NCBI GenBank assembly: GCA_018651725.1
Contig: JABIDK010000006.1
Location: 48,482 to 112,481, forward strand
DNA from: Candidatus Falkowbacteria bacterium
GTDB lineage: Bacteria > Patescibacteriota > Patescibacteriia > JAACEG01
DNA length: 64,000 nucleotides
Reading direction: 5' to 3'
Shown here: positions 1 through 64,000 of the stretch, piece by piece
How the letters are laid out: each line of letters opens with the position of its first letter
Position numbering within the stretch: the stretch's first letter is position 1
Made by a program: the position numbers and the translations under genes
Notes under the pieces: model-generated
Seen by the model: only the letters and a program-made list of their open reading frames with translations
Told to the model about the DNA's origin: nothing
Databases searched by the model: none

Positions 1-11
1 CTATCTTTCAA

Positions 12-632
12 ATGCCGGAAGATAAGAAAATTAAGCTTGAAGAAATCCCAGTAAGTGAGGCTAATGGAAATCATAAAGCAGAGCTTCGAACAAAGATAAT
101 TGATTATCTATTTAATATCGCTAAAGATAATTACAAAGAAATTGAACAAAATATTAGTTCAGCTGGCATTAAATTTATTGATATTGAAAAAGAAGTAATG
201 CTTCGAGCGATCGACAACTTATGGATTGAGCATCTGGACGCCATTGATCATCTTAGAACAGGTATTGGGCTTAAAGGTTATGCTCAGCAGGATCCGTTAG
301 TAGAATATAAAAAAGAAGCCTATAATCTTTTTACAGAGTTAATTAATTTAATTCAAAAACAAGTCGTTTACAGTATCTTTAAAATAGGTTTAACAGAGCA
401 ATTTGCCCCAACAGTGATGGAACAAAATAACATTAATTTAAGCGCCCCGGAAAAATCCGGAGACACAGAAAACAGATGGGGTACTCAGGCAATGGAAAAG
501 GAAGTCAAAAGCAGAGAGGCTCAGGATAATGTCCCTAAAAAAACTATTGACACCGAAGGCAATAAAGTAGGACGAAATGACCAATGCCCATGCAACAGTG
601 GAAAAAAGTATAAAAAGTGTTGCGGAAAGTAA
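12..632 (+). CDS. secA: Preprotein translocase SecA, C-terminal fragment (5' end outside window)
   Basis: The translation carries SecA C-terminal-domain sequence ('DNLWIEHLDAIDHLRTGIGLKGYAQQDPLVEYK'). It ends with the terminal zinc-binding motif 'CPCNSGKKYKKCCGK'. Confidence 0.85.
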   Translation: MPEDKKIKLEEIPVSEANGNHKAELRTKIIDYLFNIAKDNYKEIEQNISSAGIKFIDIEKEVMLRAIDNLWIEHLDAIDHLRTGIGLKGYAQQDPLVEYKKEAYNLFTELINLIQKQVVYSIFKIGLTEQFAPTVMEQNNINLSAPEKSGDTENRWGTQAMEKEVKSREAQDNVPKKTIDTEGNKVGRNDQCPCNSGKKYKKCCGK

Positions 633-637
633 TATTT

Positions 638-2407
638 ATGAATAACATTAGAAATTTTTGTATAATTGCGCACATCGACCACGGTAAGTCCACTATGTCT
701 GACCGTTTTTTAGAATTTACCGGAACTGTTGAGAAAAGAAAAATGAAAGAGCAGCTTTTAGATCAGATGGACATTGAGCGTGAAAGAGGAATAACCATCA
801 AGCTTCAGCCGGTTAGAATGGAATACGAAGGGTATATTTTAAATTTAATTGATACTCCTGGGCATGTGGATTTTAGTTATGAGGTTTCTCGCTCACTTGC
901 TGCGGTTGAGGGGGCGATTTTATTGGTTGATGCAAGTCAGGGTATTCAGGCTCAAACTTTGGCTAATTTATATTTGGCTATGGATCAGGATTTAGAGATA
1001 ATTCCGGTTTTAAACAAAATTGATTTGCCAGCTGCGCAACCGGAAAAAGTTAAAAAAGAGATAGTGAGCTTACTTGGTTGTGATAAGGATGATATTTTGT
1101 GCGCCTCCGGCAAAACAGGTGAGGGTATTGAAGAGGTGTTAAAAAGAGTTATAGAAAAAGTTTCGCCACCAAAACAAGAAAAAGAAATCCTCAAGGGTTT
1201 AATCTTTGATTCAGTTTATGACGAGTATAAAGGAGTTATTGCTTATGTAAGGATCACAGAAGGCGAAATTAAACCAGGAGATAAGATAAAGATGTTTGCC
1301 ACCAAACATGAAAGTGAAGTTTTAGAAGTGGGTTATTTTAAGCCCCAACTTGTAAAGGCAGACAAATTAAATACAGGAGAAATCGGATATGTGATCGCCG
1401 GATTCAAAAATGTTTCAGAATGTAGAGTAGGAGACACTATAACCAGCCCTAAAGGGGAATCAACTTTGCCTGGCTACGAAGAAGTTAAGCCAATGGTATT
1501 TTCCGGTATTTTTTGCAAGGAGGGTAGTGATTACAGCAAGCTTCGTGAAGCAATGGATCGGCTTAAGCTTAATGATTCAGCTTTATATTATGAACCGGAG
1601 CACTCTCCAGCGCTTGGACATGGTTTTAGGTGTGGTTTTTTAGGCATGCTTCACTTAGATGTTGTTCAAGAAAGACTTAAAAGAGAGTTTAATTTGGATT
1701 TAATTATAACTGTGCCGAGTGTGAGTTATAAGATTTTTAAAAGAAACAACGAAGTTATTGAAATAAAAAACCCCCAAGAGCTGCCGGACCCAACTCATAT
1801 TGATCGTGTTGAGGAACCGATAATGACCCTTGATGTAGTAACGCCAAAAGATTACTTAGGTGGAGTTATGCAGCTTGTTCAGGAAAAAAGAGGCAGTTAT
1901 AAGACCACAGAATATATTGATGAAGACAGGGTTGTTCTGCATTATGAAATACCATTAACCTCGCTTTTGACTGATTTTTACGACAAGCTAAAAAGTATTT
2001 CTTCCGGATATGCTTCACTTAATTATGAATTTTTAGAGTTTAGAAAAGCTGATGTAGTAAAAATGGACATTTTAGTTGCCGAAGAGATCGAAGAGGCTTT
2101 AACATCTATTGTCTATAAAGATGAAGCCTTCAAAATAGGTAAAAAAATAGTTAACTCATTAAAAGAAAGTATTCCTCAGCAAATGTTTGTGATAAAACTC
2201 CAAGCAGCCATCGGCGGAAAAATTATCGCTGCCGAAAGACTTTCAGCAATGAAAAAAGATGTTACAGCCGGTCTTTATGGAGGAGATGTAACCAGAAAAA
2301 GAAAAGTACTTGAAAAGCAGAAGAAAGGAAAAAAGAAAATGATGGCTATGGGTAAAGGAAAAGTAGACATCCCACCAGAGGCATTTATATCGGTATTGAA
2401 AAAATAA
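638..2407 (+). CDS. lepA: Elongation factor 4 (LepA), translational GTPase
   Basis: N-terminus 'MNNIRNFCIIAHIDHGKST' is the G1 motif. 'DTPGH' and 'NKID' motifs are present. Length and C-terminal region fit LepA. I prefer the ATG at 638 over the upstream GTG at 617 because it gives the canonical LepA N-terminus. Confidence 0.9.
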   Translation: MNNIRNFCIIAHIDHGKSTMSDRFLEFTGTVEKRKMKEQLLDQMDIERERGITIKLQPVRMEYEGYILNLIDTPGHVDFSYEVSRSLAAVEGAILLVDASQGIQAQTLANLYLAMDQDLEIIPVLNKIDLPAAQPEKVKKEIVSLLGCDKDDILCASGKTGEGIEEVLKRVIEKVSPPKQEKEILKGLIFDSVYDEYKGVIAYVRITEGEIKPGDKIKMFATKHESEVLEVGYFKPQLVKADKLNTGEIGYVIAGFKNVSECRVGDTITSPKGESTLPGYEEVKPMVFSGIFCKEGSDYSKLREAMDRLKLNDSALYYEPEHSPALGHGFRCGFLGMLHLDVVQERLKREFNLDLIITVPSVSYKIFKRNNEVIEIKNPQELPDPTHIDRVEEPIMTLDVVTPKDYLGGVMQLVQEKRGSYKTTEYIDEDRVVLHYEIPLTSLLTDFYDKLKSISSGYASLNYEFLEFRKADVVKMDILVAEEIEEALTSIVYKDEAFKIGKKIVNSLKESIPQQMFVIKLQAAIGGKIIAAERLSAMKKDVTAGLYGGDVTRKRKVLEKQKKGKKKMMAMGKGKVDIPPEAFISVLKK

Positions 2408-2419
2408 AAACACAAAACA

Positions 2420-2452
2420 AAAACCGCTTCAAGATATTGGAGCGGTTTTTAG
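2420..2452. terminator. Rho-independent terminator hairpin between convergent lepA and rpmA
   Basis: 7-bp stem 'aaccgct' 2422-2428 pairs with 'agcggtt' 2441-2447 around a 12-nt loop. It is followed by T's on the + strand and preceded by A's, so it could act in both directions. Confidence 0.5.
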
Positions 2453-2459
2453 TTTGTAT

Positions 2460-2744
2460 CTATTTTGTTTCTTTAACAACGTTTACGATTTTTGTCTTTT
2501 TAAGAGTCCCGTCGTATTTTCTTAGTTGTTTCTTGCCGAATTTTACAATTCCGGCGATTTTAGAGAAAATTGTGTGATCTTTACCGAGCATCACATTTTC
2601 ACCCAAATGAAATTTAGTACCTCTTTGGCGGATTATAATTGATCCGGCTTTGGCGAACTGTCCGTCGTGTAACTTAACACCAAGACGTTTTGACTCGGAG
2701 TCACGCAAATTTGTTGACGATCCACCAGCTTTTTTATGTGCCAT
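2460..2744 (-). CDS. rpmA: 50S ribosomal protein L27
   Basis: '[24 protein letters not shown]...[16 protein letters not shown]' is the canonical L27 sequence. Length is 94 aa. Confidence 0.9.
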
Positions 2745-2896
2745 ACATTTGAAATTAATAATTTAAAAACATTATTTTAAGTATACTTGTATTTTTAATT
2801 TTGTCAATGGTATGCATGGTGTCTATTGCGGTATGGACTGTATTTTACAAACCTGAAAATAGATTGTACTATGGATAATAGTTATTAGTATTTTTT

Positions 2897-5815
2897 ATGG
2901 AGAATTTAATGGAAAAATTGAATAAGGAGCAACTAGAGGCGGTTACCTATAAAAAAGGGCCACTTTTGATTATTGCCGGGGCAGGGACAGGAAAAACTAC
3001 TGTTATTACCCAAAAGATTGCTTGGCTTATTGAGCAGGGACTTTGTCAAACACAAGAGATTTTAGCTTTGACTTTTACGGAAAAGGCGGCTGAGGAAATG
3101 GAAGAGCGAGTAGATCGATTGCTCCCAATGGGATATCTTGATCTGTGGATCTCAACTTTTCATTCTTTTTGCGAGCGAATTTTACGACAGGAAGGACTGG
3201 AGATCGGTCTTTCAACGGATTTTGAGCTTATAAATACATCAGGGCAGTGGAGCTTAGTTAAGAAAAATTTAGATAAATTTAACTTAGATTATTATAAACC
3301 GCTTGGCAATCCAACGAAATTTATTCATGCAATGTTAACTCATTTTTCCAGAGCCAAAGATGAAAATATAAGTCCTAAAGAATATTTAAAATATGCAGAA
3401 AATATAAAATTAGATTTAGATGGATCTGACGATCAAGAGGTTTTGAAAATAAATGAAGTGGCAGAGGCTTATCGTGTTTATCAGCAGTTGCTTTTGGAAA
3501 ATAATTATCTAGATTTTGGAGATTTGATAAACTATACTTTAAAACTTTTTCAAAAACGACCGCAGATTTTAAAAAAATATCAAAATCAGTTTAAGTATAT
3601 TTTAGTTGATGAATTTCAAGACACTAACTGGGCGCAATATGAACTTATAAAAATATTAGCAGCACCTAGAAATAATTTAACGGTTGTTGGCGACGATGAC
3701 CAGGCAATTTTTAGATTCCGTGGCGCCTCTATGAGTAATATCTTGCAGTTCAAAAAAGATTATCAGGATAGCAAAAATATAGTGCTTGTAAATAACTATC
3801 GAACTAAACAAGAAATTTTGGATAAGGCTTATGATTTTATTAAACTTAACAATCCTAATCGGTTAGAGGTTCAGTTGTCTCAGGATAAATTGGATAAAAA
3901 ATTAATTTCTCATAATGACGGGGAGGCTGTGGTAGAGAATATTGAAGCTGAAAGTTTGGAGGAAGAAGTGGGAAAAGTTGTTAAGAAAATTATTGAAATA
4001 AAAAATAAAGAAAGCAATTTAAGCTGGAATGATTTTGCAATTTTAATTAGAGCTAATCAAATGGCCAGTAATTTTATTCCTGTTTTGGAGCGAGCCAATA
4101 TTCCGTATATTTTCTTGGCCTCTCGCGGTCTTTACGCTAAGCCGGTAATAATGAATATAATCGCTTATTTAAAGTTGCTGGATAACTATCATGAATCAAA
4201 AGCAGTTTATAGGATTTTGAATTTGCCTGTTTTTAAATTTAATCAACAAGAAATCAGTAACATTAACTATTGGGCAAAGCGGAAAACTTTATCGCTTTAT
4301 GAGACTTTGAAAGAAGCGTCAAAGTTTGGCCTGGAGAAAGAAACACTTCAGAAAATAAATAAAGTCTTGAGCTTAATAGAACGACACACAGTTTTAACAA
4401 AAGAAAGAGGAATTGCAGAAATTATTTTGTTATTTTTAGAGGACAGCGGATACTTAAAATATTTAACCGAGCAAGATGAGCAAAAAGTAAGAGAGGACAT
4501 GAATTATTTAAATCAGTTTTATAGAAAGGTTAAAGAATTTGAACAAACAAATGATGACCGAAGCGTGAATTTATTTTTAGAAGAATTAAATATGGAGATA
4601 GACTCCGGGGAGCAGGGAACGCTTACTCCGGACTATGAATCCGGTCCGGAAGCAATAAAAATTTTAACTGTTCATGGAGCCAAAGGACTGGAGTTTGAAT
4701 ATGTTTTTGTGGTTAACTTGGTTGACAAACGGTTTCCAACGATTGAGAGAAGAGATCCGATTTTATTACCAGATGATTTGATAAAAGAAATTTTACCTGA
4801 GGGTGATGTTCATTTAGAGGAAGAAAGAAGACTTTTTTACGTAGCCATGACACGGGCAAAAAAAGGATTGTTTTTCAGTTGGGGAAAAGATTACGGTGGA
4901 ATGAGAAAAAAGAAACCATCTCGATTTTTGATTGAGTTGGATCTGATAAATAATGAAATTGGTTCTCAGTCGAAGAATGACCAGCTTCAGGCTGCAAAGA
5001 TTGAAAAAAGAGAAGACCAAAACAAAAAGCAAGAGTATCCTTTGCCAAAACATTTTTCCTTTTCTCAGTTAGCTGCTTACGATACTTGTCCGAAACAATA
5101 TTACTATAACTTTATTTTAAAAGTCCCTGTTCATGGTAAAGCGCAATTTAGTTTTGGGCGCGCTATGCATAAGACGTTTGAAAGAATGATGGAGACTATA
5201 ATTAGCAGATCAAAAGAAGAGCAAACAGATTTATTTTCTAAAGGTAAGACAGAAAGAAAAAAGCTCGGTGAAATTATTGAGCTAAAGGAAATTATAGAGA
5301 TTTATAAAGCCTCTTGGGTAGACGATTGGTTTGAAGATAAAAAATCTAAAGAAGATTATTTTAAAAAAGGCAGAGAAATTTTACGTGAATTTTACGAAAA
5401 ATATAAAGAAGAAATTCTGTCTCCACTTTATTTGGAAAAAGGATTTAAATTTAAGGTATCAGCTGACTATAGCTTCAAGGGCGTGATCGATAGAATCGAC
5501 GAAGTGGACGGAGGAATAAAAATCATTGACTATAAAACTGGTTCGCCAAAAGAAAAATTAAGTTTAAAAGATAAAAAGCAACTATTAATCTATCAACTAG
5601 CCGGAGCAGATATTTTTGAAAAGCCAATAAAATCTTTAAGTTTTTATTATTTAGACAATAACAGCGAAGTAGAATTCCTAGGAACAGAAAAAGAACTGGA
5701 AAAAGTAGAAAAAAGCATTACTGAAACAATAGAAAAAATTAATTCAGGTTGCTTTGAAGCCAGCCCCGGCAGACTTTGTGATTATTGTGATTTTAAAGAA
5801 ATTTGCGAAAAATAA
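2897..5815 (+). CDS. UvrD/PcrA-family DNA helicase with C-terminal PD-(D/E)XK (RecB/Cas4-like) nuclease domain
   Basis: Walker A 'AGAGTGKTT' and 'DEFQDT' (helicase motif II) are present. The C-terminus has 'IDRID...IIDYKTG' (PD-(D/E)XK) followed by a cysteine cluster 'CDYCDFKEIC'. Confidence 0.8.
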   Translation: MENLMEKLNKEQLEAVTYKKGPLLIIAGAGTGKTTVITQKIAWLIEQGLCQTQEILALTFTEKAAEEMEERVDRLLPMGYLDLWISTFHSFCERILRQEGLEIGLSTDFELINTSGQWSLVKKNLDKFNLDYYKPLGNPTKFIHAMLTHFSRAKDENISPKEYLKYAENIKLDLDGSDDQEVLKINEVAEAYRVYQQLLLENNYLDFGDLINYTLKLFQKRPQILKKYQNQFKYILVDEFQDTNWAQYELIKILAAPRNNLTVVGDDDQAIFRFRGASMSNILQFKKDYQDSKNIVLVNNYRTKQEILDKAYDFIKLNNPNRLEVQLSQDKLDKKLISHNDGEAVVENIEAESLEEEVGKVVKKIIEIKNKESNLSWNDFAILIRANQMASNFIPVLERANIPYIFLASRGLYAKPVIMNIIAYLKLLDNYHESKAVYRILNLPVFKFNQQEISNINYWAKRKTLSLYETLKEASKFGLEKETLQKINKVLSLIERHTVLTKERGIAEIILLFLEDSGYLKYLTEQDEQKVREDMNYLNQFYRKVKEFEQTNDDRSVNLFLEELNMEIDSGEQGTLTPDYESGPEAIKILTVHGAKGLEFEYVFVVNLVDKRFPTIERRDPILLPDDLIKEILPEGDVHLEEERRLFYVAMTRAKKGLFFSWGKDYGGMRKKKPSRFLIELDLINNEIGSQSKNDQLQAAKIEKREDQNKKQEYPLPKHFSFSQLAAYDTCPKQYYYNFILKVPVHGKAQFSFGRAMHKTFERMMETIISRSKEEQTDLFSKGKTERKKLGEIIELKEIIEIYKASWVDDWFEDKKSKEDYFKKGREILREFYEKYKEEILSPLYLEKGFKFKVSADYSFKGVIDRIDEVDGGIKIIDYKTGSPKEKLSLKDKKQLLIYQLAGADIFEKPIKSLSFYYLDNNSEVEFLGTEKELEKVEKSITETIEKINSGCFEASPGRLCDYCDFKEICEK

Positions 5816-5824
5816 AATAACTTT

Positions 5825-6946
5825 ATGAAAAAGACACTTTTATTTACACTTGATTTTCCGCCGGATTTTGGTGGGGTGGCTAGTTATTATAGGGAGATTT
5901 GTGGAAATTTATTAAATGATAGAATAGTTGTTTTGACTTTAAAAAGAAAGAATAAAAAAGATAGCGAATTTCCTTATAAAATTTATCGTCGGAATTTGAT
6001 CACTGCTTTGCCTATTTGGCCAAAGTCGGTTTTTAGTTTTTGGCATTTGTGGAGAGTTATTAGAAAAGAGAAAATAAAAACAGTTTTAGTTGGACAGATT
6101 TTGCCTTTGGGGAGTATTACTTTATTTTTATCTAAGGTATTAAAGTTTGATTATGGTGTTTTTATCCATGGGTTGGATATTTTAAATGCCCAGAAAAAAA
6201 TTAAAAATAAAGTTTTAGCGCAAAAAGTTTTGAAAAAAGCAAAATTTGTTGTTGCAAATAGTAAATTTACGGCTGAGGAACTTAAAAAATTTGGAGTAAA
6301 TTCGGAAAAAATAACAATTGTTTACCCTTGTCCCTTTAATAAACCACCGGCAAAAGAAAGCGTTAAACAAGAATTAATTAAAAAATATAATTTAGAAGAT
6401 AAAAGAATAATTCTTTCTTTGGGGAGATTGGTTAAGCGGAAAGGCTTTGACAAAACAATAAAAGTAATGCCAAAAGTTGTTCAAGAAGAAAAAAACACAC
6501 TGTACATAATAGCCGGAGGTAAAGGGAGCTATGAAAAGGAAATCAAGGAGATCATTGAAGGTTCTCCTGTTAAGGAAAATATAATTTTAATTCAAAACAG
6601 TAGCAACGACGAGGTTAAAGCGCTACTTGATTTGTGTGATATATTTGTTATGCCAAGTAGACAGATCAATGAAGATGTTGAGGGTTTCGGGATTGTTTTT
6701 TTAGAAGCGAATTTATTTAACAAGCCGGTTATCGGCGGAAGATCTGGCGGAGTAATAGAGGCGATTGTTCATGAAAGAACAGGTTTTTTAGTTGACCCAA
6801 TAAACGAACAAGAAATCAGTGAAAAAATTATTAAGTTATTAAAAGATAAAGAATTAAGAAGAAAAATAGGAGAAGAGGGCAGACGAAGAGTAGAGCAAGA
6901 ATTTACCTGGAACAAACAGGTTGAAAAAATAAAAGATTTGTTGTAG
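5825..6946 (+). CDS. Glycosyltransferase, GT4 (group 1) family
   Basis: C-terminal 'EGFGIVFLEANLFNKPVIGGRSGGVIEAIVHERTGFLVDP' is the GT4 EX7E-type motif. Length is 373 aa. Confidence 0.75.
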   Translation: MKKTLLFTLDFPPDFGGVASYYREICGNLLNDRIVVLTLKRKNKKDSEFPYKIYRRNLITALPIWPKSVFSFWHLWRVIRKEKIKTVLVGQILPLGSITLFLSKVLKFDYGVFIHGLDILNAQKKIKNKVLAQKVLKKAKFVVANSKFTAEELKKFGVNSEKITIVYPCPFNKPPAKESVKQELIKKYNLEDKRIILSLGRLVKRKGFDKTIKVMPKVVQEEKNTLYIIAGGKGSYEKEIKEIIEGSPVKENIILIQNSSNDEVKALLDLCDIFVMPSRQINEDVEGFGIVFLEANLFNKPVIGGRSGGVIEAIVHERTGFLVDPINEQEISEKIIKLLKDKELRRKIGEEGRRRVEQEFTWNKQVEKIKDLL

Positions 6947-6957
6947 AATAAAGCTAA

Positions 6958-7641
6958 ATGAAAAAAGAATTTGGGAAATTGTATATTGTGGCCACGCCAA
7001 TTGGTAATTTGGAGGATATTACTTTTCGGGCAGTAAAAACCTTGAAGGAGGTTGATTTTATTTTGTGTGAAGATACTAGGGTTACTAAAAAACTTTTAGA
7101 TCGATACGAGATTCAAAAGCCAACTATAAGTTATCATCATCATTCCGGGAAAATTAAAGTAGACAAAATATTAAAATTGCTGAAAGAAGGGAAAAACCTT
7201 GGTTTAGTAACAGACGCTGGCACTCCCGGAGTTTCAGACCCCGGAGGAGAGCTAATAAGCGCTGTTCTGAACGAATTTGACAAGAAAGTAGTAATTATAC
7301 CGATTCCGGGCGCATCGGCCTTAGGAGCGATTGTGTCAGTTGCCGGGATAAATATGCAGAATTTTACTTTTTTAGGTTATCCGCCACATAAAAAGGGTAG
7401 AGAAACTTATTTTAAAAAAGTAGCTGAAAGCAAAATTCCAATAGTATATTATGAATCACCGTATCGGGTTATAAAAAATCTGGAATTACTAAAAAAATTT
7501 AGTAATAAGAAAGTAATTGTTGGTCGAGAGCTAACAAAAATGTTCGAAGAAGTTGTCAGGGGTGAGATTCAAGAGATTCTAGATTATTTTGAAAATAAAG
7601 CAGGTAAAATAAAAGGAGAGTTTACAATTATTGTTTATTAA
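6958..7641 (+). CDS. rsmI: 16S rRNA (cytidine1402-2'-O)-methyltransferase RsmI
   Basis: 'LYIVATPIGNLEDITFRAVKTLKEVDFILCEDTRVTKKLL' is the tetrapyrrole-methylase-fold RsmI N-terminus. Confidence 0.85.
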   Translation: MKKEFGKLYIVATPIGNLEDITFRAVKTLKEVDFILCEDTRVTKKLLDRYEIQKPTISYHHHSGKIKVDKILKLLKEGKNLGLVTDAGTPGVSDPGGELISAVLNEFDKKVVIIPIPGASALGAIVSVAGINMQNFTFLGYPPHKKGRETYFKKVAESKIPIVYYESPYRVIKNLELLKKFSNKKVIVGRELTKMFEEVVRGEIQEILDYFENKAGKIKGEFTIIVY

Positions 7642-7643
7642 AT

Positions 7644-8183
7644 ATGCAAAAAAATAAAAAAATAACATACGCTTTTATCGATAGCCAAAACTTAAATTTA
7701 GGAGTTCAGAGTTTGGGTTGGAAATTAGATTGGAAAAGATTTAGAGTTTATTTGAAAGATAAATATAATGTTTCAATGGCTTATATGTTTTTGGGGTATA
7801 TCGAAGGAAATAACGGTTTATACAGATCTTTGCAGGCAGCGGGCTTTATTTTGATTTTTAAACCTATGTTGCATTATAAAAACGGAAAAATAAAAGGAAA
7901 CTGTGATGCGGAATTAGTATTGCAAGCAATGATTGATTTTGATGATTACAATAAAGCGGTTATTGTTAGTGGGGACGGTGATTTTTATTGTTTAGTTCGG
8001 CATTTATTAAAAAATAATAAATTAGAAACGGTTTTTGTGCCAGATCGTTATAGATATTCTTCTCTTTTGAAAAAAGCAAGTGGGGGTCACTTGTCTTTTG
8101 TCAGTGATCATAAAAAGAAATTTGAATATAAAAAAAAGGAGAATTCAAGCGGGACTAGCCCACAGGAACGCTCCTTATCGTAA
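7644..8183 (+). CDS. NYN-domain (LabA-like) putative RNase
   Basis: 'AFIDSQNLNLG...VIVSGDGDFYCLVRHLL' matches the NYN/PIN-like fold motifs. It starts 2 nt after rsmI. Confidence 0.65.
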   Translation: MQKNKKITYAFIDSQNLNLGVQSLGWKLDWKRFRVYLKDKYNVSMAYMFLGYIEGNNGLYRSLQAAGFILIFKPMLHYKNGKIKGNCDAELVLQAMIDFDDYNKAVIVSGDGDFYCLVRHLLKNNKLETVFVPDRYRYSSLLKKASGGHLSFVSDHKKKFEYKKKENSSGTSPQERSLS

Positions 8184-8215
8184 TTCTATTTAAAGAATAG
8201 CATAACAAAATATTT

Positions 8216-9721
8216 ATGTCAAATAAATTTTACATCACAACACCGATTTATTATATTAATGCTAAGCCACATATTGGGAGTGCTTATACTACTATTGCGG
8301 CGGATGTTTTGGCTCGTTTTCATCGGATGATAGGGGATGATACTTTCTTTTTAACCGGGACCGATGAACATGGAGAAAAAAATGAAGCGATTGCTAAAAA
8401 GGAAAATATAGATCCGCAAGAATATTCTGATAAAATGAGTGCTGAGTTTGAATTGACTTGGGATAGTTTGAATATCAGTAATGATAATTTCATTAGAACT
8501 ACAAATAAAAAACATAAGCAAGCGGTTCAAAAAGCCTTGCAGTATATGTACGACAAAGGTTATATCTATAAAGGTGAGCACTCCGGTCTTTACTGCCCCG
8601 GCTGTGAACAGTATAAAACTGAAAAAGATCTGGACAAAGGACTTTGTCCAGACCATAAAACCAAACCAAAAGTAGTAAGTGAAGAAAGTTATATGTTTAA
8701 GATGAGTGCTTTTTCTAACAAGATTAAAAAAGCTATTGAGAAAGATGAGCTGTTGATTACACCAAAAAGCAAGAAAAAAGAAATTTTGTCTTTTTATAAA
8801 GATGGTTTAAAAGATATTTCTTTTTCCAGAACAAATACTACCTGGGGAGTGGAGTTGCCTTGGGATAAAAAGCAGGTTTCTTATGTCTGGCCGGATGCTT
8901 TTTTAAACTATTTAACCGGTCTTGATTGGAGTGGTACAGCAGGGAAAGCCCCGAAAATGTGGCCGGCTAATGTTCATTTAATGAGTAAAGATATTTTACG
9001 GGTTCATGCTACAATTTGGCCGGCGATGCTTTTGGCTCTTGATTTGCCACTTCCAAAGGAATTATTTATTCACGGGTTTTTCTTGGTTGATGGGCATAAA
9101 ATGAGCAAGTCAATCGGTAATGTAATTTCCCCAGACGAACTTATTAAAAAATACGGCGTTGACGGTAGTCGCTATCTTTTAATGAGTGCTACGCCGTTTG
9201 GACACGATGGAGATATCAGTTTTCAAAAATTTGATGAAAAATACAACGCTGACTTGGCTAATGGGTTGGGAAATTTAGTGGCGCGATCGCTAACTTTAAC
9301 CTTAAAGTTATTTGACGCCGGACTTAAGCTGAAAAAAACAGATGATTCTCAGGAAATAGATAAAGCCTGGAAATCTTATAGCAATAAACTGGAAAATATA
9401 GAGATAGACAAAGCCTTAAAAATGGTCAATGAACAAATTCAGTATTTAGATGGACTTATCACTAAAACTAAGCCTTGGGAATTAATAAAAACAAAGAGTG
9501 CAAAAGTTGAAAAAATAATGTATAATATACTGGAGACAATTTATCACATCTCTTTAATGCTTTTACCGTTCATGCCGGAGACAAGTGATAAAATTTTAGA
9601 AAGCCTAGGAATTGATCCAACTAAAGAAAAGAAAAAAAACTTTAAAGATTTAACAAAGTGGGGGAGACTATCCGAAAAAGCCAAAGTGAAAAAAATAGAT
9701 ATTTTATTTCCGCGAATATAA
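8216..9721 (+). CDS. metG: Methionyl-tRNA synthetase, short form without C-terminal tRNA-binding domain
   Basis: 'PIYYINAKPHIGSAYTTIAAD' is the HIGH region. The class I 'KMSKSIGN' motif is present. There is a CPGC...CPDH zinc knuckle. Confidence 0.85.
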   Translation: MSNKFYITTPIYYINAKPHIGSAYTTIAADVLARFHRMIGDDTFFLTGTDEHGEKNEAIAKKENIDPQEYSDKMSAEFELTWDSLNISNDNFIRTTNKKHKQAVQKALQYMYDKGYIYKGEHSGLYCPGCEQYKTEKDLDKGLCPDHKTKPKVVSEESYMFKMSAFSNKIKKAIEKDELLITPKSKKKEILSFYKDGLKDISFSRTNTTWGVELPWDKKQVSYVWPDAFLNYLTGLDWSGTAGKAPKMWPANVHLMSKDILRVHATIWPAMLLALDLPLPKELFIHGFFLVDGHKMSKSIGNVISPDELIKKYGVDGSRYLLMSATPFGHDGDISFQKFDEKYNADLANGLGNLVARSLTLTLKLFDAGLKLKKTDDSQEIDKAWKSYSNKLENIEIDKALKMVNEQIQYLDGLITKTKPWELIKTKSAKVEKIMYNILETIYHISLMLLPFMPETSDKILESLGIDPTKEKKKNFKDLTKWGRLSEKAKVKKIDILFPRI

Positions 9722-9742
9722 TTTATATAAAAATTTATTATT

Positions 9743-9852
9743 TGTCATTCCGACCGAAGCGAAGCGTAGTGGAGGAATCTGTGTGTAAGCTTGAGCTATT
9801 TATTTTTTTCGAGCAGATCCTTCGACTTCACTTCGTTACGCTCAGGATGACA
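9743..9852. repeat. Palindromic (inverted-repeat) intergenic element, copy 1 of 2
   Basis: The ~37-nt arms are 'tgtcattccgaccgaagcgaagcgtagtggaggaatc' and 'gatccttcgacttcacttcgttacgctcaggatgaca'. They are imperfectly complementary around a ~36-nt spacer. The termini match the element at 37875-37990. Confidence 0.6.
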
Positions 9853-9864
9853 TAACTTAAATTT

Positions 9865-11619
9865 ATGTTAAAAATGAAAAAACGTTATTTAATTGTTGTT
9901 TTATTTATTTTTTCTTTTAGTCTGGCTAACTTCGGTCTGGCCACTTATTCGGATCCTGTAGCGGAGACTAACGACAACCCGGTAACTTCTATTACTTTAA
10001 GCGGTGAGGGGGCAAATATCAGTTGGAGTACGCAAGGATATTCCTCTAAAGGATTTAAAGTTGCTTGGTCAAAAAATTCAGGTCCAACTTACCCAACCAG
10101 ATCAGGTGATAAATACCACTATCACTCAAGTCCAGGTAAATCAAGCGACACTTTAACTCCGTTTTCCGGTGATGGGACTTATTATGTTAAAGTTTGTGAG
10201 TATCTGGGCGGAAAATGTGGAAAGTATAGTAATGAAATAATGGTTAAATTAGGAAAGGAAGAAAATGAGTGGGTAAAACCTGACTCTCCTGAAGTACTTT
10301 TAGAAATAATTTTAAGCGGTGAAGGAAATAAGATTAATTGGACAGCTGATGGATATGTTATTAAAGGCTTTAAAGTTATTTGGTCAAAGAAAGAGCACCC
10401 AACTTATCCAACCAGACCAGGAGACAAATATCATTATTTTTCTAATCCAAACAAAAATGAAGATATTTTGACATCATTTTCCGGTAATGGAGTTTATTAT
10501 GTTAGAGTTTGTGAATATTTGGGAGGTAAATGTGGAAGGTACAGTAATGAAATTAAAATGCAGCTAGACGATGACAATAATTTAGAGTGTACAATGGAAT
10601 ATAATCCTGTTTGTAGTATTGACGGTAAGACTTATTCTAATAAATGCATGCTAAAAAAGAGCGGGGATGGCTTTAAATATTATGGTAGATGTAAAGATGA
10701 GCTTAATACCCTTAAGTTATATAGTTACGCTAACTGGATGTGCGCTAACGGGGAAATAGAAAAACACGAAGAAGAATCATCTTGTAAATCAGAAGAAACT
10801 TGGAAAAAATATGCTAAAGAATTTTGCGGTGATAGCGCTGTTGATTATTTTGCAGTAACCAAGGAATGTGTTCAGGATAATGATGTGATTGAGATGAAAA
10901 ATAAAGCTAAAGATATTACCGATGACAGATTTGATAAAATTTTAGAAGAATTAAAAGAGCTTAGAAATTTAGTTAAAGAACAACAGATAAAAATTGAGTT
11001 TTTAACTAGATTAAAAGATAATTTAGAGACGATTACAAGTAAAGTAGAAAGCATGCTTGGTGATTTTATTACTTACGGGGTTGACGAAAATACAAAGAAA
11101 ATAGGGGAAAGAGAAAGAGCCGCAGTTTTGTTTTCTTATAAAGGTGCGTTTAAAAAATTGCCTGAAAATGAAGATGAGATGGCTGATGTTATAAAAATTG
11201 CCAATGGACGTTGGCCAAATAAAAGAAATCAAGACGCTGAAAACGAAGCGGAAAGTCATTTTCAGAAGATATATAAAAAAGTCCCGGATATGAAAGATTC
11301 TAGTGATAATGCGGCTATTACGGTAATGGCTTATGGTTTGCGTCAAAAAGCAGAAAATAGGAATTTAGATTCAGAGCGTCAAGGAATTAAAATATTTATG
11401 GATATTTATGGCTATCATCCAGATTCTACTGAAGACTGGAATGTTATGCAGGCTATAACTTATTCCGGATCAAAAAGAGGGATTGATACCGACAAAGATT
11501 TATTAATTGACGAGCGTGAGGTAGAGCTTGGCACTGATCCAAATAATCCGGACACCGACGGAGATGGTCATTTAGACGGAGTGGAAGTGGCAAATGGATT
11601 TGACCCCTTAAACAAATAG
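9865..11619 (+). CDS. Secreted protein with two tandem ~95-aa repeats, a Kazal-type domain and C-terminal Asp-rich (TSP3-like) repeats
   Basis: There is a signal peptide. Repeats 'ITLSGEGANISW...YYVKVCEYLGGKCGKYSNEI' and 'IILSGEGNKINW...YYVRVCEYLGGKCGRYSNEI' are present. 'CTMEYNPVCSIDGKTYSNKC...C' matches the Kazal pattern (compare ovomucoid 'LEYRPLCGSDNKTYGNKC'). 'DPNNPDTDGDGHLDGVEV' occurs at the end. Confidence 0.6.
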   Translation: MLKMKKRYLIVVLFIFSFSLANFGLATYSDPVAETNDNPVTSITLSGEGANISWSTQGYSSKGFKVAWSKNSGPTYPTRSGDKYHYHSSPGKSSDTLTPFSGDGTYYVKVCEYLGGKCGKYSNEIMVKLGKEENEWVKPDSPEVLLEIILSGEGNKINWTADGYVIKGFKVIWSKKEHPTYPTRPGDKYHYFSNPNKNEDILTSFSGNGVYYVRVCEYLGGKCGRYSNEIKMQLDDDNNLECTMEYNPVCSIDGKTYSNKCMLKKSGDGFKYYGRCKDELNTLKLYSYANWMCANGEIEKHEEESSCKSEETWKKYAKEFCGDSAVDYFAVTKECVQDNDVIEMKNKAKDITDDRFDKILEELKELRNLVKEQQIKIEFLTRLKDNLETITSKVESMLGDFITYGVDENTKKIGERERAAVLFSYKGAFKKLPENEDEMADVIKIANGRWPNKRNQDAENEAESHFQKIYKKVPDMKDSSDNAAITVMAYGLRQKAENRNLDSERQGIKIFMDIYGYHPDSTEDWNVMQAITYSGSKRGIDTDKDLLIDEREVELGTDPNNPDTDGDGHLDGVEVANGFDPLNK

Positions 11620-11621
11620 TT

Positions 11622-12122
11622 ATGTTAATGTTTGATATTGTATTAATTTTAATTTTATTAGGGTTTATCGCTTGGGGAGTTTTCCGTGGGTTTGTAAGGA
11701 TTCTGGGTTCTTTTATCGGTCTTATTGTTGCAATAGTTATTTCTGGCAGGTATTATCTTTTGTTGTCTGATTTTTTGGATTTTATACCAATAGGTGATAA
11801 TCTTTTAAAGATTTTATCTTTCTTTATAATTTTAGCTGTTGTTACAAGGCTGGTAGTTTTTGGTATAAGTTTATTGTTTAAATTTATTTCCATTGTTCCT
11901 TTGGTAAAAACAGCTAATCGATTGCTTGGAGCTTTAGTTGGGTCTTTTATCGGTATTTTCATCGTTGGATCATTGATATATTTAATCAGTCGCTATCCGA
12001 TAAATTCATTTTTCGAAAATTTAATTGTAAATTCAGAAATAGCCCCAGTTTTGCTGACGCTGTACAAACCAATAACAATATTGCTACCGGAAATTTTACG
12101 CCAATTAAAAAGTTTGATATAA
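11622..12122 (+). CDS. CvpA-family membrane protein
   Basis: It is a 4-TM small protein. The N-terminus 'IVLILILLGFIAWGVFRGFVRILGSFIGLIVA' resembles colicin V production protein CvpA. Confidence 0.5.
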   Translation: MLMFDIVLILILLGFIAWGVFRGFVRILGSFIGLIVAIVISGRYYLLLSDFLDFIPIGDNLLKILSFFIILAVVTRLVVFGISLLFKFISIVPLVKTANRLLGALVGSFIGIFIVGSLIYLISRYPINSFFENLIVNSEIAPVLLTLYKPITILLPEILRQLKSLI

Positions 12123-12142
12123 TTATAATTGATTCATAATTC

Positions 12143-12328
12143 ATGAAAAATATGCCTAAAGTAAATCAAGATGTATGTATTGGGTGCGGGACTTGCGAGA
12201 GTCTTTGCCCGGAAGTTTTTAAATTAGAAGACGCCGGAAAAGCCAAGGTAAAAGAAAACGCGCCAAAAAATGTCAGCTGTATCCAAGAAGCAATCGACGC
12301 CTGCCCAGTACAAGCAATATCAATCTAA
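12143..12328 (+). CDS. 4Fe-4S ferredoxin (small, single cluster)
   Basis: 'CIGCGTCESLCP' plus distal 'C...ACP' in 61 aa. Confidence 0.7.
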   Translation: MKNMPKVNQDVCIGCGTCESLCPEVFKLEDAGKAKVKENAPKNVSCIQEAIDACPVQAISI

Positions 12329-12425
12329 AGTCCATAAAGTCATAATTAGTCGTAAAGTCTAAAGTCCATAAAGTTATCGAAGGACTTTCGACTTTATAAA
12401 CTTTAGAGGCTTTCGACTACAAGCT
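12329..12425. repeat. Intergenic stretch with short direct and inverted repeats (possible terminator/regulatory hairpins)
   Basis: 'gtccataaagt' occurs twice. 'gtcgtaaagtc...ggactttcgac' is an inverted repeat. 'ggctttcgact' is also present. Confidence 0.3.
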
Positions 12426-13388
12426 ATGTTCGACATCATAACAATCGGTGGAGCTACGAAGGATTTTTTTATTTTGACTAATAAGGGTGAGATAGTTAGA
12501 AATAAAAAAAGTTTAACCAAGCAAAAGCTCTTGGCTTTTGAATATGGCGCAAAAATTTATACCAACGAATTATATACTTGCTTGGGCGGAGGAGCTTGCA
12601 ATACAGCCGTTGGATTTTCCAGGCTGGGACTTAAAATTGCAGCTAAAATTTGTGTTAACGAACAACTGGAAGGGGAATGGATTAAAAAGGTTTTGATCAA
12701 GGAAAAAGTTTCTGTAAAATATATAAAAAATAACACTAAAGAGCCATCCGGATTTTCTTCAATTGTTATAAACAGTGATTCTAAGAGTAGAGATCACATT
12801 GCTTTTTGCTGTCGGGGCACAAATAAATTTTTAAAGATAAATCCGCGAGAAAGTTGGAAGACAAAATGGATTTATCTTTCTTCGTTTTCCGGTAAAGAGT
12901 GGGTCTTGCAATTTAAAAATATTGTTAAGATTGTAAAAAAGAAAAATATAAAATTAGCTTTTAACCCAGGTTTCAGACAAATTGAATCCGGTATTAACAA
13001 GTTAAAAGATATTTTAAAGTTAACAGAGGTTTTAATAGTGAACAGAGATGAGGCCATCGAACTTGTTTTGTCAAAGCATCATTACAATCAAGCCCCACAC
13101 ATCAAAGAACTTTTAAGCAAGCTATACAAATATTGTCCAAATTTAATAATTATAACCGACGGTAGCCGTGGAGTGTATGCCTACGACGGCAAAGAATTTT
13201 ATTTTGAAAAAGCCAAAAAAGTAAAAGCCGTTGATACCACCGGAGCCGGAGACGCATTCTCCTCAGGATTTATCGGCGGATTAGTAAAAAATGGAGATAT
13301 TAAAAAAAGTTTAAAATTAGGAATAAAAAACGGAGGTAGTGTGGTAACAAAAATGGGTGCACAAAAAGGGTTGATTAGAAATTTATGA
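12426..13388 (+). CDS. PfkB-family carbohydrate kinase (ribokinase-like)
   Basis: C-terminal 'DTTGAGDAFSSGFIGGL' is the PfkB signature 2. Length is 320 aa. Confidence 0.8.
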   Translation: MFDIITIGGATKDFFILTNKGEIVRNKKSLTKQKLLAFEYGAKIYTNELYTCLGGGACNTAVGFSRLGLKIAAKICVNEQLEGEWIKKVLIKEKVSVKYIKNNTKEPSGFSSIVINSDSKSRDHIAFCCRGTNKFLKINPRESWKTKWIYLSSFSGKEWVLQFKNIVKIVKKKNIKLAFNPGFRQIESGINKLKDILKLTEVLIVNRDEAIELVLSKHHYNQAPHIKELLSKLYKYCPNLIIITDGSRGVYAYDGKEFYFEKAKKVKAVDTTGAGDAFSSGFIGGLVKNGDIKKSLKLGIKNGGSVVTKMGAQKGLIRNL

Positions 13389-13642
13389 TTATAATTAAAA
13401 TTTTTTTGTTAATTTCATTAATTAAGCTTCAAGATACTGCTAAGCCTTTATCGCTTGCCCTGATTTACGCGTCTTTGTCCTTTTTAGTTGGGATAATATT
13501 TAGTCCATTTTTGGAGGTAATAATAAGTTCAATAATTACGATTTTTTTGGTGTGGCTGTATTTTTGGTTGTTAGACAAACTTGAAGGGTCTATTTTGTGG
13601 TGGCTTGTAATGATCATTGGTCTTTTAATTGTGCTGGTCTAG
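13385..13642 (+). CDS. Small hydrophobic membrane protein, unknown function
   Basis: 85 aa with 2-3 predicted TM segments. ATGA overlap with the upstream kinase. Confidence 0.35.
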   Translation: MIIIKIFLLISLIKLQDTAKPLSLALIYASLSFLVGIIFSPFLEVIISSIITIFLVWLYFWLLDKLEGSILWWLVMIIGLLIVLV

Positions 13643-13687
13643 AAAATATTAAATTTTATAATTTTAAAATATATAAATTAAAACATT

Positions 13688-14269
13688 ATGAAGATAATTG
13701 AGATAAGAAAAAATAGTGAAGAAAAAGATCTCTCACAAAAAAGAATAATGGATATATTTTCTTTTTCTGGAAACTGGATATTTTTTAGTTTAATTTACAC
13801 CATATTTTTTGTTTTTTTTATTGTAAATGCTAATCAAGTAATGGCTATTGAATATCCAGGACGTACAATATGTAAGCTTTATGGTGGCGACTTAGGTGAT
13901 CAAAATATTTGCCACTTAGAGACAAGAGAAAAATGTGATCCTTCTGATAAAGGATTTGAAATTGAAAATGAATTTATTGCTCCTTGTAAAAATTATGCTG
14001 AAATGCCTTGTGCTAAACTCGGAGAAACCCGTACTTTTAATAAGTGCTGTGATGACCTTAAGTGTTCTTATAGAAAAGGATACTTCACAGAAAGTTGTAA
14101 ACATAATTTTCCAATTGGAATACATTTATCAGCTTGTATAAAATGTGGAGACAATATATGCGATGAAAAATATGAATCTAAATGCAATTGCCCACAAGAT
14201 TGTGAAATAACTGTATTTGAAAAGATAATTAATTGGTTTAAAATTTTTTTAATCTATTTTAACGGGTAA
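13688..14269 (+). CDS. Cys-rich secreted/membrane-anchored protein, unknown function
   Basis: Signal-anchor 'IFFSLIYTIFFVFFIVNANQVMA'. The mature part has ~20 Cys. The true start may be an internal Met. Confidence 0.4.
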   Translation: MKIIEIRKNSEEKDLSQKRIMDIFSFSGNWIFFSLIYTIFFVFFIVNANQVMAIEYPGRTICKLYGGDLGDQNICHLETREKCDPSDKGFEIENEFIAPCKNYAEMPCAKLGETRTFNKCCDDLKCSYRKGYFTESCKHNFPIGIHLSACIKCGDNICDEKYESKCNCPQDCEITVFEKIINWFKIFLIYFNG

Positions 14270-14275
14270 AATTTT

Positions 14276-15007
14276 ATGAAGAAATATTATTTTCTTTTTT
14301 TGTTTTCAATAATATTATTAAGTGGTTGTACAAAACAAGATAATTTACATCAACAAAACAAAGGGGGTGCTAACCCAAAAAGCGCACTAGAAGTGTTGTT
14401 TGATATGGGTGAATGCGATAAAATAAAAGCACCTAATATAAAAAATGATTGTTATATTAAACAAGCTATAGCAAAAAAAGATGTGCAAATATGTGAAAAA
14501 ATAAATAATAAATTTAGTCCTAATAAAAGTGAATGTTATGAGGATTTAGCTATAAGTGAGAATAATATCGATATTTGCAATAAAATCACTGACAGTGATT
14601 TAACAAAATTAAAATGTAGAGTATCAATAAATAAAGATATTAAGCTATGTGATGAGTCAGAAGGTTTTAAAAATTCTTGTTTGATTAAATTGGCTATGGC
14701 GACTAAAGATATATCAATTTGTAAACAAATTAATCATAAGCCTAGATATTCTCTATGTTTGTCGTCAGTGGCAGAGTCAGCAAAAAGCAAAGATTTTTGT
14801 GATATTATTGATGATTTGCACATGAAGGAATTATGTTTTATAAGAGTGGCGATAGAAACAAAAAATCCAAAAATGTGCAATGAAATATCTTTCGAAGAAA
14901 ATAAACAAATATGTTTTTTTGGCTTAGCGATAGAAACGTTTGATATAGATTTGTGTGATGATTCTGGTATAAAAAAAAGATGTAAAGATATTATTAACAA
15001 TAAATAA
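14276..15007 (+). CDS. Lipoprotein with seven tandem ~18-aa Cys-bracketed repeats
   Basis: Lipobox 'LLSGC'. Repeats of form C-x4-(A/L)(I/M)(A/E)-x4-7-(I/L/F)C-x2-I, e.g. 'CYIKQAIAKKDVQICEKI', 'CLIKLAMATKDISICKQI', 'CFIRVAIETKNPKMCNEI'. Confidence 0.55.
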   Translation: MKKYYFLFLFSIILLSGCTKQDNLHQQNKGGANPKSALEVLFDMGECDKIKAPNIKNDCYIKQAIAKKDVQICEKINNKFSPNKSECYEDLAISENNIDICNKITDSDLTKLKCRVSINKDIKLCDESEGFKNSCLIKLAMATKDISICKQINHKPRYSLCLSSVAESAKSKDFCDIIDDLHMKELCFIRVAIETKNPKMCNEISFEENKQICFFGLAIETFDIDLCDDSGIKKRCKDIINNK

Positions 15008-15012
15008 ATTAT

Positions 15013-15264
15013 ATGACAAAAATAATTTCTATATTTTTTATATTATTAGTGTTTACCGGCTGTAGTAGCAAGTTTACTAATAGCAACAAAAATTATTCAT
15101 CGAATTCTGATCAATTTTTATGCACAAAAGATTCTGATTGTGTAGATTGTTGTAACGGTCAATGTGTTAATTATGAGTGGTGGAAGAAAAACGGGTCAAA
15201 AATAGAATGTAAATGTAAAACATCAACGTGTGTTTGTATTAATAATGAATGCGCTAATAAATAA
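15013..15264 (+). CDS. Small Cys-rich lipoprotein
   Basis: Lipobox 'VFTGC'. 12 Cys in ~60 mature residues ('CTKDSDCVDCCNGQCVNYEWW...'). Confidence 0.45.
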   Translation: MTKIISIFFILLVFTGCSSKFTNSNKNYSSNSDQFLCTKDSDCVDCCNGQCVNYEWWKKNGSKIECKCKTSTCVCINNECANK

Positions 15265-15335
15265 AAGAATTATTAAAATTAGCTCTAGTAAGTATTGACA
15301 TAAGTTGATATTTTTTGTAGTATAGAAACTATTAT

Positions 15336-15407
15336 CGCGGGGTAGAGCAGTGGCAGCTCGTCGGGCCCATAACCCGAAGGTCGTAGGTTCGAATCCTACC
15401 CCCGCAA
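15336..15407 (+). tRNA. tRNA-fMet (initiator), anticodon CAU
   Basis: Folded by hand. Acceptor 'cgcgggg'/'ccccgca' has a C1xA72 mismatch. U8 is present. D-arm is 'gagc-agtggca-gctc'. Anticodon stem 'tcggg/cccga' has three G:C pairs. Loop 'cccataa' gives CAU at 15368-15370. T-arm is 'gtagg-ttcgaat-cctac'. Discriminator is A. CCA is not encoded. Confidence 0.8.
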
Positions 15408-15408
15408 C

Positions 15409-15681
15409 ATGGATACAAATAAACCTTACGAAGTTTATATTATAAAGAGTGAATGTGGTAAATTATACACTGGAATGAGCGAAAATGCTGATATTAGGCT
15501 TAAAAATCATAACGCAGGTATATCAAAATGGACAAGTAAGTATCAAAATTGGAGAATGGTTTATAAAGAGAGTTTTCCTAACTATAGTGAAGCCAGAAAA
15601 AGAGAAATTTATTTGAAGAAACAGAAGGGTGGTAACGGATTGAAAAAAATAATAGAAGGTGGCAGCTCGTCGGGCCCATAA
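15409..15681 (+). CDS. GIY-YIG nuclease-family small protein (YhbQ/YazA/UPF0213-like)
   Basis: 'PYEVYIIKSECGKLYTGMSENADIRLKNHNAG...WRMVYKESFPNYSEARKREIYLKK' carries the GIY...YTG motif. The conserved Arg/His/Glu spacing matches standalone ~90-aa GIY-YIG proteins. The last 8 codons and stop lie inside the partial tRNA repeat. Confidence 0.75.
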   Translation: MDTNKPYEVYIIKSECGKLYTGMSENADIRLKNHNAGISKWTSKYQNWRMVYKESFPNYSEARKREIYLKKQKGGNGLKKIIEGGSSSGP

Positions 15682-15726
15682 TCCCGCCGCGGCGGGATCG
15701 TAGGTTCGAATCCTACCCCCGCAACA
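15653..15726 (+). repeat. Partial direct repeat of tRNA-fMet (D-arm to 3' end), diverged in anticodon-stem/variable region
   Basis: 'tagaaggtggcagctcgtcgggcccataa' and 'tcgtaggttcgaatcctacccccgcaaca' match the tRNA at 15343-15409. A palindromic 'tcccgccgcggcggga' replaces 'cccgaagg'. The 5' acceptor strand is missing. Confidence 0.7.
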
Positions 15727-15734
15727 GTTAAAAC

Positions 15735-15768
15735 AAAAAAACGCTTTGAATAGCGTTTTTTTGTTTTT
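15735..15768 (+). terminator. Rho-independent terminator
   Basis: Stem 'aaaaaacgct' pairs with 'agcgtttttt' around loop 'ttgaat'. A T-run follows. Confidence 0.6.
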
Positions 15769-15812
15769 CATATTTTTTTAAATATGCTATAATATTTACA
15801 AGTAAAATAACT

Positions 15813-17069
15813 ATGTTTTTATCGCAAAATATTTTTAGTAAAATTAAGAAAATATTTGTTTTAGCTATTGTGATGGTTGTTTTTGGATTCGGTATTCAAA
15901 ATAGTTATAATGTTTTGGCTTATCCTAGTGATGGCACTACGGAGGTAAAAAAAATTGAGAGAGAAATTAGTGATCAGGAAAAAAGAATTCAGGAGTTAAA
16001 AGAAAAAGCAAAAAAATATCAAAAAAATATTGAACAAAAAACAATGCAAATATCCAGTTTAGAAGAGCAGGTATTGGTTTTTAACAATAGAATAGCTAAA
16101 AAAGAATTGGATATTGAAATCGCTGAGGAAGAGATAGTCCAAACAAAGGGAAAAATTGAACAAAAAACTTTAGAGATAAAGGATAAAGAAACAGAAATAA
16201 AAGAGCAAAAAGATAAAGTCGCTGATTTTATTAGGCTTATTTATAAAAACGACCAAGTTAGTTATTTAGAAGTTTTGATATTGAACGATTCTTTTTCCGA
16301 TTTTTTTAATTACTTAACTTTTACCGAAGATATTCAATATAAATTAAAAGAAGTTTTAGACTCTGTTATTGCGCTTAAGGAAAAATTGGAAATGGACAAA
16401 GATTTATTGGAGCGTGAAAAACAAAATTTAGAAAAATTAAAGATAAAATTAGTTCAGGATAACGACAAGTTAAGCGAAGAAAGAGAAATCAAAGAGGCAA
16501 TTTTAAGAGAAACAAGGTACAGTGAAAGTTTATTTAAGAGGTTATTGCAAAAAGCAAAAGAAGATCAAATTAACGTCGATCGGGATATTTCACAACTGGA
16601 AAGAGAAAAAAGAAAGTTGCTTGAAGAAGAGGAAAGCAGAAGAAAGCTTTTGGATGACACCGGAACGTTGTCGTGGCCGGTTGACCCAAGTCGCGGTATA
16701 ACTGCTTATTTTCACGACCCTGATTATCCTTATCGATATTTATTCGAACACCCCGGAATTGACCTTAGGGTTTCTCAGGGAACTCCGCTTAAATCACCGG
16801 CAAACGGTTATGTAGGACGAGCCAGAGACGCTGGAATGGGATATAGCTATATTATGATTATTCACGACAATGGGGTATCAACTGTTTTTGGACATGTTAG
16901 TAAAATTTTTGTTCAAGAAGATGAATTTGTAACCAGAGGTCAGATAGTTGGGAAGAGCGGGGGGGCGCCGGGTACCCCAGGAGCTGGAAGATTTACAACC
17001 GGAGCGCACCTTCATTTTGAGGTTCGTTTAAACGGAATTCCGGTTGACCCACTTGATTATTTACCTTGA
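15813..17069 (+). CDS. M23-family metallopeptidase with N-terminal coiled-coil (EnvC-like)
   Basis: The coiled-coil region is rich in E/K heptads. The C-terminus has 'HPGIDL', 'GHVS' and 'GAHLHFEV', matching the LytM/M23 HxxxD and HxH motifs. Confidence 0.8.
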   Translation: MFLSQNIFSKIKKIFVLAIVMVVFGFGIQNSYNVLAYPSDGTTEVKKIEREISDQEKRIQELKEKAKKYQKNIEQKTMQISSLEEQVLVFNNRIAKKELDIEIAEEEIVQTKGKIEQKTLEIKDKETEIKEQKDKVADFIRLIYKNDQVSYLEVLILNDSFSDFFNYLTFTEDIQYKLKEVLDSVIALKEKLEMDKDLLEREKQNLEKLKIKLVQDNDKLSEEREIKEAILRETRYSESLFKRLLQKAKEDQINVDRDISQLEREKRKLLEEEESRRKLLDDTGTLSWPVDPSRGITAYFHDPDYPYRYLFEHPGIDLRVSQGTPLKSPANGYVGRARDAGMGYSYIMIIHDNGVSTVFGHVSKIFVQEDEFVTRGQIVGKSGGAPGTPGAGRFTTGAHLHFEVRLNGIPVDPLDYLP

Positions 17070-17084
17070 AATTAACTTAACATT

Positions 17085-17564
17085 ATGAAAGAAGTACAAA
17101 AAATGTTTTCTGTTTTAATAGCACAGATTATTGAAATTATTGTAATTTTATTATCTATTACGGTAATTATAATTTATATATTTTTTCAAGAGGTATTTTT
17201 CTCCTTGCTAAAAAGTGCCGGAGGACTTGCACCGATATTTTTTGCTGGAGCCTTGTATCTTCTTATTACCACAAAAAGAATTAAAAAAGCTAAAAAGGAC
17301 ATAGAAAAGAACGGGAGTCCAAGACTTAAAGAGTATTATTGTATTTACGTATCTAAGCAAGATGAAATGAAAAACGACGCTTTAGCTTTTTTAACTGCTC
17401 TAGTTGTGGTCGTAATCGCTAAAGAAATGAGCGGGGATTTTAATTATTCTGATATTTGGCAAGCTGGCGCTGCATTCTTAGCGGTATATTTAACAAAAAA
17501 AATATATTTTAAAAAGCAGTTTTCTTTTTTTGGAAAAAATAAGGAGGAGGGCTTGGGTCAATAA
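17085..17564 (+). CDS. Membrane protein, unknown function
   Basis: Hydrophobic segments only. No motif recognised. Confidence 0.35.
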   Translation: MKEVQKMFSVLIAQIIEIIVILLSITVIIIYIFFQEVFFSLLKSAGGLAPIFFAGALYLLITTKRIKKAKKDIEKNGSPRLKEYYCIYVSKQDEMKNDALAFLTALVVVVIAKEMSGDFNYSDIWQAGAAFLAVYLTKKIYFKKQFSFFGKNKEEGLGQ

Positions 17565-17623
17565 AACAAAAAACAAAAAATAAAAACCATTAATCATTAA
17601 TCATCAAGTATTTGGAGAGGGAA

Positions 17624-17821
17624 ATGAAGTTATCTTTAGTGGCTTCCAGAAATGGAAGCGAAAGAAGTTGTGTAGGGGAGAAGTGTACCTTAAATTATAA
17701 AACTTGCCCTGTTGAGGATATAATATGTGTGTGGTGCGCTTATGATGGAGCTAGTATAAAACAAGAGAAAAATAAAGGTGAAAAAATTGCCTATTGTAAT
17801 TATTTTGGAATAGCTCAGTAG
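17624..17821 (+). CDS. Small Cys-containing protein, unknown function
   Basis: ATG at 17624 is preceded by 'ggagagg' (SD). The ORF track calls a TTG at 17612. 6 Cys in 65 aa. Confidence 0.3.
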   Translation: MKLSLVASRNGSERSCVGEKCTLNYKTCPVEDIICVWCAYDGASIKQEKNKGEKIAYCNYFGIAQ

Positions 17822-17862
17822 ATAGTCCTGAGAAAAAAAAGTAATTTACTTAACAAACCAGT

Positions 17863-17900
17863 GAGCCGCCTAGAATTGATAAGGCGGCTCTTTTTATTTT
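17863..17900. terminator. Rho-independent terminator (convergent genes)
   Basis: Stem 'gagccgcct' pairs with 'aggcggctc' around a 10-nt loop. 'tttttatttt' follows. Confidence 0.55.
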
Positions 17901-18067
17901 TACAGTTATTAGGACGAGATAGAGAGAATAGAACGATTATACAGAATAGAGTGAATAGTTTAAACGTTATCTATGCGTCGCACAAGGTATATTTCACGAC
18001 GCTATAACATATATCATATAAAATTAGCGTAATTTTAGCGTATAAATCATCATAAAACTAGCTAATT

Positions 18068-18871
18068 TTACTTATAATAAACCTTATTGCTGAATCTTAC
18101 GTCTATATATTCTGAGTTTTCTTTGCTTTCTTTTAAAATACTATCTAATTTATTTATTTGTTTTTGAATGTCTTGATTAAGATTAAAATAAATTTTAAAG
18201 TTATTTTCCATTATGGCTGTTAAGTCGTTAAATTTATTTTTTTCCAGTGTTTGGACCTTGTAATCGGTTTTTAACAGATAGTCTGTGATTGCGTTAAAAT
18301 GGTTAATTTCTTCTGTGGAAATTAATGGATAGTTGAATAGTATTTCTGTGTTACTAATGTCCGTTATATGAATTAATTTATTATTATTTTCTTCAGTAAC
18401 TTTACGTATGATTATACCGCTTTTATCCAAAAAATAATTTTTATTATCAATTACAATAATAAATTTAGGGGATCTTTCGGTTAAGTTTATAGATAACTCA
18501 TTTGGAAATGTTTTTTTTGAGGTAACTTCTTCAAAATAAAAATGTTCTTTTATTTTTTGACTTAGATCATCTTCCTTAATAAATAAATAATTATTTTTCG
18601 GAATTAAAGATTTTTGATTTAATTCATCGTTTATGAAAGATAAAATTGCCGGAGATTTTACCTCTTGATTACCATTTACCTTAATTTTTGTAACTCTTAA
18701 GTAGCTTCCGAATATAAAATAAAAAATGCCTGCTATTATAGTTAGAATAAATATAAAAAATATAACTAATTTGATCTTAGCCTTGATGCTTTTTGCTCTT
18801 ATCTTTCTCTCTCTTCTTCTAAACAATGAATTTGAGCGTTTATTTTGTGAGTAGTCTCGCCTCATTCGCAA
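18068..18871 (-). CDS. ftsQ: Cell division protein FtsQ/DivIB-like
   Basis: Basic N-terminus, single TM, then 'LRVTKIKVNGNQEV' (POTRA-like start). It lies downstream of a Mur-ligase gene, as in dcw clusters. Confidence 0.5.
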   Translation of the reverse strand: MRMRRDYSQNKRSNSLFRRRERKIRAKSIKAKIKLVIFFIFILTIIAGIFYFIFGSYLRVTKIKVNGNQEVKSPAILSFINDELNQKSLIPKNNYLFIKEDDLSQKIKEHFYFEEVTSKKTFPNELSINLTERSPKFIIVIDNKNYFLDKSGIIIRKVTEENNNKLIHITDISNTEILFNYPLISTEEINHFNAITDYLLKTDYKVQTLEKNKFNDLTAIMENNFKIYFNLNQDIQKQINKLDSILKESKENSEYIDVRFSNKVYYK

Positions 18872-18905
18872 GGTGTTAATATTATTATGCGTCGTAAAAT
18901 ATTAC

Positions 18906-19646
18906 TTATATTTTATAATAATTTTTTATAGCTTGTTTTACTGCTTTACCTCTGGTGTGATGAATACCAAATTTATCCATTGAGTAACTGGTTTGATTAT
19001 CTTTATAGTTAATTGTAAACAGCTGTTTGTTGTTTTCAGATTTTATATCGCTTATTTTAATGTCACTCTCCTCTTTTTGTCCGTAGTAAATTGTTTTTGC
19101 GTTAGAAAATGTATGCAAATTTTTTATTCGAAGATCATCACAGTTTAACAAAACCAAACCATCTTTTTTTGTACCTTGAACCAGTTTTTTGTACTCTAGA
19201 GCTATCTTGTCCAGATCTCCAAAATTATCAAGGTATTGAGCGTTTATGTCGGTTAAAACAGTTATTTGAGGTTTTATAATACTTAAGAAATAGTTTATAT
19301 CGTTAGGGTGACTTATTCCTATTTCTAAGATAATTTTTTGTGGAAATTTTGTAGTAAAAATAGTTATTTTAGTTGCTCTAATAATTGTTTTTACCCAAAC
19401 ACTAATTTTATTGGAGTTTGTTATTAGTCCAAAGATAGCAAGTGGTATGCCAAGCTCAGCATTATATTTTTTAGGCGCCATTCGAACTTTAAATTTATCT
19501 TTTAAAAGATTATTTATCTCTTCTTTTATCGGGTGCTTCCCCGTACTTCCGGCCACAGCGATTATCTCTGGTTTATATTTTAAAATAGCAGCTTTACTTA
19601 AAAATTTAAGATAACATTGAATTAATTTTTTAATGATTTGCTTCAT
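18906..19646 (-). CDS. Mur ligase family protein, MurF-like central domain only (truncated)
   Basis: 'IIAVAGSTGKHPIKEE' matches the Mur P-loop. 'YNAELGIPLAIFGL' and 'ILEIGISHPNDINYF...VLTDINAQYLDNFGDLDKIALEYKKL' align by eye with the MurF middle domain. The N- and C-terminal domains are absent. Confidence 0.5.
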   Translation of the reverse strand: MKQIIKKLIQCYLKFLSKAAILKYKPEIIAVAGSTGKHPIKEEINNLLKDKFKVRMAPKKYNAELGIPLAIFGLITNSNKISVWVKTIIRATKITIFTTKFPQKIILEIGISHPNDINYFLSIIKPQITVLTDINAQYLDNFGDLDKIALEYKKLVQGTKKDGLVLLNCDDLRIKNLHTFSNAKTIYYGQKEESDIKISDIKSENNKQLFTINYKDNQTSYSMDKFGIHHTRGKAVKQAIKNYYKI

Positions 19647-19651
19647 AAAAA

Positions 19652-20797
19652 TTATTTAAAATATTTTTCCATTCGATTAAAGGCTTTGTTAATATCTTCC
19701 TCTGTTCGTCCAAAAGACATTCGGACGTGATGTTCTCCGTTTGGGCCAAAAGCAACTCCCGGAACAACTGCTACTCGCGCTTTTTCTAGTAAATTAACTG
19801 CGAAAGTCTTACTATCCTCCCCGGTTTTATATTTTGGGAATACAAAATAAGAGCTGTTTGGTTTCTGGTAGGAAAAAATATCTTTTAAAATATCCAGTCG
19901 ATCACAGATTAATTTTCTTCTCTTTAAATATTCTTGTTTATAATATTCTACCACATTTTTGTCTGCCTCTAAAGCCCCTAAAGCTGCGTATTGCGAGACA
20001 ACCGGCGCGCAAGTAACAAGGCTGTCGTGAATTTTTAAAATTTCTTTAACAATGGATGAATCACTATGTAAAAAACCAACCCGCCAACCGGTCATGGCGT
20101 TACCTTTAGAAAAACTGAATATTCTGATAACTTTTTTTCTTAGTTCAGGAATTTGCGCTAAAGTAAAAAAATCTTCATCTGTATATATAAAGTCTTTGTA
20201 AACCTCGTCGGTTATTATAAAAAGATTATGTTTTTTTGCCAGTTCAGCTAAATCTAAAAGTTGTTTTTTGGTGTAAATTGTTCCAGTTGGATTGTTAGGG
20301 TTGCAAAAAAATATTGCCTTGGTTTTTGAACTAATTTTGTGTTCAAAGTTTTTTATAGAAAAAGCCCAGCCCTCTTCCTCTATTAAATCAACAAAAACAG
20401 GTGTTCCCCCGGCAACTTTTATTGTTTCTTGGTATGAAGTGTAAGTTGGAGTTGGTATTAAAACTTCATCTCCTTGATTTAAGATCGCAATTAAAGTAGC
20501 GGTTATTGCTTCGATTGCTCCGGCAGTAATAATAATCTCTGAGTCAAAGTCATAAAACATTCCTTCTTCGGCCAAGCTCTCCTCCACAGCCTCTCTTAGC
20601 TCAGGTAACCCTGGAGAAAGCGAATATTTAGCCACTCTTCCCTTTTTTATGGCTTCAATGGCTTTTTCTTTAATAAAATCATCTGTATCAAAAGAAGGAA
20701 TCCCCTGCGCCAAAGAAACAACCCCGGGAATTTTACTAGCCCGGAGCTCCATTTCTTTAATCGGTGATAATTTAATATTTTTAGTTCGTTCAAACAT
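19652..20797 (-). CDS. PLP-dependent aminotransferase class I (aspartate/aromatic aminotransferase-like)
   Basis: 'SFSKGNAMTGWRVGF' is the class I aminotransferase PLP-lysine motif. Length is 381 aa. Confidence 0.8.
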   Translation of the reverse strand: MFERTKNIKLSPIKEMELRASKIPGVVSLAQGIPSFDTDDFIKEKAIEAIKKGRVAKYSLSPGLPELREAVEESLAEEGMFYDFDSEIIITAGAIEAITATLIAILNQGDEVLIPTPTYTSYQETIKVAGGTPVFVDLIEEEGWAFSIKNFEHKISSKTKAIFFCNPNNPTGTIYTKKQLLDLAELAKKHNLFIITDEVYKDFIYTDEDFFTLAQIPELRKKVIRIFSFSKGNAMTGWRVGFLHSDSSIVKEILKIHDSLVTCAPVVSQYAALGALEADKNVVEYYKQEYLKRRKLICDRLDILKDIFSYQKPNSSYFVFPKYKTGEDSKTFAVNLLEKARVAVVPGVAFGPNGEHHVRMSFGRTEEDINKAFNRMEKYFK

Positions 20798-21299
20798 TTT
20801 TGTTAATTACTTCTTTTAAAAATAACAGGTCTCTGTGTCTAATAAACTTACCAACATAATTAACCGGTTTATCTTTCTCTAATAATTTTATTGCTTCATC
20901 TAGGTTAACCCACTTTATTTTAAACCCGGAATTTTTTTCTTTTTCTGTAAAATTCGCATCAGTAAGATCTCCTTTTTGGTTTGCTTCATAGCAGTAAGAA
21001 ATTTGTAATTGCTCAAACTCGTCTCTATATTCAATAGTTGCACCGATCTCATCCAAAACATTTATTTCAGCCCCTACTTCCTCTAAAATCTCTCGGTTAA
21101 GTGCTATTTTAATATCTTCTCCTTTTTCAATCCCGCCTCCCGGTAATTTATGATAATTGTCTCTGGAAACAAAAAGTAAAGCTATTTTTCTATCGTTATT
21201 ATAAACAATTGCTCTCGAGGCTTTTCTTATTTTATAACAAATGCTATCTTTGTTAGATTCCCCTATTTCATTTTGATAAATTTCTTTAATCAACTTCAT
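20790..21299 (-). CDS. NUDIX hydrolase
   Basis: 'GGGIEKGEDIKIALNREILEEVGAEI' is the Nudix box. Confidence 0.75.
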   Translation of the reverse strand: MKLIKEIYQNEIGESNKDSICYKIRKASRAIVYNNDRKIALLFVSRDNYHKLPGGGIEKGEDIKIALNREILEEVGAEINVLDEIGATIEYRDEFEQLQISYCYEANQKGDLTDANFTEKEKNSGFKIKWVNLDEAIKLLEKDKPVNYVGKFIRHRDLLFLKEVINKNV

Positions 21300-21305
21300 A
21301 TTTTT

Positions 21306-22568
21306 TTATCCAATTTTATTTTTCCCAATCCACTTTTGTAAAACCTTTGGAATTTTAATTGAGCCGTCTTTTTGTTGGTAGTTTTCCATTATAGCGATGA
21401 TTGCTCGCCCAACAGCGATGGCTGTTCCGTTTAGCATGTTGATGTATTCTTTTTTGCCTGCTTTGGTTTTGTATTTAATATTTAAACCTCTGGCTTGGTA
21501 GTCGGTGCAATTTGATGTTGAGGTGATTTCTGCCCAGTCGCCCATTGAGTTATCTTTGTTTGGTTTGCCGGGCATCCAGGCCTCCAAGTCGTAAGTTCTT
21601 ATTGAAGGTCCGCCAAGATCAGCTGTGCAGTGATCCACTACCCTGAAAGGAAGCTTTAGTCCTTCAAAGATTTCTTTTTCTATTTTTAACATTTCATCGT
21701 GTCCTTTTTCTGCGGTAGTCGGAGTTAAATATTGGAACATCTCTATTTTTGTAAATTGATGAACTCTAAAAATTCCTTTGGAAAACTTTGAATAACTACC
21801 GGCCTCTGTTCGGAAGCAATGTGAAACAGCTACATATTTTTTTGGTAAATCTTTTTCTTCTAAAACTTCATTCATATGGTATCCACCCATGGTAATTTCC
21901 GCTGTTCCGATTAAACTTAAGTCAGAATTTTCCACATTATAAACTTGAGTTGATTCTCCTCTGGGGTTAAAGCCCAGTCCTTCTAGCACCTCTCTTTTGG
22001 CTAGATCCGGAGTACTAAAAGGAATAAATTTATGTTTCATTACTACCTCAAGAGCATACTGAATTAAAGCAAACTCCATTAAAGCCAGTTCATTTTTTAG
22101 ATAATAAAATTTAGCCCCGCTTACTTTAGTGGCACGATCAAAATCAATTAAGTCATGCTTTTTAGCAAGCTCAACATGGTCCAGTGGTTTAAAATCAAAT
22201 TTTGTTGGCTCTTTGAAAGTATCTAAAACCGGGTTATCGTCTTCGTCATCACTTACATGAACCTTAGGATGAGTTAAATTTGGAACCTGTAAAATTAACT
22301 CTCTAAATTCTTCTCTAAGTGGTTTTTGTTTTTCTTCCAGTTTTTGAATTTCATTACCAAGCTTTTTCATTTCTTTAATTTGCACTGGGGTTGGTTTTGT
22401 TTTGGATCCGATATTTCTTTTAGCGCGCAATTTTTCAATTTTAGTTTCGCTGCCTCTAATTTTTTTATCCAATCTTAAAAGTTTATCGATATCAATATCG
22501 ACTTGTCTATCTTTACAATTTTGTTTTATTTTTTCAGGGTTCTCCCTGATGATTTTTATGTCTAACAT
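21306..22568 (-). CDS. serS: Seryl-tRNA synthetase
   Basis: N-terminus 'MLDIKIIRENPEKIK' and a coiled-coil arm are present. The class II core carries motifs such as 'FRTEAGS' and 'NGTAIAVGR'. Confidence 0.9.
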   Translation of the reverse strand: MLDIKIIRENPEKIKQNCKDRQVDIDIDKLLRLDKKIRGSETKIEKLRAKRNIGSKTKPTPVQIKEMKKLGNEIQKLEEKQKPLREEFRELILQVPNLTHPKVHVSDDEDDNPVLDTFKEPTKFDFKPLDHVELAKKHDLIDFDRATKVSGAKFYYLKNELALMEFALIQYALEVVMKHKFIPFSTPDLAKREVLEGLGFNPRGESTQVYNVENSDLSLIGTAEITMGGYHMNEVLEEKDLPKKYVAVSHCFRTEAGSYSKFSKGIFRVHQFTKIEMFQYLTPTTAEKGHDEMLKIEKEIFEGLKLPFRVVDHCTADLGGPSIRTYDLEAWMPGKPNKDNSMGDWAEITSTSNCTDYQARGLNIKYKTKAGKKEYINMLNGTAIAVGRAIIAIMENYQQKDGSIKIPKVLQKWIGKNKIG

Positions 22569-22590
22569 ACCTTTTTATATTTATTGATTA

Positions 22591-23001
22591 TTAAAGTAAC
22601 GATGATTTATATTTTTCCGGTTTGTATGCTTTGAGTCGAACAATTTTTGTGTTCAATAGACCAAGGGCTTTTAATTTTTCAGATAAATTTTCAGTAAAGC
22701 AACTTTGATCGTATCCTAAGCAAATTACATCCGGCTTATAATATTTAATTAGTTTATATTTATTGTTTAGTCTTCCCAAAGTAACTTTTTCTGTTAGTTT
22801 ACTTTTAATAATTTCTTTTTGCCTTTCTTCTTCTTTAAGTCGTGGAAGTTTACCTTTTATTTTTTTAACTGTTTTATCTCGCGCTACAACAACAATCAAC
22901 TCATCTCCGTAATCCTTAGCTTGCATTAAAAAATGAATATGACCTTTATGCAATCCATCGAAAGTGCCAAAAACCATTACAGTTTTTAAATCATTCACCA
23001 T
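22591..23001 (-). CDS. Cytidylyltransferase-like nucleotidyltransferase (HxGH family; FAD synthetase/TagD-like)
   Basis: 'VMVFGTFDGLHKGHIHFL' is the (T/H)xGH motif. Length is 136 aa. Confidence 0.6.
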   Translation of the reverse strand: MVNDLKTVMVFGTFDGLHKGHIHFLMQAKDYGDELIVVVARDKTVKKIKGKLPRLKEEERQKEIIKSKLTEKVTLGRLNNKYKLIKYYKPDVICLGYDQSCFTENLSEKLKALGLLNTKIVRLKAYKPEKYKSSLL

Positions 23002-23004
23002 AAT

Positions 23005-24465
23005 TTAATGTTTCGGTTTCATCAGTGGGAAAATTTGACATTCACGGGCTGGCTTGTTCATTAAAAAGCTGAAAACTCGCTCGCTCATTCCGAAGCCACA
23101 GGTTGGGGGCATGCCATGCTCCAGGGCTTCTACAAATTCGTGATCAAACATTTGCGCTTCTTCGTCCCCTGCCTCTCTAAGGGCTTCTTGCTCTTTAAAT
23201 CTTTTAGCTTGGTCTAACGGGTCATTTAACTCGCTGTAGCCGTTACCAAGCTCTGAGCCGGCGATAAGAGGCTGAAATCTTTGGGTCATTTGTGGATTAT
23301 CGTCTTGTTTTTTAGCCAAAGGAGAAACAGTCAATGGTACTCCCACCAAGAACCCTGGTCCAGCAATTTGTTTTCGACAATATTTCCACAGATTATCGAT
23401 CGCCCTGGTTTCGCTGAAGCCCTTTTTATCGTAATCTATTTTTAGTTCTTTTAGTTTTTTTTCAATTTCTTTTAAACTAGTATTAAATATATCAACACCT
23501 GTAAATTTTTTAACCGTATCGCGGTAATCATATTTAGCCCATTTTTTCCCTAAATCAACATTAAATTTTCCGATTTTGAATTTTAGGGTTCCAAAGGTTT
23601 CTTTGGCTATGTGTTTGTATAGTTTTTCCACTAACTTCATGCCATCTTCATAGTCAGCGTAAGCCCAGTAAAATTCCATTTGAGTGTAATCTTGCAAATG
23701 CTCGTGCGACATTCCTTCGTTTCTAAACTGTCTTCCAATCTCAAAAGTTTTTTCGTACCCGGCTACCATTAGTTGTTTTTGCCATAACTCCCCCATTGAA
23801 ATACGAAGGTAAACATCTATATCTAAGGCATTATGGTGAGTTGTAAATGGTTTAGCGTCAGCTCCACCGGTAGTATTCTCTAGAACCGGAGTCTCTACCT
23901 CTAAAAAATTTTCTTTCAACAAAAATGTGCGAACAGAGTTCCAAAATTTAGCTTTTTTAATAAACATTTCCTTTACCTCCGGGTTCATTAAAATATCCAA
24001 GTACCTTTTTCTAAATTTTTCCTCAGCGTCTTTAAGCCCTGCCCATTTGTCCGGCAACGGTAAAAGAGCTTTTGTTAAAAGTTTAAATTTTTTAATATTT
24101 ATGCTTTGTTCGCCTTTGTGTGTTACAAAAACTATTCCTTTAGCTTCAATAAAATCACCAACATCAAAATTTTTGACAAATAATTTATACTGGTCAACGC
24201 CAACCTCTTTTTTACTAATCGCCAGTTGAATTTTCCCGCTTTCATCTTCTAGATTAGCAAAAGTTAAATTACCATGACTTCGTACGCTTCTAAGTCGCCC
24301 AACAATAGATACTTTTTTTTGGCCTTTCTCCAATTCTTTAAAACTATCAAAAACCTCTTTAATTAAGTGAGTTCTTTTAGCTTTTGCAGGATAAGGATTT
24401 ATGCCTAATTTTTTCAAATTTTCAAGCTTTCTAACCCTATCTTCGCGCTCTTGTATGTGTTCCAT
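23005..24465 (-). CDS. lysS: Lysyl-tRNA synthetase (class II)
   Basis: An OB-fold N-domain is present. Class II motifs include 'FRNEG' and 'GGADAKPF'. Length is 486 aa. Confidence 0.9.
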   Translation of the reverse strand: MEHIQEREDRVRKLENLKKLGINPYPAKAKRTHLIKEVFDSFKELEKGQKKVSIVGRLRSVRSHGNLTFANLEDESGKIQLAISKKEVGVDQYKLFVKNFDVGDFIEAKGIVFVTHKGEQSINIKKFKLLTKALLPLPDKWAGLKDAEEKFRKRYLDILMNPEVKEMFIKKAKFWNSVRTFLLKENFLEVETPVLENTTGGADAKPFTTHHNALDIDVYLRISMGELWQKQLMVAGYEKTFEIGRQFRNEGMSHEHLQDYTQMEFYWAYADYEDGMKLVEKLYKHIAKETFGTLKFKIGKFNVDLGKKWAKYDYRDTVKKFTGVDIFNTSLKEIEKKLKELKIDYDKKGFSETRAIDNLWKYCRKQIAGPGFLVGVPLTVSPLAKKQDDNPQMTQRFQPLIAGSELGNGYSELNDPLDQAKRFKEQEALREAGDEEAQMFDHEFVEALEHGMPPTCGFGMSERVFSFLMNKPARECQIFPLMKPKH

Positions 24466-24579
24466 AATTTAGTATAATTATTTTTAAAATTAACCTTATA
24501 ATACCATAAATATAAGAAAAAAGTCAAAAAAAATAGCTTCCTGTATAAACAAAAAGCTATTATTGAGCCAAAATAGTTT

Positions 24580-24879
24580 TTAATTAGTTGCGGGAACTAA
24601 TTTTTCCACTAAAGAGACAAAATCCCCCACAGTTGTTACCTTCATTATTTCAAGATCGGTTATGTCGATATCAAATTCTTTTTCAACATCAGCGATTAGA
24701 GCAAAAAACTCCAGACTACCGAGGCACAGGTCATCCTTAAAATCCCTCATAGAGTATTCTAGTGATGTTTGAGAAAGCCATTCTCCTTTAATGATTGTAT
24801 TGCTGGTAGCGTTTTGTATGTCTGTGCTGTCTAAAATAATCTTTTTTAATCTTGTTTGTATTTCGCTTGTTTTGTGCAT
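24580..24879 (-). CDS. Acyl carrier protein-like
   Basis: 'LGSLEFFALIADVEKEFDIDITD' resembles ACP helix II with the phosphopantetheine Ser. It has an extra ~40-aa N-terminal extension. Confidence 0.4.
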   Translation of the reverse strand: MHKTSEIQTRLKKIILDSTDIQNATSNTIIKGEWLSQTSLEYSMRDFKDDLCLGSLEFFALIADVEKEFDIDITDLEIMKVTTVGDFVSLVEKLVPATN

Positions 24880-24920
24880 GTCACTCCCTCCCTTTAGCAG
24901 AAATTTTAAGGTACAAAAAA

Positions 24921-25379
24921 TTATTTAATTTCCAATATTTTATATTTTATTTCACCGTTTGGGGTTGTTATTGTAAATTCTTCATTCTTTTTTCTGTCCA
25001 TCATAGCTTGACCAAGTGGTGATTCATTAGATATTTTTCCAGCCAAAGGATCTGCCTCATTTGACCCTGTAACCATGTATTCAATTTCTTGGTTACCTGT
25101 TTTGATTTTTACTTGAGAGCCAACACTTACTATCTTGTTATTCTTTTTTTTAGTAATAATAGTAGCATTTTTTATTAAGTTTTCTAATTCTAAAACACGA
25201 CCTTCCATAAAACCCTGATCTTCTTTAGCTGATTGATAATCGGCATTTTCACTCAAATCCCCAAGCTCTTTAGCGTTTTTAATTCTTTGAATTAGCTCCG
25301 GGCGTTTAACTGTTTTTATATTTTTTAGTTCATTTTTTAGTTTCTCTAGCCCTTCTGGGGTCAAAAATTGCTCGCTCAT
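24921..25379 (-). CDS. greA: Transcription elongation factor GreA
   Basis: 'LTPEGLEKLKNEL...GDLSENADY' gives the coiled-coil tips. An FKBP-like C-terminal domain follows. Confidence 0.85.
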   Translation of the reverse strand: MSEQFLTPEGLEKLKNELKNIKTVKRPELIQRIKNAKELGDLSENADYQSAKEDQGFMEGRVLELENLIKNATIITKKKNNKIVSVGSQVKIKTGNQEIEYMVTGSNEADPLAGKISNESPLGQAMMDRKKNEEFTITTPNGEIKYKILEIK

Positions 25380-25483
25380 AAATATTTTTTTAAAAAATAA
25401 AAATCAATGGAAAAAGTATAATTCTTTTTAAAAAACTTGTCAATACTTATTTTCCAGCAAAATCTGTGGATAAGTCGGGATTT

Positions 25484-27421
25484 TTAGTTTGAAAAGTACC
25501 AATTTAAAATCTCCTTAGCTACCGGAGCGGCTGTTTTTGAACCCCCTTCTCCTTCTTCTATTAAAACCACTAAGACTATTTCCGGATTGTCAAAGGGCGC
25601 AAAAGCGGTAAACCAGGCGTGTGGGTCTTTATTTGAGGAGTGTTGGGCTGTGCCTGTTTTTCCGGCAACTTTTGCAGGTAAATTATTAAGAGCCACACAA
25701 CTGCCGTAGGTAACGCAGTCTCGCATTCCGCGTGAAACTGTGCCGATATTTTCTTTGGAGATAAAATCTTTTCTGATAATTTTTGCTTCTATATTTTTTT
25801 CTGTCTCTTGATTTTCGTTTAAAATTTTTTTCACTAAATGAGGCTCATAGAATGTTCCTTGATTGGCGATTATGGAGGTAAAAATAGCTGCCTGAAGAGG
25901 CGTTACGAGTAAATCACCTTGCCCGATAGATAAATGATAGGTATCCCCAATATACCAGCTTTCATTTTTAACTTCTTTTTTCCATTGTTTGGTTGGTAAA
26001 AAACCTGTTTGTTCGCCTGGAAGATCTATTCCTGTTTTATTGTTCAAACCAAATTTTTCTCCGTATTCTTTTAACTTTTCCATGCCTAGACCTTTAAAAT
26101 TATCATATCCCCCAACTGTAATATAGAAAAAAGTATTTACAGAGTTGGCGATTGCTCTTCTTAGATTAACTCTTCCATGCCCTCCGGTTTGCCAGTCAGG
26201 GAAAAACCACTGGCCAATAGATATTCCACCGGTGCTTAAAAATGTGGTCCAAGGACTTATTACTTCTTCCTCTAAAGCACTTGCGCCAACTATTGGCTTT
26301 ATTATGGATCCTGATGGGTACTCTCCCATAATTGCTCGATTAAAAAGAGGTTTATTGGGGTCGTTTAAAAGAGAAGCGTAAATCCCCGGATTGATTTTAT
26401 AGGCAAAGTCGTTAGCGGAAAATGTTGGTAAGCTTACCATCGATAATATTTCTCCATTTCTTGGATCAAGCGCGATTACTACTCCGCTGTTTTTGTTTAT
26501 TTCTTTTAGTTTATTTTTAAGAACCTCTTCACTTTTTACCTGTAAGTCGTAGTCAATTGACAATAATAAATTATTTCCATTTTCAGGATTAATTTTACTG
26601 ATTGTCCCTGTTTCTTCTCCCAGGGCGTTTACCTCGATTTTTCGTTCCCCATCTTTTCCCTTTAAAGTATCTTCATAATATTTTTCCAAACCTATTTTGC
26701 CTAGGTAATCGTTTAATAAATACCCTTGATCTTTTTTTTCTTTAAATTCTTCTTCGTTGATTTTTCCGGTATATCCAATCCAGTGTGAAATAGAAGAAAG
26801 ATTGTCGTACTCTCTTAAATTGCCGTTATCAAGATAAAGCCCGGGGATAAATTTTATATCGTCCATTAAAGCAAGTGCTTCTTCATAAGGAATTTTTTCC
26901 TGAACTATAATTTTCTCTTCAGAATTTAAATTAATGTCAATCAAAAGTTTTTTGAGTTGCTCTTTATCAATATGTTCATTTAAATTTTCTTCCAAAAATT
27001 CCCACAAAAATTTTTCCACAAGTTCATTTGTTCTTTTAAGCTCTTCTGGAACTATACTTAAAATAAAGTTGGGTCGATTATAAACCAGTTGTTTTTTATT
27101 TTTATCGTAAATTACACCTCTTTTTGCTTTAATAATCTTTGTTTTTATCCTGTTACCCTCGGCTATTTTAAAGTAATGATCTCCCTTTATAACCTGCAAA
27201 TACCCAAGCCTGATAAATAAAATCCCCAATAAAAAAAATACGCTTGCCAAAAACAAGGTTAGATTATCTTTTTTAAAAGACGAGCCCATAAAATTTCCAT
27301 CTGTATCTCGTTCTCTGTGCTTGCCACCCTTGCCCATGTTAAACGAAAACTCATCTATTATCGGGGAGCCCTTCCCTCCTTTTTTGATAGTATTAAATTT
27401 TGGAAAAATTTGATCGTCCAT
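25484..27421 (-). CDS. mrdA: Penicillin-binding protein 2 (transpeptidase)
   Basis: 'SGSIIKP' is the SxxK motif. 'KTGT' is present. An N-terminal TM anchor is present. It follows mreBCD. Confidence 0.8.
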   Translation of the reverse strand: MDDQIFPKFNTIKKGGKGSPIIDEFSFNMGKGGKHRERDTDGNFMGSSFKKDNLTLFLASVFFLLGILFIRLGYLQVIKGDHYFKIAEGNRIKTKIIKAKRGVIYDKNKKQLVYNRPNFILSIVPEELKRTNELVEKFLWEFLEENLNEHIDKEQLKKLLIDINLNSEEKIIVQEKIPYEEALALMDDIKFIPGLYLDNGNLREYDNLSSISHWIGYTGKINEEEFKEKKDQGYLLNDYLGKIGLEKYYEDTLKGKDGERKIEVNALGEETGTISKINPENGNNLLLSIDYDLQVKSEEVLKNKLKEINKNSGVVIALDPRNGEILSMVSLPTFSANDFAYKINPGIYASLLNDPNKPLFNRAIMGEYPSGSIIKPIVGASALEEEVISPWTTFLSTGGISIGQWFFPDWQTGGHGRVNLRRAIANSVNTFFYITVGGYDNFKGLGMEKLKEYGEKFGLNNKTGIDLPGEQTGFLPTKQWKKEVKNESWYIGDTYHLSIGQGDLLVTPLQAAIFTSIIANQGTFYEPHLVKKILNENQETEKNIEAKIIRKDFISKENIGTVSRGMRDCVTYGSCVALNNLPAKVAGKTGTAQHSSNKDPHAWFTAFAPFDNPEIVLVVLIEEGEGGSKTAAPVAKEILNWYFSN

Positions 27422-27920
27422 ATAATTTTTTAAACACTATAAAAATTATCATAGCACCGATAGTATTTAAAATAACTTGTAAAAATAAACTGTTTAAAAA
27501 TAAACTTAGAATAAAAGTGTTGTTTTTAAAATATGTGATGTCTGTTAAAAATTTTAGAAAAGTGAGAAAAATATTATAGAAACAAGTTGTTGTAACAGAG
27601 AGAATTATTATTGAGTAGCGGGATTTGTTGGTAAATATAGTGGAAGACAAAAAGAACAACATAAAAGCCGTAGAAAAAAGAGCCGCAACTATAATTAAAA
27701 AAGGATACAAAGAATAAAAACTTAAAATAACACCAAACAACAAAATCCATGAAAAATAATTATTTTTTCTCTTAGCTATTAAGGAGATTGCTATTGCCAA
27801 AGATAAAAAAAGCTGTAACTTATCAAAAGGGTTAATTAAAAACGGTATTACAGCCACTTGAGCAAACGCTAAAAATAAAATTGTTAAAAGTTTAATTAAA
27901 AAAAACATAGCGATTAACAC
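27393..27920 (-). CDS. mreD: Rod shape-determining protein MreD (by position and hydrophobicity)
   Basis: A 175-aa polytopic membrane protein between mreC and mrdA. Confidence 0.5.
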   Translation of the reverse strand: MLIAMFFLIKLLTILFLAFAQVAVIPFLINPFDKLQLFLSLAIAISLIAKRKNNYFSWILLFGVILSFYSLYPFLIIVAALFSTAFMLFFLSSTIFTNKSRYSIIILSVTTTCFYNIFLTFLKFLTDITYFKNNTFILSLFLNSLFLQVILNTIGAMIIFIVFKKLYGRSNFSKI

Positions 27921-28678
27921 TCAATAAGCACTGTTACTATATTGTTATTTTCCAGCGGGATAAGAGGTGTGATGTCGGCTTTTTGAAAAATATCGTTATC
28001 GTTTTTGTGAATTTTTGAAACACTACCGATAACTAAACCTCTTGGGATACATTCCTCTGTTCCGGAGGTAATAACTATACCCCCTTCTTTAATATTTTTG
28101 TCTATTGGAATAAGCTCCATTGTTGTAGATAAATTATAGTTACCTTTTACAATCCCACTTATTTTTTCTTCATCTTTCTGGATGGCCCCGGAGATCTCGC
28201 TTCTATTGTTGGTTATCAATACAAACTGTGAAAAATCACCTTTAACATTTATTAATCTTCCAATTAAAATTCCGTTGCTTACTATTACAGGCATTCCTTT
28301 TTTTAGCCCATTATTTGACCCTTGATTTATTATAAAAACAGAAGAATCAATCGGGTCTTTAGCTAAAACATAAGCGGTTAAGAATTTTTTCTTGTCTTCA
28401 TTTAAATAACCGTTCTCTGACAAAAAATTTGAAGTGGATTTTAATTGCTTGTTTTCTTCTAGTAAAATTTTGTTTTTTTCATTTTGGATAATTTCATAAA
28501 TTTCTTTTGTTTTTTCTATATCACAAGATGATTTATTGTCAAATAATTTTGTAAAACTAAAAAAATTAATAAATTTACCTTTTATAATTTTATTTTTATC
28601 AATAGCAAATAAAAAAACAAGCAGTAAAATAACTGCCAAGATAACTAAAATTTTATTTTTATTACTTTTCATTCTCAT
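27914..28678 (-). CDS. mreC: Rod shape-determining protein MreC
   Basis: N-terminal TM and coiled-coil, then a beta-rich domain. It sits immediately downstream of mreB. Confidence 0.6.
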   Translation of the reverse strand: MRMKSNKNKILVILAVILLLVFLFAIDKNKIIKGKFINFFSFTKLFDNKSSCDIEKTKEIYEIIQNEKNKILLEENKQLKSTSNFLSENGYLNEDKKKFLTAYVLAKDPIDSSVFIINQGSNNGLKKGMPVIVSNGILIGRLINVKGDFSQFVLITNNRSEISGAIQKDEEKISGIVKGNYNLSTTMELIPIDKNIKEGGIVITSGTEECIPRGLVIGSVSKIHKNDNDIFQKADITPLIPLENNNIVTVLIEC

Positions 28679-28694
28679 AAAAAGCTAACTAGGG

Positions 28695-29747
28695 CTATTT
28701 TATAATTGGTCCATTGTCAATAAGGGCAGTAACTCTGTCTAGCATGTTTTTATCTTCATGAAGAGCGCTCAGACCTCTGATAATGCAAGTTAAAGGATCG
28801 TCGGCAACGGTTACCGGGATTTTTATTTCACTTTCAATAAGCTTATCCATTCCTTTTAAAAGCGCTCCGCCTCCGGAGAGAATAATTCCTTTTTGATAGA
28901 TGTCGGCCACTAATTCCGGCGGAGTTGTTTCCAGGGTTGATTTTATATCGTCGACTATAAGACTTAATGATTTTTCCAAAGATTTTCTAATTTGAGTATC
29001 GTTTAAAGTTATCTCCTTAGGAAGCCCGGTGATAAGATCTCTGCCCCGGACAGTCATTTTTAAGTCTTTTTCCTGTGGTACGGCAGAGCCGATTTTTATC
29101 TTTACCTCTTCAGCAATTGTTTCTCCCAGGAGAACATTGAACTCTTCCTTAACTGTTTGAATAATGTTTTGGTTTAATTTATCCCCGGCGATTTCCAGTC
29201 TTCGCCAATTTACTATCCCTTCAAGAGAAATAACAGCGATCTCTGTAGCTCCTCCGCCAAAGTCAACTATCAAGTTCCCGCTTGGCTCGTTTATCATTAT
29301 CTGTGCCCCTAAAGCAGCTGCAATCGGTTGCTCAACCAGAAAAACCTCTTTGGCTCCGGCAGAAAAAACTGCGTCTTCCACGGCTTTTCTTTCTACCCCG
29401 GTAATTCCAATTGGAACCCCGATTATAACTCTTGGTCGATACGCCGATAAAATTCGGTCGCTATGGAGCTTGTCCAGAAAAAACTTTAACATTTTTTCAG
29501 TTGCTTCAAAGTCAGATATAATTCCACACTCCAGAGGCTTGGAAACAGAAATATGAGGAGGAGTGCGACCAAGCATTTTTTTGGCTTCATCACCGATAGC
29601 CAAAATTTCATCGGTCTTATTGTTAATCGCCACAATCGAAGGCTCGTTAACAATTATCCCTTTATCAGAAACACTAACCAAAACATTAGAGGTACCAAGG
29701 TCAATGCTAACATTAGGAGAAAATTTATTTTTAAAGTTGTTGAACAT
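28695..29747 (-). CDS. mreB: Rod shape-determining protein MreB (actin homologue)
   Basis: 'IDLGTSNVLV' and 'VVDFGGGATEIAV' are actin-fold phosphate motifs. Confidence 0.9.
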   Translation of the reverse strand: MFNNFKNKFSPNVSIDLGTSNVLVSVSDKGIIVNEPSIVAINNKTDEILAIGDEAKKMLGRTPPHISVSKPLECGIISDFEATEKMLKFFLDKLHSDRILSAYRPRVIIGVPIGITGVERKAVEDAVFSAGAKEVFLVEQPIAAALGAQIMINEPSGNLIVDFGGGATEIAVISLEGIVNWRRLEIAGDKLNQNIIQTVKEEFNVLLGETIAEEVKIKIGSAVPQEKDLKMTVRGRDLITGLPKEITLNDTQIRKSLEKSLSLIVDDIKSTLETTPPELVADIYQKGIILSGGGALLKGMDKLIESEIKIPVTVADDPLTCIIRGLSALHEDKNMLDRVTALIDNGPIIK

Positions 29748-29757
29748 AGTTATATTT

Positions 29758-31035
29758 TTACCCTAATTTTTTTATTACTTTCCTAACATCTATTATTTCA
29801 CTTTTTTCTTTATCTCGTTTTTTTAGCTCTACGCCGCCGGATTTTAAAGATCTTTCTGAAATAACTATTCTATAAGGAATTCCGATTAAATCGCTGTCAG
29901 CGAATTTTGCTCCGGGAGCGATGTCGCGATCGTCGTATAAAACTTCAATTCCTTGTTTCTGTAGATCATTGTATATTTTTTCCGCTTTTTTATTTTGGTT
30001 AAGACTTATCAAATGGACTTTGAATGGCGCCACGCTTTCCGGCCAGATAAGACCGTTTTTGTCGTTGTAAATTTCTGCAACTACGGCCATTACTCTTGGC
30101 ACACCAATGCCGTATGAACCCATAAAAATAGATTTTTCTTTTCCGTCTTTGTCAGCATAAGTCAAGCCTAGTGCTTTTGAATATTTATCTCCCAAATTAT
30201 AGATATCCCCTACTTCAGCTGATTTTTTTTCTATAAAGTTATAATCTTTTTTGTTAATATTGAAATCTTTAAAAACCTCGTCGTTAAAGTCATCTTTATT
30301 TATGGCAATATTTTTCTTTTTGTCAAAAACCAAGATATCTTCCCCGGCCTCGCAAAGTGTTTGGAATTCAAAAGAATATTTGGAAAAAGTTCCGCCGTTT
30401 GAGATTGTCAGATAAGTTTTATCGCCAATGCCGATTCTATTAAAAATTTTCTTGTAAACCCCCTTCATTTTTTCATAAAATTCTTCGTGCTTTTCTTTAG
30501 TCAATGAAAAATCATAAAGGTCCTTCATAATAAACTCTCTCCCGCGCAGTAAACCTGATTTTGCTCTTAGCTCATTTCTGAATTTTGTTTGAAATTGGTA
30601 GGTATAAATTGGCAGATCTTTGTAAGAAGAAACAAAATTTTTCATTATATTTGTTAATGCCTCTTCGTGTGTAAAGGCTAAACCAAGCTCTGTTCCATTT
30701 TTAAGCTTGGTTTTAAACCAATCATCAACAACTTTATCGTCCCATCTCCCTGTTTTCTCCCAATTTTCTTTTTGTTGCAAACTTGTTAGCTTCATCTCTA
30801 GTGCTCCAACAGCATTTAGTTCTTCTCTGATAATTTGTTTAATTTTTTCAATAACCCTTAAACCAAGCGGTAAAAAGGTATAAACCCCGGCCATTTCTTT
30901 ATATACAAAACCGCCCCTGGTTAAAAGTTTGGCGTTCAAACTTGTTTCATCTTTAGGGTCTTCTTTAATGGTTTTTGTAAAAAGTTGAGATTGTTTCATA
31001 TAAATTAGTTTAGTTAATTTAAGAGCAAAAGTCAA
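29758..31035 (-). CDS. proS: Prolyl-tRNA synthetase, short form lacking INS editing domain
   Basis: 'SQLFTKTIKEDPKDETSLNAKLLTRGGFV' is the ProRS N-terminus. There is a class II core and a C-terminal anticodon-binding domain. Length is 425 aa. Confidence 0.8.
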   Translation of the reverse strand: MTFALKLTKLIYMKQSQLFTKTIKEDPKDETSLNAKLLTRGGFVYKEMAGVYTFLPLGLRVIEKIKQIIREELNAVGALEMKLTSLQQKENWEKTGRWDDKVVDDWFKTKLKNGTELGLAFTHEEALTNIMKNFVSSYKDLPIYTYQFQTKFRNELRAKSGLLRGREFIMKDLYDFSLTKEKHEEFYEKMKGVYKKIFNRIGIGDKTYLTISNGGTFSKYSFEFQTLCEAGEDILVFDKKKNIAINKDDFNDEVFKDFNINKKDYNFIEKKSAEVGDIYNLGDKYSKALGLTYADKDGKEKSIFMGSYGIGVPRVMAVVAEIYNDKNGLIWPESVAPFKVHLISLNQNKKAEKIYNDLQKQGIEVLYDDRDIAPGAKFADSDLIGIPYRIVISERSLKSGGVELKKRDKEKSEIIDVRKVIKKLG

Positions 31036-31053
31036 TTGTTTTAGTATAGCTTA

Positions 31054-32127
31054 TTATGCAATAAATCTACTTATTTCTTTTTTAAAAATTTCTACTTTAA
31101 ATTTTTCTGCGTGTTGCTTCATTTTTTCTTGATTATATTTTATTGGATCAAAGTTTTTGATTTTTTCTGTTAACTCTTCTGCTGTTTGGATGTCGAAAAA
31201 TTCCCCGCCAACCCCTTCCGGGAGCGTTTCAATGGCCCCTCCGGCGCGGTAAGCTATTATTGGCGTTCCGGAAGCTAAAGACTCAACTAAAGTGATGCCA
31301 AAGTCTTCTTTTTGTGGATAAATATAAGCTAGAGCCTTAGAATAAAGCCTTGGTTTTTCTTTTTCGTTGACAAAACCAAGAAACTCAATATTTTTATTAG
31401 CTAGACTTTTAAGCTTTTTAAGATCTGGCCCTGTTCCAAAAATTTTAAGTGGCAATTTAGTTTTATTAAAAGATTCGATTATTAAATCAAATTTTTTATA
31501 AGAAACCAATCGCCCTCCTGCTAAAAAATAATTTTCTTTATTTTTGGATGTGTAGAACTTATGTGTTTCAACAGGTGGGTAAACAATAAGACTATCTCGA
31601 TTGTAGTATTTTTTTATTCTTTTTTGTACATTTTTAGAGTTGGCAATAAATTCATCTACTCGATCATTTGACTTTTTATCCCAAGATTTTAGTCTTGGTA
31701 AGACAAAAGAAATTAGTTTTTTAATAAATTTATTGTAATTCAGACCGTTAATATAACCTTCACTATCTATCCAAAGATAACGCGCCGGAGTATGGCAGTA
31801 ACAGATATGTTTTGTTTCTTTGGGAGTAATAATTCCTTTGGCAAAAGCGCTGGCGGAAGATATCACAAGATCAAAACCATCTAACTTATATTTTTCCGTA
31901 GCCATTGGCATTAGCGGTAAAAACCATTCGTATTTTTCTTCGGCTAAGGGAATTTTTTGTAAAAAAGAGGTATTTATTCTGTTTTTCGGGAAAATCTTAC
32001 CCATCTTTGCTTCGTCATAAACCAAAGTAAAAATAGGCGCCTCCGGGAACATTTCTGTCAGCGCCTTAAAAACTTTTTCCGCTCCCCCATACTGGGTAAG
32101 CATGTCATGAACCAAAGCGATTTTCAT
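31054..32127 (-). CDS. Glycosyltransferase, GT4 family
   Basis: 'ITLVESLASGTPIIAYRAGGAIETL' is a GT4 C-terminal motif. Confidence 0.75.
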   Translation of the reverse strand: MKIALVHDMLTQYGGAEKVFKALTEMFPEAPIFTLVYDEAKMGKIFPKNRINTSFLQKIPLAEEKYEWFLPLMPMATEKYKLDGFDLVISSASAFAKGIITPKETKHICYCHTPARYLWIDSEGYINGLNYNKFIKKLISFVLPRLKSWDKKSNDRVDEFIANSKNVQKRIKKYYNRDSLIVYPPVETHKFYTSKNKENYFLAGGRLVSYKKFDLIIESFNKTKLPLKIFGTGPDLKKLKSLANKNIEFLGFVNEKEKPRLYSKALAYIYPQKEDFGITLVESLASGTPIIAYRAGGAIETLPEGVGGEFFDIQTAEELTEKIKNFDPIKYNQEKMKQHAEKFKVEIFKKEISRFIA

Positions 32128-32480
32128 ATATTAATCCATACTATTGCCAGACTGCTTAGTATCAGTATGATTTGAACAAATAAGGCGGTAATAAGCAAAG
32201 TGTAGGCAATGAATTTATCTTTAAAATAAAACAATAAAGACAACAAAAAATTAATAAGCAGAACTAAAAGCCCTACTCCGGCGATTGTAAAAAGTTTATG
32301 CCATTCTCCAATATAATCAATACCAAAGTAAATATTATAATGTAAAGGTATCAGCTCTGTAGTTTTTTTAATACGAAGTAAATTCAACCAAACAGCCAGA
32401 TTAATTAAAATGCTCCCAATTAAAATACTCGCGACTGTTTTATCTTTTAAAAAAAATTTTAAACTTTTCGTCGTCAGCAT
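32124..32480 (-). CDS. Small membrane protein, unknown
   Basis: Four hydrophobic helices. Overlaps the downstream GT4 start. Confidence 0.3.
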   Translation of the reverse strand: MLTTKSLKFFLKDKTVASILIGSILINLAVWLNLLRIKKTTELIPLHYNIYFGIDYIGEWHKLFTIAGVGLLVLLINFLLSLLFYFKDKFIAYTLLITALFVQIILILSSLAIVWINI

Positions 32481-32596
32481 GTTAAAATGTTTAAATGCTT
32501 AAATGTTAATATGTTTTTATGTTATCTGATTTTTCTTGTCTTGGCAAATTTTTAAATTAATAAATTATATGTTATAATATTTAAGCTTTTAAATTT

Positions 32597-34333
32597 ATGA
32601 AATTTACTAAAGAATTATTAAGAAAAATATTAATTCAAGAGAAGATTTTAATCGAAAAAAAGTTTGACGAGCTTTCTCTTGAAGCTAAAAAAAATGAAAA
32701 AGATTTGGTTGAATTTTTGATTGACAAAAAAATTATAACTGAAAGATCTTTGTATGAAGGCGTGGCAAAGTATTTTAAAATGCCGTTTATTACTTTAAAG
32801 GATCAAGCAATCCCCAAGGATGTATTGAATTTAATCCCAGAAACAGTGGCTCAAGCGCATAAAATTATTGCTTTTGAAAAAACAGACGAAGAGTGTCGGG
32901 TGGCTACTGATAATCCGCAGGACATTCAGATAATAGAGTTTATCAGAAAAAAAGCCGGTTGTAATATCAAAGTTTCCGTTACTACTCCGAAAAATATAAG
33001 AGGTGTAATCCAAAAGTACCATAAAGGATTAAAAACAGAGTTTGAAAAAATTGCTGAAATCTCCGCTGAAGAATATAGTAAAGGTACCGGCAAAAAAGAA
33101 GACTTAAAAGAGTTAGCCGAAGATTTGCCGATTGTGCGAATCGTGGATACTTTGCTTGAGTACGCTATTTTTGAAAAAGCCTCTGATCTTCATATCGAGC
33201 CAACTGAAAAAGAAATTACAGTTCGCTATCGCATCGACGGAGTAATGCATAAAGTAATGACCTTACCAAAAACCGCTCAACTTGGAATTGTGGCGCGTAT
33301 CAAAGTTTTGGCAAATTTAAAGCTTGATGAACATCGCCTACCTCAGGACGGGCGTTTTAAAATTAAAGCCAATGAGTATCAAGTTTCTTTTCGTGTCTCT
33401 ATAATCCCTGTTTTTGACGGGGAAAAAATCGTAATGCGTTTACTTGATGAAAAAGGGCAAATTTTAAATTTGGAAAAACTTGGTTTTCAAAAAGGACCTT
33501 TGAAAATTTTAAAAAGAAATTTTAGCAAGCCCCATGGAATGCTCTTGGTAACCGGTCCGACCGGATCTGGAAAAACCACTACTCTTTACTCTATTTTAAA
33601 TATTTTAAATAAATCATCGGTTAATATTTCAACCATTGAAGATCCGATTGAATACAGGATGCCGGGGATTAATCAAAGCCAAGCCAACCCAAAAATCGGC
33701 TTTAGTTTTGCTTTTGGCTTAAGAGCGTTTTTACGACAAGACCCGGATATTATTATGGTTGGAGAAATTCGCGACTCTGAAACCGCTGAAATCGCGGTTC
33801 ATGCCGCCATGACCGGACATCTTGTTTTGTCAACTTTGCACACTAACGACGCTGCCACAACTGTTCCAAGGTTATCTGATATGAATATTCCTTCGTTTTT
33901 AATTTCTACTACCACTAACTGCATTATTGCTCAAAGACTTGTGCGAAAAATTTGTCAGGACTGCGTGACAAGTTATAAACTTACCGCTGAGGCAATAGAC
34001 GATCTTTCAAAAAAACTTGATATTGATTCTATTCTAAATGTTTTGAAACAGGAAAAAGTGATTGAAAATAAAAATCTTAAAAATCTTTTGTTTTACAAAG
34101 GCAAGGGCTGTAAAAAATGCAACAATGAAGGGTATAAAGGGCGAATGGGTATTTATGAAATTCTGGAAATAACATCGGAGATAGCCGAGCTTATCAGCGA
34201 AAAAGCAGAGGCTGAAGAAATAAATAAAATGGCTAAAAAACAAGGGATGCTTTCCATAATTGAAGATGGGTTTATAAAAGCCAAAGCAGGGATGACTACG
34301 ATTGAGGAGGTCTTGAGAGTTACAAAAGAATAG
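32597..34333 (+). CDS. pilB: Type IV pilus assembly / type II secretion ATPase (PilB/GspE family)
   Basis: An N-terminal GSPII_E-N-like domain is present. Walker A is 'LVTGPTGSGKTTT'. Asp box, Walker B, His box and the tetra-Cys 'CQDC...CKKC' motif are present. Confidence 0.85.
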   Translation: MKFTKELLRKILIQEKILIEKKFDELSLEAKKNEKDLVEFLIDKKIITERSLYEGVAKYFKMPFITLKDQAIPKDVLNLIPETVAQAHKIIAFEKTDEECRVATDNPQDIQIIEFIRKKAGCNIKVSVTTPKNIRGVIQKYHKGLKTEFEKIAEISAEEYSKGTGKKEDLKELAEDLPIVRIVDTLLEYAIFEKASDLHIEPTEKEITVRYRIDGVMHKVMTLPKTAQLGIVARIKVLANLKLDEHRLPQDGRFKIKANEYQVSFRVSIIPVFDGEKIVMRLLDEKGQILNLEKLGFQKGPLKILKRNFSKPHGMLLVTGPTGSGKTTTLYSILNILNKSSVNISTIEDPIEYRMPGINQSQANPKIGFSFAFGLRAFLRQDPDIIMVGEIRDSETAEIAVHAAMTGHLVLSTLHTNDAATTVPRLSDMNIPSFLISTTTNCIIAQRLVRKICQDCVTSYKLTAEAIDDLSKKLDIDSILNVLKQEKVIENKNLKNLLFYKGKGCKKCNNEGYKGRMGIYEILEITSEIAELISEKAEAEEINKMAKKQGMLSIIEDGFIKAKAGMTTIEEVLRVTKE

Positions 34334-34337
34334 TTTT

Positions 34338-34601
34338 ATGAAGTTAGATTATTGGTTAATTTTAGGGCTTATTGCGCAGGGGATGTTTTTTATGAGGTTT
34401 TTGATCCAGTGGCTGGCCTCTGAGATTAAAAAGGAAAGTGTTATCCCGGTTTATTTTTGGTATTTTAGTATTGTTGGCGGAATAGGACTACTTGCCTACT
34501 CTATTCATATTAAAGACCCGGTTTTTATTCTTGGAAACTCAATTGGAATTTTTATCTATTCCCGGAATTTAATGTTAGTTTTTAAAAAGAGTAAAAAATA
34601 G
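34338..34601 (+). CDS. Lipid-A-disaccharide synthase N-terminal (LAB_N) domain-like small membrane protein
   Basis: 'RFLIQWLASEIKKESVIPVYFWYFSIVGG...DPVFILGN' matches the conserved LAB_N motif. Confidence 0.5.
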   Translation: MKLDYWLILGLIAQGMFFMRFLIQWLASEIKKESVIPVYFWYFSIVGGIGLLAYSIHIKDPVFILGNSIGIFIYSRNLMLVFKKSKK

Positions 34602-34684
34602 TTGTTTATTTTTTATTTTTATGATATATATACGGTATATATTGAATACAGAATTCAATATGCTACGTTTTAAATTCTAAATTT

Positions 34685-36037
34685 ATGTCTTATAAAAGAC
34701 TGAAAGCAATTTCGTTAAAATTAGACGAAAAAATTAAAAGAGAACTAATAAGAGGACAGGAACAGGTTGAAAAAAACTTGAACTTGAAAAATATATTTAC
34801 CTCTAGAATAAGGTTTACCAAAATTAAAATTATTTATTTTGGAGTTTTATCGTTTTTTGTTGACATCGCTTTAGCGATCTCCGAACAAATCATCGCCATC
34901 TTCGGCGACCCCGCCATCGCTTTCAACCTCCTCTACAACCAACACCAATCAGTCTCTTGCCCTGTCCCATATTCCCAATTCAAAAAAGCCCAAAGACACG
35001 CTAAAGTATTCTCCTATGCAGGATTAGCCACAATGGTATTAATGTTATCCTTCAGTACAATGATAACAAACTTCCTGATGGGCCCAACCGAAAAAATAGC
35101 TGCTGCCGGTTACAGTCTAGCCCAAAATACCTGGACCACCCTAAGCTCCGATATTGCCCACCACTCCAATGGAGACGGATCAGGTTGGATTAAATACTCT
35201 GCTAAAACCAATATGGAGGCTGGAGAAACATTAACTGTAGAATACCCGACCGATGACTGGACAGAAACCACGGATGCAGATTTTAATTCTTATACCAGTA
35301 AAGACGCTAGTTTATCGGTTACCTCGAATAGTATAAAATTATTAAAACCAAATGATGCAGGTTGCTCAGCAGATAATGAATGCTTAAGTGGAGTGTGTTC
35401 TTGTGGAACTGACTGTCAGGATTCAACGAAAAAAGCAGACGGTGAAGCATGTAGCTCTGCTAGCGAATGTTGCAGTGGCGTATGTGATGGGGGAACCTGT
35501 GGGGTCAAGCTAGTTCTTTATTATTCAAACTCAACCTACGATGGAAATTTAGGCGGACGGAGTGGGGCCGATACTAAATGTCGAGCAGGTGGTTATCCTT
35601 CAGGATTTTCGACAAGCAACATTCGTGCTTTCTTGTCTACTTCCGCTTCAGATGAAATAAAGGATATACCTAATAAGTATGGCTTCCCCACTAACCGGAA
35701 ACCGTATGTATGGAAATCATCAAGCTATACGCAAATTGGTAATAACTGGGCTGATCTATTAGACGGTTTTCTTACCTTTGAATCCGGAATAAATAGTTCT
35801 CTAGTCTTGACTACCTGTTGGTGGTCAGGTTCAACTAATTCTGGCGCATGGTATTCAAGTGGTAATTTCAATCAATGTCAAGGCTGGACTGTTGATAGCC
35901 CTACCACCATTCATTCTCACGTAGGTCGAGATTTTGACAGTTATGGTGCATATTCCAACATAGAAAAAGATAATATTGCAGGCTGTGACACCTTTTGCCA
36001 CCGAAGTAATCGGTTGCTCTGTGTAGGGCACAGATAA
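34685..36037 (+). CDS. Cys-rich hypothetical protein (possibly pilus-associated), GC-richer than surroundings
   Basis: 450 aa. The C-terminal half has 'CSADNECLSGVCSCGTDCQD...CCSGVCDGGTCG' and a Gly/Ser-rich beta-like region. Confidence 0.4.
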   Translation: MSYKRLKAISLKLDEKIKRELIRGQEQVEKNLNLKNIFTSRIRFTKIKIIYFGVLSFFVDIALAISEQIIAIFGDPAIAFNLLYNQHQSVSCPVPYSQFKKAQRHAKVFSYAGLATMVLMLSFSTMITNFLMGPTEKIAAAGYSLAQNTWTTLSSDIAHHSNGDGSGWIKYSAKTNMEAGETLTVEYPTDDWTETTDADFNSYTSKDASLSVTSNSIKLLKPNDAGCSADNECLSGVCSCGTDCQDSTKKADGEACSSASECCSGVCDGGTCGVKLVLYYSNSTYDGNLGGRSGADTKCRAGGYPSGFSTSNIRAFLSTSASDEIKDIPNKYGFPTNRKPYVWKSSSYTQIGNNWADLLDGFLTFESGINSSLVLTTCWWSGSTNSGAWYSSGNFNQCQGWTVDSPTTIHSHVGRDFDSYGAYSNIEKDNIAGCDTFCHRSNRLLCVGHR

Positions 36038-36150
36038 TAGGAAAATAAAAACACTAGAAACTTATATTATTTTATAACTTCTTTTGCCTAAGGTTTAACC
36101 TTTAGGTCAAAATTATTGTTTTACTATTGAATTATTTTATAGTTTATGCT

Positions 36151-36190
36151 AAAAACTCTGTTTTAGTTATTAAAAACAGAGTTTTTTTGT
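36151..36190 (+). terminator. Rho-independent terminator
   Basis: 14-bp stem 'aaaaactctgtttt' pairs with 'aaaacagagttttt'. A T-run follows. Confidence 0.55.
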
Positions 36191-36301
36191 TTAAATTTTG
36201 ACTTTTATTTTTTTTGATTAATACTTTAACTACGATCTTTACATTTCAAGATAATCTAAATTGGTTAGATTATTAAAGCAAATTTCATGACAGGAGGTTT
36301 T

Positions 36302-36382
36302 ATGAAAAGGAAAATTGGTTTTGGAGTTGTTGTAGCAGTGGCTATGGTTTTTGTGTTTGGGATATTACAATATCTTTTTTGA
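36302..36382 (+). CDS. Putative 26-aa hydrophobic peptide
   Basis: GGAGG at 36293-36297 sits 4 nt upstream of the ATG. Translation is MKRKIGFGVVVAVAMVFVFGILQYLF. Confidence 0.25.
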   Translation: MKRKIGFGVVVAVAMVFVFGILQYLF

Positions 36383-36396
36383 ACGCTTGTCTATCA

Positions 36397-37143
36397 TTAA
36401 AATTCGTTAGAAATTAAGTCTTTAATCTCATTTTTTATCTTAATAAATTCACTGCTATTTTTTATAGAATTTTTCCGCGAATAAGAAAATGGAATTTTTA
36501 TTATTTTTTTAATCCTTGCCGGTCTTTCTGAAAAAACAATAATTTTATTTGATAGATAAATCGCTTCTTCTATGTCGTGAGTAATAATCAAAGCGGTTTT
36601 TTTTGTTTTTTGCCAGATGTTTAGTACTTCTTTGTGGATAGTTTCTCTGGTTTGGTAGTCAAGCGATCCGAAGGGTTCGTCCATTAAAATAAATTTAGGT
36701 TCGGCTGCTAGGGCTCTAGCCAAAGAGGCTCTTTTTTTCATACCACCGGAAAGTTGATGGGGGTAAGAATTAGCAAAGTCTTTAAGTCCCACCAACTCAA
36801 TATATTTATTAACAGTTTCTTGGTTTTTATTTACGCCGAACTTAACATTTTCATAAATATTCATCCAGTCAAATAAGTCTTCTTCTTGACTAATAACAAC
36901 CCGGTCTTTGCCGGGCTTTTTAATTGTTTTACTAGACAGAGTCGCCTCCCCCTTGGTTGGCTTTAAATAGCCGGCTAAAATATTTATTAAAGTGGTTTTC
37001 CCTGCTCCGGATGGACCAATAATAGAAACAAATTCTTGTTCCTCAATATCAAAACTAACATCCTCTAAAACCGGAATTTGTTTATTTTTTATTTGAAAAT
37101 TGTGAGAAATATTTCGGACTTTCAGCATATTTATATTTTCCAC
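36397..37143 (-). CDS. ABC transporter ATP-binding protein (NitT/TauT family)
   Basis: Walker A is 'GPSGAGKTT'. Signature is 'LSGGMKKR'. Walker B is 'ILMDEPFGSLD'. Confidence 0.85.
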   Translation of the reverse strand: MENINMLKVRNISHNFQIKNKQIPVLEDVSFDIEEQEFVSIIGPSGAGKTTLINILAGYLKPTKGEATLSSKTIKKPGKDRVVISQEEDLFDWMNIYENVKFGVNKNQETVNKYIELVGLKDFANSYPHQLSGGMKKRASLARALAAEPKFILMDEPFGSLDYQTRETIHKEVLNIWQKTKKTALIITHDIEEAIYLSNKIIVFSERPARIKKIIKIPFSYSRKNSIKNSSEFIKIKNEIKDLISNEF

Positions 37144-37880
37144 GGAATAAGCCTTTTTTCTAAAATAGAAATTATTTTATTTAGAAAATAACCAAGCATA
37201 CCGATTAAAATCATACCGATTATAATTTTTTCTGTTTGCAGTAAAAGTCTGTTTAGTTGGATAAAATAACCTAGCCCGGATTGAGCCCCGATTAATTCGG
37301 CTGCGATTACGCTCATCCAAGCCATGCCGATACCAATTCTCAGTCCGGTAAAAATGTAAGGCAGAGAAAAATAAAACAGTATTTTTTTAAAAAATATAAA
37401 TTTGGTTACTTCAAAAGAAAGAGCAACATTTTTGTAAACTCTAGGAAGAGACTTAACTCCGAAAAAAGTATTGGTAAAAATCGGAAAAAATGCTCCTAAA
37501 AAAACAATGAAATAAGCCGAGCCATTGCCCAGTCCAAAAATTAAAATAGCAATTGGTATCCAGGCTATCGGCGGAATAGGACGAAGTATTTCAACGATTG
37601 GATGAAAATAACTCCCTGCTTTTTTAAAGTAACCCAGTATTAAACCTAAAAAAACTCCGGTCACAGAAGCTAGTGTAAAACCAATCACTACTCTTTTTAA
37701 GCTTACAAAAATATGCTTAATTATTTCCCCTGATTCAAAGACTTTTATAAAAGTTAAGGCTGTATTTTTAGGAGAAGGCAAAATATAATTTTGAGGCCCT
37801 AAAATCAAAAAAACCCCTTGCCATAAAACAATCAAAGTAATAAATGTAATAAGTTTTTGTTTCATTTGTGGTTTTGTCAT
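37131..37880 (-). CDS. ABC transporter permease (NitT/TauT family)
   Basis: 6 TM with an EAA-like loop. It overlaps the ATPase start. The first codons overlap the repeat element, so the alternative Met at 37865 may be the true start. Confidence 0.75.
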   Translation of the reverse strand: MTKPQMKQKLITFITLIVLWQGVFLILGPQNYILPSPKNTALTFIKVFESGEIIKHIFVSLKRVVIGFTLASVTGVFLGLILGYFKKAGSYFHPIVEILRPIPPIAWIPIAILIFGLGNGSAYFIVFLGAFFPIFTNTFFGVKSLPRVYKNVALSFEVTKFIFFKKILFYFSLPYIFTGLRIGIGMAWMSVIAAELIGAQSGLGYFIQLNRLLLQTEKIIIGMILIGMLGYFLNKIISILEKRLIPWKI

Positions 37881-37990
37881 TCTGAGCGAAACGAAGTGGA
37901 GTCGAAGAATCTATTTGAATTGCGGTTTAATTTGAATCAGTAAGTAGATTTTCTAGATCCTTCGACTCGCTCCACTCGCCCAGGATGACA
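37875..37990. repeat. Palindromic (inverted-repeat) intergenic element, copy 2 of 2
   Basis: Arms are 'tgtcattctgagcgaaacgaagtggagtcgaagaatc' and 'gatccttcgactcgctccactcgcccaggatgaca'. It has the same termini as the element at 9743-9852. Confidence 0.6.
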
Positions 37991-38020
37991 GCATGAGTAT
38001 AACTATTTTATTTTTTTTAT

Positions 38021-39034
38021 TTACTTCAAATAACTCAAATCAATATAGTCTTTCATAGTAATTTGTTTGTCAATCATTTCTTGTCCAAAGAGAAAATCAG
38101 CTGCTTCTTGCATGATTGCGTAATCTTCTTCTTTAAAGTCAATGTAAATTTCCTCATCTGAGTTAGCGTTTACATTTGGCTCAATTGAAGCGGCGATTTC
38201 TAATGCTTTTGGAGTGATGTCCAGCTTAGCTTCTTCCGCAAACCAAGTATCGGATTGTTCTATATTGTTTCTGTAAAATTTATAAGCTCCGTTAAATGCT
38301 GTTAAAAATTGTTTTGGCGCATCAGGATTGTTTTTAATATATTCATTGTTCATTAAAATTACGCTAACAATTTTTCCAACAGCTAAATTTCTAACCAGTC
38401 CTTTTTCTTCTAGAATGGCAGGGGTTGGATCAAAGCCGGCTAGAGCATCTATCTCACCCCATTTTGTTGCTTCCGGATCTTTAACCAAATCACTTTGTTC
38501 GTAAATTCCCAGGTTAATATTATTTACATCTATCTTTGGATCAAGTCCTGCTTTTTGCTCTTCAGCTAAAGCCATTCTTTGCGCGGCTGCTCCAAACGGC
38601 ATAGCCACAGTTTTACCTTTAAGTCCGACTACGTCTTGAATATCAGATTTTGGTGGAACATAGAGCGAGGTTCGGTTGTACATTAAACGAGCAATAATAG
38701 TCCACTCCGGATTTTTATTTAAAAGCATGGCAGCTGGTTGATCAGCTGTAAAAACAACATCAACTTCGCCGGCAAGAGCGGCTTCGTTCAAAGGTCCACC
38801 ATAAGAAAACCCCTTAAAATCACCCTCTAAATTATTATCCTTCAAAAGATCAGTGTGTTTTAAAATTTGTGTTAACTGTCCCTCAGTAGCCCAAGGAATT
38901 TGCCAACCGATTCTGACTTTGGTTAACTCTTTTGTTTCTTCGCTTAGAGAATCAATCTCTTTTTCTCCAATTTGATACCCGATAAAGACCCCAACAGCTA
39001 GAGCCAATATCACAATAACCCAATTGTTTTTCAT
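38021..39034 (-). CDS. ABC transporter substrate-binding protein (NMT1/SsuA/TauA-like)
   Basis: N-terminal TM/signal. It is a periplasmic-binding-protein-type sequence adjacent to the permease and ATPase. Confidence 0.65.
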   Translation of the reverse strand: MKNNWVIVILALAVGVFIGYQIGEKEIDSLSEETKELTKVRIGWQIPWATEGQLTQILKHTDLLKDNNLEGDFKGFSYGGPLNEAALAGEVDVVFTADQPAAMLLNKNPEWTIIARLMYNRTSLYVPPKSDIQDVVGLKGKTVAMPFGAAAQRMALAEEQKAGLDPKIDVNNINLGIYEQSDLVKDPEATKWGEIDALAGFDPTPAILEEKGLVRNLAVGKIVSVILMNNEYIKNNPDAPKQFLTAFNGAYKFYRNNIEQSDTWFAEEAKLDITPKALEIAASIEPNVNANSDEEIYIDFKEEDYAIMQEAADFLFGQEMIDKQITMKDYIDLSYLK

Positions 39035-39057
39035 AGATTTTTTGATCCCTTTAAATC

Positions 39058-40020
39058 TTAAATTACATTCGGATTATTCGGATGTGAATTTGATTTATTC
39101 AGGTCGTTTATTAGTTTTTTAATAATAAAAGGTGTAAATAAAAATGCATGGGCGATAAAGCCGATTGCTGGGGCTAAAGCTGCTTTAGGGTCGTGTAATA
39201 GTAAAATTCCGCCGGCAATAGCGATGTTTTTCATTGAAATCGATAAAACAAGCGCGATAGAGTCTTCTTTATTTTTAAATTTATTTGCAATAAATCCCCA
39301 TAAAATAATGATAGCAAAATCTTGGACAAAGGCAAGGAATAATAATTTTGTCAGTAAAATATTGTTAGTATGGTTAAAGTTAAATTTATTAAAAGACACT
39401 CCAAATAAAATAAAAATTAAGGTTCCCAAGAAAACAAAATTTAAAATAGCTCCATTATTTGAAATTTTAGTATTTAATTTCGGCAAATATTTCCAAATTA
39501 AAAATCCAATCACAAGAGGCAAAGGAACAATAAGCAAAATATCTTTAAATAAAAGCATTGCAGAAACAGGAATTAACGAACCAACAAAAATTTTAAGCAT
39601 TAGAGGAATTACTAAAGGAGAAATTATCATCGAACTAAGTAAAATAGAATAAGAAAGCTCTTTATTTCCTTTTAATATTCTAGTAAAAAACGGTGCTACA
39701 ATAGCCGCTGGAGTCAAAGCCGAAAACACAGCTCCGTAAATATATTGATTGTCATCTAAAAGCGATTTTGCAAACAAAAAAATTATCAACGGCGAAACAA
39801 CAAAAAGAATAAAATTAGCAAAAATAATCTTTAAGGGATTTTTCAAGATATTTTTAAACTTTAACCAATCAATATTAGCGCTATTAAGCAGCATTAATAA
39901 AAATAAAAAAACTATTGCCAAAGGATGCAAGCTAACAGCAGTATAAGGAAAAATAAGCGCTAAAAATATTATAAAAAATATCCCCAAACCAAAATATTTT
40001 TGAAGCAAGTTGTTAAGCAT
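39058..40020 (-). CDS. Polytopic membrane transporter (BASS/ACR3/AEC-like)
   Basis: ~10 TM and 320 aa. No specific motif is assignable by eye. Confidence 0.35.
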   Translation of the reverse strand: MLNNLLQKYFGLGIFFIIFLALIFPYTAVSLHPLAIVFLFLLMLLNSANIDWLKFKNILKNPLKIIFANFILFVVSPLIIFLFAKSLLDDNQYIYGAVFSALTPAAIVAPFFTRILKGNKELSYSILLSSMIISPLVIPLMLKIFVGSLIPVSAMLLFKDILLIVPLPLVIGFLIWKYLPKLNTKISNNGAILNFVFLGTLIFILFGVSFNKFNFNHTNNILLTKLLFLAFVQDFAIIILWGFIANKFKNKEDSIALVLSISMKNIAIAGGILLLHDPKAALAPAIGFIAHAFLFTPFIIKKLINDLNKSNSHPNNPNVI

Positions 40021-40144
40021 AAAGTTGTGTTAAATTAAATTGCTATTTTATAGTTTTTATTATAAGCTAAGGACATAAAAAAGGCAAAAAGAAAAGCCTG
40101 CTTTGTAAAATAGCAGGCTGTGGATTTGAGGTTGATAAAATTTT

Positions 40145-40420
40145 TTATCTATATTTGCGGGCTATCCGGATTGTATTTAGGCATGATAATAACAATATGC
40201 TAAACCCGAGTGTTATCCAGAGATCACCTTTATGCCAAGAGTAGAGAGTGCCGCTACCTTGAAAAATAGTAAACAAACTTAACATAAGGACTGAAACCCC
40301 AGCGGATGTTTTTTTGTCAGATATTTTTTTAGTCTGAATCCAAAAGGCTATAGAATTTATAATAGCCCCACCGGCAAATATTTTGCTTATGATATCCCAA
40401 AAAAGAACATTGGTTTCCAT
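40145..40420 (-). CDS. SemiSWEET-like (PQ-loop/MtN3) 3-TM protein
   Basis: 91 aa with 3 TM. 'WIQTKKISDKKTSAGVSVLMLSL' resembles the PQ-loop motif. Confidence 0.4.
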   Translation of the reverse strand: METNVLFWDIISKIFAGGAIINSIAFWIQTKKISDKKTSAGVSVLMLSLFTIFQGSGTLYSWHKGDLWITLGFSILLLSCLNTIRIARKYR

Positions 40421-40490
40421 TTTATCCCCCTAAGTTTTAATTGATTTAGAGTTTTTCTCTTAAAAACAATATTAAATATTAACAAATTTT

Positions 40491-42557
40491 ATGCAATTTG
40501 TCAATACTAAAACTCTGCGAATTTTATTTTTAATTATCATCGCTGTTTTAGTAGTTAATTTTGGTTACTCGTCTTTTAAGGAGAAAAAAAACAATACAGG
40601 CAAAAAAGTAAAACTTTATTGGTTTATTCCGGATGGGTTGCGGGCTGAGCCGGATTTATTTGATATTTATGCTTGGGCTCGCGAAGGAAGGTTACCGAAC
40701 ATTAAAAGAATGATGGATAAAGGTTCTTATGGGTTTACAGTCCCGGACTATCCTTCGCATACACCGGTTAATTTTGCTTCACTTTTAACAGGTTCGCATC
40801 CTAAGACACATGGGATTTCCGATGGACCGATGCGGGTCGAAGGTTATCCTTTGGATATTGTTCCTTTTTCCGGGTTTAAATCTAATGCCAAAAAAGTTCC
40901 ACCAGCCTGGCTTACCTTTGAAGATAACGATCTGGATGTATTTTTACTTTCTATGCCCGGCTCTACTCCGCCAGAACTATCACGCGGCACAACTGTTCGC
41001 GGTCGTTGGGGTGGCTGGGGAGCTGATTTTTATGCGGTTAACTTTCAGGACTCTACAGAGGAACTGGCGGAAGATTTTTTCTCGCGCAGTATGAGACTTT
41101 TTTACACCGGTCCGGAGTTAACGCAAACTTTAACATCCTCTCCTACTTTGGCTAAATTAGATTCTATTAAAAGTTATTCAGAGATAAAAGAAATAAAACT
41201 GGAAGCTTGGGACAAAACAGTTTATGGATTTATCTACGACTCAACTGATGATCAAAAAACAAACTACAATAAAATCGCTTTTTCATTTGATAAAAAAAAG
41301 ATCATTACCGATCTAGAAGACAAGAATTGGAGTGACTGGTTGCCGATAACCGTTAAGTGGCGGACAAAAGATGATTTTAATCTTTACACCACTAAAAAAA
41401 GTAAACTGGAGAGAAAATTTACAACCATCGATGTGCCAACAGAGTTTAAAATTAAAATTATCAAGTTAAGCAAAGATGGAAAGTTTAGAATCAGATTCTT
41501 TTACAATAATTTGAATAAATATTTAACTGCTCCTTCCGAAGTTGCTAAAGACTTGACCGAGAACGTCGGACCAATGGTTGATTTTGTTGATAATTTTCCG
41601 CCGCAGTTAATCTATTACCAAGAAGACAAAGAAACATTTTTAGAAGAAGCTGAAATGTCTTTTGACTGGCATAAAAATTCTGTTCCACATATTGTTCAAA
41701 ACTATTCCCCGGGAGTTATTTTGCATGATATTTATACTCCCAATCAAATGTTAACCAGTCGTTGGTGGCTGGGATATGTTGACCCGAACAGCGCGCGGTA
41801 TAACGATGTTAGTGAAGAAGAGCGAGAGACATTATGGCAGGAAGTTCATTGGATGTATAAAAAAATAGATGATATTGTGGGAGAGATCATGGATAATTTG
41901 GACGAGGAAAGTTATTTTGTTTTTACCTCTGACCATGGAGCCGCGCCACTCAATAAACGAGTTTATCTTAATAATTATTTTGCCAAAAAAGGGCTCTTAA
42001 AAATAAAGTATGATGAGAAAAATAAAATTTATGATATTGATTGGGATAACACCAAGGTAGCGTTCCTTAGAATGAACAGTATTTATATTAATCCGAATGG
42101 TTTGGGTGGAAATTGGAAAAGAGCCAAAGGCGAAGAGTACGAAAAATTACGAGAAGAAGTTATTAAATTATTAAATGAAATAAAAGACGAAAAAACCTTG
42201 TCTCCGGTAGAAAATGTGGTAAAATGGGAGAACGTAGAAGACTATCTTGATTTACCAAGCGATCGGGTTGGTGATTTAATAGTCTCAAATAAAATCGGCT
42301 ACGGCTGGAGCGAAGAAGTCAGTAAAGAAATGGAAATTTTTAAAACCCCGCTTAAGACCGGTTACAAACAAGCGATAAATCCTGAAGAGCACGCTGTCTG
42401 GGCACCGTTTATGATCATGGGACCAAACATCAAAGAAAATTTTCAGCTTGAAAATCCAATCAGTCATATCGACCAACTCCCAACCATTTTAAATCTAATG
42501 AAAATAGATATCCCTGATTATGTTGAAGGACGGGTTTTAGAGGAAGTAAAAAAATAA
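40491..42557 (+). CDS. Alkaline-phosphatase-superfamily enzyme (type I phosphodiesterase/nucleotide pyrophosphatase-like), membrane-anchored
   Basis: N-terminal TM. 'WFIPDGLRAEPD' is the metal-site region. 'FTSDHGAAP' is the DHG metal ligand motif. Confidence 0.6.
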   Translation: MQFVNTKTLRILFLIIIAVLVVNFGYSSFKEKKNNTGKKVKLYWFIPDGLRAEPDLFDIYAWAREGRLPNIKRMMDKGSYGFTVPDYPSHTPVNFASLLTGSHPKTHGISDGPMRVEGYPLDIVPFSGFKSNAKKVPPAWLTFEDNDLDVFLLSMPGSTPPELSRGTTVRGRWGGWGADFYAVNFQDSTEELAEDFFSRSMRLFYTGPELTQTLTSSPTLAKLDSIKSYSEIKEIKLEAWDKTVYGFIYDSTDDQKTNYNKIAFSFDKKKIITDLEDKNWSDWLPITVKWRTKDDFNLYTTKKSKLERKFTTIDVPTEFKIKIIKLSKDGKFRIRFFYNNLNKYLTAPSEVAKDLTENVGPMVDFVDNFPPQLIYYQEDKETFLEEAEMSFDWHKNSVPHIVQNYSPGVILHDIYTPNQMLTSRWWLGYVDPNSARYNDVSEEERETLWQEVHWMYKKIDDIVGEIMDNLDEESYFVFTSDHGAAPLNKRVYLNNYFAKKGLLKIKYDEKNKIYDIDWDNTKVAFLRMNSIYINPNGLGGNWKRAKGEEYEKLREEVIKLLNEIKDEKTLSPVENVVKWENVEDYLDLPSDRVGDLIVSNKIGYGWSEEVSKEMEIFKTPLKTGYKQAINPEEHAVWAPFMIMGPNIKENFQLENPISHIDQLPTILNLMKIDIPDYVEGRVLEEVKK

Positions 42558-42567
42558 TTTTTTTATT

Positions 42568-43164
42568 ATGAAATTAAAATATACAACAATTACATTAATC
42601 ATTTTAGTAGTAGGTATTTTTTTTATATATAAACAGCAAAATGATAACTCCCTCTACTCTACTCTTAAAAAAGAAGGTTTTAATTTGGAGTTGATTAATG
42701 ATTTTCAGATAAATAAAGATAACTTAAAAGAAAATCCTTATAAAAGCAGAATTATTTTAGCCAAAAACGATAATCTGCCAGCTGGCGGAGAAACAATTAA
42801 ATTAAAATTGCTTTATGATATGAATCAAGAGAAAGCTGAGGAATATATCGACGACCAAAAAGTTATTTTAACCAGTCTTTACGAGCCTATTCCACCGCCC
42901 TACCCTGAATTTATCGGCCAAGAAGTTAGTTGCGATGAAAAATATAAGCCAATTTTAAAAGAACATGAACTAGGAGAATATTATTTGCTTTACGCAGGAG
43001 AGCGATTTGGCTATGGAATTTGCGAGGAAGAAATGGTAAAGCATAAATCTCTTTTGGGATATTTTTATTGCGATAATAAATTAATTAAATTAGAATATTT
43101 TATAGATAAAAATCAAAATTTTGATTTAGTGGAAAAAATAATTAAAGATTTAAAGTGCATATGA
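42568..43164 (+). CDS. Membrane-anchored protein, paralog 1 of a three-member tandem family (unknown function)
   Basis: It shares the motifs 'YPYPEF', 'EC.EEYKP..KEH.LGEY.LLYA.E.FGYG.CEE' and 'LGYFYC.N...IEYF' with the next two ORFs. Confidence 0.5.
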   Translation: MKLKYTTITLIILVVGIFFIYKQQNDNSLYSTLKKEGFNLELINDFQINKDNLKENPYKSRIILAKNDNLPAGGETIKLKLLYDMNQEKAEEYIDDQKVILTSLYEPIPPPYPEFIGQEVSCDEKYKPILKEHELGEYYLLYAGERFGYGICEEEMVKHKSLLGYFYCDNKLIKLEYFIDKNQNFDLVEKIIKDLKCI

Positions 43165-43751
43165 TAAAAAAAATAATTTTAATTTTAATAATATTTGGTG
43201 GAGTAAGTTTTGGGGTTTGGAAATATAAAGAAAACCAAAGTAAATTTTTAGCCTACCATCTTAAAAGTATTGGTATAAAAATAGAACAAGCTGAAGATTT
43301 TTTAGTTACAGAAATAAGCGATCCCAAAAAAGGGAGCAAAGCAAGAACTATAACAGCCAAGAAAGATCAAGAAGAAATAAAAATAAAAATTGTAAATAAT
43401 GTTGAAAAAGACGAAGCCTTAAACTATATCGAAGATAAAAAAGAAAATTTTGAGAGTCTGTATAAATTAGCTAAAAACCCCTACCCTGAAGCAATGAAAA
43501 AACAAAAAGAATGCCCGGAAGAGTATAGGCCCGAAGTTAAAAAACACGGATACGGAGAATATTTTCTAACATATGCCGGAGAAGACTTAGGCTACGGTAT
43601 TTGCAAAGAAGATCTAGTCAGATATAAGGCAGTACTTGGATATTTTTACTGTGAAAATATAAGTTCTTTTATAAAGATTGAGTATTTTACATCAAAAGAA
43701 AAAAATCACGAAGAAATGAATTCATTAATAAACTCTTTTAGATGCGAATAA
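43155..43751 (+). CDS. Membrane-anchored protein, paralog 2
   Basis: Same conserved blocks ('NPYPEA...ECPEEYRPEVKKHGYGEYFLTYAGEDLGYGICKED...LGYFYCEN...IEYF'). Its start overlaps the stop of paralog 1. Confidence 0.5.
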   Translation: MHMIKKIILILIIFGGVSFGVWKYKENQSKFLAYHLKSIGIKIEQAEDFLVTEISDPKKGSKARTITAKKDQEEIKIKIVNNVEKDEALNYIEDKKENFESLYKLAKNPYPEAMKKQKECPEEYRPEVKKHGYGEYFLTYAGEDLGYGICKEDLVRYKAVLGYFYCENISSFIKIEYFTSKEKNHEEMNSLINSFRCE

Positions 43752-45487
43752 AGTACTTTAAAATTTTAATCATCATAAGTGGGGTTATTATTTTATTTTT
43801 TGTATATCAAAATTATACTAGCTCTTTAACTCATAATTTACAGAAAATAGGGTTAAGCTCAAAAGGATTATATGGCTTTAAGGTCGATGAACAAATCAAT
43901 TTTCAAGAACAAGTTATTGTTGCCAAAAAAAATGATGAGCAAATAAAAATAAAAATTACTCCAGATGTAAGTAATATAGAAGTGTTGAAATTAATTTCTA
44001 AAGAGGAAGAATTTTTGACAAGTATGTATGATTCCGTGCTCTATCCCTACCCTGAGTTTTTAGATAAAAAAAATGAGTGTGTAGAAGAATATAAGCCAAT
44101 AAAAAAAGAGCATGGACTAGGGGAATATTTTTTGCTATACGCTAAAGAAAATTTTAATTACGGAGCTTGTGAAGAAAAAGAAGCAAAATATAAAATACTG
44201 CTTACATTTTTTTATTTAGAAGAAGAGAATATTTTTTTGGAGTTGGAGTATAGCATATCAAAACAAAAAAGATTTTCTTCAATGGAAGAAATTATTAATA
44301 CTATAAAAGCCGACGACGAGGTCCTGAGCCTCGCTGGGCGGAATCAAGATGACACGACAGAGAAAGAGTTTTCTCAAAATGACACAAATAAAAATAAAAT
44401 AGAAATTTTCAGTGTGGCTGGTTGTCCTTTTACTCGCGATTTGGTGCATGCGCTGGCTCTTTTTTTAAAGAAAACAAATCAAGAAATTAGAGATAGTATG
44501 GATATAAAAATATCTTATTACGGCAAAGAATATGAAAAAGGCAAGTTTATCTCTTATCATGGTAAAGAAGAGCCGAAGCTGAATATTCTGGAGCTTTGCA
44601 TTATTGATAAGTACCCTGATAATTTAGAATATTTTTATATTATTGACTGTCTTTTTCAAAAAGTAAATTTAAGTAAGATAGATGAAAGCATTACGGATTT
44701 AATGGGTAGTTGGGAGACGTGTACTAAGGATGTGGCAGTTAATAAAAATGACGAAGTTAAAAAATGTGCCTCTTCAGAAGAGGGAAAAGATCTTTACAGG
44801 GAATCTATAGCTTATATTACCACTAAAAAATATGCTAAATTTCCGCCGATTTTGCGATTTAATGATAAAAATTTCCCCACTGTTAAGCCGGACGCCTTTA
44901 GACTTGAGCTCTGTAAAAAATTGGATAATAGTAGTTTGGAGTGCTTGGATATACCAGAGTGTTACGGAGAAGCTAACTGTCAAGACAAGAAAAATAAAGC
45001 GTCGTTTTGTATGAAAAATAAATGTGAATATGGTGATAAAATAAAAATGATTGTACTAACAGATGATTTTACAGATACTGAAAACAATTATGCTATAGAA
45101 TGGTATAGCTTGTTATACGGAGAATTTGATGTTGAGCATATTAATATTAATAGTTTTAAGGGTAGCCAATTAGCAAAAGAATTAAATTTACTGGAATTTC
45201 CGGTGATATTAATCGATGATCGTATTGAAAAAATAAACAGATTCAAAGAAAGGTTTGGCTACACCAGACTTATATTTTCTAACAAAAAAAATAATTGGTA
45301 CATTGTTGATCATGACAGGTTTAGTTTTACTAACGCAATTATTCGTGATCAGATTCAAAATGCTGAAGGAATTCATTTTCGAGATAGCGGGCTTAAAACC
45401 TCGGATAAAATGAAAGAATATTTTGGGAACCGCCCTGAATTTTACAAAGAATCAAAAGAATATTTTAATGAAAATTTTTTACAATGA
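43742..45487 (+). CDS. Paralog 3 with ~370-aa C-terminal extension (possible thioredoxin-like modules)
   Basis: The N-terminal 200 aa carry the family blocks. The extension has 'FSVAGCPFTRD' and 'EFPVILIDD', which resemble thioredoxin-fold motifs. This is inference only. Confidence 0.45.
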   Translation: MRIKYFKILIIISGVIILFFVYQNYTSSLTHNLQKIGLSSKGLYGFKVDEQINFQEQVIVAKKNDEQIKIKITPDVSNIEVLKLISKEEEFLTSMYDSVLYPYPEFLDKKNECVEEYKPIKKEHGLGEYFLLYAKENFNYGACEEKEAKYKILLTFFYLEEENIFLELEYSISKQKRFSSMEEIINTIKADDEVLSLAGRNQDDTTEKEFSQNDTNKNKIEIFSVAGCPFTRDLVHALALFLKKTNQEIRDSMDIKISYYGKEYEKGKFISYHGKEEPKLNILELCIIDKYPDNLEYFYIIDCLFQKVNLSKIDESITDLMGSWETCTKDVAVNKNDEVKKCASSEEGKDLYRESIAYITTKKYAKFPPILRFNDKNFPTVKPDAFRLELCKKLDNSSLECLDIPECYGEANCQDKKNKASFCMKNKCEYGDKIKMIVLTDDFTDTENNYAIEWYSLLYGEFDVEHININSFKGSQLAKELNLLEFPVILIDDRIEKINRFKERFGYTRLIFSNKKNNWYIVDHDRFSFTNAIIRDQIQNAEGIHFRDSGLKTSDKMKEYFGNRPEFYKESKEYFNENFLQ

Positions 45488-45624
45488 ATAAAATTTGCAA
45501 AAAATGCGTTTTGCCGGAAAGTAGGCCAAATATTTATTTAAACGATCAAGAGATTTATAATGTTTGCCTTGAAGATAAAAAGCAGGATAAGGAGGAGAAA
45601 TTATTGAAGTCTCTGGCAAGATGA
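45484..45624 (+). pseudogene. Detached N-terminal zinc-ribbon fragment homologous to the amidotransferase at 46310
   Basis: 'MNKICKKCVLPESRPNIYLNDQEIYNVC' aligns with 'KKICKKCILPETRPDIWLNEEGVCSVC' of the downstream gene. The ORF stops after 46 codons without a PP-loop. Its ATG overlaps the upstream stop (ATGA). Confidence 0.4.
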
Positions 45625-45665
45625 AGAAATATTTCAAAAAAAAGAAGAGGAACTAGAAAAATAAA

Positions 45666-45908
45666 ATGATTAAAAAAATCTTTGAAAAACAAAAAAAGTT
45701 TTTAATGCCCATGGTTAAGAAAGCGCAAAAAGTAATTGTTGCAATACTTTTGTTTTTATTGTATATTTTTGGATTTGGTTTAACAGCTATAATTTTATTG
45801 ATTTTTAATAGAAAGCTTTTGGGTTTTAAAAAAAGAGACAAAAATACATTTTGGGAAGATGCTAAAGGATATGAGACTGATACAGCTAAAAATTTAAGAC
45901 AATTTTAA
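45666..45908 (+). CDS. Small membrane protein of the kind found beside carbamoyltransferases (SxtJ-like)
   Basis: 80 aa with one TM and a charged tail. The call rests on position upstream of a DUF5989-like ORF and a carbamoyltransferase. Confidence 0.4.
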   Translation: MIKKIFEKQKKFLMPMVKKAQKVIVAILLFLLYIFGFGLTAIILLIFNRKLLGFKKRDKNTFWEDAKGYETDTAKNLRQF

Positions 45909-45909
45909 T

Positions 45910-46071
45910 ATGCAAAAAGTAATTTATATCTTAAAAGAATTATTTGGTTTAATTAAAGCTCACAAGCTTTATATTTTAACGCCGATTTTAGTAATGCTAG
46001 CTCTTATATCTTTTTTGGTTTATTATATAGGCCCTACTGTTATAATTTCTTTTATTTATGCGGGAGTTTAA
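45910..46071 (+). CDS. DUF5989-like (SxtK-like) small membrane protein
   Basis: 53 aa, 'MQKVIYILKELFGLIKAHKLYILTPILVMLALISFLVYYIG'. This is the typical sequence pattern of the short partner of SxtJ-like proteins. It is missing from the ORF track because it is under 60 aa. Confidence 0.4.
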   Translation: MQKVIYILKELFGLIKAHKLYILTPILVMLALISFLVYYIGPTVIISFIYAGV

Positions 46072-46077
46072 TTGCAT

Positions 46078-46302
46078 ATGAATGTTAATGAAAAAATAGA
46101 TTTAACTGGAATTCCTTGTCCTCACAATTTTGCTAGGGCTTTATTTAGGCTTGAAACAATGGATGAAGGTGAGATCTTGGAGATTATTATTGATGATGGT
46201 CGACCAATTAAAAAAATGCCAACGAGATTAACTGAGGAGGGATATAAAATTATCAAAAAAGAAAAAAAAGGAGAGAATTGGATTTTAGAAATCAAAAAAT
46301 AA
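46078..46302 (+). CDS. TusA-like (SirA/YedF) sulfur-carrier-fold protein
   Basis: 'IDLTGIPCPHNFARAL...GEILEIIIDDG' matches the TusA 'LD..GL.CP.P' motif, with CPHN in place of CPxP. Confidence 0.6.
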   Translation: MNVNEKIDLTGIPCPHNFARALFRLETMDEGEILEIIIDDGRPIKKMPTRLTEEGYKIIKKEKKGENWILEIKK

Positions 46303-46309
46303 ACAATCT

Positions 46310-47326
46310 ATGGAAGAGAAAAAAATATGTAAAAAATGTATATTACCAGAAACCAGGCCAGACATTTGGCTGAACGAAGAAGGTGTCTGTAGTGTTTGTG
46401 TTGTTTATGAAAATGAAAAAAAGTTTTCGAAAGGAGAAAAAGGAGCCCTTGAAACAGATTTTATCAAAATATTGGAAAAAAATAAAGGAAAGGGTGAGTA
46501 TGACTGCTTGGTGATGTGTAGTGGAGGAAAAGATAGTACTTCTGCTTTATATTATATAAAAGAAAGATATAAATTAAATCCATTGGCCTTTACTTTTGAT
46601 CATGGCTTTGAAACAAGTGATGCCCTGGAAAACGTTAATAAGGCAGTGGATAAATTAGGGGTAGATTTTCTTTTTTTCAAATCATCTTTTATGAAAGATA
46701 TGTTTGCAAAAATCTTAAAAACGCGGTCAAAAGCGGTTATTTGCCATCTATGTTCTATGTGGTATATGGATTTAACTTATAAAATAGCAGCAAAATATAA
46801 TGTTCCTATAATAATTGCCGGCTGGACAAAGGGGCAATCAGTAAAACAACCGGTAATGTCGAAGTGTGCTTGTAAGTCAGATTCACCTGAATATGCATCC
46901 ATGGCCAAAGCCACAAAAGATTTTATAGAGGAACATGTTAAGAATGATCCTAAATATAAAGGTTTCCCACAAAACATGGAGGAAGTTTTAAAAAAGGCTA
47001 AAAAAAGACACAAGTCAATGGTTGTATCCCCTCATTGGTTTTTACCGATAGACGCTGATGCTTATGTTGAAACAATTAAAAAAGAATTAGACTGGAAGTA
47101 TCCAGAGTTAAGCTATCCAGCAAAAACAACCAATTGTGAATTAAATTTTATCTCTGTTTATAATTCAAAAAAACATTATGGCTACACTCACTATGATCTG
47201 GAGATGAGCAGACTTATAAGAGAAGGCATTATCTCAAGAGAAGAAGCTCTAAGAGATTTAGAAATAAATTTTGATAAAGATTTATTAAACGTAATTGCAA
47301 AAAAACTAGGTTATAAATTTGAATAA
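46310..47326 (+). CDS. PP-loop ATP pyrophosphatase of the N-acetyl-sugar amidotransferase (WbuX/WbpG-like) type
   Basis: N-terminal zinc ribbon 'CKKCILPETRPDIWLNEEGVCSVC'. PP-loop is 'CSGGKDST'. A C-terminal 'ISREEAL' region is present. Confidence 0.55.
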   Translation: MEEKKICKKCILPETRPDIWLNEEGVCSVCVVYENEKKFSKGEKGALETDFIKILEKNKGKGEYDCLVMCSGGKDSTSALYYIKERYKLNPLAFTFDHGFETSDALENVNKAVDKLGVDFLFFKSSFMKDMFAKILKTRSKAVICHLCSMWYMDLTYKIAAKYNVPIIIAGWTKGQSVKQPVMSKCACKSDSPEYASMAKATKDFIEEHVKNDPKYKGFPQNMEEVLKKAKKRHKSMVVSPHWFLPIDADAYVETIKKELDWKYPELSYPAKTTNCELNFISVYNSKKHYGYTHYDLEMSRLIREGIISREEALRDLEINFDKDLLNVIAKKLGYKFE

Positions 47327-47329
47327 ATT

Positions 47330-49051
47330 ATGACTATATTAGGAATATCTTGTTATTACCATGATTCATCAGCCTGTCTTATAAAGGACGGCAAGTTAGT
47401 TGCGGCTGTTCAAGAAGAAAGATTTGATCGAAATAAATATTCATCCGCTTTTCCTATAAACTCTATTAATTATTGCCTCCAATCCGCTAATTTAACCTCT
47501 TATGATATTGACTATGTAGCTTTTTATGAAAAGCCCTTTTTAAAATTTGAAAGAATAATTTTGAATCACTTAAGATCTTATCCCTTTTCTTTAAAAAATT
47601 TTTTAGATACAACACCTCATTGGCTTAAAGATAGGCTAATCTTGCCACTAACACTTAAAGAAGAGCTGGGTTTCAAAGGAGATGTTTTTTTTATTAAACA
47701 TCATCTGGCTCATGCGGCAAGTACTTTTTTAACATCTCCTTTTGATAAAGCGGCAATTTTAACGGTGGATGGAGTCGGAGAATGGGCTACTACAACTTAT
47801 GGAACAGGAAAAGATAATAAAATAAATGTGTTAAAAGAAATTAAATACCCAAACTCTCTAGGACTTCTTTATTCAATTGTAACAACTTATCTTGGCTTTA
47901 GGGTTTTTTCTGGGGAGGGCAAGGTTATGGCCCTTGCTGAAACTGGTGACCCAAAATATTTAGATAAATTTAAAAAAATAATCAGCATCAAAGATGACGG
48001 TAGCTTTAGATTAAATAAAAAATATTTTTATTTTAATAAAGGTGGGCGGATGTATAACAATAATTTTATTAAACTTTTCGGTGATCCAAGAAGGGAAAAA
48101 GAGGATATTAAAGATAGGCATCGGGACGTAGCGGCTAGCTTACAAAAAACAGTAGAGGATATTATTTTAAAGATGGTTAAGCATATTCACAAAGAGACTG
48201 GTCTTGATAATTTGTGTCTCGCAGGAGGTGTTTTTTTAAATGTTACAACTAATACTAGAATAGTAAAAGAGTCTTTTTTCAAAAATGTTTTTATCCAACC
48301 AGCTGCCGGAGATAACGGTAGTGCCTTGGGAGCGGCTTTTTATGTGTATAATTCTTTAAAAAATCAACCAAGAAAGCATGTTATGAAAAATGCTTGTTTG
48401 GGGCCAGAATATAGTGATAAAAAAATTAAGATCTTTTTATCAAACAAGGGTGTTAAATTTAAACGACTAGAGAACGATGAACTGACAAAATATGTTGCCA
48501 AAAAAATTTCTCAAGATAAAATAGTTGGTTGGTTTCAAGGACGAATGGAGTTTGGTCCGCGAGCTTTGGGAAATAGGAGTATTTTAGCAAATCCCGGTAA
48601 TCCGAAAATAAAAGATATTTTAAACAAGAAAGTAAAGCACCGTGAATCATTTCGACCATTTGCAATCAGTATTTTACGCGAAGATTTAAATGATTTTTTT
48701 GACCTTGAAATTGATAGTCCTTTTATGCTTTTGGTCGGTAAGGTTAAAAAAGACGAGGTGAATTCCGGAGGAAGAGAGGGTGGTCTGGGCCAAAAAAAAG
48801 AATTAATTCCTGGAGCGCTTCACACTAATAATACCTCTCGTATCCAAACTGTTAAAAAAGAAGACAATGAGCTTTACTATAATTTAATTAAAGAATTTAA
48901 AAATATCACCGACTTACCTCTTGTAATTAACACCTCTTTTAACGATCAAGAGCCAATAGTCTGCACGCCCGAAGAAGCTTATAATTGCTTCGCAAGAACT
49001 AAAATCGATGTTTTAGTATTAGGAAATTATATCGTTGAAAAATATGTTTAA
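47330..49051 (+). CDS. Carbamoyltransferase (NodU/CmcH family)
   Basis: 'ILGISCYYHDSSACLIKDGKLVAAVQEERF' is the Kae1/YgjD-like N-domain of NodU-type O-carbamoyltransferases. Length is 573 aa. Confidence 0.8.
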   Translation: MTILGISCYYHDSSACLIKDGKLVAAVQEERFDRNKYSSAFPINSINYCLQSANLTSYDIDYVAFYEKPFLKFERIILNHLRSYPFSLKNFLDTTPHWLKDRLILPLTLKEELGFKGDVFFIKHHLAHAASTFLTSPFDKAAILTVDGVGEWATTTYGTGKDNKINVLKEIKYPNSLGLLYSIVTTYLGFRVFSGEGKVMALAETGDPKYLDKFKKIISIKDDGSFRLNKKYFYFNKGGRMYNNNFIKLFGDPRREKEDIKDRHRDVAASLQKTVEDIILKMVKHIHKETGLDNLCLAGGVFLNVTTNTRIVKESFFKNVFIQPAAGDNGSALGAAFYVYNSLKNQPRKHVMKNACLGPEYSDKKIKIFLSNKGVKFKRLENDELTKYVAKKISQDKIVGWFQGRMEFGPRALGNRSILANPGNPKIKDILNKKVKHRESFRPFAISILREDLNDFFDLEIDSPFMLLVGKVKKDEVNSGGREGGLGQKKELIPGALHTNNTSRIQTVKKEDNELYYNLIKEFKNITDLPLVINTSFNDQEPIVCTPEEAYNCFARTKIDVLVLGNYIVEKYV

Positions 49052-52000
49052 AAAAATAACTTTAATTTTTTTAGGAGTTTTGATATCTCTAACTTTGCTT
49101 GAGATCAGTTTGCGTTTAGCCGGCAAAGGGTTTTTGTATATTCAAGAAAAAAGAAATATAGTTAGTGAAGAAAAAAATGTTTTTACGATTTTGTGTATCG
49201 GAGAATCAACTACTGCGCTTGCCGGGGATAAAACCAATATTTTTTTAACGGATAAGGAATCTTTTCCAAGACAGTTGGAAGAGATTTTAAATGAAAAATA
49301 CGATGATACGGAATTTAAAGTTATCAATAAAGGTATAATGGTCGGTGATTCAATAAAAATCTTAAGGGAACTAGAAGATGACTTAAATGAATATAATCCC
49401 GATATGGTGATTTCTATGATGGGATTAAAAGACACAAATCATACCTCGCTCTTTAATAAACCAATGATTCTGTCCGGAAATAAGAAAATTGATGAAAAGG
49501 AAGACGATTTTTTTTGGGAGAAGTTTAAAATCTATGGCCTTGTAGGTTTTATTAAAGAGCGCTTGGGAAATAACAAAACCTTGGAAGAAAAAATAGATTT
49601 AGAGGGATTAGCCGAAGATGTTTATTTTACACCTGATCTTTACGCTCGGATTTTTCACTTTAAAGAAGGAGAACGCATCGATGAAGGCACAATGAAAAAA
49701 CTTCTTATAGGGAAATTTTATGAGGATCGGGGCATGTATACTGAGGCAGAAAAGATATATAAAGAAGAAGTGAAAAATAAAAAAGCCGGGTATTTGGGGC
49801 TGGTCAGCGTTTACACACAGGAAGAAAAGTTTATAGAAGCTGAGGAAGTATTAAAAAAGGCCATCAGCGAAAATCCAAATTACAGTATTTACATAGCTGA
49901 GCTAGGAAAGCTCTATGAGGAAATAAATAAAGAACAAGAAGCTGAAGAAATGTTTTTGCAGGCCATTGAAATAGACGCAAACGAATATGTTTATATTGAG
50001 GCCGGTAAATTCTATAAAGTAACCGGTAACCATAAAAAAGCCGAGGAGATGTTTTTGCGCGCTATTGAAGTAAATGAAAAAGAATTTTACGCTTTTGAAG
50101 AAGCCGGTAAATTTTACAAAGAAGTTGGTAACCAAGAAAAAGCTGAAGAGCTGTTTCTAAAAGCAATTGAAGTTAATCCGCAAAAACACACGAGTTATCT
50201 TAATCTTGAAGATCTTTATAGTCAACAAAAAGATTATATTAAAGAGGAGAATATTTACAAGCAAGCGATTGTTGCTAACCAGAGAATCGGCGAATACTTT
50301 GAGCTTGTGAAATTTTATCAAAATCATGAAAAAGAAGAAGGTGCTAAAAAAGTTTTTGTTGACGCTCTTAAAAATGTTCCCTCTTATGGACATAACTACA
50401 AAATGCTTTTAGAAATTTTAGAGGAAAAAAATATACCTTTAGTAGCTATGGGCTACCCTTCTTATAATTTGGGTTTATTAAAAAATATTTTCCCTGAAAA
50501 TGATAAAATAACATTTATTGATAATAAAAATGTTTTTGAAAGTAGAGATCAAGAAGATTTTTATTTTGAAAATAAATTTCCTTATCAATTTAATCATTAC
50601 ACAAAATTGGGAGCCAAATTAATAGCAGACAATATTGCCAGCGCTATCGAAGATAGTGTTAAAAAAATAAATCAGCCAGAGGCTGGTCAGTCTCTGGCTG
50701 AAAAACAAGAATTAGGGGTTGATTTATCTTGTCCGGATTGCAATCTGATTGTTGTGTCTCTTTCTAATGTTCGGAAGGATCATTTGGGGCTTTATGGATA
50801 TTCTCGCGATACCTCCCCTAATATCGATGAATTTTTTAAAGATTCAATTGTGTTTGACTCTACTTTTGCACCGGCTTCTTGGACTTTCACAAACGCGGTT
50901 TCGTTTTTGACATCGCTTTCTCCGTATAAACATGGTATAATGGAAAGGAAGAAAAATGTTAATTTATCAAAGATAAATAACATAAAATTTTTAGCTGAAA
51001 TTTTAAAAGATAATAACTATAAAACAGCCGCTTTTGTCAGTGATGAAGACTATAACCGCAAATATGGGCTGAATAGGGGCTTTGATACTTTCTTTGATAA
51101 AAATAGTTATTTTGATTATGGCATAAAGTTTAATCCCGGGGAGTATAATATCGGGACCAAGCAACTTGTTGGTCCGGCCGTAGATTGGATGAAAGAAAAT
51201 TATAAAGATAAATTTTTTTTGCTTCTTCAGGGTTTTGATGCTCATTGTCCGTATACGCCAAATAGCCCTTACGATAAAAAATTTAGTTCTAAGGAGAGTA
51301 AACAAGATTTTTCTGAGTGCTATATTACTCCTAAAGTTGTTGAATCAATAGAAACAGATAGTGGAAAAAAGTGGCCATTGCAAAGCTGGTCTTCCTTTAA
51401 AGAAAAAGGAGATGAAAAAATATTGTTTAAGAAAGAAGATATCGAACAAATGATAACGCTTTATGATGGAGAAATAGCCCAAGCCGATAATAATTTAAAA
51501 GATTTGTTTGAAACAATAGAAGATCTGGACTTAACAAAAAATACAATAATTGTTTTCTTGTCAGAACACGGTGAATTATTTGGTGAAAACGGATTTTTTA
51601 TGAGAGTTTCTTTAAGCGCTCAGGGAACTTTAAACGATAAAATAATTAATATTCCTTTTATAATGAAGCATCCTAAGGTAGATAGAGCGATGCAAATTGA
51701 TAGTCTAGTTCAATTGATTGATTTAGCGCCTACTTTTTTACAGATCTTAGGACTGGAAGGATACTATGGCGGGCAGATGCAGGGTAAAAGTATTGTACCG
51801 GTTATTACTAAAAACAAAGAAGTGAATGAATTTGTTTATGGGGGCGTAAAGCGAAAACATTCTATTTATGATCCAGACGAGGTTTTTCTAACCGAGTTTA
51901 TTAGAGACAAGCAATGGAAGCTGTTAAAAGAAATAATAATAAACAGTAAATCACAAGAGCAAATTTCGGAATTTTACGGACTTTATAATACAATAAAAGA

Positions 52001-52094
52001 TTCTGAGGAGAAAGAAAATTTATATGATCAAAATAACAATATAGCAAAACAATTATTAAATAATTTAAACTTATGGGTAACAGAACAAAAGTAA
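49035..52094 (+). CDS. Multidomain membrane-anchored protein: SGNH-like hydrolase blocks split by TPR repeats, plus C-terminal sulfatase-fold (AlkP-superfamily) domain
   Basis: N-terminal TM. 'LCIGESTTA' is like SGNH block I. 'FNHYTKLGAKLIA' is like block V. Between them are ~6 TPR-like repeats ('AEEMFLQAIEID...AEELFLKAIEVNP'). The C-terminus has 'CPDCNLIVVSLSNVRKDHLGLYGY' and 'SEHGELFGENG'. Confidence 0.55.
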   Translation: MKNMFKKITLIFLGVLISLTLLEISLRLAGKGFLYIQEKRNIVSEEKNVFTILCIGESTTALAGDKTNIFLTDKESFPRQLEEILNEKYDDTEFKVINKGIMVGDSIKILRELEDDLNEYNPDMVISMMGLKDTNHTSLFNKPMILSGNKKIDEKEDDFFWEKFKIYGLVGFIKERLGNNKTLEEKIDLEGLAEDVYFTPDLYARIFHFKEGERIDEGTMKKLLIGKFYEDRGMYTEAEKIYKEEVKNKKAGYLGLVSVYTQEEKFIEAEEVLKKAISENPNYSIYIAELGKLYEEINKEQEAEEMFLQAIEIDANEYVYIEAGKFYKVTGNHKKAEEMFLRAIEVNEKEFYAFEEAGKFYKEVGNQEKAEELFLKAIEVNPQKHTSYLNLEDLYSQQKDYIKEENIYKQAIVANQRIGEYFELVKFYQNHEKEEGAKKVFVDALKNVPSYGHNYKMLLEILEEKNIPLVAMGYPSYNLGLLKNIFPENDKITFIDNKNVFESRDQEDFYFENKFPYQFNHYTKLGAKLIADNIASAIEDSVKKINQPEAGQSLAEKQELGVDLSCPDCNLIVVSLSNVRKDHLGLYGYSRDTSPNIDEFFKDSIVFDSTFAPASWTFTNAVSFLTSLSPYKHGIMERKKNVNLSKINNIKFLAEILKDNNYKTAAFVSDEDYNRKYGLNRGFDTFFDKNSYFDYGIKFNPGEYNIGTKQLVGPAVDWMKENYKDKFFLLLQGFDAHCPYTPNSPYDKKFSSKESKQDFSECYITPKVVESIETDSGKKWPLQSWSSFKEKGDEKILFKKEDIEQMITLYDGEIAQADNNLKDLFETIEDLDLTKNTIIVFLSEHGELFGENGFFMRVSLSAQGTLNDKIINIPFIMKHPKVDRAMQIDSLVQLIDLAPTFLQILGLEGYYGGQMQGKSIVPVITKNKEVNEFVYGGVKRKHSIYDPDEVFLTEFIRDKQWKLLKEIIINSKSQEQISEFYGLYNTIKDSEEKENLYDQNNNIAKQLLNNLNLWVTEQK

Positions 52095-53848
52095 ATAATA
52101 AAAAAATAATTTTATTGTCTTTATTGGGGTTGATTTTAGCGCTCTTTGTTTTTCTTTTTCTAAAATATATTTTTCTAGAAAACAAAGGACAAAAATCACC
52201 TCCTACTACTCTATCGACCGCTAAAGAAGCTCCTTTATCACGATTTGAAAAATTTGATTTTGAAAATTTAAGATTAAATAAAGACGATAATTTATATTCT
52301 ATTAAACAAGGAGAAGTGTTTAAAAATAGCTCGCTAAAAGTTGAAAATAAAGAAAAAATTGGAAAATTGAAACGTTTGGCTATGTTTTATCTATGGAGTA
52401 AGGAAGATCCATTATTGACAAGTCCTGATTTTGATTTTGTAAATTTTGCCAAAAGTTTGGAAATTTTAGACAAAGACTCAAAAGAACTTTTTAAATTGTC
52501 TGGATTAGAAGATAATATTTTTCCAATAAGCTTTTTATCAAAAATGCAAGTTGTTGCCAGTAATCACTCTGCTTTTATGAACAATATCAGCGAGCAAAAC
52601 GCTGTCAGTCTTTTAGACTCACTTGACAAAGCTGTAACTGAGTACGAAAAAGAAGCTAAATATTTACATATAAAAGTAAGTAGTGTTAAAAAAGATGAAA
52701 ACTTTATATTTCTCCCCTCTCTTATGACTAACAGAGCAATCGTTATGAATGATCTAGGAAAGATAGTGGAAAATGCAAAAAAACTTTCCAGTGAAGTAGG
52801 AATAAGAAAAGAGTGTTTTTACGAAGATTCTTTTTTCTGTGTTTTACCGAAGCTTAGTCTGGAAAAACCCATTAGACCAGGTGAAGATGATTTTAGTTGG
52901 GCACCTTATTTAATGAATAAAGATAAATTATTTTATCCGATTGAATATAAAAATAGCTTATTTGAAGGTCCTTATCAAATAGAAACCAAATGTATAAAAC
53001 CGGCTAACTCTTCATTAGGCGATAAACAGTTAATTTATACAGCTGTTTCTGATAATAATTTATTAAACACCCCTATTCAATTTTTTAAGTCTGCTACTAA
53101 CAACTATTATTCTAATAATTTTGATCCAAAAATATTAGATAAGTTAAAGAATAAGAATGCAAAGTACAAACCAATGCCGGAGACCAACCCTTATGCCTGT
53201 GTTGATTTTGAGTATCTGCCAAAGGTGGCTGTTATTAATAGTTTTTTCTTAAATTATAAAAATAATCTTATTTTTGAGGGTATTCAAGGACAACATTATT
53301 TTAATGACTTAAACAAGGAATTACAAAAAACAATTAAAGAAGGAATGGAGGCAGAGAATAACTTTTTCAATAAAGACTACCCTACTTTAAAAGACTTAGA
53401 ATATTTATCCGAGGTTTATTTTTATGTTTACTCAAAAATGTTAAGCCAAAATTTTTTTGATGAAAATTTACAAGAGGAGTTATTAAATAGATATTTAATT
53501 GTGAACAGGGGGTTAAGCGATTTTGATTTGTTGTTTAATAATTTTACCTATTATTATATTAATCTTTTAAAAAGATATTCTTTAGCTGGGACAAAATTTT
53601 CTGAAGACCAAATTTATTTAACCAGAACCGCTTACTCATTGACCTTTTTCCCTTTTTCTTCTTCTGTTTGGCGTATTTCTGATAAGTTAAAATATTATAA
53701 TATTTTAGAAGAAAAAACTGACTCTCCCTTTACTGATTATAAAAGCGCGATTTTAAAATATAGTGAAAAAGAAGTTCTAAGCTGGAACGAAAATAACAAC
53801 ATGCCACAAATATACGAGCAATTGATTCAAGAAAGGTTGAAAAATTAG
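52073..53848 (+). CDS. Membrane-anchored hypothetical protein
   Basis: N-terminal TM. 591 aa. No motif recognised. Confidence 0.3.
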   Translation: MGNRTKVNNKKIILLSLLGLILALFVFLFLKYIFLENKGQKSPPTTLSTAKEAPLSRFEKFDFENLRLNKDDNLYSIKQGEVFKNSSLKVENKEKIGKLKRLAMFYLWSKEDPLLTSPDFDFVNFAKSLEILDKDSKELFKLSGLEDNIFPISFLSKMQVVASNHSAFMNNISEQNAVSLLDSLDKAVTEYEKEAKYLHIKVSSVKKDENFIFLPSLMTNRAIVMNDLGKIVENAKKLSSEVGIRKECFYEDSFFCVLPKLSLEKPIRPGEDDFSWAPYLMNKDKLFYPIEYKNSLFEGPYQIETKCIKPANSSLGDKQLIYTAVSDNNLLNTPIQFFKSATNNYYSNNFDPKILDKLKNKNAKYKPMPETNPYACVDFEYLPKVAVINSFFLNYKNNLIFEGIQGQHYFNDLNKELQKTIKEGMEAENNFFNKDYPTLKDLEYLSEVYFYVYSKMLSQNFFDENLQEELLNRYLIVNRGLSDFDLLFNNFTYYYINLLKRYSLAGTKFSEDQIYLTRTAYSLTFFPFSSSVWRISDKLKYYNILEEKTDSPFTDYKSAILKYSEKEVLSWNENNNMPQIYEQLIQERLKN

Positions 53849-53860
53849 TTTTAATTCAGT

Positions 53861-56515
53861 ATGAAGAAATTTATTATAATTTTATTTTTTGTATTAAGCG
53901 TTATTTTAATAACGCTTTTTTTCTCTGGTAAAACTGTTGATAGTGACCCGTTAAATTGTAAGGATTGTAATTTAATAATTATTTCTCTTACAAATACGCG
54001 CAAGGATAATCTCGGTATCTATAATCACAAAGAAATAACATCTCCTAATATTGATAATTTTTTCAAAAATTCACTTATTTTTGAAAATACTTTTTCTCCT
54101 TCTCCTTGGACACTTCCAAATGCTGCTACTTTATTTACCACCCTGCCACCTTTTAAACATAAAGTTATAAGTAGATACAAAGACAATAAACTGCCAAAAA
54201 ATGCAAAAACTTTAGCTCAAATTTTACAAGATAACAACTATAAAACAGCTGCTTTTACCGGGGGTGGAGATTATGATCGAAGTTATGGTTTCAATAAAGG
54301 CTTTGATGAGTATTATGACGAAAAAAAATTTGCCAAGCTAGATTACTATAAAGATGATATTATTTCTTGGTTAAACACTAATGAAAAAGATAAGTTTTTC
54401 TTATTCTTGCAAGGTTTTGATACGCACTGCCCTTTTTCTCCACCATCTTCACCAGAGACAAAAACATGTTTTTGGAATTTACATGATTCAGAAGAAGATT
54501 TAGTTTACACTCAGGGTGATAATAATGAGACAATCACAAAGATATTAAGCGAAAACGACAAGGAACAATTAAAAAACCTTTACAATGAAGAGATCCAGGA
54601 AGCGGATAATAATTTAGGAGAAATTTTTAAAACTATAACGGATTTAAAATTAGACAAAAAAACCATCATTGTTTTTTTGTCAGAGCACGGGGATTTACTG
54701 GGAGAAAAAAATCAATTTATGAGAACAGATGTAATTGGCAGTTTTTCCGATAAGGTTTTAAATATTCCTTTTCTTATTAAGCACCCCTTTATTAAAACAA
54801 AACAAAAAATCAATGAACTTGTACAATTGTCAGATGTAATGCCAAGTGTTTTAAGGATGTTAAATATTGATTATAAAAAAGAAAATTTACAAGGAAAAGA
54901 TATAACATCTTTGGTTAGTAGTAATAAAAAAATTAATGATTATGTTTACGCCGGGCTTACTTACAAGGGCACAGAAGACAGCCAATTTTTTAGAGATATA
55001 AGACTGGGGAGTATGATTAGAGATTTGAACAATAAATTAGTTCATTATCAGATTTTTGATTTAGAAAACAATAGTTCTACAAAAGATTATTATGAATTTT
55101 ATAATATTAAAAAAGATTCAAGTGAATTAAATAATAATATAAAAGAAGCAATTTCTACACCGGAATTTAAAAGTTTAAAAAATAAATTGTTTACAATAGA
55201 AAATAAAACAGTGAAAGAATTTTCTTTACCGTCTTTATTTGCCTCACAAATTGATAATGTTGTTTTAATCACAATCGATACGTTGCGCGCAGATCATTTG
55301 AGCTTTATGGGTTATCCTCGTAACACCTCACCCTTTTTAGATAAATTAGTAAAAAAAAGCATTTTATTTAAAAATGCTCACACAGTTATTCCAAACACCG
55401 CCCCATCTCACGCCTCTATTTTTACAGGCTTATATCCGTCACAGCATGGAGTAACAAATCAATACGAGGAACTAGAGGAACAGTTTGTGACCATAGCGGA
55501 AGTTTTTCAAGAAAACAGATACAAAACGTTGGGATTTTCTTCTAGTCAATTTTTATTTTCTGAAAATAATTTAAATCAAGGATTTGGCTTCATAAAGGAA
55601 ATAATACCTCAAAAAAATAAAAGATATTTCGGGAGGCCGGCAAGTGTTGTAATAAACAAGGTTATAGAAAAATTACCATCGAAAAATTCATTTTTATGGG
55701 TACATTTTTTAGATCCACATTATCCGTTTAATACTTATAACTCAGATTTTAAAAATAAATTTACTGATACCGACGATAGTCTTGTAGAATTTTGGATAAA
55801 AAATCAGGGAGTAAACTTAGATATCTATAAAAAAAACAAAAAAGAAAATTTAATAAAAACAATGAATGCCTATGACACGGAGATTTTATTTGTTGATCAG
55901 CAAATTGAAAAACTATATAATCACTTTGAGGAAAAAGGATTAAATAGCAATACGCTTTGGGTAATCACTTCTGATCACGGCGAAGGTCTGGGGAGTCATG
56001 ATTTTTTTGAACATGGAAATAAGTTGTACGAAGAAGAGTTGCTTGCCCCGATTATCTTTAAATTTCCAGGTCAACTTCAGCTGGAATCAAAAACAATAAA
56101 TACTTTGGTAGAAAATATTGATATTATGCCAACCATTTTGGATATTATGGATCTTCCTTTAAGTGACATAGAGATGCAAGGCAAATCATTGTTTGGGAAA
56201 ATTTTAGGAGACAAAAGTAAAGACGAGGAGTTTTCTGTTGCCTGGACAGGTAATCTTCCTAAGGGAGTAAGAAACCCGGAAATTGAGAGTATCAATTTTG
56301 ATAATGTTATTTGGGATGGTAATAAAATATCTATTCAAAATAATGAGTACAAATATATTTATAATATAGATATAGAAACTAAGAATGAACTTTACGATTT
56401 TAGAAATGATCCGCTTGAGAAAAATAACTTAATAAATAAATCATCGAACAAAGCAGATGAATTTAAAAATATTTTAATGCAAAAAATTAAGGAATTAAAA
56501 ATTTTACCAATTTAA
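53861..56515 (+). CDS. Membrane-anchored protein with two tandem sulfatase-fold (AlkP-superfamily) domains
   Basis: Domain 1 has 'CKDCNLIIISLTNTRKDNLGIY' and 'SEHGDLLGEKN'. Domain 2 has 'VVLITIDTLRADHLSFMGYPRNTSPFLD', 'NTAPSHASIFTGLYPSQHG' and 'TSDHGEGLGSHDFFEHG'. Confidence 0.6.
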   Translation: MKKFIIILFFVLSVILITLFFSGKTVDSDPLNCKDCNLIIISLTNTRKDNLGIYNHKEITSPNIDNFFKNSLIFENTFSPSPWTLPNAATLFTTLPPFKHKVISRYKDNKLPKNAKTLAQILQDNNYKTAAFTGGGDYDRSYGFNKGFDEYYDEKKFAKLDYYKDDIISWLNTNEKDKFFLFLQGFDTHCPFSPPSSPETKTCFWNLHDSEEDLVYTQGDNNETITKILSENDKEQLKNLYNEEIQEADNNLGEIFKTITDLKLDKKTIIVFLSEHGDLLGEKNQFMRTDVIGSFSDKVLNIPFLIKHPFIKTKQKINELVQLSDVMPSVLRMLNIDYKKENLQGKDITSLVSSNKKINDYVYAGLTYKGTEDSQFFRDIRLGSMIRDLNNKLVHYQIFDLENNSSTKDYYEFYNIKKDSSELNNNIKEAISTPEFKSLKNKLFTIENKTVKEFSLPSLFASQIDNVVLITIDTLRADHLSFMGYPRNTSPFLDKLVKKSILFKNAHTVIPNTAPSHASIFTGLYPSQHGVTNQYEELEEQFVTIAEVFQENRYKTLGFSSSQFLFSENNLNQGFGFIKEIIPQKNKRYFGRPASVVINKVIEKLPSKNSFLWVHFLDPHYPFNTYNSDFKNKFTDTDDSLVEFWIKNQGVNLDIYKKNKKENLIKTMNAYDTEILFVDQQIEKLYNHFEEKGLNSNTLWVITSDHGEGLGSHDFFEHGNKLYEEELLAPIIFKFPGQLQLESKTINTLVENIDIMPTILDIMDLPLSDIEMQGKSLFGKILGDKSKDEEFSVAWTGNLPKGVRNPEIESINFDNVIWDGNKISIQNNEYKYIYNIDIETKNELYDFRNDPLEKNNLINKSSNKADEFKNILMQKIKELKILPI

Positions 56516-56527
56516 CAACAGCCCCAT

Positions 56528-57907
56528 ATGAAAACTATATTAAATTTTTTAGAGAAAAATTATTTGCGTATAATTTTAACAGTTTTGATAATGTCTTTAT
56601 TGCTTATTTTTGGAAGTTCTTTAAATAGATCGTTTGATCACGATGAGTTCGAGGCGATTCACACAGCTTGGAAAATTTCAGAAGGTGAAGTAATTTACTC
56701 TGATTTTTTCCAGCACCACCACCCCTTATTTTATTATTTATTAGTACCTTTTATAGAAATATTTGGAGAAAATGTTAATACGATTTTAACGATTAGGTTT
56801 TTTATTTTTTTAGTTTTGCTCGGCATTGTTATCACAACCTATTTGTTGGCAAGAATAATTTTTAAAAATAAAAAATGGTCTTTAATCAGCGCCACTCTAC
56901 TCCCTCTTTTTATTGTTTTCGCAAATAAGGGGATTGAAGTAAGACCGGATATTCCTCAAACTTTTTTCGGACTTCTCTCAGTGCTGTTTCTGTTTTATTA
57001 TTTTGACAATCGAAGAAATAAAAATTTAATATTAAGCTCTGTATTTTTAGGAATTTCTTTTCTTTTTTTACAAAAAACTTTATTTTTAATAGTTCTTTTT
57101 GGTTGTTTTTTTATTTATTTATTATTCAAAAAGAAAATAGCTTATAAGAATTTTTTAATTTATTGGGGGACTTTATTTTTTATTTTAATTTTATTTGCTA
57201 TATTTTTATTTTTTTCCGGAAATATCAAAGAATACTTTTTTTTAAACTGGGCTTTGAACATTAATTTTTTAAACGACTTTTCTTCTTTTAAGTATTTTTT
57301 AGAAATTATCAAACAAAATATTATAATTTTTATTTTTTACATAGTCGGATTATTGTCTTTAGTTAAAAAAAGACAGTTAAGGGGTGTAGGTTTTTTATCT
57401 CTCGGGCTTTTACTGTCTGTATTTTTATTGAAAACCCCGTTTGCTCAAAATTATTTATTAGCTCTACCCTTTATTTGCATAATATCTGTTTTAGGCATAA
57501 AGTTTATTATAAAGGATAAGATAATTATTTTATTAATAATATTAATTTCCTCTTCAATTTCATTTAATATTCTAGCAGTTAATTTACAGAACTCTAATAA
57601 AGATCAATTAAATAAAATAAATCATATTTTATCCATTACCGACAAAGATGATTACATCCACGACGGTGACGCACAGTTTAATTTATTCAGAAAAGATTTA
57701 GATTATTTTTGGTTTGGACTTAAGGAAAATGGTGCTTTGTCAACTTATAATTCCATACGTGGATATGAATATAACACTTACGATTTAATAAAAAAATTCA
57801 AGCCAAAGGTTGTTTCTGATCGCTTTGTGGATGTAAGTAATGAGTATATTTTTAATAATTATATGGAAGATAATAATTTTAATCATATCCTTATAAAAAT
57901 ACCTTAG
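56528..57907 (+). CDS. GT-C-fold membrane glycosyltransferase-like protein (PMT/ArnT-like)
   Basis: ~11 TM. The first extracytoplasmic loop is 'FDHDEFEAIHTAWKISEGEVIYSDFFQHHHP', which resembles the DE...Y...A...G loop of PMT/ArnT enzymes. Confidence 0.45.
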   Translation: MKTILNFLEKNYLRIILTVLIMSLLLIFGSSLNRSFDHDEFEAIHTAWKISEGEVIYSDFFQHHHPLFYYLLVPFIEIFGENVNTILTIRFFIFLVLLGIVITTYLLARIIFKNKKWSLISATLLPLFIVFANKGIEVRPDIPQTFFGLLSVLFLFYYFDNRRNKNLILSSVFLGISFLFLQKTLFLIVLFGCFFIYLLFKKKIAYKNFLIYWGTLFFILILFAIFLFFSGNIKEYFFLNWALNINFLNDFSSFKYFLEIIKQNIIIFIFYIVGLLSLVKKRQLRGVGFLSLGLLLSVFLLKTPFAQNYLLALPFICIISVLGIKFIIKDKIIILLIILISSSISFNILAVNLQNSNKDQLNKINHILSITDKDDYIHDGDAQFNLFRKDLDYFWFGLKENGALSTYNSIRGYEYNTYDLIKKFKPKVVSDRFVDVSNEYIFNNYMEDNNFNHILIKIP

Positions 57908-57908
57908 T

Positions 57909-59432
57909 ATGAGAAAAATATTAAAAATTTTACTATTTTCTTTTTTAATAACCATTTTTATTGTAGCCGGTTTCTTGATTTATTCTGAAAATAAAAAAAT
58001 AGAAGCTGAGAAAATTAATCCGCCAACCGGCGGAGAGAATAGCAATAAAAAAATTAAAGTTATTAGCGAGGAAGAAAAAGCAAACAATATATCACAAAAT
58101 AATAATAAAATTAACAAAGTAGTTTTAATTACTATCGACACTTTGCGGGCCGATCATTTGGGCTATATGGGCTACCCGCGCGACACCTCTCCTTTTTTAG
58201 ATAAGTTAGCAAGAGAAGGGGCTCTTTTAAAGAATGCACATACGGTTATTCCTTCTACAATATCATCTCATTCTTCCATTTTTACATCACTTTATCCGAT
58301 ACAACACAAAACAACCAATCACTATGAAGTTCTTAACGATACCCTCACAACTATGGCGGAATTCTTAAAGGAAAATGGATTTAAAACAGCTGCTTTTGTG
58401 GGAGGAGATTCAATGTATATTAGTAATTTGGATCAAGGTTTTGATATGTATAATTTTTCTGAAACTGGTTTTCGTAGGCGTAGATCGGTCCAAACAACAG
58501 TTGACGAGGCTATAGAATGGTTAAATGAACAACCCAGTGAAGACAAAATTTTTCTTTGGATACATACTTGGGATCTTCATTATCCTTATATAGATATACC
58601 AAATAACATTCAAGAAGAATTTATATTAGAAGGAAAAGATAAAGAAAAACTAGTTAATTTTTGGACAGAAGAACATAACGTGAACTTAAATTTATACAAA
58701 AAAGATAAAGAAGAAAATTTAGTTAAAGTAATGAATGGATACGACGGAGAACTTAAATTTGTAGACAGAGAATTAAATAGATTATTTAATTATTTTGAAG
58801 AAAAGCAAATAAATAATAATTCTCTTTGGATTATAACCGGTGATCATGGTGAAGGTTTGGGTAGTCATGATTTTTATGAACACGCCGAAATGGTGTACGA
58901 AGAAGAGCTTTTAACCCCTGTTATTTTTTATTCTCCTGTTCAAGAAATTGTTGAACCCAAAATAATAAACGATGTTGTAGAAAATATTGATATTTTACCT
59001 ACTATCGCAGATATTATTGGGTTTTCGTTAGAAGAACAAAAAGGAACAATTTTTGGAGTATCGCTTTTGCCGTTATTAACTGGCGTCGATAAATATATAG
59101 ATGGCTATAATTTCGCCTGGACCGGCAATATTTCAGAAACACCTATTGGAAGCGCTATAGAAGAGATTTACGTAGAAAAGATGCCTTGGACAGGAAAAAA
59201 ATGGTCGGTTCAAAATAAAAAATTTAAATATATTTACAATATGGATATAGAAGTGGAAGATGAATTTTATGATTTAGAAAAAGATTCTTTAGAAAAAAAT
59301 AATCTAATAAATCAAAATTCAAAAGAAAAAGATAAATTAAAAAATATTTTATTTAAAAAAATTGAAAAATTAAAATTAGAAAATCAAGACATAAAACGTC
59401 AACCTATTGAAAGATTTCATCTTGATTTTTAA
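57909..59432 (+). CDS. Membrane-anchored sulfatase-fold (AlkP-superfamily) protein, Thr-type
   Basis: 'VVLITIDTLRADHLGYMGYPRDTSPFLD', 'IPSTISSHSSIFTSLYPIQHK' and 'ITGDHGEGLGSHDFYEHAE' are present. Confidence 0.6.
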   Translation: MRKILKILLFSFLITIFIVAGFLIYSENKKIEAEKINPPTGGENSNKKIKVISEEEKANNISQNNNKINKVVLITIDTLRADHLGYMGYPRDTSPFLDKLAREGALLKNAHTVIPSTISSHSSIFTSLYPIQHKTTNHYEVLNDTLTTMAEFLKENGFKTAAFVGGDSMYISNLDQGFDMYNFSETGFRRRRSVQTTVDEAIEWLNEQPSEDKIFLWIHTWDLHYPYIDIPNNIQEEFILEGKDKEKLVNFWTEEHNVNLNLYKKDKEENLVKVMNGYDGELKFVDRELNRLFNYFEEKQINNNSLWIITGDHGEGLGSHDFYEHAEMVYEEELLTPVIFYSPVQEIVEPKIINDVVENIDILPTIADIIGFSLEEQKGTIFGVSLLPLLTGVDKYIDGYNFAWTGNISETPIGSAIEEIYVEKMPWTGKKWSVQNKKFKYIYNMDIEVEDEFYDLEKDSLEKNNLINQNSKEKDKLKNILFKKIEKLKLENQDIKRQPIERFHLDF

Positions 59433-60918
59433 AATAAGTTTATTTATGCAAAGAAATAACAAGTTTTTTATTTTTTTTGTATTTTGTGTTTTGTTAACTA
59501 TTGCTTTTTTAAAGCACATCCCTAATATCCCGGCTGACAAAGTAGATAATAGTGATATTCAAAAAACTAAAAAAATAAATACAAGAGAAAAAATAAAAAT
59601 TGACAGAATTATATTAGTGTCTATAGACACCTTAAGAAAAGACCATTTAAGTTTTACTGGTTACCCTCTTGAAACATCCCCGTTTATAGATGGCTTATCA
59701 GAAAATGGACTTAACTTTAGCAATGCTTTTTCTCATAATTCTGTGACACCTCCGGCCTCTGCCTCTGTGTTTACTTCATTATACCCTTTACAGCACGGGC
59801 TTTTTGATTTTGATACCAAAAAACCTGATAATTCATATTTAATGCTGGCTGAATTCTTAAAGGAAAAAGGATTTAAAACTGCTGCTTTTACCAGTCTGGA
59901 TCATGCTTCTTTGGGTAATAATTTTCAAGGCTTTGACACCTACTCTATTCCGAAAAAAATAAGAGCGGCTGATAAAACTTTTGGACTTGCTTTAAATTGG
60001 CTGGATGAAATTAAGAAAAATGATAAATTTTTTGTATGGACTCATATTGATGATCCGCATGGATTTTTTAAATCAGAAAAAAAATATTATGAAAAAATTT
60101 CAAAGATGATTGATAATAAACCAGGGGAAGATGAATTTTTAAATTATTTATTTAACGAACAAAAAATTGATTTGGATTGTACAGATGGCTTACCCCTTCC
60201 AGCAAAACGTTATCAACATACTAAGGAAGAAATTTTAGATAAAATTATTGATTATGATGCAAAAATAAATTTTGTTGATAATGAATTTGAAAAATTTTAT
60301 AATGAACTTACGAAAAGAGGACTAAATAAAAATATTCTTTGGATTATAACCTCAGAGCATGGCGAAGGATTATGCAGCCATAATCACGCTTATCACGGAA
60401 CTCATATTTATAATGAATTATTAAAAGTGCCGCTTATTTTTTATTTTTCTGATATGGAAATTAATAAAAACATCGATAAAATAGTTGAACACATCGATGT
60501 ACTACCTACAGTCGCTGAATTAGTTGGATTTGATTTGAGTAAGCAAATTAAATCAATACAAGGAACGTCTCTTTTAACTTTTTTGGATGACAAGCCAAGT
60601 TTCCCGGATAAATATGCTTTCTCACAAAGAAGATATTATTCTGAAAATTCTGATTTTAAGGACAAAGGAAAAATGTTTAGTTTACAAAATGAAAAATATA
60701 AATATATTCTAAATGAACATAAGCAAGATGAATTTTATAATCTTATAGATGATCCACATGAATTAAATAATTTAATTAATAAAAATATTTCTCAAAAAGA
60801 TGAATTTAAAAAAGAAATTTTAAAAAGAATAGCAAAATTTACTGATACTAATAATATTATCAATACTAAAGACAAAGAGCTGGAAAAAAAGCTAGAAAAC
60901 TTAGGTTATTTTAAATAA
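59407..60918 (+). CDS. Membrane-anchored sulfatase-fold (AlkP-superfamily) protein, Thr-type
   Basis: 'IILVSIDTLRKDHLSFTGYPLETSPFID', 'VTPPASASVFTSLYPLQHG' and 'ITSEHGEGLCSHNHAYHG' are present. Confidence 0.6.
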   Translation: MKDFILIFKISLFMQRNNKFFIFFVFCVLLTIAFLKHIPNIPADKVDNSDIQKTKKINTREKIKIDRIILVSIDTLRKDHLSFTGYPLETSPFIDGLSENGLNFSNAFSHNSVTPPASASVFTSLYPLQHGLFDFDTKKPDNSYLMLAEFLKEKGFKTAAFTSLDHASLGNNFQGFDTYSIPKKIRAADKTFGLALNWLDEIKKNDKFFVWTHIDDPHGFFKSEKKYYEKISKMIDNKPGEDEFLNYLFNEQKIDLDCTDGLPLPAKRYQHTKEEILDKIIDYDAKINFVDNEFEKFYNELTKRGLNKNILWIITSEHGEGLCSHNHAYHGTHIYNELLKVPLIFYFSDMEINKNIDKIVEHIDVLPTVAELVGFDLSKQIKSIQGTSLLTFLDDKPSFPDKYAFSQRRYYSENSDFKDKGKMFSLQNEKYKYILNEHKQDEFYNLIDDPHELNNLINKNISQKDEFKKEILKRIAKFTDTNNIINTKDKELEKKLENLGYFK

Positions 60919-60922
60919 AAAA

Positions 60923-62461
60923 ATGACAATTAGATCAAGAAACAAAAAAATTAAATATTTTTTATTCATTTTGGGTGTTACTACAGTTTCTTTTTTTATT
61001 TTTTTATTTTATAAAAATCAAAATAATACCATTTTGGTAAATCAAGGTAATATTAACGCTATAATAGAAAGTATTAGTGAAATATCCCCTGATAATAAAA
61101 CCAAAAATATCTCTAATAAAAATATAAAAAGTGATATACCTAATGTTAATAAAATTATCTTAATTACTATAGACACCCTGCGGGCTGATCATTTGGGTTA
61201 TAACGGTTATCCGATTGATACTTCTCCTTTTCTAGACGAACTGGCATCGAAAAGTTTCAATTTTAAAAATACTTTTAGTCAAACTACGCTTACTGTTCCA
61301 TCTAACGCATCTATTTTTACATCCCTGCATCCTCTTCAGCATAAACTCTTCCAGGATCATATGAGGCTAGATGATTCTTTCGTAACTATGGCGGAATTTT
61401 TTAGAGAAAAAGGATTTAAAACAGCGGCTTTTATTGGAAGCCGACATTTTAGTAAGAGTAATATTTTTCAAGGGTTTGACAAAATTGACATGCCGCCAAA
61501 AGAAGAGCGTTTCATGGCTTTGATGACTGACACGGTCAAGCGATTTATAAGACCTTCTAATGAAACTTTAGATAAAGCTTTGAGTTGGATAAAGCAAGAA
61601 GAAGAAAATATTTTTATATGGATCCATCTTTTTGATCTGCACCACGGTTTTATGAAACAAAAATCAGAGAATTTAACTTTAAAAAAGTTTGATCCTTATT
61701 ATTTAAAAAAAGAATATGAGTTTTTATTAAAGGAAGGAGTTATTGATAATAATTGCATATTCAAGGAAGGGAAAAAAATAAAATATAATAACGTCGAAGA
61801 CATACTAGAAACTATTAAAAATTACGATAATCAATTAAAGTTCGTTGACAATAAAATAAAAGATTTTTATGGTGATTTGGAGAAAATTGGCTTTAATAAT
61901 AATTCTCTCTGGGTTATAACATCAGAACACGGCGAGGGTTTATGCTCTCATGGTAGAAAAAGTCACTTTGATCTTTATAATGAAATAATTAGAACGCCTC
62001 TAATTTTTCATTTCCCTGATGATGATTTAAGCGTTGATATTGAGGTCATTGCCAGCCATGTTGATATTTTTCCTACAATGACTCAGCTATTAGGGGTTGA
62101 CTTGAGTGCACGAATTCCAAATATCCAGGGAAATTCTTTATTCGATTTATTAGACAATAATTATACTTTTTCCTATATGCATAGAGATAGTTATCTTAAT
62201 CTAGAGGGTGAAGCAAGTTTGCAAAATAAAAGATTTAAATATATTTTAAACGAAGAATCAGAAGATGAATTTTATAACTTACAAAATGATCCTTTGGAGA
62301 AAAATAATATCATAAAAGAAAAACCAACTGAAGCTGAAAAATTTAGAGATGAAATTATAGAAAAATATAACTTAGCAGATGAAACAACAAAAATAAAAGA
62401 TATATATATAGACGACGAAGAAACATTAAAACAGTTAGAATGGCTTGGCTACATAAAATAA
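60923..62461 (+). CDS. Membrane-anchored sulfatase-fold (AlkP-superfamily) protein, Thr-type
   Basis: 'IILITIDTLRADHLGYNGYPIDTSPFLD', 'LTVPSNASIFTSLHPLQHK' and 'ITSEHGEGLCSHGRKSH' are present. Confidence 0.6.
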   Translation: MTIRSRNKKIKYFLFILGVTTVSFFIFLFYKNQNNTILVNQGNINAIIESISEISPDNKTKNISNKNIKSDIPNVNKIILITIDTLRADHLGYNGYPIDTSPFLDELASKSFNFKNTFSQTTLTVPSNASIFTSLHPLQHKLFQDHMRLDDSFVTMAEFFREKGFKTAAFIGSRHFSKSNIFQGFDKIDMPPKEERFMALMTDTVKRFIRPSNETLDKALSWIKQEEENIFIWIHLFDLHHGFMKQKSENLTLKKFDPYYLKKEYEFLLKEGVIDNNCIFKEGKKIKYNNVEDILETIKNYDNQLKFVDNKIKDFYGDLEKIGFNNNSLWVITSEHGEGLCSHGRKSHFDLYNEIIRTPLIFHFPDDDLSVDIEVIASHVDIFPTMTQLLGVDLSARIPNIQGNSLFDLLDNNYTFSYMHRDSYLNLEGEASLQNKRFKYILNEESEDEFYNLQNDPLEKNNIIKEKPTEAEKFRDEIIEKYNLADETTKIKDIYIDDEETLKQLEWLGYIK

Positions 62462-63813
62462 AAGATCACAAAATTAGTATTTTAATATTTGTGTTATCAT
62501 TTTTTGTGCATCTTATATTTTTAATCGTTTTTTTACATTTTTTCGGACAAGATAAACTTTTAAAAGCAGACAGCCATAATTATCTGTCTTTAGCAAGCAC
62601 TTTATTATCGCAACATCAGTTTTCCGTGAATACAGGTAATTTAATTATGCCGGAGAGCTTTAGAGTGCCTATTTACCCTCTTTTTTTAGCAATTTGCCTG
62701 AGTATTACCAAAAAAATTTGGTTTATTGCACTTATACAGATTTTAATATCGGCGCTAAGTACTGTTTTCGTTTATAAGATATCTCAGTTTTTTTTAAAAG
62801 GTAAATGGGCTGTTGTGCCTAGTCTAATCTTTATTTCTGAACCACGGGTTTTGTATATTTCTATTTTGCTGATGTCGGAAACTTTATTTTTATTATTTAT
62901 TTTAGCTGGGATTTATTATCTTTTAAAATATTTTAAAAATTATAATTATTTAGATCTATTTTTTTCAATCTGTTTTTTAGCGCTTTCTTGTTTAATTAAA
63001 CCTGTTTCTTATTATTTATTTTTTATTATTTTTTTATTGTCTATTTTTTTTATCTTTAAAACAAAAAATAAGAAAAAAATAATAATAACAATATTAATTT
63101 TTGTTTTTAGCTATTCAATGATAATCCTTCCCTGGTTAATACGCAATAAAATATTTTTTAATGAGTTTGAACTATCTAATATAAAAAATTATAATTTATA
63201 TTTTTACAATTCAAGTTTTTTGCATTCAAAATTATATGGGTCTAAAATGGGTTCGGAAAATTTAAATTTTATAGTACAGGATTTGCAGGATAAAGCACGT
63301 GAGCATTATACGGAAAGAAGTTATAGTAAGGATATGTCTTATTTTGTTTATATCAGATCGTTATATGCCAATGATTACTTAAAGAAAGAGTCAACTGAGT
63401 TTATATTAAACAATCCAATCGAATATACGAAAATTCATCTTAAAGGAATGCACGACTTTTTTATTAAAACTCATGATATTAATAGATGGTTTGCAATTAC
63501 TAACAACAAAAGCCTGGCCTACTCTTTGAGTGATGATGAATACTCGAGGTATTTCCCAATAGTTTTACTGGAAAAAATATATTTAATTTTTATATTTTTA
63601 TTATTTTTATCAAGTTTATTTTTTATTCCTAAGAAGAAAAGAATCAATTTTTATATTTTATATGCAACAATATTATATTTTGCTATAGTTTCTTCACCTA
63701 TTTCTTTGGGACGCTTTAAGTACCCAGTAGAAGCTTTTATTTATATTTTAGCTGTTTATTCGCTTCATTCTTTATATAGAATTTATATTAACAAAAAAAA
63801 TGGTTATACATAA
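62440..63813 (+). CDS. Polytopic membrane protein, GT-C-like (possible glycosyltransferase)
   Basis: ~12 TM. The N-terminal loop 'KADSHNYLSLASTLLSQHQFS' resembles GT-C (COG1807-like) enzymes. Confidence 0.4.
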   Translation: MAWLHKIKDHKISILIFVLSFFVHLIFLIVFLHFFGQDKLLKADSHNYLSLASTLLSQHQFSVNTGNLIMPESFRVPIYPLFLAICLSITKKIWFIALIQILISALSTVFVYKISQFFLKGKWAVVPSLIFISEPRVLYISILLMSETLFLLFILAGIYYLLKYFKNYNYLDLFFSICFLALSCLIKPVSYYLFFIIFLLSIFFIFKTKNKKKIIITILIFVFSYSMIILPWLIRNKIFFNEFELSNIKNYNLYFYNSSFLHSKLYGSKMGSENLNFIVQDLQDKAREHYTERSYSKDMSYFVYIRSLYANDYLKKESTEFILNNPIEYTKIHLKGMHDFFIKTHDINRWFAITNNKSLAYSLSDDEYSRYFPIVLLEKIYLIFIFLLFLSSLFFIPKKKRINFYILYATILYFAIVSSPISLGRFKYPVEAFIYILAVYSLHSLYRIYINKKNGYT

Positions 63814-64000
63814 AAAAATAGTTATCTTAGGTGCCGGGCCGACAGGATTGGCGGCTGGGTATGAATTATCTCGAAGTAAAAATCAGGTTGTTATTATTGA
63901 GAGAAATAAAAAAGTTGGGGGATTGAGCCGAACGGAAGAATGTAACGGTAATTTTTTTGATATCGGCGGGCATAGATTTCTTACTAAAGAAAAGCGAGTT
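63801..64000 (+). CDS. FAD/NAD(P)-binding oxidoreductase (amine-oxidase/UDP-galactopyranose-mutase-like), 3' end outside window
   Basis: 'KIVILGAGPTGLAAGYELSR...VVIIERNKKVGGLSRT' is a Rossmann GxGxxG motif. The ORF is open to the window end, so it is absent from the ORF track. Confidence 0.5.

Follow-up and report, generated by a model that had tools for sequence, protein, structure and literature searches.

Each of the two intergenic palindromes in the 64-kb window (the whole stretch of DNA analyzed here) is best read as a head-to-head heterodimer, tags outside, of two REP-type hairpin units, REPIN/BIME-like in build and lying in or closely allied with the CGTC/TGTC-tagged REP superfamily. 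Taken together with the origin and the mRNA role proposed below, we give this reading a probability of about 0.6, while the narrower statement that a TGTC/CGTC REP-type doublet is the right kind of element is very probably correct. The elements are non-coding and not self-mobile, and what repeats is the single arm rather than the doublet, a point overlooked in an earlier note on this DNA. That note had described two copies with shared conserved termini, one following the end of metG and the other at the 5′ end of an ABC permease gene; the coordinates and the flanking genes were both confirmed. The elements and their parts are as follows.

Copy 1, 9743-9852, unstranded: 110-bp pair of unlike hairpin arms placed head to head, with the metG stop (9721) on one side and a Kazal-domain gene starting at 9865 on the other
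Copy 1 left arm, 9743-9779, plus strand: 'B-type' arm, TGTCATTCCGACCGAAGCGAAGCGTAGTGGAGGAATC; covariance model score 60 bits
Copy 1 spacer, 9780-9815, unstranded: 36 nt, AT-rich, with no relation to the spacer of copy 2
Copy 1 right arm, 9816-9852, minus strand: 'A-type' arm, minus-strand reading TGTCATCCTGAGCGTAACGAAGTGAAGTCGAAGGATC; covariance model score 62 bits
Copy 2, 37875-37990, unstranded: 116-bp pair of unlike hairpin arms placed head to head, in an ABC transporter operon
Copy 2 A-type arm, 37875-37911, plus strand: TGTCATTCTGAGCGAAACGAAGTGGAGTCGAAGAATC; covariance model score 64 bits
Copy 2 spacer, 37912-37955, unstranded: 44 nt, AT-rich
Copy 2 B-type arm, 37956-37990, minus strand: TGTCATCCTGGGCGAGTGGAGCGAGTCGAAGGATC; slightly degenerate, the first GA being replaced by GG

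The arms (35-37 nt) are inverted around the spacer in each copy, and pairwise identity among the four ranges from 70 to 89%, the highest value being that between the copy 1 right arm and the copy 2 left arm. The elements have a G+C content of 42-46% as against 32% for the window. Copy 1 starts 21 nt 3′ of the metG stop, and 12 nt separate its end from the ATG of the next gene. Copy 2 is flanked by two minus-strand genes, a substrate-binding gene with its stop at 38021 and the permease with its start at 37864 or 37880, and lies 30 nt 3′ of the upstream stop and 10 nt from the ATG at 37864; extending the permease ORF 5′ to 37880 relies on an ATG that is part of the repeat. The ORF at 9658-9855 exists, overlapping the metG 3′ end in another frame and spanning copy 1, and it has no Pfam match; it is spurious, as had been proposed. 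For annotation, the two palindromes are to be entered as repeat units and not as genes.

Perfect matches to the degenerate 14-mer TGTCATYCYGRSCG occur at exactly four places in the 64 kb, arranged as two inverted pairs (9743 plus/9852 minus and 37875 plus/37990 minus), as compared with a mean of 1.25 matches in shuffles even when 2 mismatches were permitted, and the inner motif AGTCGAAGRATCT picks out the same four arms in the window. In addition, with all filters disabled, the covariance model built for the arm recovered only these four arms, the next match in the window having E=0.47. Three of the four were in the training set of the model; the copy 2 B-type arm, which was outside it, scored 35 bits (E=1.3e-6). 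The weak match at E=0.47 (44318-44354) falls within a coding region and was taken as chance. That the palindromes themselves arose by chance or through faulty assembly has a likelihood close to nil: the low copy number would suit this explanation, in the window only, but independent assemblies of different samples (6 and 3) carry the identical sequence, four exact matches to the motif are far above chance, and hundreds of related copies with covariation are found elsewhere.

Covariation Maintains Pairing Within Each Arm

Read from its tag, the arm is laid out as TGTC, AT-YCY, G·A/A·G, a G-C and a C-G pair, a purine loop, a variable apical stem with a GNA triloop, RGR-AT and C. In the fold that we propose for this layout, the 5′ TGTC tag would stay unpaired and the stem would open with A-T and T-A followed by three covarying pairs; the mid-part would hold an invariant tandem G·A/A·G, the G-C and C-G pairs (with one bulged T) and a symmetric purine loop, and the tip would be an apical stem free to vary in sequence, in most cases closed by a GNA triloop. 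The window arms represent a long form of 35-37 nt with the additional purine loop and apical stem, and a short form also occurs in which 5 Watson-Crick, 2 G·A and 2 further Watson-Crick pairs surround a GNA triloop.

The results showed that the outer TYCY, which occurs in four variants, is perfectly complementary to the arm's own inner RGRA in 258 of 264 family arms, and that the G/C pair covaries in all 264. In an alignment of 27 arms, three window arms included, 97.9% of cells were paired, whereas sliding the partners as a control left 25-55% paired, and 40 cells were compensatory as compared with 12.5±3.5 in shuffles, a count reached by none of 500. The T6-A35 pair was formed in 27/27 of these arms and A5-T36 in 22/27, and RNAalifold independently gave the same arm fold. 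Apical stems of 2-9 bp are unrelated in sequence yet complementary, GNA triloops dominating (GAA 27, GCA 10, GTA 7). The copy 1 left arm, which is a row of the alignment used for covariation, illustrates the self-fold with ATTCC/GGAAT, the tandem G·A, C-G and an apical GC-GAA-GC. Moreover, the copy 2 A-type arm differs from an arm on a viral contig (L016, start 11756) at two positions only, ATTCT/AGAAT against ATCCT/AGGAT, and the two differences compensate for each other.

Heterodimers at the covarying triplet account for 53 of 120 dimers, and in 47 of these 53 unlike-arm doublets both arms are internally perfect while the left-right pairing is broken. Covariation thus maintains pairing within the arm and not from arm to arm. 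The earlier note had described each copy as a long imperfect inverted repeat, and the minimum-free-energy fold of the whole element is indeed a long left-right hairpin; this part stands, but as a by-product of the head-to-head placement of two hairpin units, the conserved pairing being that within the arms. When folded as RNA, both strands of both copies were better than all 200 shuffles (z -3.7 to -7.6). Isolated arms folded as DNA gave -0.9 to -3.7 kcal/mol with nearest-neighbor energies, not better than shuffles, although the hairpin of the copy 1 left arm was recovered by DNA minimum-free-energy folding at -3.7 kcal/mol. With energetics that do not favor the arm hairpin, it is covariation that carries the arm fold.

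The Arms Belong to a Large Dispersed Family

A search with the terminal motif retrieved hundreds of copies elsewhere, in line with the earlier suggestion of a dispersed, non-coding REP-type element, and places the window copies in a large family. The pattern of the termini was matched in at least 17 bacterial phyla as well as in viral contigs. The genome scan gave at least 120 loci, the matches listed including Bacteroidota, Acidobacteriota, Verrucomicrobiota, Planctomycetota, Patescibacteria, Pseudomonadota, Gemmatimonadota, Bacillota, Actinomycetota, Chloroflexota, Spirochaetota and others, and an additional 25 viral contigs carry family members. A 14-nt insert of the copy 1 right arm is also present in an arm from Faecousia (Clostridia; locus L080). 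Arm sequences are near-identical in Patescibacteria, Clostridia, Acidobacteriota and Bacteroidota.

Head-to-head (HH) pairs predominated (HH 132, TT 4, single arms 40), and a sample drawn on single arms, and hence not selected for pairs, contained HH 66, single 61, TT-like 6 and HT-like 5 among 138 classifiable cases. Of 332 family arms from loci that had been selected with TGTCAT, 328 have a T before GTCAT, while in a related TGC-stem variant for which that base was left free it is C in 87 and T in 53. The tails are CTG in both copy 1 arms, CTA in both copy 2 arms and mostly CTN or CCN in the family, with CCAG in 57/143 of the TGC-stem variant. A GA-GCGNAGC-GA core, here with CGTC as its head and CCAG as its tail, was found on at least 120 viral contigs and on plasmid pNL2 of Novosphingobium aromaticivorans. 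Family copies recur within contigs, nested and as partial tandem duplications; one viral contig (L016) carries 7 near-identical copies in 14 kb and shows, relative to another (L019), the presence or absence of an extra unit adjoining an existing copy, for which insertion and recombinational deletion are equally possible.

Gene contexts across the family were unidirectional in 46, convergent in 18 and divergent in 8; the median distance to the stop of the upstream gene was 27.5 nt, and that to the start of the downstream gene 69 nt. Among 39 elements in unidirectional contexts, neither arm type nor arm length showed a bias in orientation with respect to transcription. A blastn search of GenBank phages and PLSDB plasmids with the window copies and one L016 copy gave no match, the plasmid matches coming only from alphaproteobacterial variants, and a full-text literature search for the terminal 13-mers returned only chance primer matches.

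The Elements Show No Sign of Recent Mobility in This Lineage

We then considered how the elements may have come to their present sites. No arms were found in about 90 kb from related genomes. In the closest relative, with 75% amino-acid identity, the orthologous copy 2 spacer is 48 nt long and has a small terminator-like hairpin instead; the nearest relatives are only about 75% identical in protein, and their spacers do not align with those of the window. Strain-level contigs were all identical. With two copies in 64 kb, none in relatives and identical strain contigs, there is no sign of recent mobility in the lineage.

The earlier note had looked to a transposase, of the IS200/IS605 type or another, elsewhere in the genome and had taken the elements for MITE/REP-type repeats mobilized in trans. 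No such transposase appeared in the window gene tables (~1-49 kb), and none was found within 3 kb of 145 family loci. Likewise, clustering of all ORFs within 3 kb of the 145 loci or within 1.5 kb of at least 120 loci revealed no recurrent linked protein family; the ORFs that recurred near loci were only response regulators, ABC ATPases, phage structural proteins and spurious repeat-encoded peptides. The idea that small GIY-YIG genes act as carriers was also set aside: no TGTCAT hairpin lies near the GIY-YIG gene of the window, and phmmer found no GIY-YIG gene near arms. Mobilization in trans is a conjecture.

These results bear on the MITE part of the earlier proposal. Bacterial MITEs (Correia/CREE, RUP, ERIC, Nezha) have target-site duplications, and their terminal repeats derive from a parent insertion sequence; a classical MITE would be a deleted DDE-type insertion sequence, moved by cut-and-paste through a transposase encoded elsewhere that binds its terminal inverted repeats. 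The window elements resemble such MITEs in a length of about 100-150 bp, inverted conserved termini around a variable centre, the non-coding and intergenic character and a possible effect on neighboring transcripts, and the patchy distribution among relatives and the many near-identical copies on some contigs would also suit this origin. However, neither copy has a target-site duplication (copy 1 reads ...TTATT/element/TAACT... and copy 2 ...GGTTT/element/GCATG...), flanks across the family are unrelated, and single arms were roughly as frequent as paired ones when sampling started from the single arm. Each arm folds on itself as an internally covarying hairpin, and the two arms of a pair often differ in a coordinated way, which is unexpected for repeats bound by a transposase. 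No gene was found between such termini. A MITE origin is therefore very unlikely.

IS200/IS605 elements have ends that are repeated directly on one strand instead of being inverted, and these ends flank tnpA/tnpB. The subterminal hairpins of these elements and of their PATE derivatives are similar to the present arms in being imperfect DNA hairpins with conserved mismatches that are recognized as single-stranded DNA, without target duplication, but no tnpA/tnpB was found here in the window gene tables.

Relationship to Known REP Classes

A closer likeness is that to REPs. REPINs and their RAYT (TnpA_REP) transposases were reportedly described by Bertels and Rainey in 2011 and by Ton-Hoang in 2012. 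Like GTAG-type REPs, BIMEs and REPINs (Nunvar 2010, PMC2817692), the window arms are short imperfect hairpins with a conserved unpaired 5′ tetranucleotide, occur in intergenic DNA as inverted pairs of unlike units that give a hairpin of about 100 nt, and show, beyond their internal loops, an inner GC stem (cf. the Klebsiella REP GTAGGCCggatAAgGCGaAGcCGCCatccGGC). They differ in that the tag is TGTC in all arms and not GTAG, and in that GTAG families are genus-specific, whereas the present arm sequence is nearly the same across phyla. In addition, no RAYT was found here, either in the gene tables (~1-49 kb) or between neighboring elements in 17 cases, where the ORFs were unrelated, and none is known for the CGTC class (Di Nocera et al., PMC3733652).

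The CGTC superfamily (Di Nocera, De Gregorio & Rocco, BMC Genomics 2013, PMC3733652) matches more of these features. According to that paper, the class includes Neisseria dRS3 and Rickettsia RPE-4/RPE-6; the tag is 'changed to TGTC ... in many repeats', CCTC also being accepted, and stems almost always open with complementary A-T at positions one and two. The hairpins are given there as a stem of 8-9 bp with a loop of 4-5 nt and an unpaired 3-nt tail of consensus CCA, and they form mainly head-to-head dimers with spacers of 20-100 bp, TT being rare, HT negligible and heterodimers frequent. The paper places them in intergenic DNA near the 3′ end of the upstream gene, where the neighboring genes are unidirectional or convergent, states explicitly that they lack association with a transposase, and reports them from five phyla with N. 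aromaticivorans among the named hosts.

Set against this description, all four window arms start with TGTC, open the stem with A5-T36 and T6-A35 and end in a short tail beginning with C; each copy joins two unlike arms head to head across a spacer, 36 nt in one and 44 nt in the other; no transposase was found in the window gene tables (~1-49 kb) or near the family loci, and family members are intergenic, mostly between unidirectional or convergent genes and near the upstream 3′ end. The GA-GCGNAGC-GA core with a CGTC head is moreover found in N. aromaticivorans, a host that the paper names. Back-translated, the Rickettsia CGTC-1 peptide SFLRKQES of the paper would read (G)TCATTCCTGCGAAAGCAGGAATCC and would share GTCATTCC...GGAATC with the arm at 9743.

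Several differences from the published CGTC description were also evident. The window arms are hairpins of 35-37 nt that contain a purine internal loop, an apical extension and a tandem G·A that is invariant, rather than stems of 8-9 bp with a 4-5-nt loop, although the short form, drawn as ATCCTGAG/CGAAG/CGAAGGAT, would fit the CGTC scheme of 8 + 5 + 8. The window tail is CTR as against CCA, and at least 17 phyla including Patescibacteria were matched here as against the five of the paper. Finally, the covariance model of window-type arms found CGTC/TGC-type arms only marginally similar (18 bits, E=0.03).

Proposed Origin and Role

For their origin, we propose that the doublets would have arisen as single-stranded DNA hairpins copied by an enzyme acting in trans. 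As for function, both copies in the Falkowbacteria genome lie between closely spaced co-directional genes just past the upstream stop and so are almost certainly co-transcribed. By analogy with enterobacterial REPs, it is possible, and tentatively proposed, that the co-transcribed RNA hairpin affects mRNA 3′ stability. The RNA may fold as one long hairpin or as three hairpins closed by TGUCA/UGACA; the folded RNA could then impede 3′-to-5′ exonucleases or act as a processing site, and the upstream message (metG; the substrate-binding protein) would outlast the downstream one (permease and ATPase). A REP between substrate-binding and permease genes is reportedly the classical situation of malE-malF and hisJ-hisQ, described by Newbury et al. 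in 1987, and the copy 2 site, between binding-protein and permease genes, parallels the malE-malF REP. The absence of orientation bias among the 39 elements is neutral to mildly unfavorable for a strand-specific role of the RNA.

A terminator role had been among the suggestions of the earlier note and did not hold up. A GC-rich hairpin directly follows the stop codon at both loci and the relative has its terminator-like hairpin at the equivalent place, which would suit a repeated Rho-independent terminator, but no T-run follows on either strand of either copy and a scan for terminators was negative. The genome uses canonical terminators elsewhere, e.g., at 15738-15762, and the operon genes that follow copy 2 need to be expressed; a terminator is extremely unlikely.

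We also weighed a structured cis-regulatory or small non-coding RNA, built as a four-way junction from a closing stem and three hairpins, whose conserved G·A motifs would bind a conserved protein and which selection for function, not spreading as a repeat, would maintain. The strong covariation of the arm with its invariant non-canonical positions, the conservation of sequence across phyla and the preference for transcribed spacers near gene 3′ ends would all suit such an RNA, which we nevertheless consider unlikely: the element is a near-palindrome with the same architecture on both strands, lacks orientation bias relative to transcription, has unrelated flanking genes from locus to locus and behaves as a repeat, with multiple, nested and partly tandem copies. 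With Rfam 15, only a tRNA in the window passed the gathering score, and raising E to 10 added only sub-threshold microRNA and sRNA noise, without a family for the element. Readings of CUGA...GAUGA as hammerhead, K-turn or box C/D-like motifs were rejected for misfit of consensus or register and the negative Rfam result. The outward ATGACA as a -35 hexamer was likewise rejected, giving only weak 9/12 matches in directions inconsistent between the copies.

A further alternative places the function in DNA, the single-stranded or cruciform hairpin being a target of recombination or integration, or a binding site for gyrase or a nucleoid protein, with no role for RNA. Neisseria dRS3 repeats are an integration target for filamentous prophages. 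The fragment d(GCGAAGC), reportedly studied by Hirao et al., is said to be a hyperstable single-stranded DNA mini-hairpin, and a G·A-rich stem with a GCGNAGC/GNA triloop is classic for such hairpins. The frequency of the family in phage and prophage contigs and the extra-unit polymorphism beside an existing copy (L016 against L019) point the same way, as does the equation of CGTC-1 units with dRS3 in the CGTC paper (PMC3733652). In contrast, no integrase or recombinase recurs near the elements, stable arms are not predicted by the standard DNA energy model, and the bias to gene 3′ ends is explained more simply by transcription-linked selection. A purely DNA-level site is thus improbable, though such a function is compatible with the REP-doublet explanation and the two are not exclusive.

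Implications for the Family

If the REP-doublet reading is right, the little-studied CGTC/TGTC REP class would be extended to Patescibacteria with their reduced genomes, to phage contigs and to many further phyla, and would gain a defined, covariation-supported hairpin architecture with conserved non-canonical pairs. A broader and doubtful idea is that the TGTC/CGTC hairpin, with its invariant tandem sheared G·A, its purine loop and its GNA-capped apical stem, is one pan-bacterial module, found in at least 17 phyla and in phage contigs and kept as the recognition site of a non-RAYT trans-acting enzyme that processes single-stranded DNA or RNA; if true, it would amount to a second REP-propagation system, possibly carried between phyla by phages. 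The model and the consensus, together with cultured high-copy hosts (Hymenobacter, Novosphingobium), offer a handle for finding the recognition factor, and copy 2 may serve as a natural test case for REP-mediated differential expression outside Proteobacteria.

Two palindromic elements built of inverted arms

The window, whose proteins a source annotation assigns to Candidatus Falkowbacteria (Patescibacteria/CPR) and whose G+C content is about 32%, contains two intergenic elements, each consisting of two inverted hairpin arms and a spacer:

9743-9852: copy 1, imperfect palindrome, 110 bp
37875-37990: copy 2, imperfect palindrome, 116 bp

The degenerate terminal 14-mer TGTCATYCYGRSCG had four perfect matches in the 64 kb, located exactly at the four element ends as two inverted pairs, and the inner motif AGTCGAAGRATCT picked out the same four arms. 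The palindromes with conserved inverted termini described in an earlier note on this DNA are fully confirmed. The arms are 35-37 nt long with 70-89% mutual identity, while the centres are variable, as had been noticed before: the AT-rich spacers of 36 and 44 nt are unrelated to each other. RNA folding of both strands of both copies beat every shuffle (z -3.7 to -7.6). An arm covariance model, applied with filters off, identified these four arms and no others in the window, and an arm left out of model building still scored 35 bits (E=1e-6). Both copies are heterodimers of A-type and B-type arms; the A-type arms are 89% identical across copies, versus 73-76% between the two arms within one copy, and in both copies the B-type arm adjoins the upstream stop codon. 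With n=2, this shared layout is only suggestive. Separately, two TGTCAT(C/T)TTGA motifs lie 36 nt apart within a coding region at 44318-44400 (minus strand), and one of them is a weak match to the arm model (12.8 bits, E=0.47) that is probably due to chance.

Gene context in the window and in its relatives

Copy 1 starts 21 nt past the metG stop and stops 12 nt short of where a same-strand Kazal/TSP3-repeat gene begins. The ORF at 9658-9855 was rightly called spurious, being an out-of-frame translation of the metG 3′ end that runs on through copy 1, and it had no Pfam match. Copy 2 belongs to a transcription unit on the opposite strand, where 30 nt separate it from the stop of the upstream gene, for an NMT1-type substrate-binding protein, and 10 nt from the ATG of the permease gene downstream, which is followed by an ABC ATPase gene. 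Its terminal ATGACA supplies an ATG that is in frame with the permease gene and lies 15 nt ahead of the likely start (37864-37880, minus strand), and gene callers therefore disagree on the length of this protein, which is annotated as 249 or 244 aa in different assemblies or by different callers. The suggestions that the elements act as terminators or are linked to an IS200/IS605-type transposase were not borne out, as a T-run is missing after both copies, a terminator scan of both returned nothing, and the window gene tables, covering about 1-49 kb, list no transposase.

Among the available homologues of the substrate-binding protein, the closest is 75% identical and has the same operon arrangement. 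In this closest relative (L158), the 48-nt spacer between the substrate-binding and permease genes (11030-11077), where the window has copy 2, contains no element; it carries a small stem followed by a T-run, AAAAAGCTCGG-cttaaaat-CCGAGCTTTTTT, which looks like a terminator. No arms were found in about 90 kb of related genomes, and all strain-level contigs contained both copies with identical sequences; thus, the presence of the elements is lineage-specific.

Other features of the window were recorded alongside. The Kazal/TSP3-domain gene that directly follows copy 1 contains tandem 315-bp repeats (9991-10553, 71-76% identical), which probably represent repeated protein domains. At the base after a tRNA-Met gene (15336-15408) begins an ORF of 90 aa for a GIY-YIG nuclease (15409-15681, Pfam E=1.5e-14), whose 3′ end is overlapped by a partial second tRNA-Met copy (about 15660-15727) without 5′ acceptor and D-stem and with a different variable region, after which comes a canonical terminator hairpin (15738-15762); the region 15336-15762 appears to be a minimal mobile gene of the GIY-YIG type that inserted at a tRNA gene and duplicated the tRNA 3′ part. 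A tandem paralogous gene array at about 50900-63800 (about 460-1000 aa, several common repeat families spaced about 1.5-3 kb) has the lowest G+C in the window, 27-29%. In the region of about 17600-32300, the genes turn from the plus to the minus strand near 18 kb and return near 32.3 kb, and the sign of the GC skew follows (from +0.2 to -0.11, then back).

Distribution of the family

Further loci were sought with a paired pattern that fixed nothing but the 14-nt termini and their distance of 65-95 nt and left the inner arm parts unconstrained. This pattern matched at least 120 loci in a one-genome-per-species collection and 25 viral contigs. The case named in the earlier note as refuting its reading, two copies alone without conserved structure, clearly does not apply; the palindromes are real and far beyond chance. 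Among the matches listed, loci occurred in Bacteroidota (Hymenobacter, Flavobacterium, Mucilaginibacter, Alistipes), Rhodothermales, Acidobacteriota, Verrucomicrobiota, Planctomycetota, Patescibacteria, Alpha- and Gammaproteobacteria, Bdellovibrionota, Desulfobacterota, Gemmatimonadota, Clostridia, Actinomycetota, Chloroflexota, Spirochaetota, Armatimonadota, Omnitrophota and Eremiobacterota, at genome G+C contents of 34-75%, and the arms stood head to head (tags outside) in 132 cases versus 4 with tags inside. Rough gene calls placed 46 elements between unidirectional, 18 between convergent and 8 between divergent genes, with the upstream stop a median of 27.5 nt away and the downstream start a median of 69 nt away. 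No orientation bias of arm type relative to transcription was seen, and no protein family recurred near the elements beyond common housekeeping and phage structural genes.

Some contigs are multi-copy; the viral contig L016 has 7 copies in 14 kb, filling gaps between co-directional phage genes. Comparison of L016 (12469-12729) with the related viral contig L019 (4357-4449) revealed a difference of one 168-nt unit next to a shared element, made up of a whole element with 47 nt of conserved flank and bounded by identical ...CGCTCAGAATGACATGCG; it may have been inserted in the one contig, or deleted from the other when arms recombined. The repeat unit of this viral lineage, about 160 nt, is larger than the TGTCAT...ATGACA core and has asymmetric conserved flanks. 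In many family members from other genomes, one terminus is duplicated in tandem together with 6-10 nt of flank, as in the L095 element, where TGTCATCCTGAGCGTTAGGC is present twice at the left and mirrored at the right; L104 and L142 contain nested elements. The loci in which such arrangements were noted are L082, L092, L095, L100, L104, L142, L146, L148 and L014.

The arm is the hairpin unit

Since the inner arm parts were free in the search pattern, they could serve as a test of pairing. In 258 of the 264 parsed arms, the outer TYCY and the inner RGRA within the arm were perfect complements, in four variants (CCT/AGG, CCC/GGG, TCC/GGA and TCT/AGA), and the G/C of GA[S]CG paired with the C/G of [S]GA in all 264. 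Among doublets of unlike arms (n=53), 47 were internally perfect in both arms, and arm-to-arm pairing gains A·C and G·T. Longer arms, including all four from the window, have a central apical stem of 2-9 bp with arbitrary but complementary sequence, capped mostly by GNA triloops (GAA 27, GCA 10, GTA 7). When 27 arms, three of them from the window, were aligned without gaps over 39 nt, 97.9% of cells were paired in the proposed structure and 40 cells were compensatory, versus 12.5±3.5 in shuffles, none of 500 reaching 40; sliding the partners by 1-3 columns lowered pairing to 25-55%. RNAalifold independently predicted the same pairs.

Because covariation, pairing counts and RNAalifold agree, the arm architecture is as follows: the TGTC tag; a stem of A-T, T-A, Y-R, C-G and Y-R pairs; invariant G·A and A·G; S-S and C-G pairs (one bulged T); a symmetric GRA/GRA purine loop; a variable stem with its GNA cap; and the tail C(T/C). 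Two such hairpins placed head to head therefore give the 'long imperfect inverted repeat'. Under standard energy models isolated arms as DNA are not favoured and fold no better than shuffles, and a long hairpin is predicted for the whole element. The data showed that the elements are built of hairpin modules under structural constraint.

Comparison with known REP classes

A stem variant, GTCATTGCGAGCGNAGCGAAGCAATC, was used as a separate scan pattern without selection for pairs and matched at least 120 viral contigs. Among the matches listed, 66 arms were in head-to-head pairs, 61 were single, 6 had a tags-inside-like and 5 a head-to-tail-like arrangement; single arms thus exist in numbers. 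The elements had been called MITE/REP-type: the REP half of this label is right in kind, and the MITE half was not supported, as a MITE model disallows numerous single arms. Matches listed from the same scan had a GA-GCGNAGC-GA core, C (87) versus T (53) before GTCAT, and a CCAG tail. This finding of the same core with CGTC/TGTC and CCAG strengthens the link to the CGTC superfamily. By blastn, GA-GCGNAGC-GA dimers were found on plasmids of Novosphingobium, Methylosinus and Methylobacterium; pNL2 of N. aromaticivorans DSM 12444 carries CGTCATTGCGAGCGTCGCGAAGCAATCCAG-15 nt-CTGGATTGC...CGCAATGACG between two co-directional genes.

Di Nocera et al. (BMC Genomics 2013, PMC3733652) divided REPs into GTAG- and CGTC-tagged superfamilies and name N. 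aromaticivorans as a CGTC host. They describe the CGTC class as prevailingly head-to-head dimers, frequently heterodimers, with 20-100-bp spacers, sited between unidirectional or convergent ORFs near the upstream 3′ end, present in five phyla, equated with Neisseria dRS3 and Rickettsia RPE-4/-6, and showing no transposase gene association. The window elements resemble that class in tag, AT start, dimer organisation, genomic position and lack of a transposase; in stem and loop sizes and in the CCA tail they do not match it literally. The window-type covariance model matched CGTC/TGC-type arms only marginally (18 bits, E=0.03); therefore, the relationship rests on architecture and not on strong sequence statistics. 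We accordingly assign the window elements to the known CGTC superfamily, as a TGTC-tagged member whose hairpin is more elaborate than in the published description, and not to a new kind. GTAG REPs/REPINs with their RAYT transposases are the closest mechanistic analogue, although the GTAG tag is absent from the window elements. The literature searched yielded no relevant mention of REPs in Patescibacteria.

Proposed working and spread

The elements are non-coding and lie in very short spacers between co-directional genes without terminator T-runs, and they would be transcribed together with the upstream gene and fold as RNA. Enterobacterial REPs occur at malE-malF and hisJ-hisQ. By analogy with these, the folded element may shield the upstream message from 3′ exonucleases or act as a processing site, and the binding-protein message would outlast that of the permease and ATPase. 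The terminator- or attenuator-like hairpin at the same spot in the relative is circumstantial evidence that fits a selected role for structure there.

The repeats may spread as single-stranded DNA hairpins handled by a trans-acting enzyme. A G·A-rich stem and a GCGNAGC/GNA loop are classic features of stable DNA mini-hairpins. No such trans-acting enzyme is known for the CGTC class, and we found no candidate for these elements. What goes beyond the routine is the covariation-defined arm architecture and its unexpectedly wide spread over phyla and phage contigs, and because of these two features there may be a recognition and propagation system for these repeats that is as yet undiscovered.

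Follow-up and report, generated by a model that had tools for sequence, protein, structure and literature searches.

A 64,000-nt stretch of a Candidatus Falkowbacteria MAG (hereafter the window) carries three consecutive genes, p1, p2 and p3, whose products are strikingly rich in cysteine. What kind of proteins do they encode, do these act together, and did they reach their place beside a tRNA gene as the cargo of a mobile element? An earlier note, made from the sequence alone, had described the genes as lying just upstream of a tRNA-fMet gene, and in this it was right. The three open reading frames are real (Table 1), and 71 nt separate the end of p3 from the start of a tRNA-Met(CAT) gene whose C1:A72 mismatch is the mark of an initiator tRNA. 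With cysteine contents of 7.8% (p1), 7.0% (p2) and 13.3% (p3) they rank as the top three among the window's 68 ORFs that reach 80 aa or more; ORFs of 150 aa or longer have a median of 0.6%. The intergenic gaps are only 6 and 5 nt, and the trio is co-oriented and tightly packed with the housekeeping genes on its flanks. A single terminator-like site was found near the trio, downstream of it (15730-15767). This operon-like packing, together with the position of the terminator-like site, suggests that p1, p2 and p3 are probably co-transcribed. Signals for export or anchoring can be read from each of the three sequences: p1 has a long hydrophobic segment at its N-terminus, whereas p2 and p3 have canonical lipoboxes (LLSGC and VFTGC, respectively).

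Table 1. Features of the p1-p2-p3 locus; positions refer to the window.
Feature	Coordinates	Strand	Description
p1 CDS	13688..14269	+	193 aa, 15 Cys; HOD96_02180, hypothetical protein, Candidatus Falkowbacteria MAG; exact protein-collection match
p1 N-terminus, aa 1-53	13688..13846	+	Charged stretch, then 25-residue hydrophobic segment ending VMA
p1 degenerate DUF333-like domain, aa 54-100	13847..13987	+	4 Cys; collinear BLASTP to bona fide DUF333 carriers
p1 10-Cys module, aa 108-172	14009..14203	+	C..EG..CCxGL..C..CxxCG[ND]GxC..E..CNCPQDC; no named family
p1 C-terminal amphipathic tail	14204..14266	+	W/F/K-rich; ITVFEKIINWFKIFLIYFNG
p2 CDS	14276..15007	+	243 aa, 17 Cys; HOD96_02185; exact protein-collection match
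p2 putative lipoprotein signal peptide	14276..14329	+	Lipobox L-L-S-G-C18 (...IILLSGC18) after basic N-terminal region and hydrophobic core
p2 linker, aa 19-45	14330..14410	+	Predicted disordered; pLDDT <50 at residues 7-41
p2 repeat array, aa 46-243	14411..15004	+	7 full units (24-28 aa) and one short terminal unit; a short and a long helix in each
p3 CDS	15013..15264	+	83 aa, 11 Cys; HOD96_02190; exact protein-collection match
p3 putative lipoprotein signal peptide	15013..15063	+	Lipobox V-F-T-G-C17 (...LLVFTGC17) after basic N-terminal region and hydrophobic core
p3 Cys-rich domain, aa 37-82	15121..15258	+	10 Cys, 8 common to the N-terminal domain of P0005
Initiator tRNA-Met(CAT)	15336..15408	+	ARAGORN; Rfam tRNA 64 bits with 1:72 mismatch; downstream boundary, outside the protein system

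The earlier note could name no family for any of the three proteins. This still holds for the curated collections, since scans of the trio against Pfam and NCBIfam gave no meaningful family, and a literature search returned no description of a p2-type repeat or of the 10-Cys module of p1. The proteins are not orphans, however: p2 belongs to a very large family, the p1 module recurs at many loci and the N-terminal half of p1 resembles DUF333, as set out below.

The most regular of the three is p2. Its lipobox matches Pfam LPAM_1 under the cut-off of that model (E=0.0086). The 16 cysteines of the array form eight C1/C2 pairs, two cysteines per unit, and the gaps between them alternate between about 12 and about 14 residues. 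Six units individually match the family-derived repeat profile (E 3e-7 to 6e-3) and the seventh gives a weak match to part of the profile; judged by these matches the repetition is far above chance. The earlier note had read p2 as a lipoprotein made of seven Cys-bracketed repeats of about 18 aa. The lipobox and the repeats with their Cys pairs were correctly recognised, but the period is 24-28 aa and a short unit follows the seven full ones. What the motif C-x4-AIA-x6-IC-x2-I describes is a conserved core spanning the stretch from C2 of one unit to C1 of the next. AlphaFold2 predicts an all-helical protein in which short and long helices alternate, one pair per repeat, with a pLDDT of 80-92 over the repeats. 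The predicted fold is thus an antiparallel helix-hairpin solenoid, in agreement with the earlier suggestion of a solenoid. Foldseek searches with this model found generic alpha-solenoids only, with TM-scores of at most 0.33, and nothing significant was obtained from sequence and profile searches of the PDB with p2, including the repeat profile.

Relatives of p2 are numerous but not easily found. A word-indexed homology search with p2 returned p2 alone, and an exhaustive HMMER search was needed to define the family. Whole-protein phmmer found 2,643 representatives of 50%-identity clusters at E<=1e-3 and 550 at E<=1e-10, so that the size of the family, at least 2,643 such clusters, is a lower bound. 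A profile search with a messy alignment of 60 family proteins gave 8 matches and little taxonomy. The carriers are exported proteins of DPANN archaea and CPR-like bacteria, and a lipobox or hydrophobic N-terminus is present in 142 of the 150 best relatives of p2. Such a spread over archaea and bacteria implies that the family was transferred laterally at some time. In the neighbourhoods of six family members no partner gene recurred that would hint at a function. Neither Pfam nor NCBIfam nor the solved structures cover the family (60 relatives scanned). Matches of an idealised consensus array to bCoV_S1_RBD and OrgC were rejected as artefacts, produced by the summing of six identical short matches.

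Within the family the unit follows the consensus [IL]C[ED]KIxDxxx[KR]DxCYxx[VI]AxxxKD with a modal period of 26 aa (353 of the measured spacings), and both cysteines are 100% conserved. Even diverged units retain the two together (114 of 115). Because the cysteines are almost never lost, their pairing is not deducible from patterns of loss. The ends of the arrays are more informative. Thirty-eight of 53 arrays begin at C1, and most of the listed exceptions are explained by a lipobox Cys or by an insertion that splits a unit; 45 of 56 finish at C2. The array of p2 itself begins at C1 and ends at C2.

In contrast to the uniform array of p2, p1 is composite. Its N-terminus would be a signal peptide if cleaved and a signal anchor if not. 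It aligns with MKKIIFITTIIFCFNTVPALA, the classical signal peptide of P0152, a relative with 51% identity that shares 14 of the 15 cysteines of p1. The earlier description of p1 as Cys-rich and signal-anchored fits these 15 cysteines and the long hydrophobic segment. The region that follows resembles DUF333 (PF03891), a small domain of unknown function that contains Cys and occurs in exported proteins of bacteria. In p1 and P0152 it starts with IEYPG and IPNP, respectively, and continues with C-x3-GG and then [IV]C-x5-6-C, but it lacks the W/Y residues that are conserved in DUF333. The Pfam DUF333 model did not match p1 (E<=1) or P0152 (E<=0.1). BLASTP alignments to bona fide DUF333 carriers are collinear, both for p1 against an ORF of locus L036 with DUF333 at residues 21-64 (E=6e-13) and for P0152 against an ORF of L047 (E=2e-11), with most of the score in each case coming from the downstream module; when the N-terminal halves alone were compared with DUF333 by hhalign the match was weak (P=0.0019, probability 14%). 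A 10-Cys module follows the DUF333-like region in p1 and P0152, just as it follows DUF333 at L036, L039, L046 and L047.

Modules of the 10-Cys type seen in p1 are present at 62 metagenome loci, and an alignment of 31 of them has ten invariant cysteines, all kept in p1, which the module profile matches with E=1.4e-18. No Pfam match (31 modules scanned) and no PDB match was obtained. The carriers overwhelmingly possess an N-terminal signal peptide, lipobox or transmembrane segment. P0152 has a tail similar to that of p1 (NIWAKFIAWLKNFFT), and another (LLQTILDFFKRIWG) ends a 573-aa protein encoded at L082; from their character we would infer an interfacial membrane anchor.

The third protein, p3, is indeed an 83-aa lipoprotein with the lipobox VFTGC, as the earlier note had stated, although its match to LPAM_1 is again under the cut-off (E=0.012). 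The note had counted 12 cysteines; there are 11, one of which belongs to the lipobox, leaving 10 in the mature protein. Searches with p3 of the PDB, by sequence, and of metagenome contigs, by pattern scan, gave no match. The one close relative discussed here is residues 24-89 of the metagenomic lipoprotein P0005 (phmmer E=4.8e-16; BLASTP 47% identity), in which C46 and C68 of p3 are replaced by F and Y. Since the two cysteines are replaced together, they may form an extra disulfide pair in p3. AlphaFold2 gave p3, with P0005, a pLDDT of 45, too low for the fold to be used or for the earlier note's label 'knottin-like' to be judged by it.

P0005 also provides a link between p3 and p2. Behind its lipoprotein signal and p3-like domain come a TSP3 linker and then a p2-like array, which aligns with mature p2 end to end at 33% identity, both end caps included. 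By this domain order P0005 reads as a natural p3-p2 fusion. A comparable link exists for p1, as the 573-aa ORF of L082 joins five p2-type repeats directly to a p1-type module. Each kind of fusion was found in one example. Genes of the trio type are absent around both P0005 (L096) and the closest relative of p1 (L001), and the trio as a cluster is not conserved. Taken together, the sequences indicate that all members of the trio are built from modules that circulate in ultra-small bacteria and archaea as parts of their surface proteins.

Did the trio arrive at the tRNA gene as a unit? The earlier note had seen an accessory island in the neighbourhood of the trio, the tRNA, a GIY-YIG gene and repeats, and the corresponding explanation is that a mobile element, integrating at tRNA-fMet, brought in the trio horizontally as its cargo of genes for strain-specific effectors. 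The trio does adjoin the tRNA and a GIY-YIG gene within tRNA-derived direct repeats, its distribution is patchy, and the spread of the p2 family over archaea and bacteria implies a lateral transfer at some time. The repeats themselves argue against this explanation. They correspond to tRNA positions 15-74, lie at 15350-15409 and 15659-15726 and enclose about 310 bp with the GIY-YIG ORF only, while the trio is located outside them, 5' of the tRNA. No integrase, transposase or recombinase family was found among the scanned neighbours, and tblastn of p1 and p2 against phage genomes gave no match. The earlier note had proposed base composition and codon usage as a guide to foreign origin. The G+C content of the trio, 26-28% against 32 ± 4%, is slightly low, but its codon usage fits the window better than that of the average gene (z +1.5 to +1.9), and the low G+C content reflects more frequent use of AT-ending codons native to the genome. 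The close, co-oriented packing with housekeeping genes points the same way. As to the patchy distribution, homologues of p1, p2 and p3 are absent from 15 Patescibacteria-type loci that share the flanking PfkB gene (L002-L016) and the closest relatives lie in different neighbourhoods; a PfkB synteny search of 185,579 species genomes likewise found no trio and no common neighbours around its nearest match (47% identical). Genomes at 47% identity or less are too distant for such absences to count for much. We therefore regard delivery by a mobile element at this site as unlikely, and the island described by the earlier note has not been borne out.

As to function, we consider it on balance probable that the trio is a co-functioning, membrane-tethered surface assembly for binding, probably stabilised by disulfides, in a CPR bacterium. 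The formation and connectivity of the disulfides, the physical association of the three proteins and their role in binding or adhesion are what we infer here. Once Sec export and lipidation are complete, the trio's Cys pairs would be oxidised. In p2 the likely pairing is C1 with C2 of the same unit, so that each hairpin would be stapled; it is favoured because the arrays consist mostly of whole C1-C2 units. Oxidation would turn the three proteins into rigid, protease-resistant extracytoplasmic domains, with the p2 solenoid as a binding scaffold and the p3 domain, perhaps with p1, alongside it on the membrane surface. The likely target would be a partner protein, a host-cell surface or a polymer, which would fit the attached lifestyle of CPR bacteria.

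The habitats of CPR and DPANN organisms are largely anoxic and most of these organisms are anaerobes, which counts against disulfides, and no motif of a thiol-disulfide oxidoreductase was seen within the window. This leads to the alternative that the cysteines of p1, p2 and p3 remain reduced and bind Zn, Fe, Cu, Ni or Fe-S, the proteins being metal stores, sensors or redox-active surfaces. The absolute conservation of both cysteines in every p2-type unit would suit a metal array, and small Cys-rich 'dark' domains of archaea have often been taken as metal binders (PMC13607799). However, a p2 unit offers two ligands only and histidine is rare in the repeats (0.7%). In the p2 family the cysteines are placed within helices and have conserved hydrophobic neighbours ([IL]C, C[YFL]), the array is modelled confidently by AlphaFold although no ligand is present, and arrays of mostly whole units are what would be expected of self-contained pairs. 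The trio is, moreover, exported by lipoprotein or Sec signals to a compartment where paired cysteines usually form disulfides, and an MdbA-like oxidoreductase and VKOR are commonly encoded in CPR bacteria (bioRxiv 10.1101/335083). Metal binding is for these reasons decidedly unlikely. A quite different possibility is that p3, and perhaps the p1 module, are knottin-type or bacteriocin-like effectors that are released against competitors or hosts, with p2 as their carrier or immunity protein. The first six cysteines of mature p3 are spaced C-x5-C-x2-CC-x3-C-x14-C, which we take to be close to the inhibitor-cystine-knot consensus, a spider knottin has a CCxGL segment to which the profile of the p1 module is weakly similar (E=0.9), and the Pfam family of YxzE-like putative bacteriocins matches p3 weakly (E=0.0046; 18 bits, where the cut-off is 40). 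None of these matches reaches significance, and that to YxzE covers mainly the signal peptide of p3 (residues 4-48). With its 10 cysteines p3 is lipid-anchored rather than released, its counterpart in P0005 is covalently tethered to a solenoid, and its structure prediction is uninformative. A toxin or antimicrobial is thus highly improbable.

How does the disulfide-stabilised assembly that we prefer compare with known systems? The p2 repeat might be sought among the Sel1-like repeats, of about 36 aa, or the TPRs, of 34 aa; its own unit, a short helix and a long one, repeats every 26 aa, and the Pfam models of Sel1 (PF08238) and TPR matched neither p2 nor 60 of its relatives nor the idealised consensus array. 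There is nevertheless a precedent for disulfide-bridged alpha/alpha repeats in HcpB and HcpC of Helicobacter and human COA7 (PMC8892353), whose Sel1-like repeats form a TPR-like solenoid. From these p2 differs in the lack of a PDB sequence match, in the low Foldseek scores given above and in that its disulfides are proposed. A parallel in biology may be the Cys-rich extracellular proteins of the CPR Peribacteria (Anantharaman et al. 2016, PMC4736985), which have about 7% Cys, signal peptides and clustered genes like the trio and for which a role in attachment or rigidity has been proposed. They are much larger (on average 1,655 aa against 83-243 aa) and have been weakly likened to Cys-rich repeats of Myxococcus; the comparison with the trio is one of descriptions.

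A bolder view would be that the 26-residue helix-hairpin with two cysteines represents a new class of cross-linked alpha-solenoid, exchanged between CPR and DPANN organisms, which together with the p3 and p1 modules makes up a shared toolkit for attachment to hosts. This we hold to be doubtful. So far nothing points to a new biochemical mechanism, and the trio is of value for annotation and structural work rather than conceptually. Contact with other cells is a necessity for CPR bacteria and DPANN archaea, and their surface molecules are almost entirely unannotated. With its three genes the trio gives compact access to at least two large families of modules that have no curated name or structure, the 26-aa Cys-pair solenoid repeat and the 10-Cys CNCPQDC module. 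Because p2 and p3 are small, it should be practical to express them, map any disulfides and screen for binding. Naming the two modules and solving their structures would provide annotation for thousands of hypothetical exported proteins.

Three consecutive Cys-rich genes, p1, p2 and p3, occupy 13688-15264 on the plus strand of the window, part of an uncultured Candidatus Falkowbacteria (CPR/Patescibacteria) genome, as the earlier note had placed them. They are deposited as HOD96_02180, HOD96_02185 and HOD96_02190, all hypothetical proteins, and are adjacent to one another in two NCBI assemblies. The window has 68 ORFs of 80 aa or more, and none of the others matches these three in Cys content; ORFs that reach 150 aa have a median of 0.6% Cys. 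The genes are separated by only 6 nt (p1-p2) and 5 nt (p2-p3). A tRNA-Met(CAT) with the C1:A72 mismatch that marks initiators follows 71 nt after p3, and the sole terminator-like site is a hairpin 3' of the tRNA remnant. The trio is a real feature, and the earlier description of it is mostly correct. Two details need correction: the p2 repeat, put at about 18 aa, is 24-28 aa long, the motif proposed for it being the conserved core across a unit boundary, and the Cys of p3 number 11 rather than 12, one of them in the lipobox. The three proteins add small new members to large families of exported modules, still unnamed, that CPR bacteria and DPANN archaea share.

Features of the window and of a related metagenome locus
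Feature	Position	Length	Cys	Remarks
Secreted protein	9865-11619	584 aa		two internal ~110-aa repeats; Kazal protease-inhibitor domain (E=4e-9); C-terminal bacterial TSP3 repeats
p1	13688-14269	193 aa	15 (7.8%)	plus strand
p2	14276-15007	243 aa	17 (7.0%)	plus strand
p3	15013-15264	83 aa	11 (13.3%)	plus strand
Direct repeat, first copy	15350-15409			tRNA positions 15-74
GIY-YIG nuclease ORF	15409-15681	90 aa		begins one base past initiator tRNA
Direct repeat, second copy	15659-15726			tRNA positions 15-74; variable region/arm 8 nt longer, GC-rich
Terminator-like hairpin	15730-15767
Membrane protein	17085-17564
Putative gene	17612-17821	69 aa	7	TTG start; no signal peptide
Overlapping ORF	42568-43164	198 aa	4
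Overlapping ORF	43155-43751	198 aa	4
L082 secreted protein	2854-4575	573 aa		metagenome contig Ga0074195_1008303

The p2 protein starts with a lipobox (LLSGC18) and a tether of about 27 residues, followed by Cys-paired repeats in which the Cys gaps alternate between about 12 and about 14 residues, giving seven full units and one short terminal unit. A word-indexed homology search matched nothing besides p2 itself; exhaustive HMMER searching of 1.84 billion cluster representatives returned 2,643 relatives at E<=1e-3, of which 550 reached E<=1e-10; in most of them several stretches were matched. Iterating a repeat profile over the 150 best relatives revealed 1,648 units in them (median 8 per protein) with the consensus [IL]C[ED]KIxDxxx[KR]DxCYxx[VI]AxxxKD and a modal spacing of 26 residues. 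The first and second Cys of the unit, C1 and C2, are each 100% conserved in profile-detected units, and both are kept in 114 of 115 units too diverged for such detection. Because 142 of the 150 relatives start with a lipobox or hydrophobic segment, the family is extracytoplasmic. Pfam-A and NCBIfam hold no model matching p2, 60 of its relatives or an idealised repeat array, and sequence and profile searches of PDB chains gave no match. The named sources of family members are Woesearchaeota, Micrarchaeota, Altiarchaeota and 'bacterium HR35'. Six gene neighbourhoods were archaeal in three cases (FKBP26, RFC, thermosome/RIO1), bacterial in two (an F-type ATP synthase operon; Ddl, MurA and MreB with DNA pol III delta') and uninformative in one, and no neighbour recurred among them.

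How the Cys may be paired was approached indirectly, from where arrays begin and end relative to C1 and C2. The first Cys is a C1 in 38 of 53 arrays, and the last is a C2 in 45 of 56; among the listed exceptions to the first rule, most are either the lipobox Cys or a unit that an insertion interrupts. The array of p2 likewise runs from C47 (C1) to C236 (C2). Arrays built mostly of whole C1-C2 units are suggestive, though not proof, of a self-contained Cys pair inside each hairpin. HcpB, HcpC and COA7, whose Sel1-like repeats are disulfide-bridged, show this arrangement within a hairpin (PMC8892353), and their repeat is the closest known analogue in mechanism. By period and by models, however, p2 does not qualify as an SLR or a TPR protein.

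Among all sequences gathered, p3 has a single strong match (phmmer E=4.8e-16), and this is P0005, a p2-family member of 403 aa. Behind a lipoprotein signal it has a p3-like domain (residues 24-89, 47% identical to p3), an acidic linker with bacterial TSP3 repeats and a p2-like array. This array is 33% identical to the whole of mature p2, both ends included: at the N-terminal cap ANIAVFFEAGDCEKIK aligns with SALEVLFDMGECDKIK, and at the C-terminal end CLDIINNR with CKDIINNK. P0005 is a natural fusion of p3 and p2 domains, in the opposite order to the genes in the window. It keeps eight Cys of the p3 domain and has F for C46 and Y for C68; since both are replaced, these two may form an extra disulfide with each other. 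An AlphaFold2 model of p3, which the earlier note calls knottin-like, was unusable (pLDDT 45). The L082 protein has five p2-type repeats with a p1-type 10-Cys module immediately after them; it also contains a proline-rich spacer and more Cys-rich segments. Each fusion type is known from a single example. The closest relatives' loci do not keep the three-gene arrangement, so the link between the three proteins rests on domain co-occurrence and not on conserved synteny.

An index search with p1 gave one relative, P0152, with 51% identity and 14 of the 15 Cys conserved; in place of the longer N-terminus of p1 it has a classical signal peptide. Metagenome contigs scanned with a degenerate pattern, based on the conserved C-terminal motifs, yielded 62 loci. 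From these emerges a module of about 65-75 residues in which ten Cys are invariant (C..EG..CCxGL..C..CxxCG[ND]GxC..E..CNCPQDC), and p1 contains one copy of it (residues 108-172). No counterpart was found in Pfam or PDB. The carriers range from 58 to more than 3,000 aa, contain one or several copies, frequently at the extreme C-terminus, and overwhelmingly start with a signal peptide, lipobox or TM segment. Several (L036, L039, L047) open with a bona fide Pfam DUF333 domain. The Pfam model does not reach the N-terminal half of p1, and this half alone scored weakly against DUF333 in a profile-profile test; because p1 and P0152 are collinear with these carriers from the signal peptide onward, it is most likely a degenerate DUF333, on limited evidence. 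The W/F/K-rich amphipathic C-terminal tail of p1 recurs in P0152 and at the end of the L082 protein (LLQTILDFFKRIWG), and is possibly a shared anchoring signal. Population variants of p1 in other assemblies (P0153-P0156) are 98-99% identical; P0154 has a different tail, shorter than the others' (…KITKFF), that hints at microdiversity or a frameshift there.

In the best-supported account the three exported, membrane-tethered proteins would come from one transcript. Of this picture, export, architecture, family membership and the fusions are shown by the data. Genes for an MdbA-like oxidoreductase and VKOR are common in CPR bacteria (bioRxiv 10.1101/335083), and the Cys pairs would be oxidised outside the cytoplasm, making p2 a stapled alpha-solenoid scaffold. 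The solenoid reading of the earlier note is supported. The scaffold would work, perhaps in a complex, beside the two compact Cys-rich domains of p3 and p1 on the cell surface. A binding role is inferred: solenoids of this broad type bind proteins or ligands (PMC8892353), and attachment has been proposed for Cys-rich extracellular proteins of other CPR bacteria (PMC4736985). The chief alternative, which is less likely, is that in an anoxic habitat the Cys pairs stay reduced and coordinate metal. Against it, each p2 unit offers only two ligands, His is rare (0.7%), the Cys lie in a helical, hydrophobic context, and p2 is predicted to fold confidently without a ligand.

The earlier note further saw in the trio, together with the tRNA, the GIY-YIG gene and the repeats, an accessory island. 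The direct repeats, a duplication of part of the tRNA, enclose the GIY-YIG ORF only, and the trio lies upstream of the tRNA, outside them. Although the GC content of the trio is a little low (26-28% against 32 ± 4%), its codon usage is closer to that of the remaining window than an average gene's is (z +1.5 to +1.9), so it looks native, with preferred AT-ending codons. No integrase or transposase family was matched among the scanned neighbours, and the phage genomes searched contained no relatives. In 185,579 species genomes the flanking PfkB gene finds its best match at 47% identity, with no neighbours in common. An island is therefore unsupported and looks unlikely. The GIY-YIG ORF ends within the second tRNA-derived copy, which the hairpin follows, and the sequence of 15336-15770 looks like a GIY-YIG unit of about 310 bp inserted in the tRNA gene and bringing its own replacement for the tRNA 3' part.

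Some other features of the window may be mentioned. The 69-aa Cys-containing ORF lies just downstream of a membrane protein gene, and the adjacent, overlapping pair of 198-aa ORFs resembles a tandem gene duplication. The cumulative GC skew has its maximum near 18 kb and its minimum near 31 kb, both at switches of gene orientation; the minus-strand cluster between them we take, from its translations, to be FtsQ/Mur-like cell division genes. These turns probably reflect the strand of the genes and not an origin or terminus. Two kb upstream of the trio lies the gene for the 584-aa secreted protein, with Kazal and TSP3 modules that also accompany DUF333/p1 modules (L047, L036) and the p3-p2 fusion P0005 as fused partners. 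Since these partners are shared, the whole 9.8-15.3 kb stretch encodes surface proteins from one module pool. No new mechanism is indicated so far; the trio locus gives compact access to widespread 'dark' surface modules that await a name and a solved structure.

Follow-up and report, generated by a model that had tools for sequence, protein, structure and literature searches.

A GIY-YIG nuclease gene between an initiator tRNA and its partial copy: a probable homing-type element of a tRNA-linked family

Why does a gene for a small predicted GIY-YIG nuclease lie between an intact initiator tRNA gene and a hairpin-bearing partial copy of that same gene? This arrangement was found in the window, the 64-kb stretch of Candidatus Falkowbacteria DNA analyzed here. 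Integrase insertion classically leaves an intact tRNA with a direct repeat of its 3′ part displaced behind it, and a preliminary description labeled the repeats attL/attR-like, proposing either a minimal selfish element that targets tRNA-fMet or the remnant of a larger integrated island. The reading favored here, at a probability of roughly 60%, is that the inserted unit is one copy of a miniature selfish homing-type family, in which a stand-alone GIY-YIG nuclease of ~85–100 aa spreads through tRNA homology.

The locus and its parts

The intact tRNA-fMet gene of the preliminary description was confirmed by a single ARAGORN call (Table 1) and by the Rfam tRNA model, which scored 64 bits across 15336-15407, with discriminator base A73 at 15407. 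The bacterial initiator marks can be read from the sequence: a C1/A72 mismatch, an anticodon stem closed by three G:C pairs, and A11:T24. A promoter lies ahead of the tRNA and a terminator behind the fragment; this promoter is the only credible one upstream of the ORF, and its block TATTGACATA...TTGTA is also conserved in two orthologous loci that lack the insertion (L103 and L108). An Rfam cmscan of 14800-16300 at E<=10 returned the tRNA alone and no ribozyme or other RNA family. A group I intron in the tRNA gene was considered and rejected, there being no Rfam ribozyme core and the tRNA being uninterrupted according to ARAGORN.

Table 1. Features of the tRNA-ORF-fragment locus (positions in the window)
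Feature	Positions	Strand	Basis or remark
Sigma-70-like promoter of the tRNA transcription unit, TTGACA-17-TAGTAT	15295-15323	+	10/12 matches
Initiator tRNA-Met(CAT) gene, intact, no encoded CCA	15336-15408	+	ARAGORN, single call; Rfam
GIY-YIG nuclease ORF, 90 aa, single domain, UPF0213/SLX1-like	15409-15681	+	Pfam
Inserted unit, 317 bp: ORF, then partial tRNA copy with palindrome	15410-15726	+	Repeat spacing, empty alleles
B′, copy of tRNA D-loop to anticodon loop (~15-38), encodes GSSSGP*	15659-15681	+	23/23 identical to 15350-15372
Palindrome/hairpin TCCCGC-CGCG-GCGGGA	15682-15697	+	Stands in for tRNA positions 39-46
D′, copy of T-arm, 3′ acceptor strand and 'ACA'	15698-15726	+	29/29 identical to 15381-15409
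Intrinsic terminator closing the tRNA-ORF-fragment unit	15730-15767	+	Counterpart of the terminator directly after the tRNA in empty alleles

The ORF was likewise confirmed as a GIY-YIG gene, its residues 9-75 scoring 54.5 bits with Pfam PF01541, for which the cut-off is 22.6 (E=1.5e-14). Its ATG begins 2 nt past the discriminator base, and there is no room upstream for a Shine-Dalgarno sequence. As had been noted before, the 3′ end of the reading frame runs into tRNA sequence: the last codons, GGSSSGP*, are copied D-arm and anticodon arm, and the stop codon (15679-15681) corresponds to T36-A37-A38 of the copied anticodon loop.

The tRNA repeat, previously placed at 15653-15726, is present and ends at 15726; it starts, however, at 15659 and consists of two blocks. 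Positions 15350-15375 match 15659-15684 at 25 of 26 sites, and 15381-15409 match 15698-15726 at all 29, with a spacing of 317 nt, so the T-arm and 3′ acceptor strand are kept exactly, as described earlier. Two repeats of this length (26 and 29 nt), perfect or nearly so, inside 700 nt are far beyond chance. The perfect palindrome TCCCGCCGCGGCGGGA, also correctly described before, swaps out exactly 8 nt, 'cccgaagg' (15373-15380); no other 9-bp GC-rich perfect palindrome was found in the window. The inserted unit begins just past the first 'gcaaca' and ends with the second one.

The predicted protein contains the catalytic-core residues and the beta-beta-alpha-beta-alpha fold of the GIY-YIG superfamily. 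Y20, G22, R30, H34 and E66 are invariant in an alignment with nine homologs, the first motif in the family consensus is YxVY, and a C-terminal KKQKGGNG motif is specific to the clade of the window ORF. In the AF2 model (pLDDT 83), residues 7-13, 19-24 and 49-56 form strands, and residues 27-35 and 59-72 form helices. With this model, Foldseek identified UPF0213 proteins and the SLX1 nuclease domain as the nearest solved structures; the sequence matches were PDB 1ywl (E 2.3e-11) and 1zg2 (E 9.9e-10), both UPF0213. No match was obtained to NCBIfam models, PADLOC defense-system families or PHROG phage families.

The ORF recurs on 23/23 contigs from independent assemblies, and the six places shown, representing those 23, share neighboring genes. 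The locus is not an assembly artifact, since independent assemblies carry the ORF with identical neighbors. The dN/dS values of 0.06-0.17 in 15 pairs, and 0.32 for a truncated copy (L020), indicate that the ORFs are under purifying selection.

Empty and filled alleles, and a family across bacteria

Comparison with relatives, which the preliminary description had proposed, revealed an uninterrupted tRNA locus in two of them (L103 and L108). Their M23 peptidases are 64-65% identical to that of the window, and the order promoter-tRNA-terminator-M23 is the same, with ORF and fragment absent and 'ccccgcaaca' running directly into the terminator. Because the tRNA is followed directly by the terminator in these relatives, the insertion is exactly 317 bp with base-precise limits. 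The locus thus shows a presence/absence polymorphism at one defined site, filled in the window and L105 and empty in L103 and L108. A further relative, L101, has no tRNA at the orthologous position and is uninformative on filled versus empty state.

These limits bear directly on the idea of a larger integrase island or prophage with its attB at the 3′ end of the tRNA. The locus shares with tyrosine-integrase islands and prophages a regenerated intact tRNA and a partial copy displaced as a direct repeat, and Cys-rich secreted proteins are encoded nearby. However, the whole insertion is 317 bp and bounded by two empty alleles; the 90-aa GIY-YIG gene is the only family-matching ORF between the repeats, with no tyrosine or serine recombinase. 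The same mini-layout occurs at >60 loci, including mirror-image versions 5′ of the tRNA, and unlike in integrase islands the partial copy may lie on either side, carries conserved hairpins and overlaps the ORF. The Cys-rich trio that the preliminary description had considered part of such an island lies upstream of the tRNA promoter. A remnant of this kind is therefore extremely unlikely, and the attL/attR label was abandoned.

The closest relatives share the layout of this locus. L007, L008, L009 and L105 each contain an intact iMet gene, 'gcaacATG', the ORF, 'CTCATAA', a TCCCGC..GCGGGA hairpin, the T-arm and the acceptor strand. L011 resembles the window from ORF to fragment, but the tRNA copy ahead of the ORF is truncated; ARAGORN accordingly calls none, and the ATG lies ~60 nt downstream. 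L105 has a chimeric T-arm in its partial copy, with a 5′ strand of the window type (GTAGG) and a 3′ strand of the local type (CCCCT); the crossover falls inside the T-loop, leaving the T-stem unpaired. This looks like a recombination footprint.

Such a footprint would also fit an origin that does not depend on the nuclease, namely Campbell-type integration of a small circle (ORF, fragment) via T-arm/acceptor homology, or uptake of foreign DNA followed by RecA recombination at homologous tRNA sequence, with the nuclease doing another job such as autoregulation, addiction or resolution of recombination intermediates. A circle of ORF, B′, hairpin and D recombining within D yields exactly the observed order, tandem arrays and unit-number polymorphism are the usual products of repeated or unequal recombination, and the nearest characterized relative of the protein is the structure-specific SLX1 nuclease domain. 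That small-circle recombination or unequal crossing-over can give the same layout without a nuclease also counts against homing. On the other hand, RecA-dependent integration would have very little homology to work with (29 nt), the purifying selection seen for the nuclease demands a payoff for the element, and hairpins placed precisely at conserved loops suggest targeted lesions rather than passive recombination. This origin is considered unlikely.

Beyond the orthologous locus, 81 distinct homologous ORF copies were found in Patescibacteria, Acidobacteriota and other MAGs. Of these, 61 abut an intact tRNA gene on the same strand, which is within ~120 nt upstream in 42 and abuts or overlaps the stop codon in 19; most of the remaining copies lie at contig ends or next to pseudo-tRNAs. 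The elements occur on either side of the tRNA, those on the 5′ side as mirror images, and in most tRNA-abutting copies a partial copy of the same tRNA occupies the opposite flank of the ORF. At least ten tRNA isotypes host the ORFs (iMet, Ile, Ala, Arg, Asn, Gln, Val, Phe, Ser and Thr). Three types of borrowed stop codon were distinguished: TAA from iMet positions 36-38; TAG from positions 8-10 of a downstream intact tRNA, with an overlap of 10-11 nt at 11 loci; and TGA from the anticodon stem in one soil clade.

The family is also dynamic. Tandem ORF arrays occur in L014 and L019, loci with more than one copy are L008, L014 and L054, and the near-identical contigs L021 and L022 differ in the number of ORF-less units. 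Decayed copies include one that has lost its start codon (L012) and the truncated ORF of L020, and L070 contains an ORF-less full-length tRNA-Arg copy with a hairpin, nearly identical to its neighbor. Identity between ORFs at Ile, Ala, Val, Thr and Phe genes is 72-75%, as high as in same-isotype pairs, which suggests that the family switches its tRNA target between isotypes. Patescibacteria and Acidobacteriota elements share ~50% protein identity and an identical 8-nt replacement. Thus, the proposal of a minimal selfish element with a GIY-YIG gene as sole cargo gains from the empty sites, shared layout, arrays, decay and footprint; its restriction to tRNA-fMet does not stand.

Could the ORF instead be a domesticated or housekeeping UPF0213-type gene in a tRNA operon, helping, for example, to repair or maintain tRNA loci under heavy transcription or to process nucleic acids, with the tRNA fragments as by-products of local rearrangement? 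The strong purifying selection and the fixation on all 23 contigs of the window's population would fit a host-beneficial gene as well, and to that extent count against homing. The protein family is very large (16,838 clusters at E<=1e-3, ~1,400 at E<=1e-10), the nearest structures are uncharacterized UPF0213 proteins of ordinary bacteria, and searches of IMG/VR, INPHARED and PLSDB revealed no phage or plasmid relatives of the ORF and hence no candidate vectors. Against this stand the empty orthologous locus in close relatives, the tandem arrays, multiple copies per locus, start-codon loss, truncation and ORF-less remnants, the occurrence of one ORF clade at different isotypes, the chimeric T-arm, and a disabled tRNA copy whose conserved hairpins a host function would not need. 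Stable vertical single-copy inheritance without flanking repeats, as in UPF0213/YhbQ housekeeping genes, was not found. The preliminary description had regarded a recurrence of the same architecture in relatives as the mark of a housekeeping arrangement; the architecture does recur, but its distribution is patchy and dynamic. A host gene of this kind is accordingly improbable.

Hairpins in the redundant tRNA copies

In this family, GC-rich hairpins with arms TCCCGC/GCGGGA and a variable loop are found in place of, or splitting, the D-loop, positions 39-46 or the T-loop. They are confined to the redundant tRNA copy, and none was found in genuine intact tRNAs. Of 22 distinct iMet rows, 17, drawn from Patescibacteria as well as Acidobacteriota, have the hairpin in place of exactly 8 nt (39-46); the other five are mis-anchored, e.g. 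by a second hairpin that follows. In the D-loop the hairpins are inserted without loss of tRNA sequence, at ~20-22 (mostly 21/22) in Ile, Ala and Arg genes and at 20/21 in Val genes. The T-loop is replaced in some members, and comparison of L029 with L027 revealed a newly gained T-loop hairpin. Hairpin density was 5.2/kb within 250 nt of the ORFs versus 0.84/kb elsewhere. Among 21 distinct iMet hairpins, the 5′ arm TCCCGC was found in 20 and the 3′ arm GCGGGA in all, together with 20 different loops. Loops are 3-4 nt long, and other clades have long variable apical stems. The type of hairpin tracks the ORF clade. Judging from this comparison, the palindrome is a conserved, position-specific part of the family and not incidental. 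The invariance of the arms suggests recognition by something, probably the nuclease.

Several simpler accounts of the palindrome were rejected. A mimic of the iMet acceptor stem (CCCGC/GCGGG) in a T-arm minihelix is not general, the hairpin sequence being unchanged at Asn, Gln and Asp genes despite their differing acceptor stems; moreover, the partial copies of L105, L008 and L018 have chimeric or decayed T-arms. Eco29kI and Cfr42I are GIY-YIG enzymes, and the palindrome center CCGCGG was considered as a restriction-type site; this center is hypervariable in relatives. Terminal inverted repeats of the MITE or transposon kind are excluded by the location of both arms on one side of the ORF, and a snap-back or P-nucleotide origin by arms unlike the adjacent native tRNA sequence.

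The partial tRNA and hairpin might alternatively act mainly as RNA, as a tRNA-like 3′ or 5′ UTR for processing, mRNA stability or protein-binding autoregulation, rather than as a target or immunity determinant at the DNA level. The hairpin lies directly after the stop codon in type 1 elements and in the 5′ UTR in type 2; its varying loops and long apical stems fit recognition of a folded stem better than that of a double-stranded palindrome; and the predicted RNA fold, in which the palindrome forms a 7-bp stem, has z = -4.9. The iMet-clade 3′ arm GCGGGA could instead pair with the acceptor strand CCCCGC. However, the T-arm structure is not conserved, being unpaired in L105 and decayed (D′) beside intact ORFs in L008, L018 and L072, the hairpin sequence is independent of tRNA identity, and ORF-less copies far from any mRNA also carry hairpins (L070 and L049). 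A primarily RNA-level role is therefore very unlikely.

A proposed route of spread and its relation to known systems

How could such an element spread by homing? The ORF, which has neither a promoter nor a ribosome-binding site of its own, would be transcribed from the tRNA promoter by read-through. RNase Z, cutting the CCA-less tRNA after A73, would release a nearly leaderless mRNA starting with 'CAUG'. This route is not general, since Acidobacteriota elements contain a terminator-like hairpin between tRNA and ORF. The nuclease would then nick or cut a tRNA gene that lacks the element, at predicted sites within positions 39-46 (iMet clade) or at 21/22 (D-loop clade). Repair of the break on an element-bearing template, one end pairing with the intact tRNA and the other with the partial copy, would copy in both the ORF and the partial copy, i.e. 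homing by gene conversion via tRNA homology. The essential tRNA works without splicing because the element sits between the intact tRNA and a redundant partial copy. The hairpins, located where the copy once had conserved tRNA loops, may represent disrupted target sites in the redundant copy, and may also narrow the stretch in which a precise deletion of the element would be viable.

Two further points weigh against homing. In every filled allele an intact, presumably cleavable tRNA copy remains, even though the loops of the partial copy are replaced by hairpins, so that the usual self-immunity is unexplained and a nickase, very low expression or another target must be assumed. In addition, it is not obvious how a protein of 90 aa with a single domain would recognize a long site.

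A more specific version of the homing account is possible but doubtful: nuclease and hairpin may form a two-part system, in which the enzyme recognizes the TCCCGC/GCGGGA basal stem of the folded hairpin or cruciform and drives hairpin cassettes by gene conversion into conserved loops (D-loop 21/22, 39-46 and T-loop) of redundant tRNA copies. If so, the hairpins would themselves be small mobile units, of a kind so far undescribed, that disable spare tRNA copies and lock the ORF in place. The element would hop between isotypes via shared D-arm/T-arm sequence, in effect an intron-free form of homing into essential RNA genes.

Among known systems, SegB of the T4 tRNA gene cluster is a free-standing GIY-YIG homing endonuclease of T-even phages (PMC2330249). 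Its gene shares with the present one an intergenic rather than intronic location, an association with tRNAs and a proposed spread by break repair with co-conversion of flanks. SegB-type enzymes are, however, phage-borne, over twice as long and equipped with a DNA-binding domain, and are not known to have a partial tRNA duplication, loop-replacing hairpins or borrowed stops, whereas the element here is chromosomal and encodes a single domain of ~90 aa. UPF0213/YhbQ proteins (COG2827; PDB 1ywl and 1zg2) are the best matches in sequence and fold and share the size and single-domain build. Their solved members were deposited as hypothetical proteins, and no report of tRNA linkage was found for them in the literature; the window protein differs in having no NCBIfam match and in its clade-specific C-terminus. 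SLX1, which also has a zinc-finger domain, contains a similar GIY-YIG core, and the conserved basal stem and free loop size of the hairpins hint at a comparable structure recognition. SLX1 requires its partner SLX4 for activity (PMC8287910). It is a eukaryotic repair enzyme and not a mobile element.

Group I introns, some with homing endonuclease genes, have been described in tRNA genes of Patescibacteria and Cyanobacteriota, including tRNA-fMet (PMC13011429). Like the elements proposed here, they are selfish insertions at conserved tRNA loops in the same phylum; the present elements differ in having no ribozyme and in keeping tRNA function by duplication rather than splicing. The term GIY-YIG is absent from that study, which describes no tRNA-linked small GIY-YIG genes with pseudo-tRNA hairpins, nor was an account of them found in the literature, of which coverage was incomplete. 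The tRNA-linked miniature GIY-YIG elements thus apparently constitute an undescribed family that is widespread in several bacterial phyla.

Homing endonuclease genes usually persist in essential genes by means of self-splicing introns or inteins. The family described here appears to solve the essential-gene problem otherwise, leaving one tRNA intact, parking the nuclease gene between it and a disabled duplicate, and taking over the promoter and even the stop codon of the tRNA. tRNA genes, that of the initiator tRNA especially, are among the most conserved bacterial sequences and would therefore provide near-universal landing pads, which could explain how elements only ~50% identical carry the same 8-nt replacement in Patescibacteria and Acidobacteriota. 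A 90-aa predicted nuclease with a defined hairpin partner would also be an attractive minimal biochemical system. In annotation, gene callers render tRNA sequence as protein tails in this family, and its hairpin-bearing pseudo-tRNAs are miscalled by tRNA finders.

The insertion at the initiator tRNA gene

The arrangement claimed in the preliminary description, an initiator tRNA followed by a GIY-YIG gene and a partial copy of the same tRNA, was recovered with ARAGORN, Rfam, Pfam and a repeat search, with slightly corrected coordinates (table). The tRNA gene scores 64 bits with the Rfam tRNA model, does not encode CCA, and carries the hallmarks of an initiator in its sequence: A11:T24, a C1/A72 mismatch and an anticodon stem whose lower end consists of three G:C pairs. 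The ORF (Pfam GIY-YIG, E=1.5e-14) runs into the partial copy, whose D-arm and anticodon arm encode its final codons (GGSSSGP) and its stop, T36-A37-A38. The palindrome stands in place of exactly 8 nt, cccgaagg (15373-15380 in the intact tRNA), corresponding to tRNA positions 39-46, which cover the 3' side of the anticodon stem and the first nucleotides of the variable loop. A ribosome-binding site would not fit in front of the ORF, and no convincing promoter belonging to the ORF itself was found upstream. The same ORF occurs on 23 independently assembled contigs, with the same gene context in all six places displayed, which stand for these.

Features of the initiator tRNA locus in window coordinates
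Feature	Position	Strand	Remarks
Sigma-70-like promoter	15295-15323	+	5' of the tRNA
tRNA-Met(CAT)	15336-15408	+	ARAGORN; single tRNA in 64 kb
GIY-YIG ORF, 90 aa	15409-15681	+	Start overlaps the tRNA end, gcaacATG
Direct repeat 1	15350-15375 vs 15659-15684	+	25/26 identical
Palindrome TCCCGCCGCGGCGGGA	15682-15697	+	Between the two copied tRNA blocks
Direct repeat 2	15381-15409 vs 15698-15726	+	29/29 identical; spacing 317 nt
Intrinsic terminator	15730-15767	+	3' of the tRNA fragment

Comparison loci were found via orthologues of the downstream M23 peptidase, and their contigs were fetched and aligned. Two of them, L103 and L108 (M23 64-65% identical to that of the window), have the conserved promoter block of the window and an initiator tRNA nearly identical to its own. 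Past ccccgcaaca, the sequence enters a terminator at once and then the M23 gene; both the ORF and the tRNA fragment are absent between tRNA and M23. From these empty alleles, the window unit 15410-15726 is therefore an insertion of 317 bp. The alternative that it is the remnant of a larger island, including the Cys-rich trio at 13688-15264, was not borne out: the trio precedes the tRNA promoter, outside the insertion, and is missing from L103 and L108, where a Wzy_C gene on the other strand is found instead. The upstream side of the tRNA is also variable, but unrelated to the 317-bp insertion. The trio comprises three predicted secreted or lipoproteins, none with a Pfam match on record.

The gap between tRNA and M23 seems to act as a landing place more generally. 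At a third relative locus (L102 1-410, M23 67% identical), an unrelated 82-aa ORF fills this interval behind the initiator tRNA; it has its own ribosome-binding site and terminator. Two further M23 relatives, L101 and L107, have no tRNA at the corresponding position, and a long imperfect inverted repeat with ~50-nt arms was noted 5' of the M23 gene in the latter (L107 1230-1350).

A GIY-YIG family linked to tRNA genes

The protein consists of a single GIY-YIG domain (AF2 model, pLDDT 83), with Y20, G22, R30, H34 and E66 invariant among homologues. Among solved structures, the uncharacterised UPF0213 proteins EF2693 and BH0048 come closest, and the SLX1 nuclease domain is next. No match was found in NCBIfam, PADLOC or PHROG, and no relatives in the phage and plasmid collections searched. 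The wider protein family comprises 16,838 clusters (50% identity) at E<=1e-3 and 1,431 at E<=1e-10.

The closest homologues of the window ORF are 51-70% identical, and four of the five nearest loci fetched (L007, L008, L009 and L105) repeat the window layout: intact initiator tRNA, gcaacATG, ORF, CTCATAA, a TCCCGC-N3-4-GCGGGA hairpin, and the T-arm with the 3' acceptor strand. The fifth, L011, keeps the ORF-to-fragment portion, with a truncated upstream tRNA copy and the ATG ~60 nt farther on. Since GGC TCA TAA is the anticodon loop in this layout, many database proteins end in GS*. As an annotation artefact, translated tRNA sequence also forms N- or C-terminal tails on database models of the family (P0003, P0005), e.g., RFESGP and GSRVQIP from the T-loop.

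Genome scanning revealed more copies in Patescibacteria, Acidobacteriota and MAGs labelled Bdellovibrionales, and a metagenome scan yielded 379 relatives, 80 of which were kept. The tRNA linkage is family-wide, as counted over 81 distinct ORF copies from loci L007-L100, and the target tRNA is partially duplicated. In type 1 (42 of 81, mostly initiator tRNA), an intact same-strand tRNA lies within ~120 nt upstream of the ORF. In type 2 (19 of 81; Ile, Ala, Arg, Asn, Gln, Val, Phe, Ser, Thr and initiator Met), the stop codon is abutted or overlapped by an intact tRNA into which the ORF reads, and the partial copy is a 5' tRNA fragment upstream. The type 2 stop falls at T8-A9-G10, or at most 1 nt off, in 11 loci; the ORF of L106 extends to the anticodon-loop TAA, and one soil clade uses the anticodon-stem TGA. 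Most of the other 20 copies sit at the edge of a contig or in an array, or adjoin tRNA-like sequence uncalled by ARAGORN.

Some loci hold more than one such gene or trace. Just upstream of intact tRNA-Asp and tRNA-Phe genes lie 5' fragments of these tRNAs with whole or half hairpins (L008 2390-2800, L021 1610-1660, L105 505-550); some are ORF-less and resemble remnants of type 2 elements. In L008, a second GIY-YIG ORF, 38% identical, adjoins tRNA-Asp, with different palindromes (TCAGCCATAGGCTGA). MAGs labelled Bdellovibrionales (L014 1682-2092, L016 657-1067) carry two different GIY-YIG subfamilies in one locus, one after the initiator tRNA with the short hairpin and the other after a second tRNA-Met, whose partial copy in L014 is interrupted within the anticodon loop by a 36-nt hairpin.

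The ORF is under purifying selection, with dN/dS of 0.06-0.17 in 15 pairs and 0.32 for the L020 copy, which is truncated and has no tRNA fragment. Turnover is seen as tandem ORF arrays (L014, L019), a lost start codon (L012), and ORF-less units in near-identical contigs (two in L021, one in L022-L024). ORF identity across different isotypes (72-75%) is as high as within the same isotype, and the target has therefore switched. Recombination has left a footprint in L105, the locus of the closest non-self relative (70% aa): the T-arm of its partial copy is chimeric, with a 5' strand of the window-lineage type (GTAGG) and a 3' strand of the local type (CCCCT), placing the crossover inside the T-loop. 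In L007, a compensatory pair sets the T-stem of the partial copy and of an older upstream remnant apart from the intact copy. The partial copy matches the local tRNA in most loci, with zero mismatches in 9 of 22, as would be expected if the copy arose locally or is still being converted.

Hairpins in the redundant tRNA copies

Around the ORFs (within 250 nt), GC-rich perfect hairpins reach 5.2/kb, sixfold their density in the remainder of these loci (0.84/kb). They are position-specific and confined to the redundant tRNA copy. D-loop hairpins are pure insertions at about positions 20-22, mostly 21/22 (Ile, Ala, Arg), with Val at 20/21; in initiator copies the hairpin takes the place of positions 39-46; and a third site is the T-loop, by replacement. 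No hairpin was found in any genuine intact tRNA of the examined loci, apparent cases being either regular tRNA arms or pseudo-copies that ARAGORN miscalled, such as the "tRNA-???" of L070 (1582-1674) and the "tRNA-Lys" of L097 (1869-1951).

Of 22 distinct rows in the initiator clade, 17 show a replacement of exactly 8 nt, and these include both Patescibacteria and Acidobacteriota; the remaining five could not be properly anchored. In 21 distinct hairpins of this clade, TCCCGC forms the 5' arm 20 times and GCGGGA the 3' arm every time, and the 3-4 nt between the arms take 20 different sequences. Because the arms are invariant despite dS near saturation (up to ~1.9, even for ORF pairs 82-87% identical) and only ~50% ORF identity between Patescibacteria and Acidobacteriota, a sequence-specific constraint on them is indicated. 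Other clades have long variable apical stems, CCCGCCCGAACG...CGTTCGGGCGGG and CCTGCCTGCC/GGCAGGCAGG, the latter with a compensatory C-to-T/G-to-A change. Free loop length and variable apical stems are more in keeping with recognition of a folded stem than with a double-stranded dimer site. A palindrome in L041 (1468-1483) is identical to that of the window, including its CGCG centre, in a contig whose ORF is just 46% identical; given the loop variability, this indicates either convergence or recent exchange.

Hairpin type tracks the ORF clade, not the tRNA isotype. Gain of a hairpin can also occur without the ORF: L029 has an extra second hairpin replacing the T-loop relative to the ~95% identical L027, and an ORF-less full-length tRNA-Arg copy in L070 equals its intact neighbour except for two base changes and a 20-nt hairpin inserted at 21/22.

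Proposed mechanism and relation to known systems

The element is most likely a homing-type selfish element. As such it would work like T4 SegB, a free-standing homing endonuclease gene located among tRNA genes (PMC2330249), as the present element also is. Its layout is a miniature look-alike of the tRNA-restoring layout of integrase islands, and it contains no DNA-binding domain, integrase or intron. Full-text literature searches, in a collection of incomplete coverage, gave no account of small GIY-YIG genes associated with duplicated tRNAs and with hairpins that replace loops, and an earlier description may exist; PMC13011429, which recently surveyed tRNA-gene introns in Patescibacteria, describes no such element either. 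What might turn out to be new in kind is the putative partnership of hairpin and nuclease.

For expression, tRNA and ORF would share one transcript. RNase Z cuts bacterial tRNA precursors lacking CCA after the discriminator, and cleavage of the window precursor would leave an effectively leaderless mRNA beginning with CAUG. In Acidobacteriota a terminator-like hairpin precedes the ORF, and this route is therefore not universal. For spread, a broken empty tRNA gene may be repaired on a filled template, the left end annealing to the intact copy and the right end to the partial copy, so that ORF and fragment are copied in. If both ends paired with the partial copy, the hairpin alone would be copied, viable only if another intact tRNA copy exists; this would explain ORF-less tRNA copies with hairpins. 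Arrays could arise by unequal exchange or by repeated invasion of the still-intact copy. The hairpins may represent disrupted target sites, and would shrink the stretch permitting viable precise deletion to the 29 nt of copied T-arm and acceptor strand after a 39-46 hairpin, or ~17 nt after a T-loop hairpin. As a filled allele retains an intact tRNA copy, self-immunity would need a weak nickase, scant expression or another target.

The window tRNA itself has the anticodon loop CCCAUAA (15366-15372), in which position 33 (15367) is C, not the near-universal U. C33 is otherwise typical of initiator tRNAs of eukaryotes; here it recurs in related Patescibacteria with the element present or absent (L103 2361-2433, L108 1290-1362, L105 29-102, L021 1127-1200).
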